NCBI GenBank assembly: GCA_964416175.1
Contig: CAYQDF010000006.1
Location: 526-64,525, forward strand
DNA length: 64,000 nucleotides
Direction of reading: 5' to 3'
From: an uncultured Anaerolineaceae bacterium
GTDB taxonomy: Bacteria > Chloroflexota > Anaerolineae > Anaerolineales > UBA4823
Shown here: positions 1 to 64,000 of the stretch, in pieces
How positions within the stretch are numbered: the stretch's first letter is position 1
Layout: each line of letters begins with the position of its first letter
Notes under the pieces: generated by a model
What the model saw: only the letters and a program-made list of their open reading frames with translations
The model's database searches: none
Told to the model about the DNA's origin: nothing
Made by a program: the position numbers and the translations under genes

Positions 1-85
1 GGTTGACCTCCGTTCCAGGTTGTAAATCAAAACGGCGAGCAGAAGTCCTGCTCGCCGCAATTTACTGACCTGGTCCCCTCTCGAT

Positions 86-1369
86 CTACGGCAGGAAGTC
101 CCAGGGATTGACCTTGCCGTAGCTGTCGTGCAGCATCTCAAAGTGGATGTGCGGACCGCTGGACTTGCCGGTGCTGCCGATCGTGCCGAGCGGAGTGCCC
201 TGGAAGACGCTCTGCCCGCAGATCACGCCCACCACGTCCATGTGGGCGTACAGGGTCTGCCAGCCGTTGCCGTGGTCGATGACCACCATGTTGCCGTATC
301 CGAAGTTGTTCCACCCGGCGTAGACCACCACGCCGCTGTCTGCCGCCCACAACGGCTCACCCAGGTCGCCGTCGATATCGATCCCGTAGTGGTTGGTTGA
401 AGGCGAGTAATCGTATCCGGACAGGAAGTGCGCGGCGCTGGGCCAGATAAAGGCGCCCGTGCCGACCGCGCCGTCGACGATCGTGCCGCAGGCCCCGGGG
501 CCGATCCACCGGGCGACTGCCGGGTCGTCCCGGGTGATGCGTGGGGCGCTCCAGGTGACGAACTGGCGCGAGCCGCCGGGCACGAACAGGAAGGTCCCGG
601 GCTCGATATTTGGGTCAGAGTAATCTCCCAGCGTCTCGGGGTCGAGGTGGTTGCCGGGGAAATTGACGATCACGTCCGGGGTGACGCCGTATCCCTGAGC
701 CACCCCGTTCAGGCCTTCGCCAGCCGACCACTTATGGTACACGCCGTTGGAAGGCATGATGTTCAGCACCTGCCCGGGGGTGAGGGCGTGCGGGTTGTCC
801 GCCAGGACGTAATAGTTGCCCCACAAGATGGTCTCGGGCTTGAGCCCAAACTTCTCTGCGATGCCAAAGACCGTGTCGCCGGGCTGCACTTCGTAGGTGA
901 TCACCTCCGTCCGTGGGCGGCTCGGGATCGTTGTGTGGAACAGAACCAGGCGCGGGATGCCCGTGGTGTACGGACCTCCGGCTGCCCCCAAAGGAGGCAG
1001 CGGAGGCAGCGCTTCGGTTGGCGTGGCTGTCGGCAGCGCGGCCGCCAGCGCAGCCGCCCTCGACGCTGGTGAAGGCTGGGGCTTCAGGATGTATTCACGC
1101 ATCACCCATACGACGAGCAGCGCCAGCGCGATCGATAGCATGTGCGTGCCGATCCGCAGGGCAGAATCGGCGATGCCCAGGTGGGACAGGTCTTTCAATA
1201 GAGAAAAAACACGGCTCTCTCGAGCAGTGCTGCGGGGCAGCTCTTCGGGTGGGGCCGGTCGGGACTCTTGATCTGAATTTGACCAAAAGGGCAGGTCCTC
1301 AGTTTCGGACAGCCCCTCGGGGAGGTGAACGTCTGGCATCCAGGGATTCTCCGCCTGGCATGATAACAT
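86..1369 (-). CDS. M23 family metallopeptidase with LysM-like domain, membrane-anchored/secreted
   Basis: 427-aa ORF. N-terminal TM helix. LysM-like segment GDTVFGIAEKFGLKPETILWGN. M23 motifs HYGIDI, VVIDHGNGWQTLYAHM, GPHIHFE. Confidence 0.85.
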   Translation of the reverse strand: MLSCQAENPWMPDVHLPEGLSETEDLPFWSNSDQESRPAPPEELPRSTARESRVFSLLKDLSHLGIADSALRIGTHMLSIALALLVVWVMREYILKPQPSPASRAAALAAALPTATPTEALPPLPPLGAAGGPYTTGIPRLVLFHTTIPSRPRTEVITYEVQPGDTVFGIAEKFGLKPETILWGNYYVLADNPHALTPGQVLNIMPSNGVYHKWSAGEGLNGVAQGYGVTPDVIVNFPGNHLDPETLGDYSDPNIEPGTFLFVPGGSRQFVTWSAPRITRDDPAVARWIGPGACGTIVDGAVGTGAFIWPSAAHFLSGYDYSPSTNHYGIDIDGDLGEPLWAADSGVVVYAGWNNFGYGNMVVIDHGNGWQTLYAHMDVVGVICGQSVFQGTPLGTIGSTGKSSGPHIHFEMLHDSYGKVNPWDFLP

Positions 1370-1406
1370 TTCCCGCCCGATCCGTCAACCGCTCGTGATC
1401 TTTCAT

Positions 1407-1443
1407 ACAAAAAGGTACCGAAGGAGTCGACTCCTTCGGTACC
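1407..1443 (-). terminator. Intrinsic terminator after the sigma/anti-sigma operon
   Basis: Perfect 13-bp stem GGTACCGAAGGAG/CTCCTTCGGTACC with a 4-nt loop (1414-1443). The A-run 1409-1413 on + gives a U-run on the - strand directly after the hairpin. Confidence 0.75.
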
Positions 1444-1494
1444 ATTCTATTTTGGTAGAACGATGCCGCTCGGCAACATTACGATTTTAATTGA

Positions 1495-2742
1495 CTAGGG
1501 TGATGGAGGTGGATCCTGCGTCTCTTCCGGATTTTCCGTCGGCGATCCACCCGACGCCGGCGTGGGAGTGACCGTCACAGTTTCGTTCACTCCGGAGGTT
1601 TCCGTCGCCACTGGAGTCAGGGTGTCGGTCGGCGTGGGGGTTGGTGTATCCGTAGGCGTTTCGGTCGGCGTTGCCGTTGGTGTATCGGTCGGCGTTTCAG
1701 TCGGCGTCTCGGTCGGCGTTTCGGTAGGTGTGGGTGTCGGGGTGTCAGTCGGGTTCGGTGTGTTGGTCGGCGTCGGCGTTTTCGTCGGCGGGATTGGCGT
1801 TGGCGTTTTCGTCGGCGGGATTGGCGTCGGCGTGCTTGTAGGTGGTTTTTGCGTTGGAGTGGAGGTGAACGGCTGTTGGGTCGGCGCACTCGTGGGCGGT
1901 GGTGGAAGTGTCTTGGTAGGCGTTGCAGTGGGGAACAGCGGTGCTGTCGGGGTGGGTGGAACGGCTTCGAATACGGACAACTCGTTGCGGACCTCTCTCG
2001 TCAGTTCGGCAATCGCCTGCGCCGTGTTAAAGAAGACGATATCAGAGAGCAGGTCCTCGCGGCTCAGGGCGAGAAAGATGGAATACTGCTCGATAAGGAG
2101 GGTGGCAAATTCATCGGCCAACTTTTCGGCTAAAACCGGATTGGTTGCGGCGATCTCTTCGATCAGTTCAACGGTTCTATCGATCTCGACCTGGGTCGAC
2201 ACCACCGTCTCGGCGAGTTTTTCGGACCGACCCTTTTCTATCAACTCCTTGATCTCAGTAAGGCGTGCTTCGACGAACTGGAGGCGGAGCTTGGCATCCC
2301 GAGATTTATCCAGGGAGGTCGCCAGGGCAATCTGCTCCAGATTCCGCTTTACAGAATACAGGGGGTCTCCAGGCAAGGAATTGCGGGCCACGGTAACGAC
2401 TGTCCCGCCGATGAACAGGAAAATCATCAGCACGGCGACGAACGCAACCGGGGCAACTCTCTGGATGTCGAAGGCCTGCCGCAAGCGGTCTTTCCAGGTC
2501 AGAGGTGCAGGTCGGGAACCTTCTTTGATCCGGGCGACGAGCCGTCGACGGGATGCGGCGACGAACTCCGGACGCGGTTCAAGTGCAGCCTTATGAGCAA
2601 ACAGCCAGGTCACAGCCTCCAGTTGCGCCTGTAATTCCTCCGCGTATTCCGGGTAGCGCGCGACGACTGATTCGAGGGTCTCGCGCCCCTCGCGAATCAG
2701 TTCCAGGCAGACATGAAAGGCTTCATCGAATTCTCTGGTCAT
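1495..2742 (-). CDS. Putative anti-sigma factor / membrane protein with Pro-Thr-rich C-terminal region
   Basis: 415-aa ORF whose start overlaps the stop of the upstream ECF sigma gene by 20 nt. One TM helix (VAPVAFVAVLMIFLFIGGTVV). Helical extracytoplasmic domain followed by PTPT/TPTETPTD repeats. Confidence 0.6.
   Translation of the reverse strand: MTREFDEAFHVCLELIREGRETLESVVARYPEYAEELQAQLEAVTWLFAHKAALEPRPEFVAASRRRLVARIKEGSRPAPLTWKDRLRQAFDIQRVAPVAFVAVLMIFLFIGGTVVTVARNSLPGDPLYSVKRNLEQIALATSLDKSRDAKLRLQFVEARLTEIKELIEKGRSEKLAETVVSTQVEIDRTVELIEEIAATNPVLAEKLADEFATLLIEQYSIFLALSREDLLSDIVFFNTAQAIAELTREVRNELSVFEAVPPTPTAPLFPTATPTKTLPPPPTSAPTQQPFTSTPTQKPPTSTPTPIPPTKTPTPIPPTKTPTPTNTPNPTDTPTPTPTETPTETPTETPTDTPTATPTETPTDTPTPTPTDTLTPVATETSGVNETVTVTPTPASGGSPTENPEETQDPPPSP
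1588..1959. repeat. Low-complexity Pro/Thr-coding repeat region, including a 27-bp tandem duplication (1775-1801, 1802-1828)
   Basis: Repeated GGCGT/GTCGG-type units on the + strand. GGCGTTTTCGTCGGCGGGATTGGCGT occurs twice in tandem and encodes PTPIPPTKT x2. Confidence 0.75.
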
Positions 2743-3295
2743 AATGTTCTTCCAATGTTTTTCGCAGAGCCGCTATCGCCCTGTACTGTAATACCCGCAC
2801 CGCCCCTGTTGACCGCTTCATGACCTTTGCTGTCTCGGTCGGAGAAAGGTCATTCAAAAACCGCAGTACCAGAACCTCCTGATAATCATCTCTGAGCAGT
2901 TCAATCGCCTGACGAAGCTCCTGGTGTTTAATGTTCAGTGAGGTGACTTCGCCGGGGTCAGGGTTTTTATCCCGCAACGGCAGGTCATCGATCGACACAC
3001 GCTGCGGCTCACGTCCGTTCCGCCGATAGTGATCGATCAGCATGTTGCGAGCAATGATTAATAAGAATGCAACAAAAGGTATCCCTCGTTCGTGATACTT
3101 ATTTAACGAACTCCATGCTCGTAAGAAGACCTCTCCCGTGAGATCCTCCGCGTCTAATCGGTTATCGAGGCGAGCATAAAGAAAGCGGTAGACGGCGTTC
3201 GCGTGCCGTTCGTACAGTTCACCAAACGCTTCCTCTTCACCATCCTTGGCCAGTCTGATGAGTTCGTTATCGTCTTGATCATGCCATTCCAGCAT
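2723..3295 (-). CDS. ECF-type RNA polymerase sigma-70 family factor
   Basis: 190 aa. Region 2 (AFGELYERHANAVYRFLYARL, EDLTGEVFLRAW) and region 4 HTH (LSPTETAKVMKRSTGAVRVLQYRA) are recognisable. Confidence 0.85.
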   Translation of the reverse strand: MLEWHDQDDNELIRLAKDGEEEAFGELYERHANAVYRFLYARLDNRLDAEDLTGEVFLRAWSSLNKYHERGIPFVAFLLIIARNMLIDHYRRNGREPQRVSIDDLPLRDKNPDPGEVTSLNIKHQELRQAIELLRDDYQEVLVLRFLNDLSPTETAKVMKRSTGAVRVLQYRAIAALRKTLEEHYDQRIR

Positions 3296-3310
3296 GATAC
3301 CTATCCTGTT

Positions 3311-3337
3311 TAACGAAGTATGATACGGATTGTTACT
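3311..3337 (-). promoter_or_regulatory. Possible ECF-type autoregulatory promoter (AAC-N16-CGT)
   Basis: The - strand reads GTAACAatccgtatcatacttCGTTAA about 15 nt upstream of the sigma start. Spacing matches the generic ECF AAC/CGT signature. Judged by eye only. Confidence 0.25.
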
Positions 3338-3631
3338 GGTATATAAGTACTAATTAAGGTCTAAGATCCACTGTACCGCTGGTATCTTCTTAACCGGCGA
3401 GTGTCACACCAGGATCATTTTAGCAGATTTATCGACAGGTTTAGGTGTTGATTTTACTTCCCGCCGCATTATCATTCGTGAGCGTACAGTCCGGAAGTCT
3501 TGTCCGGCTTATTTTCAGCCAGGATTGTAACATAAAACACTACCAGGGTACTATCGTTTCTTTCCAAACCCCGGGCGATCTGTGGTCTGATTGTGCAGGG
3601 ATGAGATTAGAAAAGGGGGTGTAAGGAGCGG

Positions 3632-3661
3632 CGCTGCGGGGAGACAGATCCCCCCGCAGCG
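3632..3661 (-). terminator. Possible terminator hairpin downstream of gdhA
   Basis: 10-bp GC stem CGCTGCGGGG/CCCCGCAGCG. The U-run on the - strand is not immediately adjacent. Confidence 0.4.
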
Positions 3662-3757
3662 GATCAAGAGACCTCAGGGATGGGAAGATAGCGGCGCTCG
3701 GAGATCCTTATGACGCTCTGAATTTCAGGAATCCCCAGACTCGATTCCCCCTGGGGG

Positions 3758-5044
3758 TTATAACCAGCCGCGCAGCTCCATCGCTTTGACGACGCGCGAG
3801 ATGGCGACCATATAAGCGGCATCGCGCATATAAACCTTTTCACTCTCTGCGGTTTCGACCACGCTGTTGAAGGCAGCCGTGACGTTGGTATCCAGGCGAG
3901 AGAGCACTTCATCGCGCGTCCAGTAATAGTTCATGTCATTTTGGACGCTCTCGAAGTACGACACGGTGACCCCTCCCGCGTTGCACAGAAAGTCGGGGAT
4001 GACGAAGATGCCGTTCCGCTTGAAGACTTCGTCAGCTTCAGGGGTCGTTGGGCCATTGGCGCCTTCCGCGACCATTTTCACACGATCATGCACGCGCTTG
4101 ACTGTCTCGGCGTTGATTTGGCCCTCCAGCGCGCCCGGGATGAGCACATCCGCTTCCTTGGCTATCCACTCATCGCCAGCTTCAATCCTGTATCCGGCCT
4201 GGTGAGCCAGGTCTTTATTGATGGTGCCATAGGTATCTGTAATTGACTGCAAGAAATGCGGATCGACCCCATCTGGATGGCTGACTGTGTAAGGGGCGCG
4301 GTCTTCCCGGTCCCAGTAGGAGACACAGGCGACCTTTCCTCCCAGGATATGCTTAAATCCGATGGCTGCGTATTGGGAGACGTTTCCAAATCCCTGAATT
4401 GCTGCCACTGACTTTGCCGGATCCAGCTTGAGATGTTTCATCGCCTCGCGCACGGTAAAGATCAGTCCAAAGCCGGTCGCTTCTGTGCGCCCGAGGGAAC
4501 CCCCTCCGCCGACTGGTTTGCCGGTGATGACACCAGGGGTATACTGCCCGACCAGTTTTGAGTACTCATCCATCATCCAGCCCATCATGCGCGGGTTGGT
4601 GCCTACGTCTGGGGCGGGGACGTCCTGGCGGGGACCGATGTTGCGCCAGATCTGATCGATCCATCCCCGCACCAGGTTTTCCTGTTCGTGGATGGAGAGG
4701 GTCGCCGGATCGACTGCCACGCCGCCCTTGCCGCCACCCAGCGGGATGTCAGCAACCGCGCACTTCCAGGTCATCCACATGGCGAGCGCGCGCACGGTAT
4801 CCAGAGTCTCGGCGGGATGGAAGCGGATGCCGCCCTTACACGGTCCACGCGCATCGTTATGTTGCACCCGGTAGCCGAAGAACACCCGGATGGTGCCATC
4901 GTCCATGTGGGTTGGGATCATAAACTTGAATTCCCGCATCGGCCAGCGCAACATCTCGGCGACCTGGGGGTCGAGGTTGAGCAACGTCGCGACGTGATCG
5001 AACTGGCTCTGGGCCATCGTGAATGCGTTGATCGTTTCAACCAT
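3758..5044 (-). CDS. gdhA: Glutamate dehydrogenase (Glu/Leu/Phe/Val dehydrogenase family)
   Basis: 428 aa. Catalytic Lys loop IPLGGGKGGVAVDP. Rossmann segment AIQGFGNVSQY. AGGAGA SD before the ATG. Confidence 0.9.
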   Translation of the reverse strand: MVETINAFTMAQSQFDHVATLLNLDPQVAEMLRWPMREFKFMIPTHMDDGTIRVFFGYRVQHNDARGPCKGGIRFHPAETLDTVRALAMWMTWKCAVADIPLGGGKGGVAVDPATLSIHEQENLVRGWIDQIWRNIGPRQDVPAPDVGTNPRMMGWMMDEYSKLVGQYTPGVITGKPVGGGGSLGRTEATGFGLIFTVREAMKHLKLDPAKSVAAIQGFGNVSQYAAIGFKHILGGKVACVSYWDREDRAPYTVSHPDGVDPHFLQSITDTYGTINKDLAHQAGYRIEAGDEWIAKEADVLIPGALEGQINAETVKRVHDRVKMVAEGANGPTTPEADEVFKRNGIFVIPDFLCNAGGVTVSYFESVQNDMNYYWTRDEVLSRLDTNVTAAFNSVVETAESEKVYMRDAAYMVAISRVVKAMELRGWL

Positions 5045-5075
5045 ATACCTGTCTCCTGGGAACTGTAGAAGTCTT

Positions 5076-5111
5076 AAAAAATCTAAGCGGGCACACCGGT
5101 ATGGCGCCCGC
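5076..5111 (-). terminator. Intrinsic terminator inside the predicted gdhA leader (candidate attenuator)
   Basis: On the - strand: GCGGGCGC..GUGUGCCCGC hairpin followed by CUUAGAUUUUUU, ending about 30 nt before the gdhA start codon. Confidence 0.5.
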
Positions 5112-5188
5112 CAATTTTCGGAGGAGGAAGGAGAATTGTGTCGTTGAAGCGCAAAGCTCAGCCTCTCCTCGTTGCTGATGCTACACTA

Positions 5189-5217
5189 ACCTTAATCGAT
5201 GTCAGACAACCCGTCAA
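5189..5217 (-). promoter_or_regulatory. Candidate sigma-70 promoter for gdhA (TTGACG-N17-TAAGGT)
   Basis: Hexamers read on the - strand with a 17-nt spacer. This would give a leader of about 138 nt that contains the terminator above. Confidence 0.4.
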
Positions 5218-5318
5218 GTGACTAATCTCACGTTTCTCTTATGATCGAAGCAGCCGACTTAGGGACCTCCAGCTGCCAGCGAGAGATCTCTGCCGGGGAC
5301 TCAAGCGGCCCGGCGAGG

Positions 5319-6821
5319 TCAATCAGCAGACCGCTTATAGCTGTCGAGCTGGCGATCCAGCTCCTTTTGGAGGATCTGCGGGTTGGCCTGGCCTCCGGCT
5401 GCTGCCATCGCCTGGCCGAACAGCCAGCGGGCGATCCCGGCTTTCCCTTGCAGATATTCCTGCAGCTGGCGTGGGTTCTCTTCCAGCACCTGCCTGACCA
5501 GCACCGTGATGGTTGCCGTATCTGAGATTTGTCTCAGTCCCCGGTCTTGAACGATCGCTTCCGGCGGCGCGCCGGTTGTAAACATCTCTGCCAGGACGCT
5601 CTTGGCGGTGTTCTGGTTGAGATCCCCACGGGTGACCATTTCGATCAGCGAGGCCAGCGCATCAGGCGTGATGCGGATTTTTTCGATTGAAGCGCCGGCC
5701 TGGTTCAACAGGCCGAACAGCTCGCCAGTGATCCAGTTGGCAGCGACCTTCGCCTCGCTGGCGGGACTTCCGCCACCTCGCGCCAATTGAGAAACGACCC
5801 GTTCGAAGTAATCAGCCACCGCCGGTTCAGTGACCAGCACGCCGGCATCATAGGCGTTCAACCCATACTGCGTTTGGAACCTCTGGAATTTTGCTGTGTG
5901 AAGCTCCGGGAGGGCTGCTCGCAGGCGCTCTATCCAGTCTGGATCGATGACCAGGGGTGGTAGATCGGGTTCTGGGAAGTAGCGGTAGTCGTCCTCCTGT
6001 TCTTTCACACGCTGGGTGACAGTCATGCCCAGGCTTTCATCCCAGCCAACCGTCTCCTGCAGGACGGGTTTCCCTTGCTGGATCAGCTCTATCTGGCGTT
6101 TGATCTCGTACGCGACGCTCCTTTCCAGCGCCCGGAAGCTGTTCAGATTCTTGATCTCGACGCGGGTCCCGAAATGGCTTGCGCCTGCCGGTCGTACAGA
6201 GATGTTGGGTTCGATGCGCAGGACTCCTTTTTCCAGGTCCCCGGAATTGACCTCCAGGTAGCGCAGCAGCGAGCGGAGACTGGCAGCATACGCCCGCACT
6301 TCCTCCGCGGAACGCATATCGGGTTCGGTAACAATCTCGAGCAGGGGGACGCCTGCCCGGTTCAGGTCGACCAGTGTATAAGCCGCGCCTGGACCTTCCG
6401 GGCTGGGGCTGAGGGTCACGTGGGTCAATTTGCCGGTATCCTCCTCAAGGTGGACGCGCCGGATGCGGATGGTCCGCTCACCAGAGGGGGTGGTGATTTT
6501 CAAGCGTCCGCGCCTTGCCAGCGGTTGTTCGTATTGGGAGATCTGGTAACCTTTCGGGAGGTCAGGGTAAAAGTAGTTCTTCCGCGCGAACAGGCTGACC
6601 GGGGCGATTTCGCATTCCAGGGCAAGGGCCACCCGCAGCGCATATTCGACTGCTTTTTCATTCACCACCGGCAGGACGCCTGGCATGCCGGTGCACACCG
6701 GGCACACCGCGCTGTTCGGCTCTGCCAGAGTGGAATCCACGACGGGACATGCGCAGAACATTTTGGACCTGGTCTCCAGTTCTGCGTGGACTTCGAGACC
6801 AATGACAGCTTCAAACTCCAT
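5319..6821 (-). CDS. gatB: Asp-tRNA(Asn)/Glu-tRNA(Gln) amidotransferase subunit B
   Basis: 500 aa. Canonical N-terminus [25 protein letters not shown] and a YqeY-like C-terminal tail. Confidence 0.95.
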
Positions 6822-6823
6822 GA

Positions 6824-7834
6824 TTAGAGGGACACCGTGGTGTTATCACCGGCGTTGATCGTGCCCGCGCGCCGCTGAATCTGTGCCCGCCGACCGATCA
6901 GGGAGCTTTCCAGGATCACGTCGGTGACTTGGGCTTCGTCTTCGAGGATCGAATTGCGAACGATGCTGCTGGTCACACGCGCCCCGGCACCGATCGAAAC
7001 ATAGGGACCGATAATCGAATTCTCAACTTCAGCAGTTGGGTGAACAAAAACCGGGGGGATAACCACCATTTTCTCCCGCCTGGCAGCCTCGGCGCTGTTG
7101 TTGTGACTGTTCTCCAGCAGGTATCGGTTCGTTTCCAGCAGCGATTCCGGTGTACCAGCGTCCAGCCAGATAGCCACTTTTTCGGTGCGCATTTTCAGGC
7201 CGCGTTCCAAAAGGATGTTCACTGCGTCCGCCAGGAAATATTCCCCATTCAGCTGAAGCCCGCGCCGCATCTGCTCTTCGACTGCGGAAACCAGATCTTC
7301 AGCGGATCGAAAATAATAAAAACCCACCACCGCCAGGTTGTTCTCCATTCCCTCCGGCTTCTCGATCAGCCGGGTCACCCATCCCTCAGGATCGATCACC
7401 GCCACGCCAAACCGGCGCGGATCGGGGACGGGCTTCACCCAGGTGATGGCATCGATATCTTCCCTGGCGAGCACCGAGAGGTCAGCTTCAATCAATGTGT
7501 CAGCGAACACGACCATCATTGGCCCGGTCAGATATTCCCGGGCGAGATAAATGGCGTGGGATTGTCCGCGTGGGTCGTCCTGTACGACGTAATGCTTCTT
7601 GAGGTGCGGGTAGCATTCCTGTAGGTGGGCTTCGATTTGGTCCCCCAGATATCCGACGATATTGACCAGTTCGATCGAATCCGGATTGGGGAGGGTGGAC
7701 AAGGTGCTGAGGACGTGATCGAGGACCGGCTTCCCTGCCACACTGACCAGTTGTTTTGGCTTGCTCCAGGTATGTGGCCGCAGCCGGGTGCCCAAGCCGG
7801 CCATTGGGATGACGACTTTCAGAGAGGTTTCCAT
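6824..7834 (-). CDS. Sugar-phosphate nucleotidyltransferase (glucose-1-phosphate thymidylyl/uridylyltransferase-like) with C-terminal left-handed beta-helix
   Basis: 336 aa. N-terminal [21 protein letters not shown] signature. C-terminal hexapeptide-like repeats. Stop lies 2 nt before the gatB start. Confidence 0.8.
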
Positions 7835-8059
7835 TGAATTGTGCTTTGCCCCTGGCTGAGACGAATTGCACCCACACGGTCCCCCCGAGTGCAGGGCTTG
7901 CCTTCTCCCGGGAGAAGGGGACCGGTGAGGGCAGCGGTAATTATACCCTTCCTGTCAGGGCTGAAGTCTGGCTGGGATCGGCACTGCTGGGAACAATATC
8001 TCACAGGCTATCGTCTTAGAATACGTCAATAATACTTCACGGGTAAAAGGAAGGAGTCT

Positions 8060-8791
8060 ATGTCTACCAAATCTTTACTAATTTTAGCAGGTTTCATGGT
8101 GTTGGGTCTGGCGGTGAGCGCCAGCAATCCGCTGCAGGCGGGGGAACCAGCATCAAGCCAACCCCCAATGCGCACGATCAGCGTGGGTGGAAGCGGGAGA
8201 GCGTTCCTGCCGCCGGAGATCGCCACCATCTCTGTCGGTGTGCGTACTGAGGACAGCGACGCTGCGCAGGCGGTCGAGGACAGCAACAGCCAGGTGGTTA
8301 CTTTAAAGGATGCGCTTTTAGCGATGGGCGTGGAGGAAAGGGACATCCAGACCACCAGTTTCAACATCTATCCAAACCAGCAGTTTGACGAAACCGGCAG
8401 GCCGGTCAGCACCACGTATGTCGTTGAGAACACTGTCACAGTCACCGTCCGTGACCTGGACATGCTTGGCGAGCTGCTGGGAGCCGCAGTCGAAGCAGGC
8501 GCCAACCAGATCTACGGGATCCAGTTTGACACCGAGGACCGGAGCGAAGCGCTGAGTCAGGCGCGCCGGGCCGCTGTGGAAGACGCTCGCGCTAAGGCCG
8601 AGGAACTCGCCGCAGCTGCCGGGGTGAGCCTGGGGGAACTGCAGTCGATCAGTGAAGTCAGCGGCATCCCGGTGCCGTACTTCGATGGCAGGGGCGGCGC
8701 GGCTGCTGAAGCAGCTGTCTCTGAAGTACCGATCAGCCCGGGGCAGCTGACCATCACTGTGGATGTGAGCCTGGTGTTCGCCATCGAATGA
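8060..8791 (+). CDS. SIMPL (DUF541) domain periplasmic protein
   Basis: 243 aa. Signal peptide. ISVGGSG..PEIATISVGV...TTSFNIYP pattern typical of the SIMPL / 26-kDa periplasmic immunogenic protein family. GGAAGGAG SD. Confidence 0.8.
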   Translation: MSTKSLLILAGFMVLGLAVSASNPLQAGEPASSQPPMRTISVGGSGRAFLPPEIATISVGVRTEDSDAAQAVEDSNSQVVTLKDALLAMGVEERDIQTTSFNIYPNQQFDETGRPVSTTYVVENTVTVTVRDLDMLGELLGAAVEAGANQIYGIQFDTEDRSEALSQARRAAVEDARAKAEELAAAAGVSLGELQSISEVSGIPVPYFDGRGGAAAEAAVSEVPISPGQLTITVDVSLVFAIE

Positions 8792-8819
8792 AGTTCAAGT
8801 GAAGATCATCCATTCGGTA

Positions 8820-8862
8820 GTGGAGTTATGCGATCCAGCCCCTGCGCATAACTCCACTTTTT
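8820..8862 (+). terminator. Intrinsic terminator
   Basis: 13-bp stem GTGGAGTTATGCG/CGCATAACTCCAC followed by TTTTT. The TTG start offered at 8861 in the ORF track lies inside this U-run. Confidence 0.8.
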
Positions 8863-8875
8863 GTATTGTTATAAT

Positions 8876-9781
8876 ATGAGCCTTGTGAACGAAAAGTACG
8901 TATTTTACCCCCCGCACCGTTTTGGATTGGTCTTCAACGCGCTCATGATTGTCCTCCTGGTCGCTGCCGGGACCTGGAGCCTCTGGCAGGCGAGCAATGC
9001 CGCGATTGGCCCCTTATTCCTGCTTTATCTCCTGCCGGGCTGCCTGGCGCTGGTCGGCGTGCCGATCCTGGGATACAGGGCTTACGCCCTTTGGCGGGCT
9101 GCTTATATGGTCGAGCAGAGTGGCATCCGCCTGCGGTGGGGGTTGCGTGAGGAAGATATTCCGATGGACGCGATCCAATGGGTGCGCTCCTGGCAGGAGA
9201 TGGGAACCGAGATTCCGCTGCCAATCTGGCACTGGCCTGGGGCGCTCCTCGGGACTCGGCGCCTGCCGGATGGGACCTTGCTGGAATATCTGGCTTCCGG
9301 TCCGCATGGACTGGTAGCGATCGGGCTGCAGGAAAGGATTTTTGCAATCTCTCCTGCTGATCCAGAGGTTTTTCTGCAGACCTGTAAACGCCTGGCGGAG
9401 TTCGCCTCGCTGGCTTCGATCCCGGCGCGGTCAGCGTATCCTTCTTTTCTTGTCTCGCGTATTTGGGCGGAGCGGCTGGCGCGCCTCCAGCTTATAGGTG
9501 GGTTGGCCCTGGCTGTACTCCTTTTAGCCCTGGTAAGCCTGGTGATCCCTTCCCGTCAGACCGTATCCCTGGGATTCGCTCCGGCCGATAGAGTCCCGGC
9601 CGTGCAGCTGCTCCTGCTGCCTGTGATCAATGGATTCTTTTATCTTTCCCAGCTGCTTTTAGGGATGTATTTCTTTCGCCGTGAGGTGGAAAGGGTCCTT
9701 GCGTACCTGGCGTGGGGCAGCAGCGTGCTGTCAGGGATTATTTTCCTGGCAGCGCTGTTCTTTATCCTCAGAGCGGGATAA
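8876..9781 (+). CDS. Membrane protein with bacterial PH-like (YdbS/YdbT-type) domain
   Basis: Start moved to ATG 8876, downstream of the terminator. Two N-terminal TM helices, a soluble segment (YMVEQSGIRLRWGLREEDIPMDAIQWV), then C-terminal TM helices. Confidence 0.55.
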   Translation: MSLVNEKYVFYPPHRFGLVFNALMIVLLVAAGTWSLWQASNAAIGPLFLLYLLPGCLALVGVPILGYRAYALWRAAYMVEQSGIRLRWGLREEDIPMDAIQWVRSWQEMGTEIPLPIWHWPGALLGTRRLPDGTLLEYLASGPHGLVAIGLQERIFAISPADPEVFLQTCKRLAEFASLASIPARSAYPSFLVSRIWAERLARLQLIGGLALAVLLLALVSLVIPSRQTVSLGFAPADRVPAVQLLLLPVINGFFYLSQLLLGMYFFRREVERVLAYLAWGSSVLSGIIFLAALFFILRAG

Positions 9782-9789
9782 CCTCCAGA

Positions 9790-9851
9790 TTATGCGCAGA
9801 GTTTCCACATGAGGCAGCGAGTTATCCACAGAAATCAGCCGGTTATCCACA
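9790..9851 (+). promoter_or_regulatory. Array of four same-orientation DnaA boxes
   Basis: TTATCCACA perfect at 9822-9830 and 9843-9851. TTATGCGCA (9790-9798) and GTTTCCACA (9801-9809) each have one mismatch to TTWTNCACA. Spacings are 11, 21 and 21 bp. Confidence 0.5.
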
Positions 9852-9870
9852 GAATCCTCCCATCCGGGGT

Positions 9871-10671
9871 ATGCAGATCCTGATAGGTGGGCTCCTCGGC
9901 GGGATCGTCGCCTACCTGGCTTACCGGGCGAAAGCCTTGAACCGCAGTGGGGCAGTCGCCGCTGCCCTGATTGGGGGATTGGTATTTGGCCTGGGAGGTC
10001 TATCGTGGGCAATTTTATTGCTACTGTTCTTCATCACTTCGAGCCTGCTTTCCCGTGCGTTCGACAGGCGTAAATCGAGTTTGAGCGAGAAATACGCCAA
10101 GGGTTCACGCCGCGATTACGCGCAGGTGCTGGCGAACGGTGGACTCGGCGCGTTCCTGGCGATCTTCCAGGCGGTCTTTCCCGAACAGAACTGGCCCTGG
10201 ATGGCATATATCGGAGCAATGGCAGCGGTCACGGCGGACACCTGGGCGACGGAAGTCGGCGTGCTCAGCCCATCTTTGCCGGTCCTGATTACCAACGGGA
10301 AAACAGTTGAGATGGGGGCTTCCGGAGGCGTGACCCTGGCCGGCTATCTGGCTTCGCTGACCGGCGCTCTGGCGATCGGCCTGGGTGCTTCATTGAGTTT
10401 ACCGCTGAAGGGAGTGTGGGAGGTCTGGCTGGTCGCCGTGGTGGGAGGGCTTATCGGGGCAACCACCGACTCGCTTCTGGGCGCCACTGTGCAGGGGATC
10501 TATCATTGCCCGCGGTGTGAGAAGGAGACGGAAAGCCACCCTGTGCACCGCTGTGGGACGCCAACCACCCGGCTGCGCGGCTGGCGCTGGTTGAACAACG
10601 ACCTGGTGAACTTTTTTTCATCGGTGAGCGGCGCAGGAGTTGCTTTGCTCGCCTGGATTCTATCCGGTTAG
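9871..10671 (+). CDS. DUF92 (TMEM19-like) integral membrane protein
   Basis: Start moved to ATG 9871 (MQILIGGLLGG...). The upstream part of the track ORF covers the DnaA boxes and looks non-coding. Multi-TM, with a C-terminal CPRCEKE..HRC motif. Confidence 0.75.
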   Translation: MQILIGGLLGGIVAYLAYRAKALNRSGAVAAALIGGLVFGLGGLSWAILLLLFFITSSLLSRAFDRRKSSLSEKYAKGSRRDYAQVLANGGLGAFLAIFQAVFPEQNWPWMAYIGAMAAVTADTWATEVGVLSPSLPVLITNGKTVEMGASGGVTLAGYLASLTGALAIGLGASLSLPLKGVWEVWLVAVVGGLIGATTDSLLGATVQGIYHCPRCEKETESHPVHRCGTPTTRLRGWRWLNNDLVNFFSSVSGAGVALLAWILSG

Positions 10672-11379
10672 TAGCTGGCTCAATTCTCCAAGGTCTCGAA
10701 TCACGCGGCAGTCAGCTTCTGGAAAGATGCCCTCCGGATCGAGCAAGACTGGCCTGAGACCGGCGTTCCGGGCACCGATTACATCCGCGTAATAATTATC
10801 CCCGACATAGATCGCTTCATGTGGTTGACAACCGAGGAGCTGCAGGGCGTGGTGGAAGATCGCCCGATCGGGTTTCCAGGCATTGATGGTTCCCGCCGCG
10901 AGGGTGAAGTCAAAGAAGGCGCGGATGCCGTGATCCTCCAGTTCTTCCTCGTATGGTTTGGTGCGGTTGGAGACGACGCCCAGCTGGTAACCGAGTTCTT
11001 TGAGCGTCGAGAGAATCTGGGGAACTCCCCCAACGAGCAAATCCTCCGGCTGGTAATTCTCGCGCATGCGGCGGAAAAGGTGTGAAGCAAGGTCCGCTGC
11101 CCGGTCATCGCCACATCCCAGGCGGAGCAGGTAGAGCCGGGCGTGGTTTATCCAGAACCGATCTTCATCCCCGGCGCTGGCTTCAAGGTCAGCGAGAAGC
11201 TCGGGGGACTGCGCCCAGTAATAATGCAGCCAGCGCAGGGTGGTCCGCCGACGGATGCTCCCATCCGGGACGCCGAGCTGGCCGGCAAACTCCAGGTAAG
11301 CATCGTTGAATGATGGGCGATGAAAGCGCAACGTCCCGTCCAGGTCGAAGAGGACGGCGTGAATGCCGTGTCCGAGCAT
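10660..11379 (-). CDS. HAD-superfamily hydrolase
   Basis: 239 aa. Motif I FDLDGTL, motif III/IV K...YVGDNYYADVIGARNAG. Confidence 0.8.
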   Translation of the reverse strand: MLGHGIHAVLFDLDGTLRFHRPSFNDAYLEFAGQLGVPDGSIRRRTTLRWLHYYWAQSPELLADLEASAGDEDRFWINHARLYLLRLGCGDDRAADLASHLFRRMRENYQPEDLLVGGVPQILSTLKELGYQLGVVSNRTKPYEEELEDHGIRAFFDFTLAAGTINAWKPDRAIFHHALQLLGCQPHEAIYVGDNYYADVIGARNAGLRPVLLDPEGIFPEADCRVIRDLGELSQLLTG

Positions 11380-11384
11380 GAAAC

Positions 11385-12365
11385 TTACCCCCCGATCTCG
11401 CTCATCACCCGGTTGAGCGGGATGACACCATCCGCCAACCCGTGACCCCAGGGTTTGTGCCAGATCCCATCCAGGATCAGCTGGCGCAGCTCTTCCAGGT
11501 CAGCCCCATCCCGCAGGGGCGTGAGCAGGTCAACTTCGCCTTCTCGAAGCAAACAAAGGCGCAGGCGTCCATCTGCGGTCAGGCGCGCACGATTGCACGA
11601 TGCGCAGAAAGGCTGCGTGACCGAGGAGATAAAACCAACGTCTCCTATTGCCCCGGGGATGTGGAAGAGGCGCGCTTCCCCGTCCAGCTTCCCGCCATTG
11701 ACGCTCACCAGAGGACCAAAGACTGCTTCAATGCGCGCCTGCGTCTCTTCCGCGGTGACGACCTGATTGAGCTGCAGGTCGGTCGCCCCGGCGAAAGGCA
11801 TCATTTCGATGAATCTCACCTGCCAGGGATGTTCCAGGGTCATTTCTGCGAGATCGACAACATCCGACTCGTTGTAACCCCGGACTACGACGGCGTTGAT
11901 CTTGATCGGCGCCAGCCCGGCTTCTTCAGCAGCCTGGATGCCCTCCCACACATCTTCCAGCTTCCCCCACCGGGTCAGGCGGCGGAATTTCTCTGGGTCG
12001 AGCGTGTCCAGGCTGACGTTCACGCGCTGCAGACCCGCTTCCGCCAGCGGGCGCGCCAGCCGCCCCAACAGGATCCCATTCGTTGTGATGGAAAGCGACC
12101 GGATGCCGGGTGTATGGGCAATCCCCCGCACCAGTTCCACGATATGGGCCCGAACCGTTGGCTCGCCGCCTGTCAGGCGGATCTTTTGAAAGCCCAGCCG
12201 GGCGAAAAGGCGCACGAACAGCAGGACTTCTTCGTCCTGCATGAGCTCCGCATTAGGCCGGAAGGTCATATCTTCCGGCATGCAGTACACACAGCGCAGA
12301 TTGCAGTGGTCGGTCAGGCTGATGCGGAGATAATTAATCGAACGCCCAAAACGGTCGAATGCCAT
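11385..12365 (-). CDS. moaA: GTP 3',8-cyclase (molybdenum cofactor biosynthesis protein A)
   Basis: 326 aa. YLRISLTDHCNLRCVYCMP radical-SAM cluster motif. C-terminal CASCNRARLTADGRLRLCL second cluster and GG tail. Confidence 0.92.
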   Translation of the reverse strand: MAFDRFGRSINYLRISLTDHCNLRCVYCMPEDMTFRPNAELMQDEEVLLFVRLFARLGFQKIRLTGGEPTVRAHIVELVRGIAHTPGIRSLSITTNGILLGRLARPLAEAGLQRVNVSLDTLDPEKFRRLTRWGKLEDVWEGIQAAEEAGLAPIKINAVVVRGYNESDVVDLAEMTLEHPWQVRFIEMMPFAGATDLQLNQVVTAEETQARIEAVFGPLVSVNGGKLDGEARLFHIPGAIGDVGFISSVTQPFCASCNRARLTADGRLRLCLLREGEVDLLTPLRDGADLEELRQLILDGIWHKPWGHGLADGVIPLNRVMSEIGG

Positions 12366-12461
12366 GATGCTAACAGTGACTTCCAGGGAGAATATTTATG
12401 ACTATCTTCGTCAAAATTATACCCTAATTTGTGCGTCCGGAAGACGCGTTTGGATCCGAGA

Positions 12462-13160
12462 TTATGCAGCAAGCAGTTTCCGGATGTGAATTGTGTGGTC
12501 GCGCTCATGCCAGACGGCGCGGCGGAGCATTTTGCGGGGGCTCCAAAACTCTCCATCGATGCCAACCACCCGCAGCGAGCCGACCAGGGTCGGTAATGCC
12601 GCTTCCAACAAGCTGCGAACCTTTTCCAACCTCTCCCTGGGATCGTCCGGAACTTCCTCGCGCGGGAACGCCATCCCCAGCCGATTCATGTACCACCATT
12701 CTGCGCCGCCGACATGTTTCAAGATTCCGGAGATGCTCCAGCGTTCGCCAGGCCGATTGAGATCCAGAGTTTCCTGGTCTAACCCGTCGACAGTGCCCAG
12801 CAGGTCGGCTCGGCTCCAGGTGAGCAGCTTCAGGCCTCGCTCAACATCTTGATCGGTAAGCGGTTTCCAATCGTGCAAGAACCATGCGTTCACCTCGTAT
12901 CCATCAGCGCTCAGTTCGTATTTCTCGTTGATGGTATATACCTGCCAGGATTCCTCGACCTGGATCTCCTGGTCAACCGGAGAGAGCCAGGGATGGGGAT
13001 CATGCTGGGCGATCCAGAAGACATATTCCTGGAACGCTGCCGGGATGCGATGCAAGGCTTCGTGCTCATCGAGGCCATACGCAAAGCAACCTGGGTGCTC
13101 CAGGGCCCAGGCCAGCGTGCGGCCTTCCACGCCGTTCTCGATACCGATCCTCAAAACCAT
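12462..13160 (-). CDS. DinB-family protein with N-terminal HicB-like fold segment
   Basis: 232 aa. C-terminal DinB-type helices (ILKHVGGAEWWY...WHERDHTIHIRKLL). Confidence 0.55.
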   Translation of the reverse strand: MVLRIGIENGVEGRTLAWALEHPGCFAYGLDEHEALHRIPAAFQEYVFWIAQHDPHPWLSPVDQEIQVEESWQVYTINEKYELSADGYEVNAWFLHDWKPLTDQDVERGLKLLTWSRADLLGTVDGLDQETLDLNRPGERWSISGILKHVGGAEWWYMNRLGMAFPREEVPDDPRERLEKVRSLLEAALPTLVGSLRVVGIDGEFWSPRKMLRRAVWHERDHTIHIRKLLAA

Positions 13161-13250
13161 GGTGGCTACTCTCTTTCTTGTGGATGTTCAATCTTCGTCC
13201 GGCGAGAGCCAGCTCTCGTGGTGGTGGAACGCCTGACATCTCGCTTCTTT

Positions 13251-13721
13251 CTACTTCGTGACGGTGATGGATCCTCCAGTCATTCTAACCAGGTCAGCAG
13301 GTGTCAGGCGGAAAACTGCGTGCGGCGTGCCGGCTGCCGCCCAGATCGCCTCGTAATTGAACAGGTCCTGGTCGATGTAGGTCTCGAGTGTTTCCAGGTG
13401 ACCGACGGGTGGGACGCCCCCGATCGCAAAGCCGGTGTGTTCCCGGATGAAATCCGCGTCAGCCTTGACCAGTGGTTCGCCGACCAGCCTGGCGAGTTTG
13501 CTCTCGTCCACCCGGTTGGCTCCACTGGCGATGACCAGGATCGGGCGCTGAGTCCGCTGTGTCTTGAATACCAGGGACTTGGCGATCTGGCCCACCTGGC
13601 AGCCCACCGCCTGAGCCGCTTCCACGGAGGTACGAGTGGAGGCGGGCAACTCGATCACATCTGCGGCAAATCCCAACGAGGTCAGCGTGTCTTGCACTTT
13701 CCGGGCGCTTGAACTTAACAT
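13251..13721 (-). CDS. YbaK/EbsC-type aminoacyl-tRNA deacylase domain protein
   Basis: 156 aa. QIAKSLVFK ... ILVIASGANRVD ... GFAIGGVPPVGH pattern of the YbaK/ProX family. Confidence 0.8.
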   Translation of the reverse strand: MLSSSARKVQDTLTSLGFAADVIELPASTRTSVEAAQAVGCQVGQIAKSLVFKTQRTQRPILVIASGANRVDESKLARLVGEPLVKADADFIREHTGFAIGGVPPVGHLETLETYIDQDLFNYEAIWAAAGTPHAVFRLTPADLVRMTGGSITVTK

Positions 13722-13731
13722 GGTTTCCTCC

Positions 13732-14721
13732 TTACTGAAGCCACCCGCGCCGGCGGATCCAGAGGAACATCAGGAAAGGCATCAAGAACATGATAATGAG
13801 GGTGAACACGAAAGATGGCAGTCCGGTCCACACATCCAGGGGGAAGACCGGCATGAAAAAGTTCATCCCAAAGAAACCTGCCACGAAGGAGATGGGCATG
13901 AACAGGGTCGTGATGATGGTCAGCGTGCGCATGATGTCGTTCATCCGATTGTTGATCACCGACAGGTAAGTGTCCAGCGTCCCCCCGATGAGATCCCGGA
14001 TGCTTTCTGTGATGTCGTGCAGGCGCACCAGGTGATCGTATACGTCCCGAAAATACACCCGGGCAGCTGAGTCGATCACCCGGTAGTCATCCCGCGCCAG
14101 CTTGTTGAGCACCTCCCGCTGCGGACCGAGGATGCGCCTGAGATTCAGCACGGCCCGCTTAAGGCCAAAGATCTGCTCGAGGGTGGCGTTGGTCGGGCGG
14201 GAGAACACCTGGTCCTCTGCCCGATCGATAGCCTCGTCCAGCGCTTCGACGACGGGCATGTAGCTGGCAATCACCTCGTCGGCCAGCCGGTACAGGAAGT
14301 AATCTGCCCCGTTGCGCAGATGCCGCTCGTCCCGGTGGCTTAGCTCCCACAGGCGCTGGATCGCGTGGATCGGGTAGTCGTGATGAGTCACCAGGTAATT
14401 CTTCCCGAGGAAGATGTCCAGTTCCAATGTGTCAAGATAATCCTCCTCCGCCTCGTCAAAGGTCACCGCGTGCAAAACGATGTAAAGGTACTCCCCCCAA
14501 TCATCGACTTTGGGCACGTGGGATTCCTGGAGGGCATCGTCGATTGCCAGGGGGTGGAAATTAAAGACCTGTTGCAGGACCGGCTCATCGGTTTCCGAGC
14601 GGGTCGCCTCGAAGTCAACCCACAGCAGTCCCCGGGTGTCCGACATGGCGATCCTGAACTCTTCGATCTGGAGGTCTTCTCGGATTTCCCCGCGGGAAGA
14701 AAAGTAGAGGGAACGGATCAT
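13732..14721 (-). CDS. corA: Magnesium/cobalt transporter CorA
   Basis: 329 aa. Two C-terminal TM helices with the GMN signature (FFGMNF). Confidence 0.9.
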   Translation of the reverse strand: MIRSLYFSSRGEIREDLQIEEFRIAMSDTRGLLWVDFEATRSETDEPVLQQVFNFHPLAIDDALQESHVPKVDDWGEYLYIVLHAVTFDEAEEDYLDTLELDIFLGKNYLVTHHDYPIHAIQRLWELSHRDERHLRNGADYFLYRLADEVIASYMPVVEALDEAIDRAEDQVFSRPTNATLEQIFGLKRAVLNLRRILGPQREVLNKLARDDYRVIDSAARVYFRDVYDHLVRLHDITESIRDLIGGTLDTYLSVINNRMNDIMRTLTIITTLFMPISFVAGFFGMNFFMPVFPLDVWTGLPSFVFTLIIMFLMPFLMFLWIRRRGWLQ

Positions 14722-14905
14722 GAGGAGATTCTAACATCAACCCTTTGGATCCAGAGGTATCCACAATTTTAATAGCGGTTTATTAATATCGGAAGAAAAA
14801 AGTCTCAGGTGTTCTTAAAGAAAAGCTTTGGAAACTTATCTGTCCGAATCAGCTTCATCGTTCTAAACTAGAGCAGCTAAAAAACCCCAGCTGGAGACTT
14901 TATCG

Positions 14906-15595
14906 GTGCCTGAACAGACGCCCATCACCCTTAACCATTTTACTTTTTTCAAGTTCACCGGCCATTATTACGAACAGCCCCAGGAGGTGCGCAGGCACTT
15001 CAGGCGCGATTTTTTCACGCATGTAAAGCAGACTGCACAACGCACATTCATTTACCAGGTCTTTCCGTTAGGGACGGGGGAGGACTTCATGGTCTGGAGC
15101 GCCCTTCCGATCGAGCAGCCCGGGCTGCCAGGAGATTTCTTCACAGCTTTCGCCAGAGCCACCAGTCCTTTTCGCCCCCTGGCGGAGCCTGTCCAGGCCT
15201 TATGGGGATTCACCCGGCCCTCTCAATATACCCGGACCCGCTCAGCCCAGGAACTGGATCCCTTCAACCCGGTCCGGTGCCGTTATCTGGTCCTGTATCC
15301 ATTCGCCAAGGAAAAGGAATGGTATCTGCTGAGCCAGGAGACCCGCCAGGGCATGATGAACGAGCACATCAAAATCGGCAAAGGTTTCCCAGAAATCCAA
15401 CAGCTCCTGCTGTATTCTTTTGGCCTCCAGGACCAGGAGTTCGTCGTAGTTTACGAAATGGAAGACCTTCCTCAATTCTCGAATCTGGTGTACGAGCTGC
15501 GCCGGACGGAAGCCCGGCGATACACAGAACGGGATACTCCGCTTCACGCCGCTGTTTACCACCCCGAAGACGAGGCTCTCGCATTGTTTGAGTGA
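14906..15595 (+). CDS. hemQ: Coproheme decarboxylase (chlorite dismutase-like HemQ/ChdC)
   Basis: 229 aa, GTG start after GGAGA. YLVLYPFAKEKEWYLLSQETRQGMMNEHIKIG is typical of HemQ. First gene of the heme operon. Confidence 0.85.
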   Translation: MPEQTPITLNHFTFFKFTGHYYEQPQEVRRHFRRDFFTHVKQTAQRTFIYQVFPLGTGEDFMVWSALPIEQPGLPGDFFTAFARATSPFRPLAEPVQALWGFTRPSQYTRTRSAQELDPFNPVRCRYLVLYPFAKEKEWYLLSQETRQGMMNEHIKIGKGFPEIQQLLLYSFGLQDQEFVVVYEMEDLPQFSNLVYELRRTEARRYTERDTPLHAAVYHPEDEALALFE

Positions 15596-15607
15596 GGAAG
15601 AAACCGG

Positions 15608-16591
15608 ATGCAAGTTCCTGAGATCGTTGGGATCCTCTTCATGGCTTATGGCAGCCCCGACTCGCTGGACCAGATGGAACCATATCTGATCGACGTTCGG
15701 GAGGGCCGCCCGCCTACCCCGGAACTGGTGGCGGAAATTCGCCGACGCTACGCCAGCATCGGTGGGCGCTCGCCATTGCTGGATTGGACGAAGGCCCAGG
15801 CGAACGCGGTCGCTGAACTCTTGAACCGGGAACACGCCTCGCAGAGGCTCCACTTTAGGGCTTACGTCGGGATGCGCCACTGGGAACCGCGCATCGGGCG
15901 GGCTGTCGAAAGTATGGCGGCGGATGGGATCCGCCGGGCGATCGCGCTCGTCATGGCCCCCCATAGCTCCCGGATGAGCGTTGGTAAATATTTCGAGCAG
16001 CTCGAGAAAAGCCTCGCGGAGAAGGACGCGGATATCTTATTCGCGCGCATCGAGAACTGGCACGATCATCCCGGTTTGATCGCTGCTCTCGCTGAGAGAT
16101 ATTTCGAAGCCAGGGGGCGTTTCGCCACGGCGAGCGATCCGTACGTGATCTTCACAGCTCACAGTTTGCCAGCCAGGATCCTCGAGGTGGGAGATCCGTA
16201 CGATGCCCAACTGCGGGCGACATCTCGCATCCTGGCGGACCTCCTCGAGCTACGGGATGGGCGCTGGCAGTTCTGTTACCAAAGCGCAGGAGCCAGCGCC
16301 GTTCCCTGGTTAGGCCCGCAGATAGAGGCAGTGATTGAAGAGCTTGCCCAAAAGGGCGAAAAAGATCTCCTGGTAGTGCCGATCGGATTCGTTTGCGATC
16401 ATGTCGAGGTGCTGTACGACATCGATATCGGCTGCCAGCAGATCGCACGCCGCCATGGGGCACACCTGGAAAGGAGCCCCTCCCTGAACACCTCGCCGAC
16501 TTTTATCCGGGCGCTGGCCGACCTGGTCCTGGAAGCTTTGCCGGGCCTGGAACTCGCTCAGAAGAACCCGCGCCACCCACGGGGGTATTAA
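15608..16591 (+). CDS. hemH: Ferrochelatase (likely coproporphyrin ferrochelatase CpfC)
   Basis: 327 aa. MAYGSPDSLD N-terminus, HSLP motif (FTAHSLPARILE), VPIGFVCDHVEVLYDID. Confidence 0.9.
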   Translation: MQVPEIVGILFMAYGSPDSLDQMEPYLIDVREGRPPTPELVAEIRRRYASIGGRSPLLDWTKAQANAVAELLNREHASQRLHFRAYVGMRHWEPRIGRAVESMAADGIRRAIALVMAPHSSRMSVGKYFEQLEKSLAEKDADILFARIENWHDHPGLIAALAERYFEARGRFATASDPYVIFTAHSLPARILEVGDPYDAQLRATSRILADLLELRDGRWQFCYQSAGASAVPWLGPQIEAVIEELAQKGEKDLLVVPIGFVCDHVEVLYDIDIGCQQIARRHGAHLERSPSLNTSPTFIRALADLVLEALPGLELAQKNPRHPRGY

Positions 16592-16609
16592 GGCTAACAG
16601 AGCACTGGT

Positions 16610-17881
16610 ATGACGATCCTTTGTATTGGTGTCAGCCATCAAACTGGGAGCGTGGTCCTGCGCGAGCGGTTGGCTTTTGATGAGCAAGCCCGGCAGGCTG
16701 CCCTTGCGGAGTTCCGGCAAGGTGGCAGGGACTGCGCGCCTGGTGTCCATGAGCTCGCGATCTTATCGACCTGCAACCGGGTTGAGATCTACGGCGTGGC
16801 TTCCCACGAAGATTTCACCGTGCTTGAATCGTTTCTGGAAAAATCCCGGGGGATCTCCCGGCCCACCTTTTCCCTGTCCCTGTACCGGTACTCCGGCGAG
16901 GAGGCAGTCCACCACATTTTCTCAGTGGCGGCCGGGCTGGATTCCTTGATCCTCGGAGAACCACAAATCCTGGGACAGGTCTCTCGAGCGCTGGAGGTGG
17001 CGCAGAGCCAGGGTGCTGCCGGTAAGGTCCTGACGCGCCTCTTCCAGTCTGCTGTCCATGCCGGGAAGCGTGCCCGAACAGAGACGAGCATCTCGCAGAA
17101 TCCCGCCACAATTTCGTCGATGGCTGTGCGCCTGATCACAGAGATCGTTGGAGATGTCGCCAGCAGCCATTTTGCAGTCCTGGGTGCTGGTGAAATGGCT
17201 GAGCTGGCAGTAGAAGCGCTGATTAAACGCGGCGCGACCCAGATATATGTGGTGAATCGGACCTTGCAGCGGGCACAGGGGCTGGCGAAAAAATGGGGCG
17301 GTCGTCCAGTCGCCTTCGCTCACTTGCCGGAAGTGTTAGAGATCGCGGACGCCGTGATTGCTTCCACTGGTGCGATGCACCCTGTGATCTGTAAAGGAAT
17401 GGTGGAAGAGGCGATGGAAACCCGGCCGAAGCGTCCTCTGGTGATCATGGATATTGCAGTGCCGCGCAACGTTGACCCCCAGGTCGCAGAGATCCCCGGA
17501 GTCACCCTTTACGACATGGATGCGCTTTGGGACTGCCTGGAGGATTCGCTGGCCCTTCGCGCCCGGGAGGTCCCCCACGTCATGCAGGTGATAGAGGAGG
17601 AGCGCGCTGAATTCATGAAATTTCTTACCGAAATGGAAGTCAACCCGCTGATCGCTGAGCTGCGCAGACAGGCTGACCAGATCAGACTCCGGGAACTCGA
17701 GAAGACCTTCCGGCGGATGCCGGACCTGACGCCGGCAGACAAGGAACGCGTGGCCGCGTTGACGAAGAGCATTGTCAAGAAGATCCTTCACGCGCCGACG
17801 GCCTGCCTGCGCTCTCAATTAAATGGCCCCGATGCCGCAGATTATGCGCACCTTACCCGCCAGCTGTTTGACCTGGATTGA
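16610..17881 (+). CDS. hemA: Glutamyl-tRNA reductase
   Basis: 423 aa. LSTCNRVEIY catalytic Cys motif and NADPH Rossmann segment VLGAGEMAE. Confidence 0.95.
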   Translation: MTILCIGVSHQTGSVVLRERLAFDEQARQAALAEFRQGGRDCAPGVHELAILSTCNRVEIYGVASHEDFTVLESFLEKSRGISRPTFSLSLYRYSGEEAVHHIFSVAAGLDSLILGEPQILGQVSRALEVAQSQGAAGKVLTRLFQSAVHAGKRARTETSISQNPATISSMAVRLITEIVGDVASSHFAVLGAGEMAELAVEALIKRGATQIYVVNRTLQRAQGLAKKWGGRPVAFAHLPEVLEIADAVIASTGAMHPVICKGMVEEAMETRPKRPLVIMDIAVPRNVDPQVAEIPGVTLYDMDALWDCLEDSLALRAREVPHVMQVIEEERAEFMKFLTEMEVNPLIAELRRQADQIRLRELEKTFRRMPDLTPADKERVAALTKSIVKKILHAPTACLRSQLNGPDAADYAHLTRQLFDLD

Positions 17882-17886
17882 GCCGA

Positions 17887-18801
17887 ATGCCAAAGCTGAT
17901 TTTCGCCACTCGCCCCTCGAAATTAGCCCGTACTCAGACGGAATTTGTGATCGATCGTCTCAAGCCAGTCTGGCCCGACCTGGACCTCCAGGTGCGCGTG
18001 ATCCACACCCAGGGAGACCGCGACCGTGCTCGCCCGCTCCCCGAGATCGGGGGAAAAGGCATATTCACCCAGGAGTTGGAGGCAGCTCTGATCGCTGGTG
18101 AGGTCGACGCGGCAGTTCATTCCTTGAAGGACCTGATGGTCGAGGACAGCCCTGGGCTGTGTGTTGGGGTGATCCCGGCAAGAGAGGATGCGCGCGACGT
18201 GCTGATCTCGCCGTCTGGCGGCAGCCTGGATGACCTTCCATCGGGCGCGGTTGTCGGGACTTCCAGCCTGCGCCGCCAGGCGCAGCTCCTGGCTTATCGC
18301 CCGGACCTGAAGATGTCGCCGGTGCGCGGCAACGTGGAGACCAGGGTCAGGCAGGTCCAGGAGGGAAGGTACGACGCCATCGTCCTGGCAGCTGCGGGAG
18401 TGATCCGTCTCGGCCTGGCTGAACTGATCACCCAGTATCTGCCATTCGAGGTCATGCTGCCTGCACCCGGGCAGGCTGCTCTGGCGGTCCAGTGCCGCGT
18501 CGATGATCTTGAAACACCGGTTTTCTTATCCGTGCTGGAGGATCCAGCAGTTCGCGCAGCGACCACTGCCGAGCGGGCCTTCCTGGCGGGCTTGGGCGGC
18601 GGATGCGCCCTGCCCATCGCCGCCTATGGGTATGCGGATCAGGATGGGATCATCACCCTGGAGGGGCTGGTCGCCTCCCTGGATGGGAGCCGCACGATCC
18701 GACTTTCAGCCTCTGGGAAGGAGCCGGCTGCCCTGGGAGCCGAGCTGGCAGCTGCTGCGCTGGCTGAGGGAGCAAAGTCTCTGCTGGCGGTGCAGGTATG
18801 A
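17887..18801 (+). CDS. hemC: Hydroxymethylbilane synthase (porphobilinogen deaminase)
   Basis: ATG 17887 chosen (MPKLIFATRPSKLARTQTE). The TTG at 17878 in the track is also possible. GNVETR and SLKD motifs present. Confidence 0.9.
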   Translation: MPKLIFATRPSKLARTQTEFVIDRLKPVWPDLDLQVRVIHTQGDRDRARPLPEIGGKGIFTQELEAALIAGEVDAAVHSLKDLMVEDSPGLCVGVIPAREDARDVLISPSGGSLDDLPSGAVVGTSSLRRQAQLLAYRPDLKMSPVRGNVETRVRQVQEGRYDAIVLAAAGVIRLGLAELITQYLPFEVMLPAPGQAALAVQCRVDDLETPVFLSVLEDPAVRAATTAERAFLAGLGGGCALPIAAYGYADQDGIITLEGLVASLDGSRTIRLSASGKEPAALGAELAAAALAEGAKSLLAVQV

Positions 18802-19568
18802 ACCTGGAGGGCAAGCGCATCCTCATCACTCGCCCCGCCTCGCAGGCGGGTGGATTCATACGGGCACTGGCGTCAGCCAAAGCGCTGCCAGTTTGTTTCC
18901 CGACTATCCAGATTGCCCCGCCGGCAGACCTGACCGCCCTGGACCAGGCGCTGTCGCGCCTGGAGTGCTATGCCTGGCTGGTGCTGACCAGCGCCAACGC
19001 AGTCCGGGCCGTTTGGGAGCGGATGGAAGTATTAGAGATTCACCGCCTTCCCCGACAGTTGCGAGTCGCTGCGATCGGTCCGGTGACTGCCGCTGCCCTG
19101 GAAGGCCACGGCTGCCAGCCAGACCTGGTACCCTGCGAATACACCGCCGAGGCGATACTCCCGGGGCTGGGGGATATCAGGGGTCTCTGGGTGCTGCTGC
19201 CGCGCGCGGAGCTGGCGCGCGAGGCGCTTCCGGATGGCATCAACGCAGCCGGGGGCGTGGCTCACGTGGTTGTGGCTTACCGGACCCTGCCTGCTGTGCC
19301 TGATCCGCAGAGCATCCAGGCTTTGGCCGAGGGCATCGATATCATCACCTTCACCAGCTCGTCGACCGTGCGCAATTTCGTCGACCTGGTGCGCAGGGCC
19401 GGATTTGACCCCCTCCACCTGCCTGGCGAACCGCTGATCGCCTGTATTGGGCCGATCACAGCCCGGACTGCCCTGGAGGCAGGCTTTCGACCCGGCGTTG
19501 TGGCAGAGCAATACACCGTAGAAGGATTGGTTGGTTCTCTATTGAGGTATAAAAATGAAACTGGTTGA
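18798..19568 (+). CDS. hemD: Uroporphyrinogen-III synthase
   Basis: 256 aa. ATGA overlap with hemC. HEM4-like two-lobe pattern (ILITRP..., [18 protein letters not shown]). Confidence 0.85.
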
Positions 19569-20643
19569 TACGCTGGACAGCAAACTGCCGGTGGGGCGGC
19601 GCACCGCGGATGCCGCACCTGACCCCGGCTGGAGACCGCCTCTTCCGGTCCATCGCCCACGCCGCCTGCGGCTGACTCCGGAAATCCGGACCCTCGTGCG
19701 GGAGACGGAAGTCTCCCCGCGGGATTTGATCTATCCCCTCTTCGTGCGTCCCGGGAAAAACGTCCGGCAGGAGATCCGTTCAATGCCAGGGATCTTCCAG
19801 TGGTCTGTAGACCGCCTGCCGTACGAAGCCGAATCCATCGCCAGGTTGGGCCTGCCAGGGGTGATCCTGTTCGGGATCCCCCTTCAGAAGGACCCGATCG
19901 GCCTGGAGAATTTTGATCCAGAGGGTATCGTCCACCAGGCCATTCGAGCGATCAAGGCTGCCGTCCCGAAGCTGCTCGTGATCACAGACATCTGCCTGTG
20001 CGAATACACCGATCACGGTCACTGCGGCCTGTTGAACGCCAGCGGCGATTTGCTGCATCTTCACCTACCGGAGGGATACGTTCTCAACGATGAGACTCTG
20101 GAAGTGTTGGGGCGGACGGCCCGTTCGCATGCCGAGGCGGGCGCCGACATCGTCGCCCCGAGCGGCATGATCGACGGCATGGTGGCCGCGATCCGGTCTG
20201 CCCTCGATCAAGCCCGATTTGAGCACATACCGATCCTTTCTTATGCTGTTAAATATGCTTCGGCTTTCTACGGGCCTTTTCGTGAGGCAGCCGAGTCCCC
20301 CCCGAAGTTCGGCGACCGCCGGTCACACCAGATGGATCCCGCGAACGCGCGCGAAGCGCTGCGAGAGGTGGCGCTGGACGTGGCGGAGGGTGCAGACATC
20401 TTGATGGTCAAGCCAGCCCTGCCTTATCTGGATGTGCTCCACATGCTCAGGCAGGCATACCCGCAGCTGCCTCTGGCCGCGTACAGCGTCAGCGGCGAGT
20501 ACTCGATGATCAAAGCCGCTGCCGCGAACGGCTGGCTCGACGAGCGGACAGCGGTCCTGGAGGCGTTGACCGCCATCAAGAGGGCCGGCGCGGACTTCAT
20601 TCTGACCTACCACGCAAAAGAGGCAGCGGGATGGCTGGCGTGA
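19555..20643 (+). CDS. hemB: Porphobilinogen synthase (ALA dehydratase)
   Basis: 362 aa. RPRRLR..IR.LVRET, cysteine-rich Zn site [14 protein letters not shown], active-site Lys regions (MVKPA). Confidence 0.92.
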
Positions 20644-21836
20644 GTCCTGTTCCCCTCACCGGGCAGGCAGCTGCAGAAAGAAGCTACCACGACCAGCGCA
20701 TGCTCCAGGCCGATTTCACCCGCGCTCCTTTCACCATTGCCTGGGAAGTAACGCGGGCGTGCGCCTACGCCTGCAAGCACTGCCGGGCTGATGCCCAGCA
20801 TGTCCCCCACCCAGACGAGCTGACCACTGCTGAGGCCTTCGGACTGATCGACAACCTGGCTCGCTTCGGCAGCCCGATCCTGGTCTTCACCGGCGGCGAT
20901 CCCATGATGCGCCGGGACCTGTTCGACCTGATCGCGTACGCAGCCGGGCGGGGTCTGCGCTGCTCGCTGACGCCCACTGCCACCGCGCTGCCCACTCTGG
21001 CGCGTCTGGAGAAAGCCCGGGAAGCAGGCATCCGGCGGATTGCCCTCAGCCTGGATGCGCCATCGCCCGGCGCACATGATGAATTCCGCCAGGTCGAAGG
21101 TTCCTGGGAGCGCACGATGAAGATCTTGCACCGCGCGCAGGATGCCGGGCTGAGCGTGCAGGTCAACACCACCGTCACCCGCTTCAACGTGGATTCGCTG
21201 CCCGAGATGGTGCCATTTGTCAAAGCCGTGCAGGCAGTACAGTGGTCGGTGTTTTTCATGGTGCCCACCGGGCGCGCACAGGCGGCCTGGATGATCTCCC
21301 CTGAGGAGCACGAGCGCACGTTCCACTGGTTGTACGACCTGTCTCGGGAAGCGCCGTTCGATATTAAAGCAACTGCCGCGCCGATGTACCGCCGGGTGGC
21401 TATCCAGCGTCGGCGTACAGAGGCGGACGACGGTGAGGAAATCACCTTCCAGGGAGCCGGGTTTCAATTCGCCGACGGGCTTGACCGCCCAACGAAAGGG
21501 GTCAATGACGGCAATGGTTTCCTCTTCATCTCTCACCGCGGTGAGATCATGCCCTCGGGATTTCTTCCAGTCCCGGCTGGCAACGTGCGCACCGACGACG
21601 TGGTCCAGGTCTACCAGCAACACCCCCTGTTCCTGGATTTGCGGAATCCGGCAAAATTGAAAGGCCGCTGTGGCGTTTGCGAATACCGCGAGGTGTGCGG
21701 CGGGCAGCGCGGGCGCGCCTACGGTGTGACCGGGGATTACCTGGAGACCGACCCCGCCTGCCTCTACCAGCCCGAAGCTTATCGGAGGTCCGGACAGCCC
21801 ACCTCAGGTCTGCCGGGAGGAACTGCTTGGAAATGA
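20631..21836 (+). CDS. Radical SAM/SPASM enzyme, AhbC/AhbD/NirJ-like, embedded in the heme operon
   Basis: 401 aa. CAYACKHC (CxxxCxxC) cluster motif. [10 protein letters not shown]-terminal SPASM-type [18 protein letters not shown]. Overlaps the hemB stop, and its stop overlaps the hemE ATG (ATGA). Confidence 0.8.
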
Positions 21837-22921
21837 AGGCATCGCCGGCATTGTCTGTTCAGACAGGTTCGGTGGACGCGCCTCCCGAACCGCAGGGTCG
21901 ATTCCTGCGCGCCTGCCGACGCCTGCCTGTGGACGCCACGCCAGTCTGGTTTATGCGCCAGGCCGGGCGCTACCTGCCGGAATACCGCGCCATCCGTGCG
22001 CGCTTCAGCCTGCTGGAGATCACCCGGCGACCGGAGGTCACGGCGGAGGTCACCCTGCAACCCGTTGATATCCTTGGAGTGGATGCAGCGATCTTGTTCG
22101 CCGATATCCTGCTCCCGCTCATCCCGCTTGGGCTGGACCTGGAATTCGTTTCCGGCGAAGGTCCTGTGATTCGAAACCCTGTCCGCAGCGCCGAAGGTGT
22201 TGCCCGCCTGCGGGAGGTGGACGTCCAAAGCGATCTTGGGCACGTCTTTGAGGCGATCCGCCTGGTCAGGCGGGAGCTGGAGGGGCGCGGCATCCCGCTG
22301 ATCGGCTTTGCGGGCGCGCCTTTCACGGTGGCTTCCTACATCGTAGAGGGCGGCCCTTCGAAGGATTTCCTGCATACCAAGCGGCTGATGTACACCTCCC
22401 CGGAGACCTGGCACCATTTGATGGAGAAGATCTCCAGTACCCTGGCGGCCTACCTGCTCTCCCAGGCGCAGGCGGGAGCGCAGGCAGTGCAGGTTTTCGA
22501 TTCCTGGGTGGGTGCTCTCAGCCCCGGGGATTATGTCCGCTATGCGCAGCCTTATTCCAGGCGAGTCCTTGCCGCAGTCCAGGCTGCCAATGTGCCGGTG
22601 ATCCACTTCGGTACGGGGACGGCAACCCTGCTGCAATCGATGAAGGAGGCAGGCGGCACCGTGATCGGCCTCGACTGGCGCATCCCGCTCGACGCAGGCT
22701 GGCAGACCGTTGGTTATGACCTTGCCGTGCAGGGAAACCTCGACCCGGTCCTGCTGTTCTCTCCCATGACCCTGCTTGGGGAGCGGGTTAAAGAAGTGCT
22801 GTCTCTGGCGGAAGGCCGTCCAGGGCATATCTTTAACCTGGGGCATGGCATCCTTCCAGAAACGCCGGTCGAAAATGTCCGGGCAGTTGTGGATCTGGTG
22901 CACGAATGGAGCGCCCGGTGA
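21833..22921 (+). CDS. hemE: Uroporphyrinogen decarboxylase
   Basis: Start moved to ATG 21833 (MKASPAL...), in frame with track ORF 21677. PVWFMRQAGRYLPEY signature. Confidence 0.9.
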   Translation: MKASPALSVQTGSVDAPPEPQGRFLRACRRLPVDATPVWFMRQAGRYLPEYRAIRARFSLLEITRRPEVTAEVTLQPVDILGVDAAILFADILLPLIPLGLDLEFVSGEGPVIRNPVRSAEGVARLREVDVQSDLGHVFEAIRLVRRELEGRGIPLIGFAGAPFTVASYIVEGGPSKDFLHTKRLMYTSPETWHHLMEKISSTLAAYLLSQAQAGAQAVQVFDSWVGALSPGDYVRYAQPYSRRVLAAVQAANVPVIHFGTGTATLLQSMKEAGGTVIGLDWRIPLDAGWQTVGYDLAVQGNLDPVLLFSPMTLLGERVKEVLSLAEGRPGHIFNLGHGILPETPVENVRAVVDLVHEWSAR

Positions 22922-24336
22922 AGCGGCTGGTCGTCGTGGGCGGAGGGATCGCCGGGCTGGCGGCAGCGTATTACGCGAGTCGGCTGTTCACCGATCGCCG
23001 CCAGGTGACCCTTGTCGAGCGAGAAGATCGTTGGGGAGGCAAAATTCGCACCGATCGCGTGGACGGGTTTGTCCTGGAAGCCGGGCCTGATACTTTTATC
23101 GCAGCCAAACCTTGGGCGGTGGACCTTTGCCGCGAACTTGGCATCGGGGAACGGCTGCGTGGCACCAACCCCCACAAGAAAAATACCTATATCTTGCGCA
23201 GAGGCCAGCTGCATCCCCTGCCTGGCGGGCTGTCGATGATGATCCCGACCCGGTTCGGAGACCTGGTCCGCAGTGGTTTAATTTCCTGGCCGGGCAAACT
23301 GCGCATGGGGCTGGATGTTCTGCTGCCCCCTGCCAATTGGAGCAGCTCTGAAGACGATGAGAGTATTGGGGAATTCGTGACCCGCCGCCTGGGGAGAGAG
23401 GCCTACGAAGCGCTGATCGAGCCGCTGATGAGCGGGATCTATGCCGGAGACGGCGACAGCCTGAGCCTCCTTTCCACGTTCCCTTATTTACGGGAGCTGG
23501 AGGCCAGACATGGAAGCCTGGTCCGGGGAGCACTGGCTGCGCGTGCCCGGCAGCCGAAGAATGGAAAAGGCCCAGCCAGCGGATCACGCAGCCTTTTCCT
23601 GACGCCACTTTCAGGGCTTGGGGAGATCGTGGAGACTCTCGTGGAGGTGCTGGAAGAGAGGGAGACGGGCATGATCATCGGGAATGGAGCCAGGCATCTT
23701 GAGAGGGTAGAGGGCGGTTACCGCCTGGAGCTGGAGGATGGATCCTGTCTGGAGGCGGAGGCTGTGATCCTGGCGACGCCAGCTTACATTTCCGCGAACC
23801 TCCTGGCAGGGGTTGCCCCTGGTCTGGCGGGGGAGCTGCGCGCCATCGAGTATGCGACGACAGCCACGGTCTCTCTGGGATACGAGGAAAGCGACCTGCC
23901 CCGGCCGCTGGACGGCTACGGCTACGCCATTCCTCGCCGGGAAGGGAGGAAGGCGCTGGCCTGTACCTGGACTTCGACCAAGTTCCCGCACCGCGCCCCA
24001 GCAGGAAAAGCTTTGCTGAGGGTGTTTATCGGCCGCGCCGGACAGGAGGATATCGCCTGGGATGAGGCGAGCCTGGAAGAGATCGCCAGGGAGGAACTCC
24101 GTGAGACGCTCGGGATCACAGCCAGGCCGCTCCTCACCCGGGTAACTGTCTGGGAGCGGGCAATGCCGCAGTATACGCTCGGACACGCTGCTCGCCTGGA
24201 CCGGATCAATGCCGGGCTGGCCGGACTCCCTGGCCTGGCTCTGGCCGGGAACGGATACAGGGGGATCGGTATCCCGGACTGCATCCGTTCTGGCGCGCGG
24301 GCGGTCGAGCAGCTGACAGGAGTGACCATCGGATGA
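22906..24336 (+). CDS. hemY: Coproporphyrinogen/protoporphyrinogen oxidase, HemY (CgoX) type
   Basis: 476 aa. FAD dinucleotide motif [15 protein letters not shown]. The C-terminal [13 protein letters not shown] is typical of HemY. Confidence 0.85.
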
Positions 24337-25616
24337 GGATCGAGAAATCCATCCAGCTCTTTGCGCAGGCTCGGCAGCTGCTTCCCGGCGGAGTCGATTC
24401 ACCGGTGCGAGCTTTTCGCGCTGTCGGGGGGCAACCCGTTTTCATCGAACGGGGCGCGGGGCCGTACCTGTATGACGTGGACGGCAACCGCTACATTGAT
24501 TATGTCCTTTCGTGGGGCCCTCTGATCCTGGGGCACGCGCATCCTGCTGTGGTCTCCGCCCTTAAAGAAGCCGTCGGGCGCGGGACGAGCTTCGGCGCGC
24601 CGAATCCGCTGGAGATCGAACTGGCGCGCTGGGTGCAATCCTTTATGCCCGGCATCGAGATGCTCCGCTTCGTTAACTCCGGCACCGAGGCCACGATGTC
24701 CGCCCTCCGGCTTGCGAGAGCGTTCACCCGGCGCGATAAGATCGTCAAGTTTGAAGGCTGCTACCACGGGCACGCGGATATGCTCCTGGTTCGGGCTGGT
24801 TCGGGCGTCGCCACGTTGGGGTTGCCCGACTCGCCCGGAGTGCCGGCGGCGACTGTCCAGGATACCCTTGTAGCGCGCTACAACGACCTCGAATCGGTCG
24901 AGCAGCTCTTTCGCCAGCATCCAGAGGAGATCGCGGCGGTGATCGTGGAACCAGTGGCTGGCAATATGGGAGTCGTGCCGCCCCTGGATGGCTTCCTGAA
25001 CGGTTTGCGTTCGCTCACCGCAGCACACGGCGCCCTGCTCGTCTTCGACGAAGTGATGACCGGATTCAGGGTCCATCCAGGCGGCGCTCAGGGGTTGTAC
25101 GGTATCCAGCCTGACCTGACCACTCTCGGAAAAGTGATCGGGGGCGGACTGCCGGTCGGCGCATACGGCGGGAGGCGGGAGATCATGGAGATGGTGGCGC
25201 CCGCGGGCCCTGTCTATCAGGCCGGTACGCTGTCCGGCAATCCCCTGGCGATGGCGGCGGGGATCGCGACGCTGGTAGAATTAGCCCGACCAGAAACCTG
25301 GATTCAGCTGGAGCGAACCAGCGAGCAGCTGGCAAATGGTTGCGCTCGAGCTGCCCGGGAGGTGGGCGTACCCGTGCGGCAGACGCGCGTCGGAACGATG
25401 TTCTCGCTGTTCTTCACGGAAGCGCCTGTTTATGACTGGCAGAGCGTCAAAGCCAGCGACATTGACCGGTTCGCACGATTCTTCCGGGCGATGCTGGCGC
25501 GCGGTATCTACCTGGCCCCCTCCCAGTTCGAAGCAGGGTTCGTCTCGACTGCCCACCGTCCGGAAGATATCCAGGATACGGTCGCAGCTGCGCTCGATGC
25601 GTTTAAGACACTCTAA
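24333..25616 (+). CDS. hemL: Glutamate-1-semialdehyde 2,1-aminomutase
   Basis: 427 aa. ATGA overlap with hemY. PLP lysine region [17 protein letters not shown]. Confidence 0.95.
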
Positions 25617-25690
25617 TACACAGGACGGCGAGGGGATTTTTGGATGTCCAACCCCCGCCAAGTGGGTGGTTTTCAAATAAACTCGAGAAG

Positions 25691-25726
25691 AAAAAACGGG
25701 CAGCAGTGCTGCCGCCCGTTTTATTT
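25691..25726. terminator. Bidirectional intrinsic terminator between hemL (+) and the malectin/SGNH gene (-)
   Basis: ACGGGCAGCA/TGCCGCCCGT stem (one mismatch) flanked by A6 upstream and TTTTATTT downstream. Confidence 0.75.
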
Positions 25727-25762
25727 ATTGTGAGCGGTTATACATCTCCTTGAGTAGACCCA

Positions 25763-28444
25763 TCAAGGATTTCCGCTGCTGGTGACTTCGAGGGCGGCGA
25801 GGGCGGCGCGCAGGGTGGCGGTGGTGAAGTCGATGTTGAGTTGTCCATCGGAGACGGCGACGACGAAAGTCTCGGCGATCGCAATGTTGGCGCCGCCCGC
25901 AGCGACGAAGATGTCGTAGTTGTCCAGGAGCAGGCTGCCTTCGATGGCCACGTCGAAGCGGCGCTGGCCGGGGGCGGAGACCTGGATCTCGGCGAAGTGC
26001 AGGGTGACGGCGTAATTGCCGGCGGGCAGGTTATCGAAGAGGTACGAGAAGGTGGTGTTGGAGCGCTGGACCTGGAAGAGGGGGTCGTCGGCGGTGCCGG
26101 CGATGGGGTTGGTGGTGGTGATGGGCTTGCCGGCGGTGTAACCGAAGCCGCCGGGGGAGTAGGCCTGGTCGGCGATGAAGAGGGCTCCGGAGGAAGCGGT
26201 GTAGGCCGCGCCGCCGGCATTGATCCGGTAGGCCACGGCAGGGGTATTAATTCCCTGGCCGGAAAGTGAGACAGAAAGGGAAGGCTCGTCCGGGTCATTG
26301 CTGTTGAGTTGCAGGCTGCCGCTGTAGGTGACCGCAGAGATCGGGGAGAAGCGCAGCGTGACGACCTGGTCAGCGCTGGGGGCGACGTCGAATGGGGTCG
26401 CCGGTGAGACAACTGTGAAAGCCGAGTCGGAGGATGTCAAGCTCGAGACAGTAAGCGTTTGGGCACCGAGATTGGAGATGGTCAGGGTGCGGTCGGTGGA
26501 AGAGCCGACCACCACCTGGCCAAAGTCCAGAGAAGTCGGGGTGATAGAAATGTCCGGCTCGTTTGCAGGCGGCTGGACGCCGTTACCTCGAAGCGACAAT
26601 TTATACGTGGGTTCATCGGGATCGTTGCTGGCGATCTGGAGACTGCCAGTCTGCGTTCCCGAGGCGGAAGGGGTGAACCGCACAGTAACGGGAACGCTGT
26701 TCCCCGGGGGGATCGTGAAGGGCGCCGCCGGGGATACGACCGTGAAAACGGGGTTGGTCGTGGACAGCCCTGAGACGTTCAGGTTGGCTCCGCCGACGTT
26801 AGAGATCGTGATGGTCCGTTCGCTGAATGTGCCCAAGTTCACATTACCGAAGTTTATGTTTGCGATGAACGTGGAGAGGGCATTCCTCCATACCACAGCC
26901 ATCTTAGAGTAGCCTGTGGCGTAAGGGTGGATGCTGTCCCAAAAATCTCCAGTCGGCTGCTTCTTATAGATGAGACCGGCCCCATTTTCCATGTCGACGA
27001 TGACGATCTGATCGCCATTGGCGATCCGGGTCTGCGCCATGGCTGCTACATTGTTGTTAAACTCAGTAGTTGTCGCGCTGTATTTCGTGCGGTTGATAAT
27101 GCGCGCCAGGACCACGGTGACCACGGTACCGGTGTTGCCTTCGAAGCGGTCGACCTCGTTGAGGATGTTTTCCACGTCAGTGGGGCTTGGGCTGAGGGAG
27201 TTGGTGCCGATGTGCAGCAGGACGGCGTCGGCAGGGTTGGCCATCAGCCAGTTATAGATGTTAGCTGCCACCTGGTCGTCCCGCCAGCCAGCGTGCCCTT
27301 CGTGATCGGGATCGAAGTCTCCGTAAAACTCGCCGTTGACCAGGCTGCCGACGAAGTCCACCTGGTGACCGGCGTTGACGAGGCTCCCCCACAGGTCACG
27401 CCGGTAGGAGATGTACTTTGTCGGATCGATCTCCCCCGAGTTGCTCCCGACCGTGATCGAATCGCCGACCGGCATGATGCGGATCAAAGAGGAGCTGGCG
27501 ATGTCCGGGACGTCTGCCGGCGGTTGGATGCCGTTGCCGGACAGGGGAACGCTCAAGGTCGGTTCGTCCGGGTCATCGCTGGCGATCTGCAGGTCGCCGT
27601 TCTGCGGACCGGTCGCGACTGGCGTGAAGCGGACCGTGACGGGGGTGCTGTTCCCGGGAGTAATGGTGAATGGGACAACCGGGGCGACGACCGAGAAGGC
27701 CGGGTTGGTGGTGGTCAGGGCGGAAACGTGCAGGTCGAGTGTTCCCTGGTTCGATACGGTCAGAATCAGATCGCTGGAGGAACCCAGGAACACGTCTCCG
27801 AAGTTGAGAGCGGCCGGGGAGGCGGCGATATCCGGAGCTGGCTCGGGCGTCCCGCTGCTGGTGACTTCGAGGGCGGCGAGAGCGGCACGCAGGGTGGCGG
27901 TGGTGAAGTCGATGTTGAGTTGTCCATCGGAGACGGCGACGACGAAAGTCTCGGCGATCGCAATGTTGGCGCCGCCCGCAGCGACGAAGATGTCGTAGTT
28001 GTCCAGGAGCAGGCTGCCTTCGATGGCCACGTCGAAGCGGCGCTGGCCGGGGGCGGAGACCTGGATCTCGGCGAAGTGCAGGGTGACGGCGTAATTGCCG
28101 GCGGGCAGGTTATCGAAGAGGTACGAGAAGGTGGTGTTGGAGCGCTGGACCTGGAAGAGGGGGTCGTCGGCGGTGCCGGCGATGGGGTTGGTGGTGGTGA
28201 TGGGCTTGCCGGCGGTGTAACCGAAGCCGCCGGGGGAGTAGGCCTGGTCGGCGATGAAGAGGGCTCCGGAGGAAGCGGTGTAGGCCGCGCCGCCGGCATT
28301 GATCCGGTAGGCCACGGCGGATTGCAGCTCATCAGGTGGGATGCCTTGAACCTCTTCGGAAGCTTCGGCCGGCGTGAACATTCCTAAGAACCCGGCGACA
28401 AGGAAAACGAGGCTCATTAAGTGCAGGATTTTTTTCGATTTCAT
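25763..28444 (-). CDS. Secreted multidomain protein: malectin - Ig-like - SGNH/GDSL hydrolase - 3x Ig-like - malectin
   Basis: 893 aa. Signal peptide MKSKKILHLMSLVFLVAGFLGMFTPAEA. SGNH blocks (MPVGDSITVG, LLHIGTNS, DSIHP). Four LNFG..L.VSN.G...L.VS.L...NP.F.VV repeats. Identical malectin-like modules at the N- and C-termini. Confidence 0.8.
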   Translation of the reverse strand: MKSKKILHLMSLVFLVAGFLGMFTPAEASEEVQGIPPDELQSAVAYRINAGGAAYTASSGALFIADQAYSPGGFGYTAGKPITTTNPIAGTADDPLFQVQRSNTTFSYLFDNLPAGNYAVTLHFAEIQVSAPGQRRFDVAIEGSLLLDNYDIFVAAGGANIAIAETFVVAVSDGQLNIDFTTATLRAALAALEVTSSGTPEPAPDIAASPAALNFGDVFLGSSSDLILTVSNQGTLDLHVSALTTTNPAFSVVAPVVPFTITPGNSTPVTVRFTPVATGPQNGDLQIASDDPDEPTLSVPLSGNGIQPPADVPDIASSSLIRIMPVGDSITVGSNSGEIDPTKYISYRRDLWGSLVNAGHQVDFVGSLVNGEFYGDFDPDHEGHAGWRDDQVAANIYNWLMANPADAVLLHIGTNSLSPSPTDVENILNEVDRFEGNTGTVVTVVLARIINRTKYSATTTEFNNNVAAMAQTRIANGDQIVIVDMENGAGLIYKKQPTGDFWDSIHPYATGYSKMAVVWRNALSTFIANINFGNVNLGTFSERTITISNVGGANLNVSGLSTTNPVFTVVSPAAPFTIPPGNSVPVTVRFTPSASGTQTGSLQIASNDPDEPTYKLSLRGNGVQPPANEPDISITPTSLDFGQVVVGSSTDRTLTISNLGAQTLTVSSLTSSDSAFTVVSPATPFDVAPSADQVVTLRFSPISAVTYSGSLQLNSNDPDEPSLSVSLSGQGINTPAVAYRINAGGAAYTASSGALFIADQAYSPGGFGYTAGKPITTTNPIAGTADDPLFQVQRSNTTFSYLFDNLPAGNYAVTLHFAEIQVSAPGQRRFDVAIEGSLLLDNYDIFVAAGGANIAIAETFVVAVSDGQLNIDFTTATLRAALAALEVTSSGNP
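25783..26249. repeat. Intragenic direct repeat, copy 1 (C-terminal malectin module)
   Basis: 467 bp, identical to 27852-28318 (offset 2069) apart from 2 mismatches near 25811-25818. Confidence 0.9.
27852..28318. repeat. Intragenic direct repeat, copy 2 (N-terminal malectin module)
   Basis: Partner of 25783-26249. Compared line by line. Confidence 0.9.
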
Positions 28445-28619
28445 CTCAATCTCTCGCTGTGCGATTGTAATCAGCCCCCTGGGATGGCTCCCTCAGCGTG
28501 CTGAATCGGCTCGGCCTCCGGGGAATTAAACGACCAATACCCCTGTCCGTTACAAGGATTATATACTGATTTGGATCTAATCTGGGTACTAGTTCGATAA
28601 CCATGGACAAGTGGCATGA

Positions 28620-28648
28620 TTGACAGCCGGTGGGTATCAGGCTATCAT
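28620..28648 (+). promoter_or_regulatory. Candidate sigma-70 promoter (TTGACA-N17-TATCAT)
   Basis: Consensus -35 and a good -10, about 60 nt upstream of the corrinoid protein ATG. Confidence 0.45.
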
Positions 28649-28707
28649 TTTGTCGAAATTCGCCCGGTGACTCCGGCGGGCATCAACCTGTTATAAAAGG
28701 AGGCGAG

Positions 28708-29355
28708 ATGTTGACAGGCGAATTATTGGACAAGATCAGGGACAGCCTCGTTGAGGGTGAGCCGGAGGCGACTGTCGCGCTGACAGCCCAGGCTCTCCAG
28801 GCTGGCCTGGAACCGATGACTATCATCAAAGAAGGGCTGGTGCCGGGGATGAATGTCGTGGGTGACAGGTTCGCCTGCGGCGAGTACTTTCTCCCTGAGC
28901 TGGTCATCGCCTCTGATGGGATGCAGCAGGCGATAGCGCTGCTCGAGCCAGAGCTGCTGGCTCGGAATCAAAAGCTGGAGGTGGCAGGGACGGTGGTCCT
29001 GGGCACAGTCAAAGGGGACATCCACGCCATCGGCAAGTCGCTGGTGGGGACTATGCTGACCGCCAACGGCTTCAAAGTCCACGACCTGGGAGTGGACGTG
29101 CCAGTGGAGCGATTCGTCGCCAAGGTGCAGGAGACCGGCGCCGAGATCCTGGGGCTCTCTGCCTTGCTGACCACGACCATGCTCCAGCAGAAGGCAGTGC
29201 TCGAAGCCCTGGAAGAGGCCGGGCTGCGGGAGAAAGTCAAGGTCATGGTCGGAGGCGCCCCGGTATCACGCGGCTGGGCGGAGGAAATCGGAGCGGATGG
29301 CTACGCCGAAGACGCCATGGGCGCTGTGCTGCTGGCGCAAGGGATGCTTGGTTAA
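28708..29355 (+). CDS. Cobalamin (B12)-binding corrinoid protein, methyltransferase-partner type
   Basis: Start moved to ATG 28708 after AAAGGAGG. N-terminal helical cap, then a Rossmann domain with the DxHxxG motif (GDIHAIGK). Confidence 0.8.
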   Translation: MLTGELLDKIRDSLVEGEPEATVALTAQALQAGLEPMTIIKEGLVPGMNVVGDRFACGEYFLPELVIASDGMQQAIALLEPELLARNQKLEVAGTVVLGTVKGDIHAIGKSLVGTMLTANGFKVHDLGVDVPVERFVAKVQETGAEILGLSALLTTTMLQQKAVLEALEEAGLREKVKVMVGGAPVSRGWAEEIGADGYAEDAMGAVLLAQGMLG

Positions 29356-29565
29356 TTCAACTTCGCAAAGAGTCCAGGCAGTCGGGAACAATAAAATACA
29401 GGAAAACCGTCTATTAATTTGTAATTAACCGGCTGGGCTGCGAAGGTGGACAAAAGTTTGTGCGCATCCTTCGACTGTGCTCCGGATGCTTCAAACCGAA
29501 AAGGGTCAGGTGAGCAGGAGTTCATCAGATGATAAGTTTACTCGATAGACTGAGGAGAGACGCCA

Positions 29566-30756
29566 ATGGATAAGAATACGATCCGACTGTTGATCGGCAT
29601 CGGGATCGCTTTTATAGTCATTGTTGGGCTGGTGGGGATAGGCTGCCTGGCTTTGACCTACTTCTACCCGCTTTACGTCACCCGGTCCACGCCTGCAGGG
29701 CTGGAGGCGCTGCACACGCAGGCCGCGCAGACCTTTGCGGCGCAGCTGACACAGACCGCCAGCGCCGCCACGGCGACCGTTCCCGGCCTCTCGCCCTCCC
29801 CGACCCCCCAGCTGACTGCCCAGCCGACGGCAACTCCCACCTCGCCTTTGCCGACGCTGACCCCCACGCCGGTCACACCCACCCCGGTACCCACACCGTG
29901 CTACTGGGCCAAGCTCGAGGGGGACGTAACCGTCAAAGATGGCACAATCTTCCCGCCCGGCGCCCAGTTTACCAAGACCTGGCGTCTGCGAAACATCGGT
30001 TCGTGCGCCTGGACCAGCGACTTTTTGCTGGTCTTCGCCAGCGGCGAGCGGATGTCCGGCCCGCAGTCTTCTCCGATCGGGAGAACCGTCAACCCGGGCG
30101 AGACGATCGACCTGTCGGTGAACCTGGTTGCCCCGACCCAGGCTGGAAAGCACCGCGGCAACTGGCAGCTGAGCACCTCCACGGGCCAGGTGTTTGGCCT
30201 GGGATCGGACCAAAAAGGTCCCTTCTGGGTGGAGATTAACGTGCTCCAGGCGGGTAAATTCGCCTACGATTTCACCTACAACTACTGTACGGCCAGCTGG
30301 AGCACCGCAGCCGGGAACCTGCCCTGCCCCGGCCAGTCAGGCGATGTGGATGGCTTTGTAGTGCTGGAGGAAGCCCCGGTTATCGAGATCAACCGCAAGG
30401 AGAACGAAGCCGGGCTTTGGATGCAGCCTCAGCACACGAATGACGGGTTCATCCGCGGTGAATATCCCGCCTTCAATGTAAAAGCCGGCCACCGCTTCAA
30501 GGCGATTGCAGCCTGTTTAAGTGGGGCTGAGAAGTGCGACGTGATCTTCCGGCTGAGCTACCGGGTCGGAGACGGACAGGATATCCTGATTTGGGAGGGG
30601 CGCGAGACTTACGACGGCTCGTTCACCACCATTGACATCGACCTGACCGCGCTGGCAGGCTTTGATGTCAAGTTCATCCTGAGCGTGCTGGCGAACGGTG
30701 CACCGGACGGCGACCAGGCATTCTGGCTGTTGCCAAGGATCGAGGCAGGTAATTAA
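29566..30756 (+). CDS. Membrane-anchored protein with Pro/Thr linker and NBR1-like Ig domain
   Basis: 396 aa. N-terminal TM helix and PT-rich linker. CYWAKLEGDVTVKDGTIFPPGAQFTKTWRLRNIGSCAWTSDF...GKHRGNWQL resembles the N_BRCA1_IG (NBR1) fold family. Confidence 0.6.
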   Translation: MDKNTIRLLIGIGIAFIVIVGLVGIGCLALTYFYPLYVTRSTPAGLEALHTQAAQTFAAQLTQTASAATATVPGLSPSPTPQLTAQPTATPTSPLPTLTPTPVTPTPVPTPCYWAKLEGDVTVKDGTIFPPGAQFTKTWRLRNIGSCAWTSDFLLVFASGERMSGPQSSPIGRTVNPGETIDLSVNLVAPTQAGKHRGNWQLSTSTGQVFGLGSDQKGPFWVEINVLQAGKFAYDFTYNYCTASWSTAAGNLPCPGQSGDVDGFVVLEEAPVIEINRKENEAGLWMQPQHTNDGFIRGEYPAFNVKAGHRFKAIAACLSGAEKCDVIFRLSYRVGDGQDILIWEGRETYDGSFTTIDIDLTALAGFDVKFILSVLANGAPDGDQAFWLLPRIEAGN

Positions 30757-30784
30757 GAATTGATGCCTGCGCAGTAAATAATCC

Positions 30785-30821
30785 AGGAGTTACGCAGATC
30801 AGGAGAACCTCCTACCAACTG
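30785..30821 (+). repeat. Conserved non-coding element, copy A (core)
   Basis: AGGAGTTACGCAGATCAGGAGAACCTCCTACCAACTG. 34 of 37 columns are identical to 56130-56165. Weaker similarity continues about 45 nt downstream. Confidence 0.7.
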
Positions 30822-31184
30822 CGCAAGTTCTATAATTATTGCGTTCCATCCGGCGGAAGCCTTACGGGATCTGGGTGCGGTGCATCCTATCAACACTGGA
30901 AGCAAACTTTGCCTTTGAAACGGGGTGAGAGAGCTCCAGAGGTGCGCCGCACCTTGATCGCATCGACTCAGAGCTTTTCCCGCCTTCCTCTAATCGAATA
31001 AGACGGGTATACTCCCTTTATTGCCAAAGGGACGACCGAAGACCTGACAACCTGGCTCCGGGCGTGCAATGCCGGCCTCATTCCCCGCGCCTCGAACTTC
31101 GAATCAAATCCCGGCGGATAGCCTCACGATCCTGGCGAAAGGGATACATCCATATCTTGTAAGTTTGATGATAAGGAGGAAAAT

Positions 31185-32633
31185 TTGTACGACGTTCTCG
31201 TGATCGGCGGCGGCCCAGCAGGGGTCACGGCTGCCCTGCGCGCCAGCGAATTGGGCGCCAAAGTGGCTCTGGTCGAACGCGCCCACCTGGGCGGGACCTG
31301 CACCAACGACGGTTGCGTGCCGACCAGGGTTCTGGCCCGGGCAGCCCGCCTGGCGCGCGAATCTGAACAGTTCGCCGATTTCGGGCTGGTGGCGGAGCGG
31401 CCAGCGGTGGATTTCGCCGCCCTGATGAAGCGCACCCAGGAAAAAGTCTACAGCCTGCATGAGAAAAAACAGCTTCTCTATCACCTGAAGGAGGCAGGCG
31501 TGGAGGCTTACATCGCCGTCGGCGACGCGCGGTTCACAGACCCGCACACCGTGACCACGGAAGGGGGGATGCAGCTCGGGGCGGAAAAGTTCATCCTTTG
31601 CGCAGGAGGCCACGCCCGGAGGCTGACCTTTCCGGGGAACGAGCATGCCCTGACGCACAGCGATATCTGGAGGCTTGACCGGCTGCCGCGCTCGGTCATC
31701 ATCATCGGCGGCGCGGCGACTGGCTGCCAGCTGGCTTCGATCTTCGAAGCGTTTGGAGCTCGCGTCGTTATTCTCGAAGTCGCCACCCGCCTGTTGGGGA
31801 TGGAGGATGAGTGTATCTCCCGGGAAGTACACAAAGCTTTTATTGAGCGAGGGATCGAGGTCGTCACCGGTATCGGAGGCGTCGAGCGGATCGAAAAACG
31901 AGCTCGAGAGCTCGTCGTCTGGTACGCTCACCGGGAACAGGCGCGGCAGGCAGCCGCGGAAGCGGTGGTCCTGGCGACAGGCTGGCCGGGAAACGCCGAT
32001 ACGTTGAACCTCCCCGCGGCAGGGGTGCAGAGCGAGCGCGGCTACATTGTGGTGGATGAATATCTAAGGACTTCTGCGCCGCACATCTTTGCAGCCGGCG
32101 ATATTACCGGGCGGATGATGCTGGTGCAAAGCGCTGGTTACGAGGCCCGAGTTGCAGCCGAGAACGCGGTCCTGGGGATGGGGCAGCCATACTCCCACAA
32201 GATCGTCCCTCACGGCGGCTTTACGGATCCGGAATATGGCAGCGTTGGGCTGACCGAGGAGCGCGCTCGCGCTCTGGAGCCAGATTGTGTGATCGCTGAA
32301 GTGCCGTATGCTGCGATGGACCGGGCGATCATCGATGGTCACCCGACAGGATGCTGCAAGTTGATCGTGTCGGGCGAGACGCACCGCATCCTGGGGGCAC
32401 ACGTGGTCGGCGAACAGGCACTCGAGATCATCCAGCTGATCGCTGCTGGAATGGCAGCCGATATGTGGGTCGAACAGCTCGCGGACCTGGAGCTGGCTTA
32501 TCCGACTTATACCGCGATCATCGGCCTGGCTGCTCGCAATCTGGTGAGGGAGTTGGGCGTGATGCCGCTTGCCCCGGAGTGGCGGGCTTTGGGCCGGCCG
32601 CACGCCTCCGAGTGGGAGCGCGGGCCGGATTGA
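31185..32633 (+). CDS. Class I pyridine nucleotide-disulfide oxidoreductase (Lpd/MerA/GR family), atypical C-terminal active site
   Basis: 482 aa, TTG start after TAAGGAGGA. FAD motif VIGGGPAGV. Redox-active CTNDGC. The dimerisation domain has AYPTYTA where the family HPT..E dyad usually sits. Confidence 0.85.
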   Translation: MYDVLVIGGGPAGVTAALRASELGAKVALVERAHLGGTCTNDGCVPTRVLARAARLARESEQFADFGLVAERPAVDFAALMKRTQEKVYSLHEKKQLLYHLKEAGVEAYIAVGDARFTDPHTVTTEGGMQLGAEKFILCAGGHARRLTFPGNEHALTHSDIWRLDRLPRSVIIIGGAATGCQLASIFEAFGARVVILEVATRLLGMEDECISREVHKAFIERGIEVVTGIGGVERIEKRARELVVWYAHREQARQAAAEAVVLATGWPGNADTLNLPAAGVQSERGYIVVDEYLRTSAPHIFAAGDITGRMMLVQSAGYEARVAAENAVLGMGQPYSHKIVPHGGFTDPEYGSVGLTEERARALEPDCVIAEVPYAAMDRAIIDGHPTGCCKLIVSGETHRILGAHVVGEQALEIIQLIAAGMAADMWVEQLADLELAYPTYTAIIGLAARNLVRELGVMPLAPEWRALGRPHASEWERGPD

Positions 32634-32658
32634 GCCGGCATCCGCCCAGGGGTGAGGC

Positions 32659-35229
32659 ATGTCCGAGGATCTAAAGGGTAATATCCTGTCCGGGCCAGAA
32701 GAGAAGGCGGCACCAGTCCAGAACCCGCCGGCAAGGCGCCTTTCGCCGGGCAGGCTGCTGGTGGCCTCTGTCTTTGCCCTGGCGCTCCTGGTATTTCTGG
32801 ATGCGCCCGTGCTCGCCGTCTCATGGAGCTCCAGGCCATTCCTGGGCTTCGTCGTCGAACCAAGCCTGGTGGTCTCGAATGTGGGCGGAGTCATCTGGAA
32901 CGCCCAGCGCCTCAGCATCAACCACCCGGAACGGATCACCCACCTCGATGGCCGGGCGGTGGAGACCAGTGAAGAGTATCTTTCGATAGTATCCAACCTT
33001 ACGGTTGGGGAACCGGTGGAAGTCTGGACGGTCTTTCCAGATGGGACGCAGCGCAAGTACCCTTCCGTCCGCGTGAACATCTTTTCCCCTGTCGATCAGG
33101 TGCTCTTTTTCTGGCTGCCGTACCTGGTAGGGCTGGTTTACCTGGCGATTGGGGGCCTGATCTACCGCCTGCGGGGCGACACCTCTCCCGGACAGGTCTT
33201 CGCCTTCTTCTGCGCGAGCATCGCCGTCGTCATGGGACTGTATTTCGATTTGATCTCGACGCATGCCGGGTCGATCTTGTGGACAATAGCCCTTGCGCAG
33301 GTGGGCGGCGCGGTGATCAGCCTGGCGCTGGTTTTCCCAGAGGAGCTGTTCGCCGGGACCCGGTATACAGCAGTGCGGTATCTGCCGATACTGGTTTCTC
33401 TGGGATTGGCGGTCTGGGGCGTCGTTGCAGTTGTCAATTATAGGGCGAACCCCTGGGAGTATATCGCCGCCTGGCGTTTCAAATACCTCTACGCCGCTCT
33501 CGGGATCCTGGTCTTTATCGGCGTGATGCTCTATCGGCAGGCAACCAGCCAATCCGCTGTCGCCCGCCAGCAGGCACGGGTGATCTTGTGGGGCAGCCTG
33601 TTCGCCTTCACACCGGTGGTCGTGTGGATGACAGCGCCCCTGTTTAGGTTTAATTTTGCCTGGAACCCGGCGATTTTCGTACCCTTTTTACTGCTCTTCC
33701 CTATGGTGATCGCCATCGCCATCCTCCGCTACCACCTGTGGGATATCGACGTCATCGTCAACCGCACCCTGGTTTACGGTGTCCTGTCGCTGCTCCTGGC
33801 GCTGGTCTATTTCCTCACCGTTTTAGTCACGCAGCAGATTTTCCGCGAGCTGACCGGGGAGACCTCGAGTCTGGCGGCGGTGGTCTCGACCCTGGTGATT
33901 GTGGCGATCTTCAACCCGTTGCGGAGAGACGTCCAGGTCTTCATTGACCGCCGGTTCTACCGCCGGAAGTACGACATTGCCAAAACTCTCGAGGCTTTCA
34001 CTCAAACGCTGCAGGAAGAGGTGGACCTCGATCGGGTCATCCAGCGCCTTGAGTCGGTGATCTGGGAGACGATCCTGCCGGCGCATATCCACGTCTGGCT
34101 GCGTTTTGGGGATTCATATTCCGTCTATCGCCCTGCCGGGAGTGTCTTCGAACAGCAAATCAATCCGATCCTGGGATCTCTTACCGTGCCGGTCAGGGAT
34201 CCCCTGGTCGCCTATTTTCAGAACGCCCCGCAGGCAGTGAAAATGGTGGACCTGGAGCTGGAGTCGGCAGGTCTGGGGAAGATGAATGCCGCGGGGGTGG
34301 AGATGATCGTCCCTTTCCTCACGCACGGCGAGCTACTCGGCTGGCTCAGCCTCGGGGCGCATCTCAGCGGCCAGGAATATTCGGCTGATGATCGGATTTT
34401 GCTCTCCAGGCTTGCGATACAGGCTGCGCCTTCCGTGCGGGTGGCCCAGCTGGTCGCTGAGCAGCAGGCAGAGACGTTGAAGCGCGAGCGCCTGGAACAG
34501 GAGCTCGCGCTTGCCCGCCGCATCCAGGTGGCGCTGTTGCCTAAAGAGATGCCAGATCTCTGCAACTGGCGGATGGCCACGCATTATCAGCCGGCGAGGA
34601 CGGTCGGTGGTGATTTCTACGATTTTGTCAGCTTCGACGATGGACGCCTGGGCATCTTTATTGGAGACGTAACCGATAAAGGCATCCCGGCGGCGCTGGT
34701 CATGGCGACCACCCGGACGATGTTGCGCGCGGTTGCCCACAAAGACCTGACCCCCGGGGAGACATTGCGCCGGGTAAACGATCTCTTGCAAGTTGATATC
34801 CCTGCCAATATGTTCGTTACCTGTCTGTATGCCATCCTGGAACCAGAAACGGGTGAGCTGGTATACGCCAATGCCGGACATAATCTTCCTTACTGCCACA
34901 CTCGCCAGGGTGTCGTCGAGCTAAGAGCTACCGGGATGCCGCTTGGCCTGATGGTGAATATGATCTATGAAAACCAATCTTCCGTCCTCGAACCGGGCGA
35001 TTGCGCGATTTTCTACAGTGATGGTCTGGTGGAGGCGCATAACGCCCAGGGTGAGATGTTTGGCACAGGCCGTTTGATCGGCCTGCTTGAAGATGAATAC
35101 GTCGAGAGTGCATCCCTCATCGATCGACTGTTAAAAGAGTTGGGTGACTTCACCGGAGTGGGGTGGGAACAGGAGGATGACATCACCCTGGTGGGAGTGA
35201 AGCGGGGACTGGACGGCGACCAGATCTAG
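32659..35229 (+). CDS. Multi-TM sensor with GAF domain and PP2C/SpoIIE-type phosphatase domain
   Basis: 856 aa. PDZ-like extracytoplasmic segment, about 8 TM helices, a GAF-like region, and a C-terminal SpoIIE domain (GGDFYDF, IGDVTDKGIPAALVMA, FYSDGLVEA). Confidence 0.8.
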   Translation: MSEDLKGNILSGPEEKAAPVQNPPARRLSPGRLLVASVFALALLVFLDAPVLAVSWSSRPFLGFVVEPSLVVSNVGGVIWNAQRLSINHPERITHLDGRAVETSEEYLSIVSNLTVGEPVEVWTVFPDGTQRKYPSVRVNIFSPVDQVLFFWLPYLVGLVYLAIGGLIYRLRGDTSPGQVFAFFCASIAVVMGLYFDLISTHAGSILWTIALAQVGGAVISLALVFPEELFAGTRYTAVRYLPILVSLGLAVWGVVAVVNYRANPWEYIAAWRFKYLYAALGILVFIGVMLYRQATSQSAVARQQARVILWGSLFAFTPVVVWMTAPLFRFNFAWNPAIFVPFLLLFPMVIAIAILRYHLWDIDVIVNRTLVYGVLSLLLALVYFLTVLVTQQIFRELTGETSSLAAVVSTLVIVAIFNPLRRDVQVFIDRRFYRRKYDIAKTLEAFTQTLQEEVDLDRVIQRLESVIWETILPAHIHVWLRFGDSYSVYRPAGSVFEQQINPILGSLTVPVRDPLVAYFQNAPQAVKMVDLELESAGLGKMNAAGVEMIVPFLTHGELLGWLSLGAHLSGQEYSADDRILLSRLAIQAAPSVRVAQLVAEQQAETLKRERLEQELALARRIQVALLPKEMPDLCNWRMATHYQPARTVGGDFYDFVSFDDGRLGIFIGDVTDKGIPAALVMATTRTMLRAVAHKDLTPGETLRRVNDLLQVDIPANMFVTCLYAILEPETGELVYANAGHNLPYCHTRQGVVELRATGMPLGLMVNMIYENQSSVLEPGDCAIFYSDGLVEAHNAQGEMFGTGRLIGLLEDEYVESASLIDRLLKELGDFTGVGWEQEDDITLVGVKRGLDGDQI

Positions 35230-35276
35230 TCATTAATGTCTAGTCCGATGAGTACTTTTTTCCCAACGGAGGATCA

Positions 35277-35305
35277 TTGACTTCTCTTTACGAATGTGCT
35301 ATATT
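35277..35305 (+). promoter_or_regulatory. Strong sigma-70 promoter (TTGACT-N17-TGc-TATATT)
   Basis: Near-consensus -35, 17-nt spacer, extended -10 TG, TATATT. Confidence 0.6.
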
Positions 35306-35311
35306 GATTTG

Positions 35312-35421
35312 TGTGGAGGCAGTGATCCACAGGCTTGGACTGGTCGCACGACCTCCAAGGGAGGGGAGCCTGCGGGGAGCCAATTGCGAAACCGGCCACA
35401 GGTCGGTTTCGTTTGCTTTTT
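35312..35421 (+). ncRNA. Candidate small RNA or cis-regulatory leader of about 110 nt, unclassified
   Basis: Bounded by the promoter above and an intrinsic terminator. Internal helix UGGAGG/CCUCCA (35314-35319 / 35352-35357). G-rich repeat GGGGAGCC x2. No ORF. Confidence 0.4.
35388..35421 (+). terminator. Intrinsic terminator
   Basis: GAAACCGGCC-ACA-GGTCGGTTTC hairpin (one G-U pair) followed by GTTTGCTTTTT. Confidence 0.75.
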
Positions 35422-35685
35422 AACGGTGGCCGTCTGAATTATCTGGTTCGGACCTGACCGGGGCTGTTGAATGGGATTTTGGTCAGGATGTTAGTTTTAT
35501 GATCGAATAGCAAAAATTCTGCTTTTTCCAGGAGAGTTTTCATTGCCCTTCTATCCCGCTGGCTGAGAGCGAGGTAGATCTTGCCCTCTGTGAAAGGAGG
35601 TGAGGCAAACCCCCCGAAGTTGATAACAATGTCTGTTTTAGATTGGTTCAAATTAATCAATTAATCTAGGCGGAGGCAACATACT

Positions 35686-37992
35686 ATGAAACGGCTCGTT
35701 TCTTTGTTCATATTGCTAGCCCTTGTAGCCGGACTGTTCGCGATGCCAGCCCTATCCGGTCCGGTTTCTGCGGGCAATATCTCTTCCAAGGATAGAACCG
35801 TAGACCTGATCGTCAAGACCGATGGGGCCAGCAGTTCGGTAATCAGCAAAGTCAATGCGCTGGGAGGTACAGTAAAATACGCCTATAAGAACGTCCCGGT
35901 CCTGGCGGTCAGAATTCCAGTGGATAACTACCTGGCGCTGCTGAACACCCCGGGGGTCTTGACAATCGTGAAGGACCGGCTGATCTCACTGAGCGCAGAG
36001 GTCGGGTTGAAGGAAAAGCCAGCCCCCGAATCGTATCTGGTGCAGGACGCGGCGGGCATCGCCGTGAAAGCCCTGGATCCGAAATCTCTGGACCTCGCCG
36101 CACTCCCGGAAGGTTACGCGAACTTTATTTACACTGGCGCTATCGACGTCTGGGAAGCGACAGACTTTGGCGCGGGCACCGTGGTGGCGGTAGTTGACAC
36201 GGGCACAGTCCCGAATGTCTGCCTTGCCCACGCAGTGATCGGCGCGCCGGGATTCCCGGATGGCTACAATGCCACCGGCGACGGCGTTCCCGCGACCGAT
36301 CCGCTGAATCACTGGCACGGCACACACGTGGGAGGTGTGATCGCTTCGGCCTGTGCGCTGGATTTCACGAGCGATCCCGGCGATCCGCTCTACCAGGCGA
36401 TCTCTGCCTACCTGCCGTGGTCGGTCGATTTCGTCCCGATCTTAGGCCAGGCGCCGCTCGCCCAGCTTTACCCGGTGAAGGTCTTTGACGTGACTGGCGG
36501 TTCGACGCCCACCTCGGTCATCCTCGATGGGCTCGACCACCTGCTGACTCTCAAGCGGGATGGTCTTTTGGATGTTGATGTGGTGAACATGAGCCTCGGC
36601 GGTTCATCGCTCTACGATGGCAAGGATATCTTCGACACATTCTTGCTCGAATTCCGCAAGGAGCACATCCTGGTCGTGACTTCCGCCAGCAACGATGGGC
36701 CGATCCCGAACAGCATCGGCTCCCCGGCCACCTCCTTCCGGACGCTCGCCGTTGGGGCTTTGGATTATGCACCGTCCTCCCGCGTTCTCTATGAATACCT
36801 GGGCCTCATCTCTGGCCTTGGATCAGGCCAGGGGATGGTGATGCGGCCGACGGATGAAGTGCGGGTGACGAATTTCTCCAGCCGAGGTCCCATGAGTGAC
36901 GGACGCATGGGCCCGGACATCTCCGCGCTGGGTTTGTGGAACTTCCACGCCGGCCCGCAAAATGAACTGCGCTGGGCGGGTGGGACCTCGTTCTCCTCCC
37001 CCACCGTGGCAGGCGGCGCTGCGCTGATCAACTCCTACTACGAGAACAAGCACGGCTCGGATACGCCGATCCATCGCTGGTATAAATCCCTCCTCAAATC
37101 GGCGGATCCCAGCGTGGTCGGCAGCAGCTGGCAGGGAGCGAACGACGTCGGATTCGGCGCCCTGGACATGGTCGCCGCGCTGAAGACCTTCCGCAATCCG
37201 CCAGTCCTCATGGATTACCCGGTCTACACCGGCGAACTCGCGCCGAGCATCCTCGGCGATCCTGTCAAGTTCCAGACGGACGTTTATGAGAGCTCCACGA
37301 TCACTCTGAACCCGAGCGAGACGCACACCGCGGTCTTCTCCATCGCCCCGTTCACCAGCAAGGTGACCATCGAGTTCTTCGATATCGTCGCGCCGGACAA
37401 CTCGGCGTACGCGTACTGGCCGAACGCCCTCGAGGTCCACGTCCAGAGCGCCAAGCGCACGGCTGTAGCCCACCCGGTTGGCCTCTACTGGTATCCCTTC
37501 GCTTACGGGGATGCCTTCTCCATTGAGATCGAAGACGGTCCGTGGACTGTGGCGGGCACTCCCTGGACATACCAGCCCATGGAACCTGGCTTGATGAAAG
37601 TCTCCCTGGTGGGCGACTTCTCGAACGAGTCCCCGGTCAGCTTCAAGATGCGCGTGACGCGGGAGAACGATGGCCTCAAGCGTGGCAGGCTGCTGGCCAG
37701 CTCCGACATCGGAATGGGCGATGCGTTCGTCATCCCGGTGGATGTCCCTGCCGGGCTCAGCTCGGTCACTTTCGACACGGTCTTCACCCGGAACTGGACG
37801 AAGTTCCCCACCAGCGACATCGATATGCTCATCTTCGATCCGGATCTGAACCTGGTCTCGATCGACGGCGCAACCCTGAACGCGCCGGAGCGGGCTGTCA
37901 TCGAGAATCCCGCAGCTGGAACCTGGTACATCTACATCGAAGGATTCGAGATGTACCGGAAGGATCACTTCAAACTCTGGATGAAGAAATAG
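35686..37992 (+). CDS. Secreted S8 (subtilisin-like) serine peptidase with C-terminal pre-peptidase-like domain
   Basis: 768 aa. Signal peptide. Catalytic triad motifs VAVVDTGT, HGTHVGG, GGTSFSSPTVAG. Confidence 0.9.
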   Translation: MKRLVSLFILLALVAGLFAMPALSGPVSAGNISSKDRTVDLIVKTDGASSSVISKVNALGGTVKYAYKNVPVLAVRIPVDNYLALLNTPGVLTIVKDRLISLSAEVGLKEKPAPESYLVQDAAGIAVKALDPKSLDLAALPEGYANFIYTGAIDVWEATDFGAGTVVAVVDTGTVPNVCLAHAVIGAPGFPDGYNATGDGVPATDPLNHWHGTHVGGVIASACALDFTSDPGDPLYQAISAYLPWSVDFVPILGQAPLAQLYPVKVFDVTGGSTPTSVILDGLDHLLTLKRDGLLDVDVVNMSLGGSSLYDGKDIFDTFLLEFRKEHILVVTSASNDGPIPNSIGSPATSFRTLAVGALDYAPSSRVLYEYLGLISGLGSGQGMVMRPTDEVRVTNFSSRGPMSDGRMGPDISALGLWNFHAGPQNELRWAGGTSFSSPTVAGGAALINSYYENKHGSDTPIHRWYKSLLKSADPSVVGSSWQGANDVGFGALDMVAALKTFRNPPVLMDYPVYTGELAPSILGDPVKFQTDVYESSTITLNPSETHTAVFSIAPFTSKVTIEFFDIVAPDNSAYAYWPNALEVHVQSAKRTAVAHPVGLYWYPFAYGDAFSIEIEDGPWTVAGTPWTYQPMEPGLMKVSLVGDFSNESPVSFKMRVTRENDGLKRGRLLASSDIGMGDAFVIPVDVPAGLSSVTFDTVFTRNWTKFPTSDIDMLIFDPDLNLVSIDGATLNAPERAVIENPAAGTWYIYIEGFEMYRKDHFKLWMKK

Positions 37993-38025
37993 CGGGCGAA
38001 GCGGATCTTCCTGATCATCTTTCGT

Positions 38026-38064
38026 GTTCACCCCGGAGCCTTGCTTCCGGGGTGAACCATTTTC
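38026..38064 (+). terminator. Intrinsic terminator after the S8 peptidase gene
   Basis: 12-bp stem GTTCACCCCGGA/TCCGGGGTGAAC followed by CATTTTC. Confidence 0.7.
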
Positions 38065-38128
38065 AGCGGGGTGAACGCACGCCGCATTCCCGACATAAGA
38101 AGATTGCGGCACGGTATAATCCGGGCTG

Positions 38129-40744
38129 ATGATCCCCCTTTACCTGAGCCTCTCGGGTTTCCTCTCCTACCGGGAACGGGCCGAGATCGATTTTTCAGAC
38201 TTCGATCTGGCCTGCATTGCCGGCTCAAACGGTGCGGGGAAATCCTCCCTGCTGGATGGGATCACCTGGGCCCTGTTCGGCCAGGCGCGCAAGCGGGACG
38301 ACTCGCTGATCAACGCCCACTCCAAAGCAGCGGAGGTGTGCCTGATCTTCGCCTACGAGGGAAACGTCTACCGGGTGCTGCGGTCCAAGCCGCGTGATAA
38401 ACCGGCAGTGCTGGAATTCCACATCCTCCAGGACCAAGGACCACCGACCGATGACGATGGCAATTGGTCGCCGGTCGTCTGGCTTTCGTCTACCGCCACC
38501 TGGAAACCCCTGACCGAGCGCACTTTGCGGGACACGGAAGCCCGAATCCAGGAGACCCTGCGCCTGGATTATGATACCTTCATCAACGCGTCGTTTTTCC
38601 TCCAGGGAAAGGCCGACCAGTTCACCCAGCAGCGCCCGGGCGACCGCAAACGGATTTTAGCCAGCATCCTTGGCCTTGAGATCTGGGAGCGCTACCGACA
38701 GCAGGCTGCTGATCGACGAAGAGGCATCGAGCTGGAGATCCAGGCGCTGGATGGGCGACTGCACGAGATCGCCGCCGAGCTCGAGGAGGAGGGGACGCGG
38801 CTGAAACGCCTTAATGATTTGGAAGGGGAGCTGGAAGTCCTGTCCCAGGCGCGGGCAAACCAGGAGGCTGCTCTGGTCGAGATCCGCCGGGCTGCTGCCA
38901 CCCTGGAGGAGCAAGGCCGACTGGTGGCTGTCCTCGCCCGCCAGCTCGAAGATGGCGAACAGCGGCTGAGTCAGCTGGTGAGCCGGCATGCGGAGCGAGA
39001 AGAGGAGCGCCGCGCGTTTGCCAGCCGGCTGGAACGGGCGGCTGAGATCGAATCTGCGCACGCTTCCTGGCTGGAGGTCAGGGCGCGCCTCGAAGAGTGG
39101 GAGGAGATTGCCGCCCGCTTCCGAGAGAACGAGAAGCGCCGGCAGGGGCCGCTGGACGAGATCAACGCGGCCCAGGCGCGGCTGGAACAAGAACTCCAGA
39201 TGCTGGCAGCGCGCCAGGCCGAAATCGAGAGCCTGAAGTCCGAAGCCCTTCAGGTGGAGGTCGAACTTGCTGCGGCTGAAGGTCTGGCGAAAGACGCCGA
39301 GCACCGCCTGGCTCGCCGGGCGCGCCTGGATGAAGAGCTCCAGCTCGCCCTGGAACGCCAGGCAGAAGCGAAGGCGGAAAATCCGCGCCTCAAAGCTGAG
39401 ATGGATGAACTGAAGATCCGGATCGACCAGCTGCAGGAAGTCGAAGGCGCGACCTGCCCTCTGTGCGGACAGCCGCTCAACCCTGCCGACCGGCAGGCGC
39501 TGATCGAAGCGTTGAATGCGAAAGGCAGGGAAATGGGGGACCGCTTCCGTGCCAACAAGGCGCTTCTTGAGCAGGAGGGCGAGCAGGTTCGCGAACTTCA
39601 GGCCCAGATCGCGGACCTCGCCCAATCGGAAGAGGAGCTGCGAGCACAGCAGGCGTTGATCGCCCGCTATGCCAGCCGACTCGATTCGATACGATCACAG
39701 TGCCAGGAATGGGAAGCGAGCCTGGCGCCGCGCCTGGCAGAGATCCATGCTGAGCTGAAAAGCGGGACGTTTGCAGCGGAAGCCCGGTCACGCCTGGCGC
39801 AAATCGATGCGGAGCTGCTTGAGATCGGCTACGATGCAGCCGCCCATGACGCAGACCGTCGCCTGGAAGCGGAAATCCGATCCAGCGTAGAGGAGATGAA
39901 CCTCCTGGAGAAAGCGCGGGCGGCCCTCGAACCCCTGGCGCGCGAGATCGCCGACCTGCACGGCCAGATCGAAGCACTCCGCGTGGAGCTCGAACGCCAG
40001 AGGGAAGAGTATACCAGCGCTGCCGCAAACCTGGCTGCTTCCCAGGCGGAAGCCCCCGACCTAGATGCTGCGGAGCGCCAGCTTCTGGATCTGAAGGAGA
40101 ACGAAAATCGCCTCCGGGTCGAAGTGGGCGCCGCCCGTCAGAAAGTCCTCGTCCTGAATGACCTTAAATTACGCCGCCAGGCATTGGGGCTCGAGCGAGA
40201 GGCACTCGCCAACCGAGTCGCTCAATTCAGGCAGCTGGAGCGTGCCTTCAGCAAGGATGGCGTTCCCGCCCTGCTGATCGAGCAGGCTTTGCCGCAGATC
40301 GAAACCCGGGCAAACGAGGTCCTGGACCGCCTGAGCAACGGGGGGATGTCCGTGCGCTTCGTGACTCAGGCGGCGTACAAGGACAAGCGCCGCGACGACC
40401 TGCGGGAGACCCTGGATATCCAGATCAGCGACAGCGCCGGGACGCGGGATTACGAGATGTTCAGTGGAGGGGAAGCCTTCCGGGTCAACTTCGCCATCCG
40501 CCTGGCGCTGGCGGAGGTGTTGGCCCAGCGCGCTGGCGCGCGCCTCCAAACCCTGGTGATCGACGAAGGCTTTGGCAGCCAGGACGCGGAAGGCCGTCAG
40601 CGGTTGATCGAAGCCATCAATCTGGTGCGGGTGGACTTCTCCAAGATCCTGGTGATCACTCACATCGACGAATTGAAAGACGCCTTCCCAAACAGGATCG
40701 AAGTGGAAAAGACGGCGCGTGGTTCGCTCGTCAGAGTGGTCTGA
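38129..40744 (+). CDS. sbcC: SbcC/Rad50-like SMC-family ATPase with zinc hook
   Basis: 871 aa. Walker A GSNGAGKSS, long coiled coil, CPLCGQPL hook, signature FSGGEAF, Walker B LVIDEGFGSQD. No SbcD-like gene is adjacent. Confidence 0.8.
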   Translation: MIPLYLSLSGFLSYRERAEIDFSDFDLACIAGSNGAGKSSLLDGITWALFGQARKRDDSLINAHSKAAEVCLIFAYEGNVYRVLRSKPRDKPAVLEFHILQDQGPPTDDDGNWSPVVWLSSTATWKPLTERTLRDTEARIQETLRLDYDTFINASFFLQGKADQFTQQRPGDRKRILASILGLEIWERYRQQAADRRRGIELEIQALDGRLHEIAAELEEEGTRLKRLNDLEGELEVLSQARANQEAALVEIRRAAATLEEQGRLVAVLARQLEDGEQRLSQLVSRHAEREEERRAFASRLERAAEIESAHASWLEVRARLEEWEEIAARFRENEKRRQGPLDEINAAQARLEQELQMLAARQAEIESLKSEALQVEVELAAAEGLAKDAEHRLARRARLDEELQLALERQAEAKAENPRLKAEMDELKIRIDQLQEVEGATCPLCGQPLNPADRQALIEALNAKGREMGDRFRANKALLEQEGEQVRELQAQIADLAQSEEELRAQQALIARYASRLDSIRSQCQEWEASLAPRLAEIHAELKSGTFAAEARSRLAQIDAELLEIGYDAAAHDADRRLEAEIRSSVEEMNLLEKARAALEPLAREIADLHGQIEALRVELERQREEYTSAAANLAASQAEAPDLDAAERQLLDLKENENRLRVEVGAARQKVLVLNDLKLRRQALGLEREALANRVAQFRQLERAFSKDGVPALLIEQALPQIETRANEVLDRLSNGGMSVRFVTQAAYKDKRRDDLRETLDIQISDSAGTRDYEMFSGGEAFRVNFAIRLALAEVLAQRAGARLQTLVIDEGFGSQDAEGRQRLIEAINLVRVDFSKILVITHIDELKDAFPNRIEVEKTARGSLVRVV

Positions 40745-40805
40745 GAATTTGATCTCTGGGAACATGGGGTAAAAAAGCATTTCAGAGGAGAATTATCTTA
40801 ATTTC

Positions 40806-40834
40806 TTGACCAGCCCTGCGGGTGGTGATAGAAT
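40806..40834 (+). promoter_or_regulatory. Sigma-70 promoter of the phhA leader (TTGACC-N17-TAGAAT)
   Basis: Good hexamers with a 17-nt spacer, about 30 nt upstream of the leader-peptide ATG. Confidence 0.55.
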
Positions 40835-40862
40835 TTGGTTTGCCAACCCCAAGGTGCCTCAT

Positions 40863-40964
40863 ATGTCAGGCCGTTTTTACACTTCACCCGCCTATTATTA
40901 CGCCTATACATACCGCCGGTCGGCGGTGTGCGCGCGTGGGCCGATCTGGAGGCGCCTGGTTTAG
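40863..40964 (+). CDS. Tyr-rich leader peptide (33 codons): MSGRFYTSPAYYYAYTYRRSAVCARGPIWRRLV
   Basis: AAGGTG SD 6 nt upstream of the ATG. Six Tyr and one Phe within codons 5-17. Lies between the promoter and the terminator upstream of phhA. Confidence 0.55.
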   Translation: MSGRFYTSPAYYYAYTYRRSAVCARGPIWRRLV

Positions 40965-40996
40965 AGTACTCAATCTAAGTCTAACGGATTAATTGA

Positions 40997-41033
40997 AGCC
41001 ACAGGTCCTCCCCGACCCCGTGGCTTTTTTTTT
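40997..41033 (+). terminator. Intrinsic terminator (attenuator) immediately upstream of phhA
   Basis: AGCCACAGG...CCCCGTGGCT hairpin followed by T9. The phhA SD AGGAGG (41052-41057) and ATG 41063 follow directly. Confidence 0.8.
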
Positions 41034-41062
41034 ATTTCCGGTCCCTGTTTCAGGAGGTTTTA

Positions 41063-41746
41063 ATGGAATTCACGAGCGAACAGCACAAGATCTGGCAGAC
41101 GCTGTACAGGCGCCAGCTGCCGCGCGTGGAAAAATACGCGTGCCGGGAATACCTGGAAGGGTTTGATATTCTGGAGCTCCCCGCAGACCAGATACCAGGG
41201 CTCGATTTCCTGAATGGGCGAATCACCCCGCGTACCGGCTGGAGCACGGTGCGGACGAAGATCCGCTATTCCGACGCCGTGCAGTGGTACCGGCACTTCG
41301 CCTGCCGGGAGTTCCTGGTCACGGACTACCTGCGCGATTGGGGGGAACTGGACTTCACCCCTGAGCCGGACATGTTCCACGACATCTTCGGGCACCTGCC
41401 CTTCATGGTGCTGCCGGCATACACGGAGCTGCAAGATCTGTTCGCGCCGGCTTTCCACCGGGCGAATCCGGAGCAAAGGGAGAACATCAAGCGGCTGGCC
41501 TGGTTCAGCACGGAGTTTGGGCTGATCCGGGAGGCTGGGGAAGTGAAGATCTTCGGCGCCGGGCTGATCTCCTCCTCGGGTGAAATGGAGCACGTGCTGG
41601 CAGGCAACGTGCCGCTGCTGCCCTTCAAAGTGGAGACCATCATCAATTACGACAAGGCGATCTGGAGCTACAACCAACAGCTGTTCGTCTTCGATTCGCT
41701 GGCGGATCTCAAAGACGAGCTGCAGTGGTATTTTGATTCGTTATAG
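41063..41746 (+). CDS. phhA: Phenylalanine-4-hydroxylase (biopterin-dependent aromatic amino acid hydroxylase)
   Basis: 227 aa. Iron-binding EPDMFHDIFGHLP (H-x4-H) and WFSTEFGL Glu motif. Confidence 0.85.
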   Translation: MEFTSEQHKIWQTLYRRQLPRVEKYACREYLEGFDILELPADQIPGLDFLNGRITPRTGWSTVRTKIRYSDAVQWYRHFACREFLVTDYLRDWGELDFTPEPDMFHDIFGHLPFMVLPAYTELQDLFAPAFHRANPEQRENIKRLAWFSTEFGLIREAGEVKIFGAGLISSSGEMEHVLAGNVPLLPFKVETIINYDKAIWSYNQQLFVFDSLADLKDELQWYFDSL

Positions 41747-41821
41747 AGGTCACATTTAATGTGATTTGGTATCTGCGCAAATCCTCCAATCTTCTTTACC
41801 GGAAAGCGTGGCTGTCTGGGA

Positions 41822-41851
41822 TTGCCAGATCAGGGATGTATATGATATAAA
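41822..41851 (+). promoter_or_regulatory. Candidate nrfHA promoter (TTGCCA-N18-TATAAA)
   Basis: Hexamers read by eye, about 60 nt upstream of the nrfH ATG. Confidence 0.3.
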
Positions 41852-41909
41852 TTTCGCAGCTGTGTGACATATACCCCAAACTCAACCCCACCTTTGGCGT
41901 GAGTACGAG

Positions 41910-42386
41910 ATGAGATTCGTCCTGTTCACTGGCATCGCTGCACTGCTGCTCGTCGTCGGCCTGGGAATGTATGTCACCGATTTCACGGCCTACCTGGGCA
42001 ATAACCCCACCACCTGCAACAACTGCCACGTGATGGACGCCGTTTACGAAGGCTGGTTCCACGGCGGTCACAAGCAGTGGGCTGTCTGCGCAGACTGCCA
42101 TACCCCTCACCCCCTGATCCCTAAATACTACGTAAAAGCGCTTTCCGGCTACCATCACGTCACCGCCTTTGTTTTCGGAAAGATCCCGGATGCGATCCGG
42201 GCCAAGGAGTCGTCGCGCCGGGTGGTCCAGGAGAACTGCATCCGCTGCCACGCGGAGACGATTGCGGAGACAAACGAAGGACTGATGGACTCGGACCGCT
42301 ATTGTTTCGAGTGCCACCGCAGCGTGGCGCACGGAGAGCGCGGTATCTCTCTGCTGCCATACCAACACAAGGAGGAAGGCCAATGA
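41910..42386 (+). CDS. nrfH: Tetraheme cytochrome c NrfH (NapC/NirT family)
   Basis: 158 aa. N-terminal TM helix. Four CxxCH motifs (CNNCH, CADCH, CIRCH, CFECH). Confidence 0.9.
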   Translation: MRFVLFTGIAALLLVVGLGMYVTDFTAYLGNNPTTCNNCHVMDAVYEGWFHGGHKQWAVCADCHTPHPLIPKYYVKALSGYHHVTAFVFGKIPDAIRAKESSRRVVQENCIRCHAETIAETNEGLMDSDRYCFECHRSVAHGERGISLLPYQHKEEGQ

Positions 42387-43687
42387 GAATCTCCAAGACG
42401 GGTGCTGTCCTGGCTGGCGTCATTGTCCTGTTAACCGCGGCTGTGATCGGCTTGCTTATATACATCAACAACCAGCCTCCGCCCATGCGCGGCATTGCGC
42501 CTCTCGTGGAGATCGCCGAGATGGAGCCCGATTCGTCCAGGTGGGGTGTCAATTTCCCCAACCAGTACTCCACACTTTTGCTGACAGAAATGAACAATGA
42601 GCGGACGGCTTACGGCGGCTCCAACCCCTTCTCCAGGCTGGAGAACAACCCGCGCCTGCTGACCTTGTTCGCTGGCTACAGTTTTTCGAAGGATTACAAC
42701 GAAGAGCGCGGCCACCTGAACAGCCTCACAGATGTTCGCGCCACGGGCAGGGTGAATGAGACCACTCCCGGCACCTGTTATTCGTGCAAGACGGCTGCGA
42801 ACCCGCAGCTGTGGAGCGAGATGGGCATGGCGGAATATGACAAGACCCCTTTCAGCGAGCTGGGAAAGCTTATCGAACACCCCATCGGCTGCGCCAATTG
42901 CCACGAAGCCAACACCATGCGCCTGATCGTGACCAACCCTGCACTGGAGGAGGCGCTGGAGGTGCAGGGCAGGGACTGGCGGACGTTCACCCGCCAAGAG
43001 ATGCGCACTGTGGTTTGCGCCAATTGCCATGTCGAATACTATTTCGCTGGAGAGGGGAAATACCTGACCTTCCCATGGGCAGGTGGGACGGACATCGAGT
43101 CGATCTCCGCTTACTACGCCGATCTGCAGTTCAAGGACTGGGACCACCCGCAATCAGGCGCGCCCATGATCAAGATGCAGCACCCCGAGTACGAGATCTT
43201 TACCGCCAACAGCACCCACTATAACGCTGGAGTGGCCTGCGCTGACTGCCATATGCCCTACACCCGCGACGGAGCAGCCAAGTTCTCGACCCACAATGTG
43301 AAAAGCCCGCTCCTGAACGCGGAAACCGCCTGCGGCGCCTGCCACACCGACGTGGCGTACGTCACCAGCCGGGTATCCATCATCCAGAACCAGGTGAGCG
43401 AGAGGATGGGCGCGGCCGAGGAAGCTATTGTGGCGGCGATCAAGGCGATCGAGGCGGCGGCAGCATCGCCGGGGGCAGACGCCACCCTGCTGGAGGAGGC
43501 CCGCCAGCTGCACCGGGAAGCCCAGCTGCGGTGGGACTTCATCTCTGCCGAGAACAGCATGGGTTTCCACAATCCGGAAGAAGCCCTGCGCATTCTTGCA
43601 TCAGCCACGGACCTGGCGCGCCAGGCGCAGCTCAAGGCGGTCCTGGCTGGGGGCGGCTTAGTAGGGGGCGAGACCAGCGGAAATTGA
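42383..43687 (+). CDS. nrfA: Pentaheme cytochrome c nitrite reductase NrfA (ammonia-forming)
   Basis: Start moved to ATG 42383 (ATGA overlap with nrfH). Active-site CxxCK (CYSCK) plus four CxxCH (CANCH x2, CADCH, CGACH). Confidence 0.9.
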   Translation: MRISKTGAVLAGVIVLLTAAVIGLLIYINNQPPPMRGIAPLVEIAEMEPDSSRWGVNFPNQYSTLLLTEMNNERTAYGGSNPFSRLENNPRLLTLFAGYSFSKDYNEERGHLNSLTDVRATGRVNETTPGTCYSCKTAANPQLWSEMGMAEYDKTPFSELGKLIEHPIGCANCHEANTMRLIVTNPALEEALEVQGRDWRTFTRQEMRTVVCANCHVEYYFAGEGKYLTFPWAGGTDIESISAYYADLQFKDWDHPQSGAPMIKMQHPEYEIFTANSTHYNAGVACADCHMPYTRDGAAKFSTHNVKSPLLNAETACGACHTDVAYVTSRVSIIQNQVSERMGAAEEAIVAAIKAIEAAAASPGADATLLEEARQLHREAQLRWDFISAENSMGFHNPEEALRILASATDLARQAQLKAVLAGGGLVGGETSGN

Positions 43688-43691
43688 AACC

Positions 43692-43730
43692 AACCTCCCG
43701 CTGATTCATATCTGGCGGGAGGTTTTCTTC
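43692..43730 (+). terminator. Intrinsic terminator after nrfA
   Basis: 10-bp stem AACCTCCCGC/GCGGGAGGTT followed by TTCTTC. Confidence 0.75.
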
Positions 43731-43808
43731 TATTCCGATAGACCTACCTCTTTTTATGGGATAAAATAGGAGTGACTCGCTCCAAACCCTTTCGGCCCTG
43801 GACCGGAC

Positions 43809-44639
43809 ATGCTGGAAAATATCGACCTCTCCCTGAAGCTCGGGAAGAAAGAATACAGGCGGTTAAAACCGGAGCTGCAGAACCACCTCTACGCCGTGCA
43901 GAAAGCGTCCTGGGATGCCGGCATCCCGGTGATCATCCTCTTCGAGGGCTGGGATGCAGCCGGGAAGGGAACGGCGATCCAGCACCTGACCACCAGGCTT
44001 GATCCGCGCGGTTTCAAACTTTATCCCATCCGAGCAGCGCGCACGTACGAGAAAAAGCGCCCCTGGCTGTGGCGATTCTGGCTCAAGATCCCCGGCCGGG
44101 GCGAGTGGGCGATCTTCGACCGCTCGTGGTACGGCCGGACGCTGGTGGAACGCGTGGAAAATCTGATCCCGGAATCCGAATGGCGGACGGCTTACCGGGA
44201 CATCGTCGACTTCGAGGGCACCCTGGCCGATGACGGTTATCTGATCATCAAGCTGTTCTTGCATATCAGCCGCCAGGAGCAGAAGCGGCGGTTTGAGAAA
44301 TTGTCCCGGGATCCCCTGAACGCCTGGCACGTCGAGCCCGAAGACTGGGAGCACCATCGCCATTACAGGGAATGGCTGTTGGCTTACGAAGAGACTTTCG
44401 AACGCACCGAGGCAGAGTGGGCACCCTGGACGATCGTGGAAGCCACCGATCAACGCTATTCCCTGATCAAGGTCTACCGGACGATCATCGGCGCGCTGGA
44501 GGAGAGGCTTTCTGCGGCAGGCGCTTCCCCCGACCCGGCTTTGTGGCTGAAAAGTGCGGCGGGCGAGGGCGAGGAAAGCCGCGTCGAAGAAGTTATCCAA
44601 GAGGAGCCCGTCGGGTTGCCGGCCTCCCAGTTAAAATAA
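43809..44639 (+). CDS. ppk2: Polyphosphate kinase 2 family protein (single domain)
   Basis: 276 aa. Walker A-like FEGWDAAGKG, FDRSWYGR lid motif. Confidence 0.85.
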   Translation: MLENIDLSLKLGKKEYRRLKPELQNHLYAVQKASWDAGIPVIILFEGWDAAGKGTAIQHLTTRLDPRGFKLYPIRAARTYEKKRPWLWRFWLKIPGRGEWAIFDRSWYGRTLVERVENLIPESEWRTAYRDIVDFEGTLADDGYLIIKLFLHISRQEQKRRFEKLSRDPLNAWHVEPEDWEHHRHYREWLLAYEETFERTEAEWAPWTIVEATDQRYSLIKVYRTIIGALEERLSAAGASPDPALWLKSAAGEGEESRVEEVIQEEPVGLPASQLK

Positions 44640-44685
44640 CAACCAGCACACGCTTCCGCTTATTGCAGGCAAGAAGATTGCGCAC

Positions 44686-45492
44686 ATGCTCAAGACAGTC
44701 GATCTGACATCCGCATTAGAAAAAGAAGAATATCTCCATTCTTTGGTGAAGTACCAGGTTGCTCTGCACAGCCTGGGATATCAGGTCTATGTCCAGCAGC
44801 GCCCGGTGGTGATGGTCTTCGAGGGGTGGGACGCAGCCGGGAAAGGGGGAGCCATCAAACGCGTCACCGAGAAGCTTGACCCGCGCGGCTACGTGGTCTA
44901 TTCGATCGCCACCCCCCAGGGTGAGGACGCAGTCCGCCATTACCTCTATCGATTCTGGAGGAGGCTGCCCGAATCCGGGCAGATCGCCATCTTCGACCGC
45001 AGCTGGTACGGCCGCGTCCTGGTCGAGCGCATCGAGGGGTTCTGCACCGAAGAGGCCTGGAAGCGCGCCTACCGGGAGATCAACCAGTTCGAGCGGCAGC
45101 TGGTCGATTTCGGCACCATCCTGTTCAAGTTCTGGATGCAGATCAGCTCCGATGAACAGCTGCGGCGCTTCGAAGCCCGCGCCGGGGATGTCCTGCGCAG
45201 CTGGAAACTCACCGAAGAGGACTGGCGCAATCGGGAGAAGTGGGACCAGTACGAAGAAGCGGTCAACGACATGCTGCTCAAGACCAGTACGGTGACGGCT
45301 CCATGGACGATCGTCGCGGCCAACAACAAGTGGTACGCGCGCGTGAAAGTGCTCAAAACGCTTGTCGACAGGCTGAGCCAGGAGCTACAGTACGACCCCT
45401 TTGCCGATAGCGTTGACCGGGCAGGCAAGAAAGGCAGCTCTGCTGGTTCGAAGAAGAGGAAAAAGAAGGAAAAGTCCACCGCTTTGGGTTAG
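44686..45492 (+). CDS. ppk2: Polyphosphate kinase 2 family protein (second paralog) with Lys-rich tail
   Basis: 268 aa. FEGWDAAGKG, FDRSWYGR. C-terminal KKGSSAGSKKRKKKEK. Confidence 0.85.
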   Translation: MLKTVDLTSALEKEEYLHSLVKYQVALHSLGYQVYVQQRPVVMVFEGWDAAGKGGAIKRVTEKLDPRGYVVYSIATPQGEDAVRHYLYRFWRRLPESGQIAIFDRSWYGRVLVERIEGFCTEEAWKRAYREINQFERQLVDFGTILFKFWMQISSDEQLRRFEARAGDVLRSWKLTEEDWRNREKWDQYEEAVNDMLLKTSTVTAPWTIVAANNKWYARVKVLKTLVDRLSQELQYDPFADSVDRAGKKGSSAGSKKRKKKEKSTALG

Positions 45493-45510
45493 GCGGCGGA
45501 GGGAAATAGG

Positions 45511-47652
45511 ATGACAGCACAGCTCAAAGAATCGAAGGAGGGAGTCGAAGCCAGGATCGACCTGGACGACCCAAAACTGTACATCAACCGCGAGCTCAGC
45601 ATGCTGGAATTCCAGCGGCGAGTGCTGGAGGAAGCCCAGGACGTGGACAACCCCCTGCTGGAACGGGTCAAGTTCTTGGCTTTCCTGGGCATCAACCTGG
45701 ACGAGTTTTTCATGGTGCGCGTTGCCGGGTTAAAGAAGCAGGTCGCGGCCGGCGTGGTCGACCTGCCGCCGGATGGGATGACGCCAGCCGAGCAGGTTGC
45801 TGCGATCCGCAAGCTGGCCCTGGAGATCATGGTCGCCGGGCAGGAATGCCTGACGAAAGACCTGCTGCCTCGGCTCGACAAAGCCGGTATTCACGTCCTG
45901 GATTACGCCCAGCTCAACGATAAGCAGAGGGAAAGCGTCGACAGCTATTTCGACGAAGTGGTCTTCCCGGTGCTGACTCCAATGGCCTTCGACCCCGGAC
46001 ATCCTTTCCCCCACATCTCCAACCAGAGCCTGAACCTGGCGGTGCTCATCCGCGACAAGACCGACCACTTCGCCCGGATAAAAGTGCCCGGCACCCTGCC
46101 GCGCCTGGTGCCGATCAAGCGCTCATCGGGGAGCGTGCGGCGGGACGGCACGGTGCCCCACCACCATTACTTCGTCTGGCTGGAACAGGTCATCGCCGCT
46201 AACCTTCCCGACCTCTTCCCCGGGATGAAGATCGTAGAATCCCACCCCTTTCGGATAACACGCGACGCCGACGTGATGATTCAAGAACTGGAAGCCTCCG
46301 ACCTCCTCGAAAGCATCGAACAGGGCGTGCGCAAACGCCGCTTCGGGTCGGTCGTGCGCCTGGAAGTAAATCCCCAAATGCCAAATCACGTCCGGAATAT
46401 CCTGATTCAGAACCTGGAGATGGATCGCAACGACGTCTATACCCTGGAAGGTCCTCTTGGCTCGAGTAACTTGATGGGTCTCTACCAGATCGATCGCTAC
46501 GATCTCAAGGATGTGCCTTTCGTCCCCGCGATCCCATCCGAGCTCAAGGGGGAGACATTCGACGGCAATATCTTCGCCGCCATCCGGAAGGGTGACATCC
46601 TGCTCCACCATCCCTACGATTCGTTCACCCCGGTGGTGGATTTCCTGCACCTGGCCGCCAGGGATCCGGACGTGCTGGCGATCAAGCAGACCCTGTACCG
46701 GGTCGGCCGCAACTCGCCGGTCGTCAAGGCCTTGATGGAAGCCCGGGAGAACGGCAAGCAGGTGGCCGTTTTGGTGGAGCTGAAGGCCCGCTTCGACGAG
46801 GAGAGCAACATCGGCTGGGCTCGGGCGCTGGAGCGGGAGGGCGTGCATGTCATTTACGGCCTGCTCGGATTGAAAACCCACTCCAAGATCGCCCTGGTCG
46901 TGCGCAAAGAAGGGGAGAGCATCCGGCGGTATGTGCACCTGGCGACGGGAAACTACAACTCGGTCACCGCGCTGTCTTACGAGGACATCGGCCTGTTCAC
47001 CTGCGACGAGCAGATCGGGGCGGACGCCACCGATCTGTTCAACTACCTGACCGGCTATTCGAACAAGCAAGATTACCGCAACCTGCTCGTCGCCCCCGTC
47101 AACTTACGGGAAAGAATGGTGGCGTTGATCGAGCGTGAGGCTGATCTGCAGGGAAAAGGGGAGCAGGGGCATTTGATATTCAAAATAAACTCGCTGGTGG
47201 ACAAAGGCATCATCAAAGCCCTGTACCAGGCCTCGATGGCTGGGGTCAAGATCGACCTGATCGTGCGCGGCATGTGCTGCTTGCGGCCAGGATTGCAGGG
47301 GATCAGCGAGAACATACGCGTGGTGAGCGTGGTCGGGCGCTTCCTGGAGCACAGCCGGATATATTATTTCCGCAACGGCGGAAAAGAGGAAATCTACCTG
47401 GGCAGCGCGGACCTGATGCCGCGCAACATCAACAGCCGGGTGGAAGTGCTTTTCCCGGTCGAGGACCAAGGTCTGATCCGCTACCTGCGCGACGACGTGC
47501 TGGCCGAGCACCTGGCAGACAATGTTAAAGCGCGCGCCATGAGGCCGGATGGAACGTTCAGAAAACCGACCCGGGCGCCGGAGGATGCGCCGCGCAACGT
47601 CCAGGTGCGCCTGATCGAGAAGCGCCTGGCGAAGCGCGGCCTCCCATCCTGA
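45511..47652 (+). CDS. ppk: Polyphosphate kinase 1
   Basis: 713 aa. LYINRELSMLEFQRRVLEEA N-terminus, autophosphorylated His region (LKTHSKIALV), two PLD-like HKD domains. Confidence 0.95.
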   Translation: MTAQLKESKEGVEARIDLDDPKLYINRELSMLEFQRRVLEEAQDVDNPLLERVKFLAFLGINLDEFFMVRVAGLKKQVAAGVVDLPPDGMTPAEQVAAIRKLALEIMVAGQECLTKDLLPRLDKAGIHVLDYAQLNDKQRESVDSYFDEVVFPVLTPMAFDPGHPFPHISNQSLNLAVLIRDKTDHFARIKVPGTLPRLVPIKRSSGSVRRDGTVPHHHYFVWLEQVIAANLPDLFPGMKIVESHPFRITRDADVMIQELEASDLLESIEQGVRKRRFGSVVRLEVNPQMPNHVRNILIQNLEMDRNDVYTLEGPLGSSNLMGLYQIDRYDLKDVPFVPAIPSELKGETFDGNIFAAIRKGDILLHHPYDSFTPVVDFLHLAARDPDVLAIKQTLYRVGRNSPVVKALMEARENGKQVAVLVELKARFDEESNIGWARALEREGVHVIYGLLGLKTHSKIALVVRKEGESIRRYVHLATGNYNSVTALSYEDIGLFTCDEQIGADATDLFNYLTGYSNKQDYRNLLVAPVNLRERMVALIEREADLQGKGEQGHLIFKINSLVDKGIIKALYQASMAGVKIDLIVRGMCCLRPGLQGISENIRVVSVVGRFLEHSRIYYFRNGGKEEIYLGSADLMPRNINSRVEVLFPVEDQGLIRYLRDDVLAEHLADNVKARAMRPDGTFRKPTRAPEDAPRNVQVRLIEKRLAKRGLPS

Positions 47653-47695
47653 GGCAGGGTCTGGATACAGATGGAGAAGCGATTCAGGAAAAGGT

Positions 47696-49633
47696 GTGAG
47701 GGATTCGATGGGCTTACTTTTGAAGGAAGCTGAAAGACCGGACGTGGAGGCCCTGGCGAAGCGCGGCGGGACGCCGGCGGTTCGCCGCCGCGCGCAGGCG
47801 CTCTTGCTCTACGACGAGGGCTTGCCGACCAGGGAAGTTGCGGGCCGGGTAGGCCTGTCCGCCAGCCAGACGCGATACTGGAAACAGCGCTACCAGGAGC
47901 AAGGCATAGCTATTTTCGCCAGGGAGGACCTGCGAGCCGTCCTGTTCTCCGAAGCTCTGGTCCCCGAAGAAAATGGATTGGGACGGACTGCGCTCGAAGC
48001 GCTGGAAGGCGACGGAGATCTGGCCCTGGAAGGAGCAGCGCGCGGCGCGGTCGAAGGCGAGCTGCCTGCTCCGGGAGAGGCTGTCTCCCCGGAAGAGCAG
48101 GGACAGCGGCCGCCAGCCCACCTGCGCCTGGCGGAGCACCGGCGCGACCTGGCGCTGGCGCTGTTCGACGGGACGCAGCCTGTCCACCAACTGTACTCCC
48201 GCGAACGTCGGCTGCTTGAGGCGGCTGCCCTCATCCAGCACCTCGAGGAAGATCAAAGGGGTGGTGGACAGGGCAAAGCAGGGCGCATATTAATCCTCTC
48301 CAATCCCCTGGCAGAGCTCGACCCGGAGGAAAACCAGATCGTAGAGTCTATCCTCGCATTCCAGCGTGGAGGCGTTAAACGTCTTGCCAGCGCTGGACCT
48401 GGAGAGGAGCATCCTCCCACGGAACGAACCGCGCTCATCCTGGCTGCCCTGTTGCGCATCGCGTTCGGCCTGGACGCGTCGGGAAGCCGGCAGACCCGGA
48501 TCCTGTCTATCGAAAGCCTGCCCGAAACGTTGAATATCCGGATAAAGGGCGCTGGGAAGGACGCCCGGTCTGCCGAAAGAAAGGCCAGGCTGTGGTCGGC
48601 GTTGTTCGGGCAGGCGGTCAGCATCCAGACCGACCGGTCCGGGAGGGAAAGTCAGACGCGGAACCGCCTGCAGGTCCTCCTGGACCGGAAAAGCCCCGGC
48701 GTGGAAGCGACCGACACCCTGGCGGAGGCCGGCCGGAAAGTGCTGGGCTACCACTTCGCCGAGATGGTGCGCCACGAAGAGGGCACCCGTTCCGGGGAGG
48801 ACATCGAGGAGCTGCACGACATGCGCGTCGCCACCCGGCGGATGCGGGCGGCCTTCGAGGTCTTCGCCGGCGGTTTCAAGCCTAAAGCGATCGATCCTTA
48901 CCTCAAAGGGCTGCGCGCCACGGGGAGGGCTCTGGGCCGTGTGCGCGACCTGGACGTCTTCATGGAGAAAGCCCGGCAGTATCTGGAATCCCTCCCGGAG
49001 GAAGCGCGTGGCGGGCTGGATCCCCTGTTGGAAGCCTGGCGGGAGGAGAGAGAGAAGAGCCGCGGCGAGATGCTGGCGCACCTGAACAGCGAGGACTACA
49101 CGGTGTTCAAACGCAGGTTCCTGGTGTTCCTCACTACACCGGGAGAAGGCGCAAGCCGGGCAGTCCCACCCACGCCGCAGCTGGTGCGCGAAGTCCTGCC
49201 TGTTCTGGTCTACACCCGCCTGGGCGCCGTGCGCGCCTTTGCCCCGGTCCTGGATTCCGCCACCCTCGACCAGCTGCACGCCCTGCGCATCGAATTCAAG
49301 AAGCTGCGCTACACGCTGGAATTCTTCCGCGAGGTCCTCGGCGGGGAGGCCAGGGGGCTAATCGAGGAGATCAAGGCCCTCCAGGACCACCTGGGGGACC
49401 TGAACGACGCCGACGTGGCCTGCCAGATCCTGCGCGACTTCCTGGACGAGTGGGAAAACCGCCAGCTGATGGTGCCGATCGACGAGCGGGAAGATCCGGA
49501 GCCGATCGTGGCCTACCTGGCGACCCGGCACGCCGAGCGCCACCGCCTGGTCGTCACCTTCCGGGAGGCGTGGGCGCGCTTCGACCGGCCGGAGGTCCGC
49601 GCCCGGTTCGCCGCTGCTGTGGCCGTGTTGTAA
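47696..49633 (+). CDS. HTH - degenerate Ppx/GppA C-terminal-like region - CHAD domain protein
   Basis: 645 aa. N-terminal HTH (LPTREVAGRVGLSASQTRYWKQRYQEQG). Central LLEAAALIQHLE segment resembles the Ppx HD region but lacks HD. C-terminal CHAD (HDMRVATRRMRAAFEVF, LHALRIEFKKLRYTLEFF). Confidence 0.75.
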   Translation: MRDSMGLLLKEAERPDVEALAKRGGTPAVRRRAQALLLYDEGLPTREVAGRVGLSASQTRYWKQRYQEQGIAIFAREDLRAVLFSEALVPEENGLGRTALEALEGDGDLALEGAARGAVEGELPAPGEAVSPEEQGQRPPAHLRLAEHRRDLALALFDGTQPVHQLYSRERRLLEAAALIQHLEEDQRGGGQGKAGRILILSNPLAELDPEENQIVESILAFQRGGVKRLASAGPGEEHPPTERTALILAALLRIAFGLDASGSRQTRILSIESLPETLNIRIKGAGKDARSAERKARLWSALFGQAVSIQTDRSGRESQTRNRLQVLLDRKSPGVEATDTLAEAGRKVLGYHFAEMVRHEEGTRSGEDIEELHDMRVATRRMRAAFEVFAGGFKPKAIDPYLKGLRATGRALGRVRDLDVFMEKARQYLESLPEEARGGLDPLLEAWREEREKSRGEMLAHLNSEDYTVFKRRFLVFLTTPGEGASRAVPPTPQLVREVLPVLVYTRLGAVRAFAPVLDSATLDQLHALRIEFKKLRYTLEFFREVLGGEARGLIEEIKALQDHLGDLNDADVACQILRDFLDEWENRQLMVPIDEREDPEPIVAYLATRHAERHRLVVTFREAWARFDRPEVRARFAAAVAVL

Positions 49634-49686
49634 AAGCAGATGCGTAAGTCGCGTCGATGACGTAACCATATCGGACCGCGCCTCAA

Positions 49687-50454
49687 CTACTCCAGCACCC
49701 CCTCCAGCTCTCTTCCCTGGAGCAGCATCTGGGCGAAGGCCTCCGGCAGGCCCTTCGCGCGGATGGCATTCACAGCCCGCTCGACGTCATATTCCAGCCG
49801 GAAGTGTTCCACCATAATCTTACTGGCAGAGATCTCCAACAAGGCGTAGCAGGCGCGTGAGTCGCCGTCGCCCGGCCTTCCAACGCTGCCGGTGTTGACG
49901 AACCAGGTCCCCTCCAACTGGTGGGCAAATGCCTGGTGGGAATGGCCAAAGACGATCCCATCGAAGTCGCGCCCGTATTTTTTCCTCGCCAGCCGCCTGA
50001 GTTCTATCAGGCGCTCGCCGGGCGTCGCCGGGACTAACGCCTCCGCGTTCGACGCGGGGCTGCCGTGGACCAGTAAGAATTCCTTGCCGTTCGCTGCCAG
50101 GTGTGTTTCTTCGGGCAAGGAACGCAAATACTCCAGACTTTCGGGCGAGAGCTGCTCAAAAGCCCATTTAAAGGCAAGATACTTCAAAGGGTGCTTGCTG
50201 TCTTGCCATTTCCTGTCTTTCCTCGGGAATTTGAGCACCTTGAGATCGTAATTGCCGATGATGGAAACGGCGTTCACCCGGCGGAGGCGATCCACGACCT
50301 CTTCGGGGAAGGCGCCGTAGCCCAGGAAATCGCCGACGTTCCAGATCGCGCTGGCGCCCCGCACCCCGGCGTGTGCCAGGACGGCCTCCAGGGCGGGCAG
50401 GTTGGCGTGGACGTCTCCGATCAGGGCGACGCGGGTCGAGGTTGTTCCGGACAC
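49687..50454 (-). CDS. Metallophosphoesterase (calcineurin-like; ApaH/PrpE/YfcE-type)
   Basis: 255 aa. Motifs GDVHAN, GDFLGYG, GNYD, GHSH. Confidence 0.8.
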   Translation of the reverse strand: MSGTTSTRVALIGDVHANLPALEAVLAHAGVRGASAIWNVGDFLGYGAFPEEVVDRLRRVNAVSIIGNYDLKVLKFPRKDRKWQDSKHPLKYLAFKWAFEQLSPESLEYLRSLPEETHLAANGKEFLLVHGSPASNAEALVPATPGERLIELRRLARKKYGRDFDGIVFGHSHQAFAHQLEGTWFVNTGSVGRPGDGDSRACYALLEISASKIMVEHFRLEYDVERAVNAIRAKGLPEAFAQMLLQGRELEGVLE

Positions 50455-50456
50455 AT

Positions 50457-50978
50457 TCAGGAAGGCGGGCGCAGCGGCGTCTCCAGCAGGACGCGATCTG
50501 TCCCGCGATCGATCTCCCAGGGATAAATAATGTGCGCGTCGGTGACGGCGGCGTAGTAATCCGGGCGGGCCGCGCTGAAGAGGTTACGGTACGGGTTGAA
50601 ATGCAGCACGCAGGTGTACGGGTAGCCGCCGGCGGCGACGATTCGGTTCTTGACCGAGGTGATCGTGCGCCCGGACCCCCACACGTCGTCGACCACCAGG
50701 GCGCGCCGGTCGCGCAGCAGGTGCTCCTCCGGGAACTGGAGGTACATGGGCCAGGCGTAGAGCCCCGTCTTTTCCATTTCCATTCGCGCCGGGAAGTCGA
50801 CCGCGGCGGTCAGGATGTGGGTGATGTTCAGGGCTTCTGCCAGCAGGCCGCCGGGGATGATACCGCCGCGGGTGATCAGCACCATCGCTTCGAACTCCAC
50901 CTCGAACTGGGGCACGAGGTGATCGATCAGGCCATCGACGTCACTCCAGGTGAGAATCTCACGCCGCATCTGGTCCAT
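50457..50978 (-). CDS. Phosphoribosyltransferase (purine PRT-like)
   Basis: 173 aa. PRPP-binding loop ALVVDDVWGSGRT. Confidence 0.75.
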   Translation of the reverse strand: MDQMRREILTWSDVDGLIDHLVPQFEVEFEAMVLITRGGIIPGGLLAEALNITHILTAAVDFPARMEMEKTGLYAWPMYLQFPEEHLLRDRRALVVDDVWGSGRTITSVKNRIVAAGGYPYTCVLHFNPYRNLFSAARPDYYAAVTDAHIIYPWEIDRGTDRVLLETPLRPPS

Positions 50979-51116
50979 AAGGATCTCCGATCATAGAATG
51001 TTTGCCGAGAGGAGGATTACGTCCGGGAACTTCCCCCATCCCTCGAGGAGGCGAGGGAGGTCCAACGGTTGGGCGTGTGCGGCAGTTACCGAACGTTCTC
51101 ATGACATCAATGGATA

Positions 51117-53846
51117 TTATAGCAAGGAAGGCGGGTTAACCTCGATGCGCCAGCCCTCCAGCGGGCGGCCACGCAGCAACCCGGCCGGGTCCGGGCCGAG
51201 CAGGATGACCTGCCAGCGGTGCAGGCCGCCCAGGCGGTCGAAGAAGCAGGGCACGGGCCCAATCAGGCGTGTGGTCCCCTGGCGCCCCTCGCCTTCGATC
51301 CATTCCCGGAGCTGGGCGGCAAGCGCCTCGGCTGCCCCTCGGGCTTTCGCCTCGCTGGTCTGGCGGGTCTCCAGGCGCACCAGCTGGTTGAAGGGCGGGT
51401 AGCCCAGTTCGCGGCGGTATCCCAATTCCCGGAGGTAGAACGCCTGGTAATCGTGTCCGGCGGCGGAGCGGATCACGTAATGGTCAGGCTGGTAAGTCTG
51501 CAAGATCACTTCGCCGCCCAGCGGGCTGCGCCCGGCCCGCCCGGCTACCTGGGTCAGCACCTGGAACACGCGCTCCGCGGCGTGGAAATCCGGGAGATTG
51601 AGGCCGACATCCGCCAGCACCACGCCGACCAGGGTCACCAGGGGCAGGTCCAGCCCCTTTGCCAGCATCTGCGTCCCGATCAGGATATCGGCGCGGTGGG
51701 CCAGGAAATGGTCCAGGATCAGCTCGTGGGCGCCTTTGTGGCGGGTGGTGTCGTAATCCCAGCGCAGCGTGCGGGCACCGGGGAACAGCACCTGGATCTC
51801 GCTTTCCACCCGCTCGGTGCCCGTGCCGAACTGGCGGATGGCCGCGCTGCCGCAGTTCGGGCACGATGCCGGCATCCCCCGCCGGTAGCCGCAGTGATGG
51901 CAAGTCAGACCGGTCGTTTCAGCCCCCTGCCGGCTTTTCCCCTCCTTGAGACCGGGCGGTCCGGCTGGGGTGAGGCTCCTGGGAGAGCGCGGCGGGGCGT
52001 GGTACGTGAGGGGCGTGCCGCAGCGCGGGCAGCGCAGGCTCTCTCCGCAGTCCCGGCAGAACACGTACGTCGCCGTTCCCCGCCGGTTCAAGAACAGGAT
52101 CGCCTGCTGCCCGGCTTCGAGCACCCGGGCGAGGCCGGTTTGCAGGCTCCGGCTAAAGATCGAGCGGTTGCCCTTCTTTAGTTCCTGCCGCATGTCGATC
52201 ACCCGCACCGGGGGCAGGTCGGTCGTCTCCGCCAGGTGTTCCAGGGGACGGTAGTGGGTGCGCGTTCTTTCTACGGGGAGCCCCCTGATCTGCTCGTCCA
52301 GCACCTGGCGGTGCGCCAGGATGCGGTCCGGCAGGCGCAGATAGCGCCAGCTGCCCTGATCGGCGCGGTACCGGCTCTCCAGGTCCGGGGTGGCGGAGCC
52401 TAACAGGCACACCGCGCCGGTCAGACGGGCGTAAGCGACGGCGACCTCCCGGGCGTGGTAGTAGGGGGGCGATTCGCTCTGGTAGTAGCTGTCGTCGTGG
52501 CACTCGTCGACCACGATCAAGCCGGGGTCCGGCAGGGGGGTGAACAGCGCGGAACGCGGCCCGACGATGACCCGCAACTCGCCGCGGCGGGCGCGCCGCC
52601 AGGTATCGTACCGTTCCCCCGGTGAAAGCCTGGAATGGACCAGCCCGACCAGCCCGGGGAAGCGCGCCTGGAAGCGGCGGACAGTCTGCGGAGTGAGCGC
52701 GATCTCGGGCACCAGGACCAGGGCGCTCCTACCCAGGCGGAGGACTTCCGCTGCGGCGTGCAGATAAATCTCCGTCTTTCCCGAGCCGGTGACGCCGTGC
52801 AGCAGAAAGGGGGCGCCGGTCTGCGCTTCCAGTCCAGCAGAGCTCTCTGGCGCGTTCCCTTGGGTGATGTTTCGTCCAGGCGCTTCGCCAGGTTCAGCGC
52901 CAGCTCGTCGCTGGCTGAGCCTGGCGAAGTCGGCGGAGATCGCGGTGCGGATCGCTTCCCAGGCGGCCTGCTGCTCCCGGATCAGCGGGGGCGGCTCCTT
53001 GGGGACGATATTCGATCCGGCCAGGGGGTCGCGCCAGGCCTGGCTCTCCCCCAAATGCACCAACCCCCGGTCAGCCAGGTAACGCAGGTCCGCGGCGCTC
53101 CCGCCGGTCGCGGCATAGACCCAGGCCACCTCCACCGGGCTGGGAGCCTGGGCCAGGCAGCGCAGGATCGCCCGGCGCCGGTGGAAAGCTTCGGAGCCTG
53201 GCCGACCGAGGGCGCCGTGTTGCTCCTCGACCGCCTCGGGTGGTATAGCGAGGCTGGCGGTGCGGACGGTCTTGGGTTTCACGACCGGGGGTTGTAAGAC
53301 CGTCTGGCTGGTGACCAGCCCGCGCCGGAGTAAGGCGCGCATGGCCGACCGCCAGTTGGCCCGCGGCAACGCCCGGTCGAGCTGGCGCCCCAACAGCGGC
53401 CCGCGGCGGAAGAGAAGGTCCAGCAGGCGCCGTTGGAGGTCGGTCAGCTGCTGCGGGCCTGACGCGGCGGAGCGACCTACCGCCCGATAGGACGTGTCGG
53501 CTACCTGCGCCAGCCCGACCGGCAACATCAGGCTGATGCAGGACGACAGAGGCGCCAGCGTGGTGTATGCCAGGTGCTCTGCCAGGGCCAGCTGGGCGGG
53601 CGTTACGGCGACTTCCGGGTCGATCAGGGCAAGCACCGCCTTCGTTTCCCTGACCGCTGGCGCCTCCACCTGGCGCAGGACCACGCCCTGGACGCGCTGC
53701 TTCCCGAAAGGGACTTCCACCAGGTGGCCGGGAATTACGACCCCCTCCAACTCCGGAGGCAGATGGTAGTGAAAGACGCCTGACACCTGGGGGACGTTGA
53801 CGGCGATCTCCAGGTAAGTCAGGGCGGGGGCAGGATCGGATTTCAC
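51117..53846 (-). CDS. priA: Primosomal protein N' (replication restart helicase PriA)
   Basis: 909 aa. Walker A GVTGSGKTE, DECHD box, Cys-rich Zn region CRDCGESLRCPRCGTPLTYH...CHHCGY...CPNCGS with a Pro/Arg-rich insert. Confidence 0.9.
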   Translation of the reverse strand: MKSDPAPALTYLEIAVNVPQVSGVFHYHLPPELEGVVIPGHLVEVPFGKQRVQGVVLRQVEAPAVRETKAVLALIDPEVAVTPAQLALAEHLAYTTLAPLSSCISLMLPVGLAQVADTSYRAVGRSAASGPQQLTDLQRRLLDLLFRRGPLLGRQLDRALPRANWRSAMRALLRRGLVTSQTVLQPPVVKPKTVRTASLAIPPEAVEEQHGALGRPGSEAFHRRRAILRCLAQAPSPVEVAWVYAATGGSAADLRYLADRGLVHLGESQAWRDPLAGSNIVPKEPPPLIREQQAAWEAIRTAISADFARLSQRRAGAEPGEAPGRNITQGNAPESSAGLEAQTGAPFLLHGVTGSGKTEIYLHAAAEVLRLGRSALVLVPEIALTPQTVRRFQARFPGLVGLVHSRLSPGERYDTWRRARRGELRVIVGPRSALFTPLPDPGLIVVDECHDDSYYQSESPPYYHAREVAVAYARLTGAVCLLGSATPDLESRYRADQGSWRYLRLPDRILAHRQVLDEQIRGLPVERTRTHYRPLEHLAETTDLPPVRVIDMRQELKKGNRSIFSRSLQTGLARVLEAGQQAILFLNRRGTATYVFCRDCGESLRCPRCGTPLTYHAPPRSPRSLTPAGPPGLKEGKSRQGAETTGLTCHHCGYRRGMPASCPNCGSAAIRQFGTGTERVESEIQVLFPGARTLRWDYDTTRHKGAHELILDHFLAHRADILIGTQMLAKGLDLPLVTLVGVVLADVGLNLPDFHAAERVFQVLTQVAGRAGRSPLGGEVILQTYQPDHYVIRSAAGHDYQAFYLRELGYRRELGYPPFNQLVRLETRQTSEAKARGAAEALAAQLREWIEGEGRQGTTRLIGPVPCFFDRLGGLHRWQVILLGPDPAGLLRGRPLEGWRIEVNPPSLL

Positions 53847-53862
53847 TTTATTCGTCGAACGA

Positions 53863-55197
53863 TCAACCTGGAATTGTCCCCTTTTCCAGGCGCGCCAGCC
53901 TCACCCGAGAGATGCGCAGGCCGTCCATGGCCTCCACCTGGATGCGGAGGCCATCGCTCTCTATGGCGTCTTTCACCTTGGGGATGCGGTTGAATTTACC
54001 GAGCACATACCCGGCAATGGTGTCGTAATTGCGGTCATTCAGATCCAGGCCGAGATTCTGGTTGACGTCTTCGATCAGCGTCAGTCCATCGATCAGGTAC
54101 GACCCGTCCGGGAGGGCCTGGATCTCCGGAGTGAACACGTCGAAGGGATCGCTGACCTCCCCGACGATCTCCTCCAGCAGGTCTTCCAGCGTCACCAGGC
54201 CGGCCGTGCCGCCGAACTCGTCCAGGACGAGCGCGATGTGCTGGCGGTTGTGGCGGAAGTGGTGGAGCAGGGCGCTGACGGAGATCGTCTCCGGCACGAA
54301 GATCGGCTCCCGCACCAAGGACCGCGCGGTGCAGGTTTCCCAGCCAGTGCTCTGCATGGCGCGCAGGATGTCTTTGACATGGACGACGCCCAGGATGTTG
54401 TCGAGGTCGTCGTCGTAGACCGGGAATTTCGTGTACGTCGATTCGGTTATCAATGAAACGATCTTGTCCAGCGGGAGGTCCGCTTCCACTGCGACGATTT
54501 CGGTGCGCGGGATCATGACCTGCCTCACCAGGAGGTCGCCGAAATTGAAGACCGCGTAGATCATCTCTCGTTCCGGGGGACGGATCAGACCGCCTTCGCT
54601 GCTGGCGGATACCAGCATCTTCAATTCTTCAACGGAATGCACCAGTTCATGCCCTGAGGCAGGCTGCACGCCGATCAAGCGCAGCAGGGCGTTGCCGGTG
54701 CCGTTCAGCAGCCAGATCGCCGGTTTGAAGATCCATTCGCTCCACAGGGTCGGGCGGGCGATGAGCAAGGAGGTGCGTTCCGGGTTCTGCAGGGCGATGG
54801 ATTTGGGCGCCAGCTCGCCGACGACCACGTGCAGGAAGGTGATCATCCCAAAGGCCAGACCCGCAGAGATGCTGTGCGCGACTCCCTCCTGGATGTTCGC
54901 CGGGAATAGATTCACGATCGGCTCCAGCAGGTGCGCCAGCGCAGGTTCCCCGATCCAGCCCAGGCCCAGGCTGGCCAGTGTGATGCCGAGCTGGGTGGCG
55001 GCGATCACCCGATCTGGGTTCTTCAAGGCTTTCTGGACCGCTGCGGCGGAGAGGTCGCCCCGCGAAACCAGTTCGGCGATGCGCGTATGGCGCACGCTCA
55101 CCAGGGAGAATTCGGCGGCAACGAAAAAGCCGTTCAGCAGGACCAGGATGAAGACCGCGAACAGGCCGAGGACATCAGCAGATATGGCGGTTTCCAT
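53863..55197 (-). CDS. CNNM/HlyC-CorC family transporter (DUF21-CBS pair-CorC_HlyC)
   Basis: 444 aa. Four N-terminal TM helices, a CBS pair, and the C-terminal CorC_HlyC domain. Confidence 0.85.
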   Translation of the reverse strand: METAISADVLGLFAVFILVLLNGFFVAAEFSLVSVRHTRIAELVSRGDLSAAAVQKALKNPDRVIAATQLGITLASLGLGWIGEPALAHLLEPIVNLFPANIQEGVAHSISAGLAFGMITFLHVVVGELAPKSIALQNPERTSLLIARPTLWSEWIFKPAIWLLNGTGNALLRLIGVQPASGHELVHSVEELKMLVSASSEGGLIRPPEREMIYAVFNFGDLLVRQVMIPRTEIVAVEADLPLDKIVSLITESTYTKFPVYDDDLDNILGVVHVKDILRAMQSTGWETCTARSLVREPIFVPETISVSALLHHFRHNRQHIALVLDEFGGTAGLVTLEDLLEEIVGEVSDPFDVFTPEIQALPDGSYLIDGLTLIEDVNQNLGLDLNDRNYDTIAGYVLGKFNRIPKVKDAIESDGLRIQVEAMDGLRISRVRLARLEKGTIPG

Positions 55198-55203
55198 GGG
55201 GAG

Positions 55204-56067
55204 TCAACTGGTCCACGCGCTGCTTGTTTGGGTGATCACGGCGGCCGCATACCCGACCACTTCTGAGTAGTCTCCGGTCACGTCTCCGGAGGTGGCATGG
55301 TGGAGTACCTGCACCCGGTCGGCGCCCAGCTCCCGGGCCGCCCACAATACTGCCGCCAGCGCAAACCGCCCACAGGCGAAGCCCCTGCCTTCGTCTTCCA
55401 CCCGGATCACGCCCTGCGGGTCGAATGCCTCCACCTGGCGCAGCAGCTCTGCGTCCAGGGCCTTCGCCTGGGTCTGCGGGTAGAAGTGGGAGAGGTCTGT
55501 GCTGGCGACCAGAAGGGAATTGCGACCGGAAAGCGTTTTCGCGAGAGCCTTGCCGAGCGTTCGGCTGACTTCCGCCGACTGGCTGCGAACCATGACCGGC
55601 AGCAGACGGAATGGGCCGGCCAGGGCGCGTTGGAGGAACGGCAGTTCGATCTCCAGGGAATGCTCCGGGTCGTTCCGCACGCGCGCGAGCCCAAACCCCA
55701 GGTCTTCGACCAGGAGGTCGTCCAATTCTTCCAGGGCGCCCTGCTCGATGTGGACCGGGCCGAGGGGGGTCTGGTACGCTGCGTGGGCTGAGGTCAGCAG
55801 CGGCGGCTGGTAAGGGTGGTGCATGGGAGAGACGACCGCCACCAGGTCCGGTTGTAAGCCCCGCAGCGGCGCGAAGGCGTAGCCGGCCACCGGACCGGAG
55901 TAAAGGTGGCCGGCGTGGGGCGCGACGACCCCCACGATGCGGCCTTCGATGGGGGGTAGCTGGGCTGCGGCCATGTAATCATCCACGCTGCCGGCCAGGC
56001 GGCGCGCGTCGCCCGGGTACCAGCGGCCGGCGATGGGTGAGGGACGGGCATCGAGGGTGGTGTTCAT
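55204..56067 (-). CDS. MEMO1-family protein (AmmeMemoRadiSam system protein B-like)
   Basis: ATG 56067 preferred (MNTTLDARPSPIAGRWYPG...); the track start at 56109 is also possible. VAPHAGHLYSGPVAGYAF motif. Confidence 0.8.
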   Translation of the reverse strand: MNTTLDARPSPIAGRWYPGDARRLAGSVDDYMAAAQLPPIEGRIVGVVAPHAGHLYSGPVAGYAFAPLRGLQPDLVAVVSPMHHPYQPPLLTSAHAAYQTPLGPVHIEQGALEELDDLLVEDLGFGLARVRNDPEHSLEIELPFLQRALAGPFRLLPVMVRSQSAEVSRTLGKALAKTLSGRNSLLVASTDLSHFYPQTQAKALDAELLRQVEAFDPQGVIRVEDEGRGFACGRFALAAVLWAARELGADRVQVLHHATSGDVTGDYSEVVGYAAAVITQTSSAWTS

Positions 56068-56129
56068 AATGCTGATTAATTCTAGCATAATCCAGACCCA
56101 ATGTCCCATTCCCCGAATCCAGCTGTGTT

Positions 56130-56165
56130 AGGAGTTACGCAGTTCAGGCAACCTCCTACCAACTG
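56130..56165 (+). repeat. Conserved non-coding element, copy B (core)
   Basis: AGGAGTTACGCAGTTCAGGCAACCTCCTACCAACTG, partner of 30785-30821. Located about 105 nt upstream of the SelW-like gene. Confidence 0.7.
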
Positions 56166-56271
56166 GATAAGTCCTATATGTTATACTAATTTCATCCTGA
56201 AAGCCTGCTCCCGCCCAGGGATGGGCCGCAACCCAACCTGCATCCAGATATGATATAAGGAGACGATGCCG

Positions 56272-56508
56272 ATGAAGAAAGTCGAGCTGGTGTATTGTGC
56301 CGTCTGACATTACACAGAGCGCGCTGCCAGTCTGGCGGCTGAGCTGTTGAAGGAGTTCGAGTTCCAGATCGAGAGTCTAACCCTGGTGCCTTCCGATGGA
56401 GGCCGGTTTGAAGTCATGGTCGATGACCAGCTCGTATATTCCAAGCTCCGGACCGGCCGCCACGCCGAACCCGGGGAGATAGCCGGGCTGATTCGCAAAC
56501 TGATTTAA
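56272..56508 (+). CDS. SelW/SelT/SelH (Rdx) family selenoprotein, CxxU motif; TGA 56305-56307 read as selenocysteine
   Basis: Not in the ORF track. AAGGAGA SD 8 nt before the ATG. Translation: MKKVELVYCAVUHYTERAASLAAELLKEFEFQIESLTLVPSDGGRFEVMVDDQLVYSKLRTGRHAEPGEIAGLIRKLI. Matches the Rdx pattern YCxx(C/U)...ELL...P..GG.FEV.VD..L[IV][YW]SK...G. A hairpin follows the TGA. Confidence 0.8.
56318..56345 (+). promoter_or_regulatory. SECIS-like stem-loop downstream of the SelW-like UGA
   Basis: GCUGCC-AGUCU-GGCGGC (56323-56339) with outer AGC/GCU pairs. The apical loop lies about 22 nt after the UGA and contains GU. Confidence 0.5.
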
Positions 56509-56574
56509 TCGAAATCCCCGATTTATTTGCGGGAATGCAGCTCCCAGGGTCTGGGGAAAGGATGAACGGGATCG

Positions 56575-57438
56575 ATGGAGATCTATCTTGCAGATGAACA
56601 GGCTTACCATTTCGTTCCGCGCTTCACCCTGGAAGTTGCGCGCGACCGGGTGGAACAGAAAAAAACCGGCCTGGTCGCCGGGACCCTGGGGTCGTTGTTC
56701 TCCCGCCCAGATCCTGGCGACATCCAATTGTCCAGCATCGAGAATCGTCTCGAGCCGTACTGGACCATCTCGGCTGCTGCGCGCACGGTATATGACCGCA
56801 CACGCGCCTTCACAGTCCCAGTCAGCGGACCGGATGTCCAGCGCGTCAAGATATTTGGACAGGAGGTCCTCGTCGACAAGAAGGTGAAAGAGGGGCCAGC
56901 TTTCTCCCTGGAGGGGGTCGAATCCTGCCTGGAAGAACGGCGCGCCGCGCGTTCCTTCGACGGCCTGACCGGTGAGAAATTCGACGCAGAGAAGTTCAAG
57001 GCATTTCCCAAGACAGTGATCGTCGACCTGGATAGCTTCAGCTCACCGGAGGCGGTAGTCATCCCGCCCCAGGTCAGGGCCGCGGCTGTGGTGCGGCAGG
57101 TCCTGGCTGAGGTGATCCGGCCCGTTCAGAGCGCCCAGGTGATCCACGAAGAGACGGTGCACGTCGAGGCCATCGAGCTGAACTTCCGCCCGGTCTATGC
57201 GTTCGAATACGAGTGGGCGGCAAAGGGTAAGCGGGTCGTGATTGAGTTTGACGCCCTGACCGGCGAGATGACCGCCGGCGGGAAGAAGCTCAGCGCTCAA
57301 ATCAAAGGCATGGTCAGCCGGGACCTGCTGTTCGACATCACGGCCGATGCCGCAGGCATGCTGGTTCCCGGGGGCGGAATCGCTGTCAAACTGGTGAAGG
57401 CCGTCGTGGACCGCCCGAAATCGAACCAGATGAAATAA
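56575..57438 (+). CDS. Hypothetical protein (no family recognised)
   Basis: 287-aa ORF with GC3-rich codon usage and a GGAAAGGA SD-like sequence upstream. Sits between the SelW-like gene and dtd on the same strand. Confidence 0.6.
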   Translation: MEIYLADEQAYHFVPRFTLEVARDRVEQKKTGLVAGTLGSLFSRPDPGDIQLSSIENRLEPYWTISAAARTVYDRTRAFTVPVSGPDVQRVKIFGQEVLVDKKVKEGPAFSLEGVESCLEERRAARSFDGLTGEKFDAEKFKAFPKTVIVDLDSFSSPEAVVIPPQVRAAAVVRQVLAEVIRPVQSAQVIHEETVHVEAIELNFRPVYAFEYEWAAKGKRVVIEFDALTGEMTAGGKKLSAQIKGMVSRDLLFDITADAAGMLVPGGGIAVKLVKAVVDRPKSNQMK

Positions 57439-57455
57439 GCAGCTGTTGAAGATCA

Positions 57456-57893
57456 ATGCGCATCGTACTGCAACGCGTATCCCGGGCAGCGGTCAGCGTC
57501 GGCGAGCGGCGGGTGGCGCAGATCGGTCCCGGTGTGGTGATCCTCGTGGGGGTCGGCCCCACTGACGGTGAAGAGCAGGTGCAATACCTGGCCGAGAAGA
57601 TCGCCAACCTGCGGATCTTCGAAGACGAAGATGGCAAGATCAACCGCTCCCTGCTGGAAGTGGGCGGGGAGGCGATCGTCGTATCGCAGTTCACGCTCTA
57701 CGCGGACACGCGCAAAGGGCGGAGGCCGTCTTTCACCGGGGCCGCCCTGGCAGAGGCTGCCGCTCCGCTGGTGGAGAAGCTCGCCGCGCGCCTCTCGGAG
57801 CTGGGGGTCCCGACTCAAACCGGCGAATTTGGGGCTCACATGCTGGTCGAGATCGCCAACGATGGCCCGGTGACGATCTGGTTAGAACGCTGA
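57456..57893 (+). CDS. dtd: D-aminoacyl-tRNA deacylase
   Basis: 145 aa. MRIVLQRV..., [18 protein letters not shown]-terminal NDGPVT. Confidence 0.9.
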
Positions 57894-58697
57894 GCCGCGG
57901 TCGAAGCTGCCCCGGAGCGCTGTCCACCCCAACCGCCAGAGAACGGCGTCCACCTGGATCGCGATCGCCCCGGCGGAAAGCATGGTATCAGCCTGCCGCT
58001 CGTTGAAGATCCCGCCGCCGCCGATCACCCGCAGCCCCATTCCTGCCAGGCGGCGCACCCCGGCCAGTGCCTGGGGGAAGAGGCCGGGGCCATAGAGGCG
58101 GCCGTTTACCAGCCTGCCATCCGGGCCGGCCAGAGTCCCGCGGGGCGGGCCCAGGCTGAATGCGTAGGCTGATTCAGCTCCCAGCGCCTCCGCGAGCTCC
58201 CCTGCCCGCTCCAGCGGCAGGCGCACGATCAGGGGGAGCTCCCCCTGCGCGGCGACCGCGATCTGGCGCGCTGCTGGCGCAGGACAGTCTGGGGGAATTC
58301 CGAGTTCGATCCCCGCCACCCCCTCGAGTGTTTCGAGGCGGGCGACCATATTTGCAAGCTCAGTCCCGAACTCTGGCCCGGTGCCCTGTGTATCCGTCGG
58401 AACATCGGGCAGCAGGTGCACGATGACCGGGATGGGCGAGCGCCTCCAGCGCGCTGCGTACTGGCGGACAGCTCTGTTCATCCCCGGATTGGGGTAGCCG
58501 CTGTGCAGCAAGAATCCGCCGGGGAAGCTCAGGCAGCTCCGAGACAGGGCTGGTACGCGCCGTTTCCGGCTGATGGGATTGGTGACGAACGCTCCCAGCC
58601 TGGATAGATCGAAAGGGCCATGCGGGGAGGGAGCGAATCCGAGGCTTCCTGCAGCGTTCAGCAGGGGTGGATCGAACGTGAGGTCGTATTTGGACAT
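57882..58697 (-). CDS. Dihydroorotate dehydrogenase-like TIM-barrel protein (divergent PyrD paralog)
   Basis: 271 aa. [10 protein letters not shown] and SGYPNPG resemble PyrD N-terminal motifs but are divergent. C-terminal GGGIF..AGA..IQV. Confidence 0.55.
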
Positions 58698-58777
58698 GGG
58701 TCAGGATGCCGGTGAGAGCAGGATTTTCCGGAGATGAGACCTCTTATAGGGCGATAATCTTTTATGTCAGGACTGGA

Positions 58778-59506
58778 TTAAACCAATAATTTCGCGATAT
58801 CGAACACCGGACCTTGCCGGCAGACCAGGCTCCAGGCCTCCCCGGTCCGCGGGGAATGTCTTGCCCGCGCCGCGCGGCTGGTTTGGATGGCGCACACCCC
58901 GCATTCCCCCAGGCCAGCGCAGGGCATGGGGGTCTCGACTAAAATCTGCCCGCGGTCCAAGAAGACGCCGTCAGAGTGCGCTCCCAATTGTTCCAGGATC
59001 TCCGGCAGCTTTTCCTGCGGAGCGTCGATCGCCAGAAAATCCGCCCAGACAAGGGCTTCCCCCAGGTCGATCAGGGGATAGGCCTCCAGGGAAGTTGGGA
59101 GCGGCGGGAGCGGGGCGTCGGTGAAGAGGGCGACCGCGTCGGGTGCCTGGAGGCCGGCAGCCAGGGGCAGGAGGCGGGCGGCGGTCTGCCCGGCCGCGAT
59201 CAGCGCCAGCCGTTTGGCCTCCCCCGGGATGTGGAACCCGTTCCCTAGCGGCCCGCACAGGACCAGTCCTGTTCCCGGGCGCCAATCACCCGGGATGGGG
59301 GGCGCGCAGAGGAAGCCGCCCGGTACAGGTCCAGCGAAATAGAGCGGCGTACCGAGGATGTCCTCCTCAGCCACGGCCAGGAGGTATTGGCCGGGCTGGG
59401 GGATGGCTCCCGGCGGGCAGGCGATCCCTGCATAGGGGGCCTGCCGGATATTGGCTCTGCCCGGCTGGAGATGGATCTCAGTGACTCGCCCGGGATAGGT
59501 CCGCAT
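58778..59506 (-). CDS. PyrK-like electron-transfer subunit homolog with C-terminal 2Fe-2S motif
   Basis: 242 aa. C-terminal CAGLGECGVCAI...C pattern as in PyrK. The FAD RPxS motif was not recognised. Confidence 0.5.
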   Translation of the reverse strand: MRTYPGRVTEIHLQPGRANIRQAPYAGIACPPGAIPQPGQYLLAVAEEDILGTPLYFAGPVPGGFLCAPPIPGDWRPGTGLVLCGPLGNGFHIPGEAKRLALIAAGQTAARLLPLAAGLQAPDAVALFTDAPLPPLPTSLEAYPLIDLGEALVWADFLAIDAPQEKLPEILEQLGAHSDGVFLDRGQILVETPMPCAGLGECGVCAIQTSRAARARHSPRTGEAWSLVCRQGPVFDIAKLLV

Positions 59507-59618
59507 GGCTGCATCGTATCACGGATCGCCAGGCCGGGCAACGCCAACCAGATGGAGTGATTCGGGCTATCGTGTATAATCGGCATCACGTGGTTTAACA
59601 ACCTCCGGAGGAGAAACT

Positions 59619-60701
59619 ATGAACATCGCCAGTGTACTTCAAGGTTTCGTGGCGCTGCTGTGGGTGGCAGTGGTTGGCATGATCATCCTGGCCGTGGTGC
59701 GCGCCTCGCGTGGCTTTAAAGTCAGGCAGCTCTCTGCCACGATCCTGGCTGTCGCCGTTGCGGCAGTCATCCTGACGTCGGTCAGCGCAGGGCTGGTCTT
59801 CATCCGCCCGGAGGAGCGCGGCGTGGTGCTCTCTGCGCTCCAGCCCAACGGAATCCGCCCCGCAGCGCTCCAGCCGGGCTTGCGCTGGATCATCCCGTAC
59901 TTCGAATCGGTGGAGCGCTACCTGATCTCCCAGCAGACGTACACCATGTCGATCGCTCCTCTCGAAGGCCAGATGCAGGGAGACGATTCAGTCACTGCCC
60001 GCACGTCCGACGGGCAGGAGATCTTCATCGATGCCTCCGTGATTTACGCAGTGAACCCCGATGAGGTCGTGAAGGTGCACATCGCCTGGCAGGACCGGTA
60101 TACGATGGAGCTCGTTCGCCCGCTGGCCCGCGGCGTGATCCGCGACGCAGTTTCCCAGTTCGGCGTCGAGGAAGTTGTCACCACGAAGCGCTTTGAACTA
60201 CAGCAGCAGATCTACGAAAGCATGGCTGCGAAAATGGAGGCCAACGGTCTCATCCTGACCGATTTCGTCCTCCGCAACATCACCTTCTCTCCGGAGTACG
60301 CCGCCTCGGTCGAACAGAAGCAGATCGCCGAGCAGCAGGCGCAGCAGGCGGCCTTCGTCGTCGAGCAGCGCCGCCAGGAAGCGGAACAGGCGCGGCAGGT
60401 CGCCCAGGGCCAGGCGGACGCGGTCGTGATCCGGGCGCAAGGCAGCGCCGAAGCCCGCCTGATCGAAGCGGAAGCCGAGGCGAAAGCACTCCAGCTGCTG
60501 GCAGACGCCGTGCGAGAAAATCCAGAGCTGCTCACGTACCAGTACATCGCCAAGATCGCTCCGGGCATCCAGGTGATGCTGCTGCCAAGCGACAACCAGT
60601 TCTTGTTCCCGCTGCCGACGCTGGAACCTGGAATGGGCAGCGCGATCCCTCTGCCGACTCCAGAACCCACCCCATCCCCGACCCCGGAGGCCAATCCTTA
60701 A
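59619..60701 (+). CDS. SPFH/band-7 (prohibitin-like) membrane protein with Pro-rich tail
   Basis: 360 aa. N-terminal TM helices, SPFH core (GLRWIIPYFESVERY), coiled-coil AEQQAQQAAF...; C-terminal PTPEPTPSPTPE. Confidence 0.85.
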   Translation: MNIASVLQGFVALLWVAVVGMIILAVVRASRGFKVRQLSATILAVAVAAVILTSVSAGLVFIRPEERGVVLSALQPNGIRPAALQPGLRWIIPYFESVERYLISQQTYTMSIAPLEGQMQGDDSVTARTSDGQEIFIDASVIYAVNPDEVVKVHIAWQDRYTMELVRPLARGVIRDAVSQFGVEEVVTTKRFELQQQIYESMAAKMEANGLILTDFVLRNITFSPEYAASVEQKQIAEQQAQQAAFVVEQRRQEAEQARQVAQGQADAVVIRAQGSAEARLIEAEAEAKALQLLADAVRENPELLTYQYIAKIAPGIQVMLLPSDNQFLFPLPTLEPGMGSAIPLPTPEPTPSPTPEANP

Positions 60702-60704
60702 GAA

Positions 60705-61769
60705 ATGTCAGAAGTTTTTCCGTCCGGACGCCAGATCCGCCTGACGACGCTGTCGAGCTGCGCGGGTTGAGCGTCGAAGTTAAGCGCTGAAGCGCTGGCG
60801 CAGGTGCTGCGCCCCATAGAGGGCATGTTTCACGCCGCGGATTTCCCGGACCTGCTGGTGGGTCTGGGAGAGCCGGACGATGCGGCTGTCTGGCGGCTGA
60901 CCGACGACCGCGCCCTGGTGGTGACGACCGACTTCTTCACCCCCGTGGTGGACAACCCGTATGATTACGGGGCGATCGCCGCCGCCAACAGCCTCTCGGA
61001 CATCTACGCCATGGGCGGGAAGCCTTTCCTGGCGCTCAACGTGGCTGCCCTGCCGCCCGATCTGCCGGCAGAGATCAGCGGCGAGATCCTGCGCGGCGGC
61101 GCCGAGAAAGCGCGGGAGGCTGGAGTTGTGATCGCCGGCGGGCACACCGTCCAGGACAAGGAGCCCAAGTACGGCCTGATCGCCCTGGGGTTCGTCGACC
61201 CCGCTCGCATGATCACCAAGCGCGGCGCAGCACCAGGCGACGTGCTCGTGCTGAGCAAGCCCCTGGGCTTCGGCACCATCACCACCGCCCTCAAGCGCGA
61301 GCAGGCCGACCCCACCGACGTATCAGAGGCGGTCGGCTGGATGAAGCGCTTGAATAATGCGGCTTCTGAGCTGGCGGTGGATTGCGGAGTGCGCGGGGGG
61401 ACGGACGTGACCGGCTTCAGCCTGCTGGGGCACGGATGGGAAATGGCCCAGTCCTCCGGAGTGGGACTGCGGTTCTCCTTTGGGAAAATCCCCTTCGTTC
61501 GCGGGGCGCGCCGCTATGCCCAGGAATGGATCTTCCCCGGCGGGACCTCCGACAACCGGCTGTATTTCAGCCCGCACGTGCGCTTCTCGGAAGAGATCGA
61601 CGAGCCCGCCCAGATGCTGCTCTTCGATGCCCAGACCAGCGGAGGTCTGCTGCTGGCGGTGCCCCCTGGGGAAGTCGAGCGCCTGTTCTCCCGCGCCGCC
61701 GAGGCCGGGCAGGTGCTATGGCAGGTGGGCGAGGTGGTGGAGGGGGATGATATCGAGGTGACAGCTTAG
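60705..61769 (+). CDS. selD: Selenide, water dikinase (selenophosphate synthetase), Sec-containing form; TGA 60768-60770 read as selenocysteine
   Basis: Track ORF 60804-61769 is a SelD lacking its catalytic N-terminus. Extending in frame through the TGA to ATG 60705 gives MSEVFPSGRQIRLTTLSSCAGUASKLSAEALAQVL, which is the G(C/U)xxK active-site loop. ATG lies 4 nt after the upstream stop. Confidence 0.85.
60797..60813 (+). promoter_or_regulatory. SECIS-like hairpin downstream of the selD UGA
   Basis: GGCGCA-GGUGC-UGCGCC, with a GGU-containing apical loop about 33 nt after the UGA. A smaller AGCGC-UGAA-GCGCU hairpin at 60783-60796 is an alternative. Confidence 0.45.
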
Positions 61770-61794
61770 CGATTCTTAACCCAGAGGCGCAGGC

Positions 61795-63423
61795 ATGACG
61801 CTTGAATTCACTTCTCGCCGCTCACCCGTCCTTGGCGCCCGCGGCATGGTGGCGACGTCGCAGCCCTTGGCAGTGGCTGCCGGGCTGGAGGTTCTGGCCC
61901 TGGGCGGCAACGCCGCCGACGCCGCCGCGGCGGCTGCCGCGGCCCTCAATGTCACCGAGCCGACCTCGACCGGAATCGGGGGCGACTGCTTCGCCCTGTA
62001 TTACGACTCAGCCAGCCGCCAGGTAAGCGCCCTGAACGGTTCCGGGCGCGCCCCGGCCGCCCTGACCCTGGAGCGCCTGGAGCGGGAAGGCTACCGGCAG
62101 GCGCTGCCGCCTCTTCACCCATACACGATCACCGTGCCGGGGGCCTGCGCCGGGTGGTGCGACCTGGTGGAGAGGCACGGCCGGTTCTCGATCGCAAGGG
62201 TGCTTGCGCCGGCGATCCGGCTGGCCGAGGAGGGCTTCCCGGTGGCGCCGGTCACCGCGTATTTCTGGGCGCGCGGCGCAGAACGCCAGCTGCGCCAGGC
62301 CCGGGGCGGCTCGGAGCTCACCATCGACGGGCGCGCCCCGCGCGCCGGAGAAGTCTTCCGCAACCCGGGGCTGGCCAGGACTCTGAGGGCCGTGGCCGAA
62401 GGGGGAAAAGAGGCCTTCTACCGGGGAGCGATCGCCGCCGCCATCGCGGCCATCGTCCAGGAGGCCGGCGGCTGCCTGGCTGAATCCGACCTGGCGGCCC
62501 ACCACAGCACCTGGGACGAGCCGATCAGCACCACGTACCGCGGCCTGCGGATCTGGGAATGCCCGCCGAACGGGCAGGGGTTGGCCGCGCTGTTGGCGCT
62601 GAACATCCTGGAAGGCTTCGATCTGGCGGGCACGCCGCCGCTCTCGGCGGAGCGCCTGCACCTCGAGATCGAGTCCCTGCGCCTGGCGTTCGCAGACGCC
62701 CGCTGGTACGTCGCCGACCCCGCGGCGCAGCCGGCGCCTCTGGAAGACCTCCTTTCGAAAGACTACGCCGCCGTGCGCCGCAAATTGATCGACCCTGCCC
62801 GGGCGTCCCTGGATCAGGCGCGGGGAACGCCCGCCGCCGCTTCGGACACGGTGTACCTGAGCGTTGTCGACGAGGAGGGCAACGCCTGCTCTTTCATTAA
62901 CAGCAACTACATGGGGTTCGGGACGGGCATCGTTCCTCCTGGCTGGGGGTTCACGCTGCAGAACCGCGGCCACAACTTCAGCCTCGAACCGGGCCACCCC
63001 AACGCCCTGGCGCCCGGCAAGCGCCCGTATCACACCATCATCCCGGCCCTGGCGACGCGGTCCGGTGCGTCGGGCGAGGCGCTCTACGCCTGTTTTGGCG
63101 TGATGGGGGGATTCATGCAGCCCCAGGGGCACCTGCAGATAGTGGCGGCCCTGGTCGACGACGGGCTGGACCCACAGGCCGCCCTCGACCGGCCGCGGTT
63201 CTGCATTACGGATGGGGAAGCTGGCGGGGGGGTCGCTTTAGAGGCAGGCATCCCCATCGAGACGGTGGAGCAGCTGGAGCGGATGGGTCACCCGGTGGAG
63301 GGGATCGAAGGCCATGCCCGGGCGCTGTTCGGGCGCGGGCAGGTCATCCTGCGCGACGCCGCGAGCGGCATCCTGTGGGGCGGCAGCGACCCGCGCGCGG
63401 ATGGGTGCGCCATGTGCCTGTAA
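61795..63423 (+). CDS. ggt: Gamma-glutamyltransferase
   Basis: 542 aa. Autoprocessing and nucleophile Thr region (ASDTVYLSVVDEEGNA) and GGSDPRADG near the C-terminus. Confidence 0.9.
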   Translation: MTLEFTSRRSPVLGARGMVATSQPLAVAAGLEVLALGGNAADAAAAAAAALNVTEPTSTGIGGDCFALYYDSASRQVSALNGSGRAPAALTLERLEREGYRQALPPLHPYTITVPGACAGWCDLVERHGRFSIARVLAPAIRLAEEGFPVAPVTAYFWARGAERQLRQARGGSELTIDGRAPRAGEVFRNPGLARTLRAVAEGGKEAFYRGAIAAAIAAIVQEAGGCLAESDLAAHHSTWDEPISTTYRGLRIWECPPNGQGLAALLALNILEGFDLAGTPPLSAERLHLEIESLRLAFADARWYVADPAAQPAPLEDLLSKDYAAVRRKLIDPARASLDQARGTPAAASDTVYLSVVDEEGNACSFINSNYMGFGTGIVPPGWGFTLQNRGHNFSLEPGHPNALAPGKRPYHTIIPALATRSGASGEALYACFGVMGGFMQPQGHLQIVAALVDDGLDPQAALDRPRFCITDGEAGGGVALEAGIPIETVEQLERMGHPVEGIEGHARALFGRGQVILRDAASGILWGGSDPRADGCAMCL

Positions 63424-63425
63424 TT

Positions 63426-64000
63426 TTAGGATTCGCGGGCACCGACGAGCGGCTGGAGCGGTTCGCCGCTGGCGACGACCACGATCAACAGCACCGCTGC
63501 CACGAGCAGGATCGCGCCCAGGATCCACCACCCGAAGATCCCGCTGATCATGCCGGCCAGCACGACAGCCGCCAGCCATCCCATGGCCTGAGCCGCGACG
63601 CGCCTGCGTTCGTCCAGGGGCCGGTTCACGGACAGCCACCACCTCCAGCCGGCGCCCATGAGCAGCAGGCTGCCGGCGACGATCGCCGCCACAACCTGGT
63701 TCCCGGTGAAGATCCCCAGGTCCGCCGCCAGGACGCCGCAGCTCCCGGTCAGGGAGGGCAGCGGGTGGCGCCGCACCAGGTACGCCCGGTTCAGGATGAA
63801 ATGCCCCCAGGCCGCATCTGCCTGAGTCACCGGCCACTCGATCAGCCTCTCCTCGCCTGGGGCGAGCGCGATCCGCTGGGTCTCCTTCAAGACCCGGGTC
63901 ACGAATCCGCCGCTCTTGCTGATGTGGATCGTCCTCTCGACGGGCCTGTCCGCCTGATTCTTCACGGTGACCGAGACGTAGCCGGTCTCGTCCGAATCGA
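63426..64000 (-). CDS. Membrane protein, 5'-partial (continues beyond the window end)
   Basis: The frame stays open upstream of the track GTG at 63965 to position 64000 (..DSDETGYVSVTVKNQ..). Beta-rich segment followed by 3-4 TM helices. Confidence 0.5.
   Translation of the reverse strand, partial: DSDETGYVSVTVKNQADRPVERTIHISKSGGFVTRVLKETQRIALAPGEERLIEWPVTQADAAWGHFILNRAYLVRRHPLPSLTGSCGVLAADLGIFTGNQVVAAIVAGSLLLMGAGWRWWLSVNRPLDERRRVAAQAMGWLAAVVLAGMISGIFGWWILGAILLVAAVLLIVVVASGEPLQPLVGARES

Follow-up and report, generated by a model that had tools for sequence, protein, structure and literature searches.

Does the in-frame UGA that lies ahead of the annotated selD gene in the window, the 64,000-nt stretch of DNA from an uncultured Anaerolineaceae bacterium analysed here, terminate translation or does it encode selenocysteine (Sec) in the catalytic loop of selenide,water dikinase (SelD)? 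The gene appears in the ORF list as a 321-aa ORF that begins with GTG (60804-61769), and in the database as a gene call, P0001, for a 314-aa product initiated at ATG 60825. As read from the sequence, the same frame extends from ATG 60705-60707 to TAG 61767-61769 with TGA 60768-60770, codon 22, as the sole interruption, and the read-through translation is MSEVFPSGRQIRLTTLSSCAG, followed by the UGA residue and then by ASKLSAEALAQVLRPIEGMF and the remainder of the protein. On the evidence presented below, the gene at 60705-61769 is predicted, with a probability of roughly 0.93, to encode a full-length SelD in which the loop residue equivalent to Cys17 of the E. coli enzyme is Sec, specified by UGA 60768-60770. 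The features at and immediately upstream of the coding sequence are:

60686..60690, + strand, GGAGG, 14 nt upstream of the ATG and possibly a ribosome-binding site
60699-60701, + strand, TAA that ends the upstream SPFH/band-7 gene, 3 nt before the selD ATG
60705..61769, + strand, full selD coding sequence, 354 codons plus the TAG stop, with the predicted Sec at codon 22
60768..60770, + strand, UGA predicted to be read as Sec (residue 22), TGA in 78 of 80 orthologous loci and opposite Cys17 in the alignment with PDB entry 3u0o

The conserved N-terminus begins with Met at or near the position of ATG 60705 in many orthologs. The spacing between the GGAGG and the ATG exceeds the usual 5-10 nt.

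With the UGA replaced by Cys, the 354-aa read-through product scores 354.3 bits against the SelD profile TIGR00476 (cutoff 125), aligning to profile positions 1-308, and 331.5 bits against NF002098 (cutoff 299). The 314-aa called product, to which the precomputed Pfam annotation assigns the N- and C-terminal AIR-synthase-like domains (PF00586 and PF02769), scores 326 bits against TIGR00476, and as its match begins only at profile position 34, what the UGA conceals is the catalytic loop at the N-terminus; read-through of the UGA gains profile positions 1-33 and 28 bits. The best matches to the read-through protein in the PDB are E. coli SelD (3u0o, E = 7.5e-70) and a second SelD (2yye/2zod, E = 2.6e-62), which we take to be the Sec13Cys mutant of the Aquifex enzyme. 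In the 3u0o alignment, residues 9-346 of the query pair with chain residues 4-336, the UGA codon falls opposite Cys17, and Lys25 falls opposite Lys20. The initial annotation had recognised the ORF at 60804-61769 as a selenophosphate synthetase without its catalytic loop, had noted that the frame is open upstream to ATG 60705 apart from the one TGA, and had assigned Sec to the Cys17 position and Lys to that of Lys20 in an N-terminal extension aligned with the GAGCGCK loop of the E. coli protein. The profile and structure matches agree with this on every point, the extension aligning both to 3u0o and to TIGR00476 from its first position, and the sole 2 of 80 orthologs that do not have the TGA have Cys codons instead.

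Orthologs were obtained from a scan of one genome per species, and the best 80 of 588 relatives confirmed by tblastn were analysed. Nearly all are MAGs of Anaerolineales or other Chloroflexota, they show 54-77% identity and come from many independent assemblies, and the tblastn alignments cross the stop, extending from query residues 1-12 to residue 352. The codon at the UGA site is TGA in 78 of the loci, TGC in one and TGT in one, and is never TAA or TAG. The UGA therefore aligns with Cys codons in two orthologs and with Cys17 of E. coli, the Sec/Cys pairing that marks a selenoprotein gene, and there is coding conservation on both sides. The peptide that precedes the UGA is conserved as (I/V)(R/K)LT(S/T/A)...(C/A)(A/S/G)G. 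Within it, all 79 sequences have Leu at codon -9, Thr at codon -8 and Gly at codon -1, and the third positions of these codons vary with entropies of 1.31, 1.51 and 0.98 bits, respectively; invariant residues combined with free third positions indicate that selection upstream of the UGA acts on a translated protein. Judged from these sequence comparisons, the UGA is almost certainly read as Sec and selD is itself a selenoprotein gene. Other TGA-interrupted extensions of ORFs in the window were inspected and are either same-frame upstream genes or short stretches of low GC3, none of them convincing.

One in-frame stop in an individual assembly would also be seen if the TGA had arisen through an error of sequencing or assembly, or through a recent mutation that inactivated the gene, which would then be a Cys-type selD or a pseudogene; the TGC and TGT codons of two orthologs are in keeping with that explanation. 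It has, however, almost nothing left to recommend it. A contig from a JGI metagenome that is 99.7% identical to the window (L001), and two relatives from two other data sets with ~91% DNA identity (L083 and L084), have the same TGA, which excludes the sequencing error that the initial annotation had raised as a possible objection. A lesion would not be expected to recur in 78 of 80 loci of independent MAGs, always as TGA and never as TAA or TAG, accompanied by a conserved hairpin that is absent where the codon is TGC or TGT. Very unlikely, but slightly less so, is the alternative that the UGA is a true stop, with a 21-codon upstream ORF followed by a truncated SelD that is initiated from GTG 60804 or ATG 60825 and does not need the glycine-rich loop to function. 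Both initiation codons are indeed present downstream, and gene callers have adopted this solution for all of the best 120 homologs. Against this, the 21 upstream codons are under protein-level selection, as evident from the invariant Leu, Thr and Gly residues with free third positions, and align to profile positions 1-33 and to the catalytic loop of the E. coli enzyme. SelD catalysis needs the Cys17/Sec and Lys20 positions of this loop. GTG 60804 is the codon for Val34, coincides with the loop of the hairpin described below and is not a conserved start, and the Cys-type orthologs read straight through the site.

If Sec is inserted at this UGA, a bacterial SECIS element should be present in the coding sequence that follows. 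The mRNA immediately downstream has the potential to form two adjacent hairpins, designated a and b:

60783..60796, + strand, hairpin a, AGCGC-UGAA-GCGCU, 12 nt beyond the UGA, proximal and variable, possibly a spacer or helper
60797..60813, + strand, hairpin b, GGCGCAG-GUG-CUGCGCC, the SECIS apical stem-loop and presumed SelB-binding site

Hairpin b is 26 nt from the final base of the UGA, very close to the ~27 nt given in the initial annotation for a GGCGCA-GGUGC-UGCGCC hairpin, which proves to be conserved and to fit the bacterial SECIS model. An alignment of the 60 nt that begin at the UGA is gap-free in all 79 TGA-type sequences, with hairpin b occupying columns 30-46. Standard pairs fill 94% of the stem cells in these 79 sequences, with compensatory changes between GC, GU and AU: pair 31-45 is GC in 50, GU in 13 and AU in 8 sequences, pair 32-44 includes one AU, and pair 36-40 is GC in 62, AU in 3 and GU in 2, a standard pair in 67 of 79. 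Loop residues G60804 and U60805 (columns G37 and U38) are invariant. The stem also constrains codon choice. Over most of the region downstream of the UGA, third-position entropies are 1.3-2.0 bits, whereas those of the stem codons Leu(+9), Ala(+10) and Leu(+13) are 0.10, 0.17 and 0.00 bits; in the loop codon, Val(+12), the G and U are fixed and the third base is free (1.86 bits). Hairpin b is thus under selection as RNA, in a region that is also conserved as protein.

In the consensus model for bacterial SECIS elements, implemented in bSECISearch and set out in a recent review (PMC13188914, Fig. 2A legend), a stem of 4-16 bp carries a loop of 3-9 nt, G occurs within the first two positions of the loop, most often as N1-G-[G/U]-N-N2 with an N1-N2 pair, the apical loop lies 16-37 nt from the UGA, and the MFE is at most -7.5 kcal/mol. 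Hairpin b lies within all four constraints. It can be drawn with a 7-bp stem and a 3-nt loop or with 6 bp and a 5-nt loop, the loop sequence is G36-G37-U38-N39-C40, and the MFE (columns 28-48) is -12.1 kcal/mol for the window and -10.6 kcal/mol on average over the 79 sequences. Its loop is 33 nt from the UGA if drawn as a triloop and 32 nt if drawn with 5 nt, near the upper limit of 37. In the two Cys-type orthologs, L051 and L054, the hairpins are lost, with folding energies for the segment that spans a and b of -7.1 and -8.5 kcal/mol as compared with a mean of -16.6 kcal/mol; such a loss is the control expected if the element serves in UGA recoding. The Roseilinea and Brachytrichaceae MAGs L074 and L075 have a disrupted hairpin b and a predicted fold in which a single long stem, capped by hairpin a, starts at the UGA, so the element is not uniform across the phylum. 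An Rfam search of the site, at gathering and at permissive thresholds, returned no SECIS family, five weak matches (E 2.6-9.5) being noise, and RNAalifold predicted no more than 5 of the hairpin b pairs; when the 63 nt that follow the UGA were folded as a single sequence, the result was a different structure, no better than shuffles (z -0.17). The decisive support for a putative RNA element in selD is comparative.

A second gene on the contig, 4.5 kb upstream of selD, has the same arrangement:

56272-56508, SelW-like/Rdx gene, ATG 56272, in-frame TGA 56305-56307, CxxU motif, PF10262

It was called as a 53-aa fragment with a match to the Rdx family. Read through the TGA, it gives a 78-aa product, MKKVELVYCAV-U-HYTERAAS..., that has the CxxU redox motif and matches the full PF10262 (Rdx) profile with 73 bits. 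The in-frame TGA is kept in five relatives and is followed, after 15 nt, by GCUGCCA-GUC-UGGCGGC, a 7-bp stem with a GUN loop that in relative L088 has compensatory CG-to-UA changes. When both strands of the window were scanned for a TGA with a GUN-loop stem of at least 6 bp at 14-37 nt, four sites were found, two of which are those in selD and in the SelW-like gene. The other two, at 52286 (+) and 61948 (-), are antisense to the genes for PriA and GGT and were dismissed. The presence of two selenoprotein genes with SECIS elements of matching type argues strongly that this organism decodes Sec.

In keeping with this, Chloroflexi are among the phyla listed as having the Sec-decoding trait (PMC5322559) and among those with selenoproteins (PMC1794560, Table 2). 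In the window, no selA, selB or tRNA-Sec was found by ARAGORN, Rfam and a Pfam survey of 49 window ORFs, and ARAGORN detected no tRNA-Sec in the window together with 60 of the related loci. A tblastn search of all loci with E. coli SelA and SelB gave a match only in L076, a Spirochaete MAG with selD, selA and selB together and the sole locus with sel machinery near selD; a database search with the SelA from this locus returned only Spirochaete-type SelA sequences. In the Chloroflexota relatives, none of the genes for SelA, SelB and tRNA-Sec is within 3-10 kb of selD, with 10-kb flanks searched for four of them, and the conserved gene order is Memo, Rdx, Dtd, DHODH-like, band-7, selD and GGT. 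As these genes were found neither in the window nor in the flanks of the relatives, the decoding machinery is assumed, with selA, selB and selC presumably located elsewhere in the genome.

These searches, with machinery genes in L076 as their one positive among the loci, speak for the alternative that the UGA is decoded as an amino acid other than Sec, with Trp, Gly or Cys inserted as a result of codon reassignment, suppression by a tRNA or read-through by a near-cognate tRNA. Low-level insertion of Cys or Trp at UGA does occur in bacteria, and this is the least improbable of the alternatives, although still an unlikely one. TGA is the stop codon of 19 of 46 window genes, so the code is not reassigned. 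Only Cys codons replace the UGA in orthologs, and do so at a catalytic position that is either Cys or Sec, the UGA is followed by a SECIS-type hairpin under selection, and the second gene has a UGA within a CxxU motif and a like hairpin. A phylum for which Sec decoding has been reported (PMC5322559) further disfavours insertion of another amino acid, and Sec is the reading adopted here.

By analogy with the established bacterial pathway (PMC1794560, PMC13188914), the mRNA just downstream of the UGA would fold into the two adjacent hairpins during translation. The distal hairpin (60797-60813), with its G+C-rich 7-bp stem and G-U-N loop, would act as the SECIS that recruits SelB-GTP-Sec-tRNA(Sec), and this complex, presumably bound to hairpin b, would deliver Sec as the UGA enters the A site, resulting in Sec incorporation instead of termination. 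As SelD makes the selenophosphate needed for Sec-tRNA(Sec), synthesis of a Sec-containing SelD would depend on its own product, which would make selenium use self-reinforcing.

The part that hairpin a may play in this is speculative. Every one of the 79 sequences can form hairpin a with 3 bp or more, and 52 of them with 4 bp or more, by means of stems that differ by clade (for example AGCGC/GCGCU, GGGUC/GACCC, GGGCC/GGCCC, GGUCA/UGACC and CUGCCG/CGGCAG). In a fixed register only 73% of the cells are paired; as the register shifts between clades, this hairpin was assessed in each sequence separately. Compared with synonymous recodings that follow the codon usage of the gene concerned, the segments are more stable than expected (mean z: a, -2.9; b, -2.8; a+b, -2.6), and 87% of the sequences have p <= 0.05 for a+b, whereas two control segments further downstream have z values of -0.3 and +0.1. 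In the window, the 37-nt segment that contains a and b has a folding energy of -19.4 kcal/mol, the tandem-hairpin fold makes up 88% of the ensemble, and the z value is -2.56, with 2 of 200 shuffles as stable. Of the 26 nt that separate the UGA from the stem of hairpin b, 14 are probably accounted for by hairpin a. Tentatively, and against the odds as we see them, the SelD SECIS of this Chloroflexota clade might be a two-hairpin element, in which the SelB-binding hairpin is unusually far from the UGA (33 nt) and a proximal hairpin, variable in sequence but maintained as a structure, folds away 14 nt to leave ~12 nt of single strand. Were this so, it would constitute a distinct architectural class of bacterial SECIS, whose spacing depends on how the RNA folds and not on the number of nucleotides. 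The ~12 nt left single-stranded in selD is similar to the 15 nt that precede the SECIS stem of the SelW-like gene in the same genome.

Sec-containing SelD proteins are found in Haemophilus influenzae and Aquifex aeolicus, among others, and the window gene resembles the Sec-SelD genes of other bacteria in enzyme family, in the position of Sec in the N-terminal loop and in having a SECIS inside the gene, immediately downstream of the UGA. SSGCAAK of the 2yye/2zod chain aligns with CAG-U-ASK of the window protein. The window gene differs from other Sec-SelD genes in its Anaerolineales/Chloroflexota lineage, in having an additional, variable hairpin ahead of a SECIS loop at 33 nt from the UGA, and in being represented by truncated public gene calls. 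When aligned with SelD of E. coli (3u0o), which is of the Cys17 type, HGAGCGCK of the E. coli protein corresponds to SSCAG-U-ASK, the Lys20 equivalent included. The E. coli enzyme, in contrast, has Cys at the catalytic site and no SECIS in its gene, and E. coli Cys19 corresponds to Ser24 of the window protein.

A further element for comparison is the SECIS of E. coli fdhF, in which the loop is ~20 nt from the UGA, at the end of one long stem with a bulged U; we confirmed its sequence in 5419 of 5426 E. coli genomes. Its apex, GCA-GGUC-UGC, resembles the GCA-GGUGC-UGC of hairpin b, and in both elements, which lie inside coding sequence, a G+C-rich stem presents G-U in a small loop. The window SECIS differs in that its loop is 33 nt away, its 7-bp stem is perfect and a separate hairpin occupies the intervening space. 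A tandem proximal hairpin is likewise outside the consensus bSECIS model, which is a single stem-loop (PMC13188914). The tandem-hairpin layout is the only mildly new aspect of the locus and provides a small lead for those who study SECIS spacing.

SelD is the second most widespread selenoprotein family in prokaryotes (PMC1794560, PMC13188914) and so the novelty of a further member is low. Among bacterial selenoproteins it ranks with the two commonest. The Sec-SelD arrangement has long been known and is routinely missed by gene callers, and the finding is correct but ordinary: a new, correctly diagnosed Sec-SelD, in a lineage in which public annotation has missed it throughout, that will not surprise a specialist. 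What the locus does reveal is an annotation error that is clade-wide. The initial annotation had anticipated that automated annotation would truncate selD, and this has happened without exception among the best 120 homologs, 120 of 120 being truncated at the N-terminus, with lengths of 302-331 aa that cover 85-93% of the protein. Essentially every public selD call in this Anaerolineales/Chloroflexota clade is without the catalytic N-terminus. Since both selD and the SelW-like gene have been called as truncated products, metabolic reconstructions of these bacteria, which are abundant in sediment, sludge and the subsurface, may under-report selenium use. The near-invariant motif GGCGCAGGUNCUGCGCC, located 26 nt after the UGA, provides an easy marker with which selD calls can be mended. 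One selD entry at NCBI is labelled 'partial'.

The window holds a second selenoprotein gene upstream of selD, which encodes a SelW-like protein and is recognized from TGA read-through together with a match to PF10262:
56272-56508, forward strand, SelW-like (Rdx family) gene
56305-56307, forward strand, in-frame TGA of this gene
56323-56339, forward strand, hairpin 3′ of the TGA, GCUGCCA-GUC-UGGCGGC
The 78-aa read-through product, which starts MKKVELVYCAV-U-HYTERAAS... and contains a CxxU motif, covers the PF10262 profile fully (73 bits); gene callers reduce the gene to a 53-aa remnant (56347-56508). The in-frame TGA is kept in five relatives, and compensatory changes are seen in the downstream hairpin.

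Among the 80 selD orthologs, only two (L051:3040-3099 and L054:3064-3123) have a Cys codon, TGC and TGT, instead of TGA. Their peptide is CAGCAAKL, versus CAG-U-ASKL, and both downstream hairpins, the variable proximal one and the SECIS apical stem-loop, are gone, a pattern resembling conversion of Sec to Cys with later decay of the SECIS. In Brachytrichaceae and Roseilinea MAGs (L074:3046-3105 and L075:3046-3105), the TGA is retained and the apical stem-loop is broken (GGCCGCCGUGUUGCGUC). These sequences are predicted to fold into a single long stem from the UGA with the proximal hairpin at the apex; on this model, the SECIS of selD would be arranged differently in these MAGs. In a MAG labelled Spirochaetales, selD, selA and selB are consecutive (L076:3001-6347). 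The SelD falls with the Chloroflexota type (54% identity), and its gene shares the SECIS hairpin, which here reads GGAGCAG-GUG-CUGCUUC and shows compensatory substitutions. As the adjacent selA encodes a Spirochaete-typical SelA, this selD may have been acquired by horizontal transfer.

Elsewhere in the window are two metabolic gene clusters and two long ORFs:
14906-25616, forward strand, contiguous haem biosynthesis genes: chlorite-dismutase-like (HemQ-type), ferrochelatase, glutamyl-tRNA reductase, porphobilinogen deaminase, uroporphyrinogen-III synthase, ALA dehydratase, uroporphyrinogen decarboxylase, HemY-like amine oxidase and class-III aminotransferase (HemL-like)
42302-43687, cytochrome c552 (NrfA-type) gene, directly upstream of the polyphosphate cluster
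43809-49633, forward strand, polyphosphate cluster: two PPK2, PPK1 and a protein that carries a CHAD domain and an N-terminal HTH
12849-13712, forward strand, long ORF, 287 aa
20607-21623, reverse strand, long ORF, 338 aa
The gene set of the haem cluster suggests a coproporphyrin-dependent route. The 338-aa ORF occupies a gap between two haem-cluster genes, on the opposite strand. A Pfam search with both ORFs returned no match, even at an E-value of 0.1, and they may be either spurious, the genome being G+C-rich, or unknown genes.

Two RNA features were also predicted:
62968-63052, reverse strand, tRNA-Gly(gcc), 85 nt (ARAGORN), antisense to a gamma-glutamyltranspeptidase gene
35306-35404, forward strand, c-di-GMP-II-GAG riboswitch aptamer (RF03169)
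An Rfam search at the gathering threshold found no tRNA at 62968-63052, and the ARAGORN prediction is therefore probably a false positive. The aptamer scores 44.6 bits, relative to a gathering score of 40, and a gene encoding a 768-aa subtilase-family protease (35686-37992) begins ~280 nt downstream.
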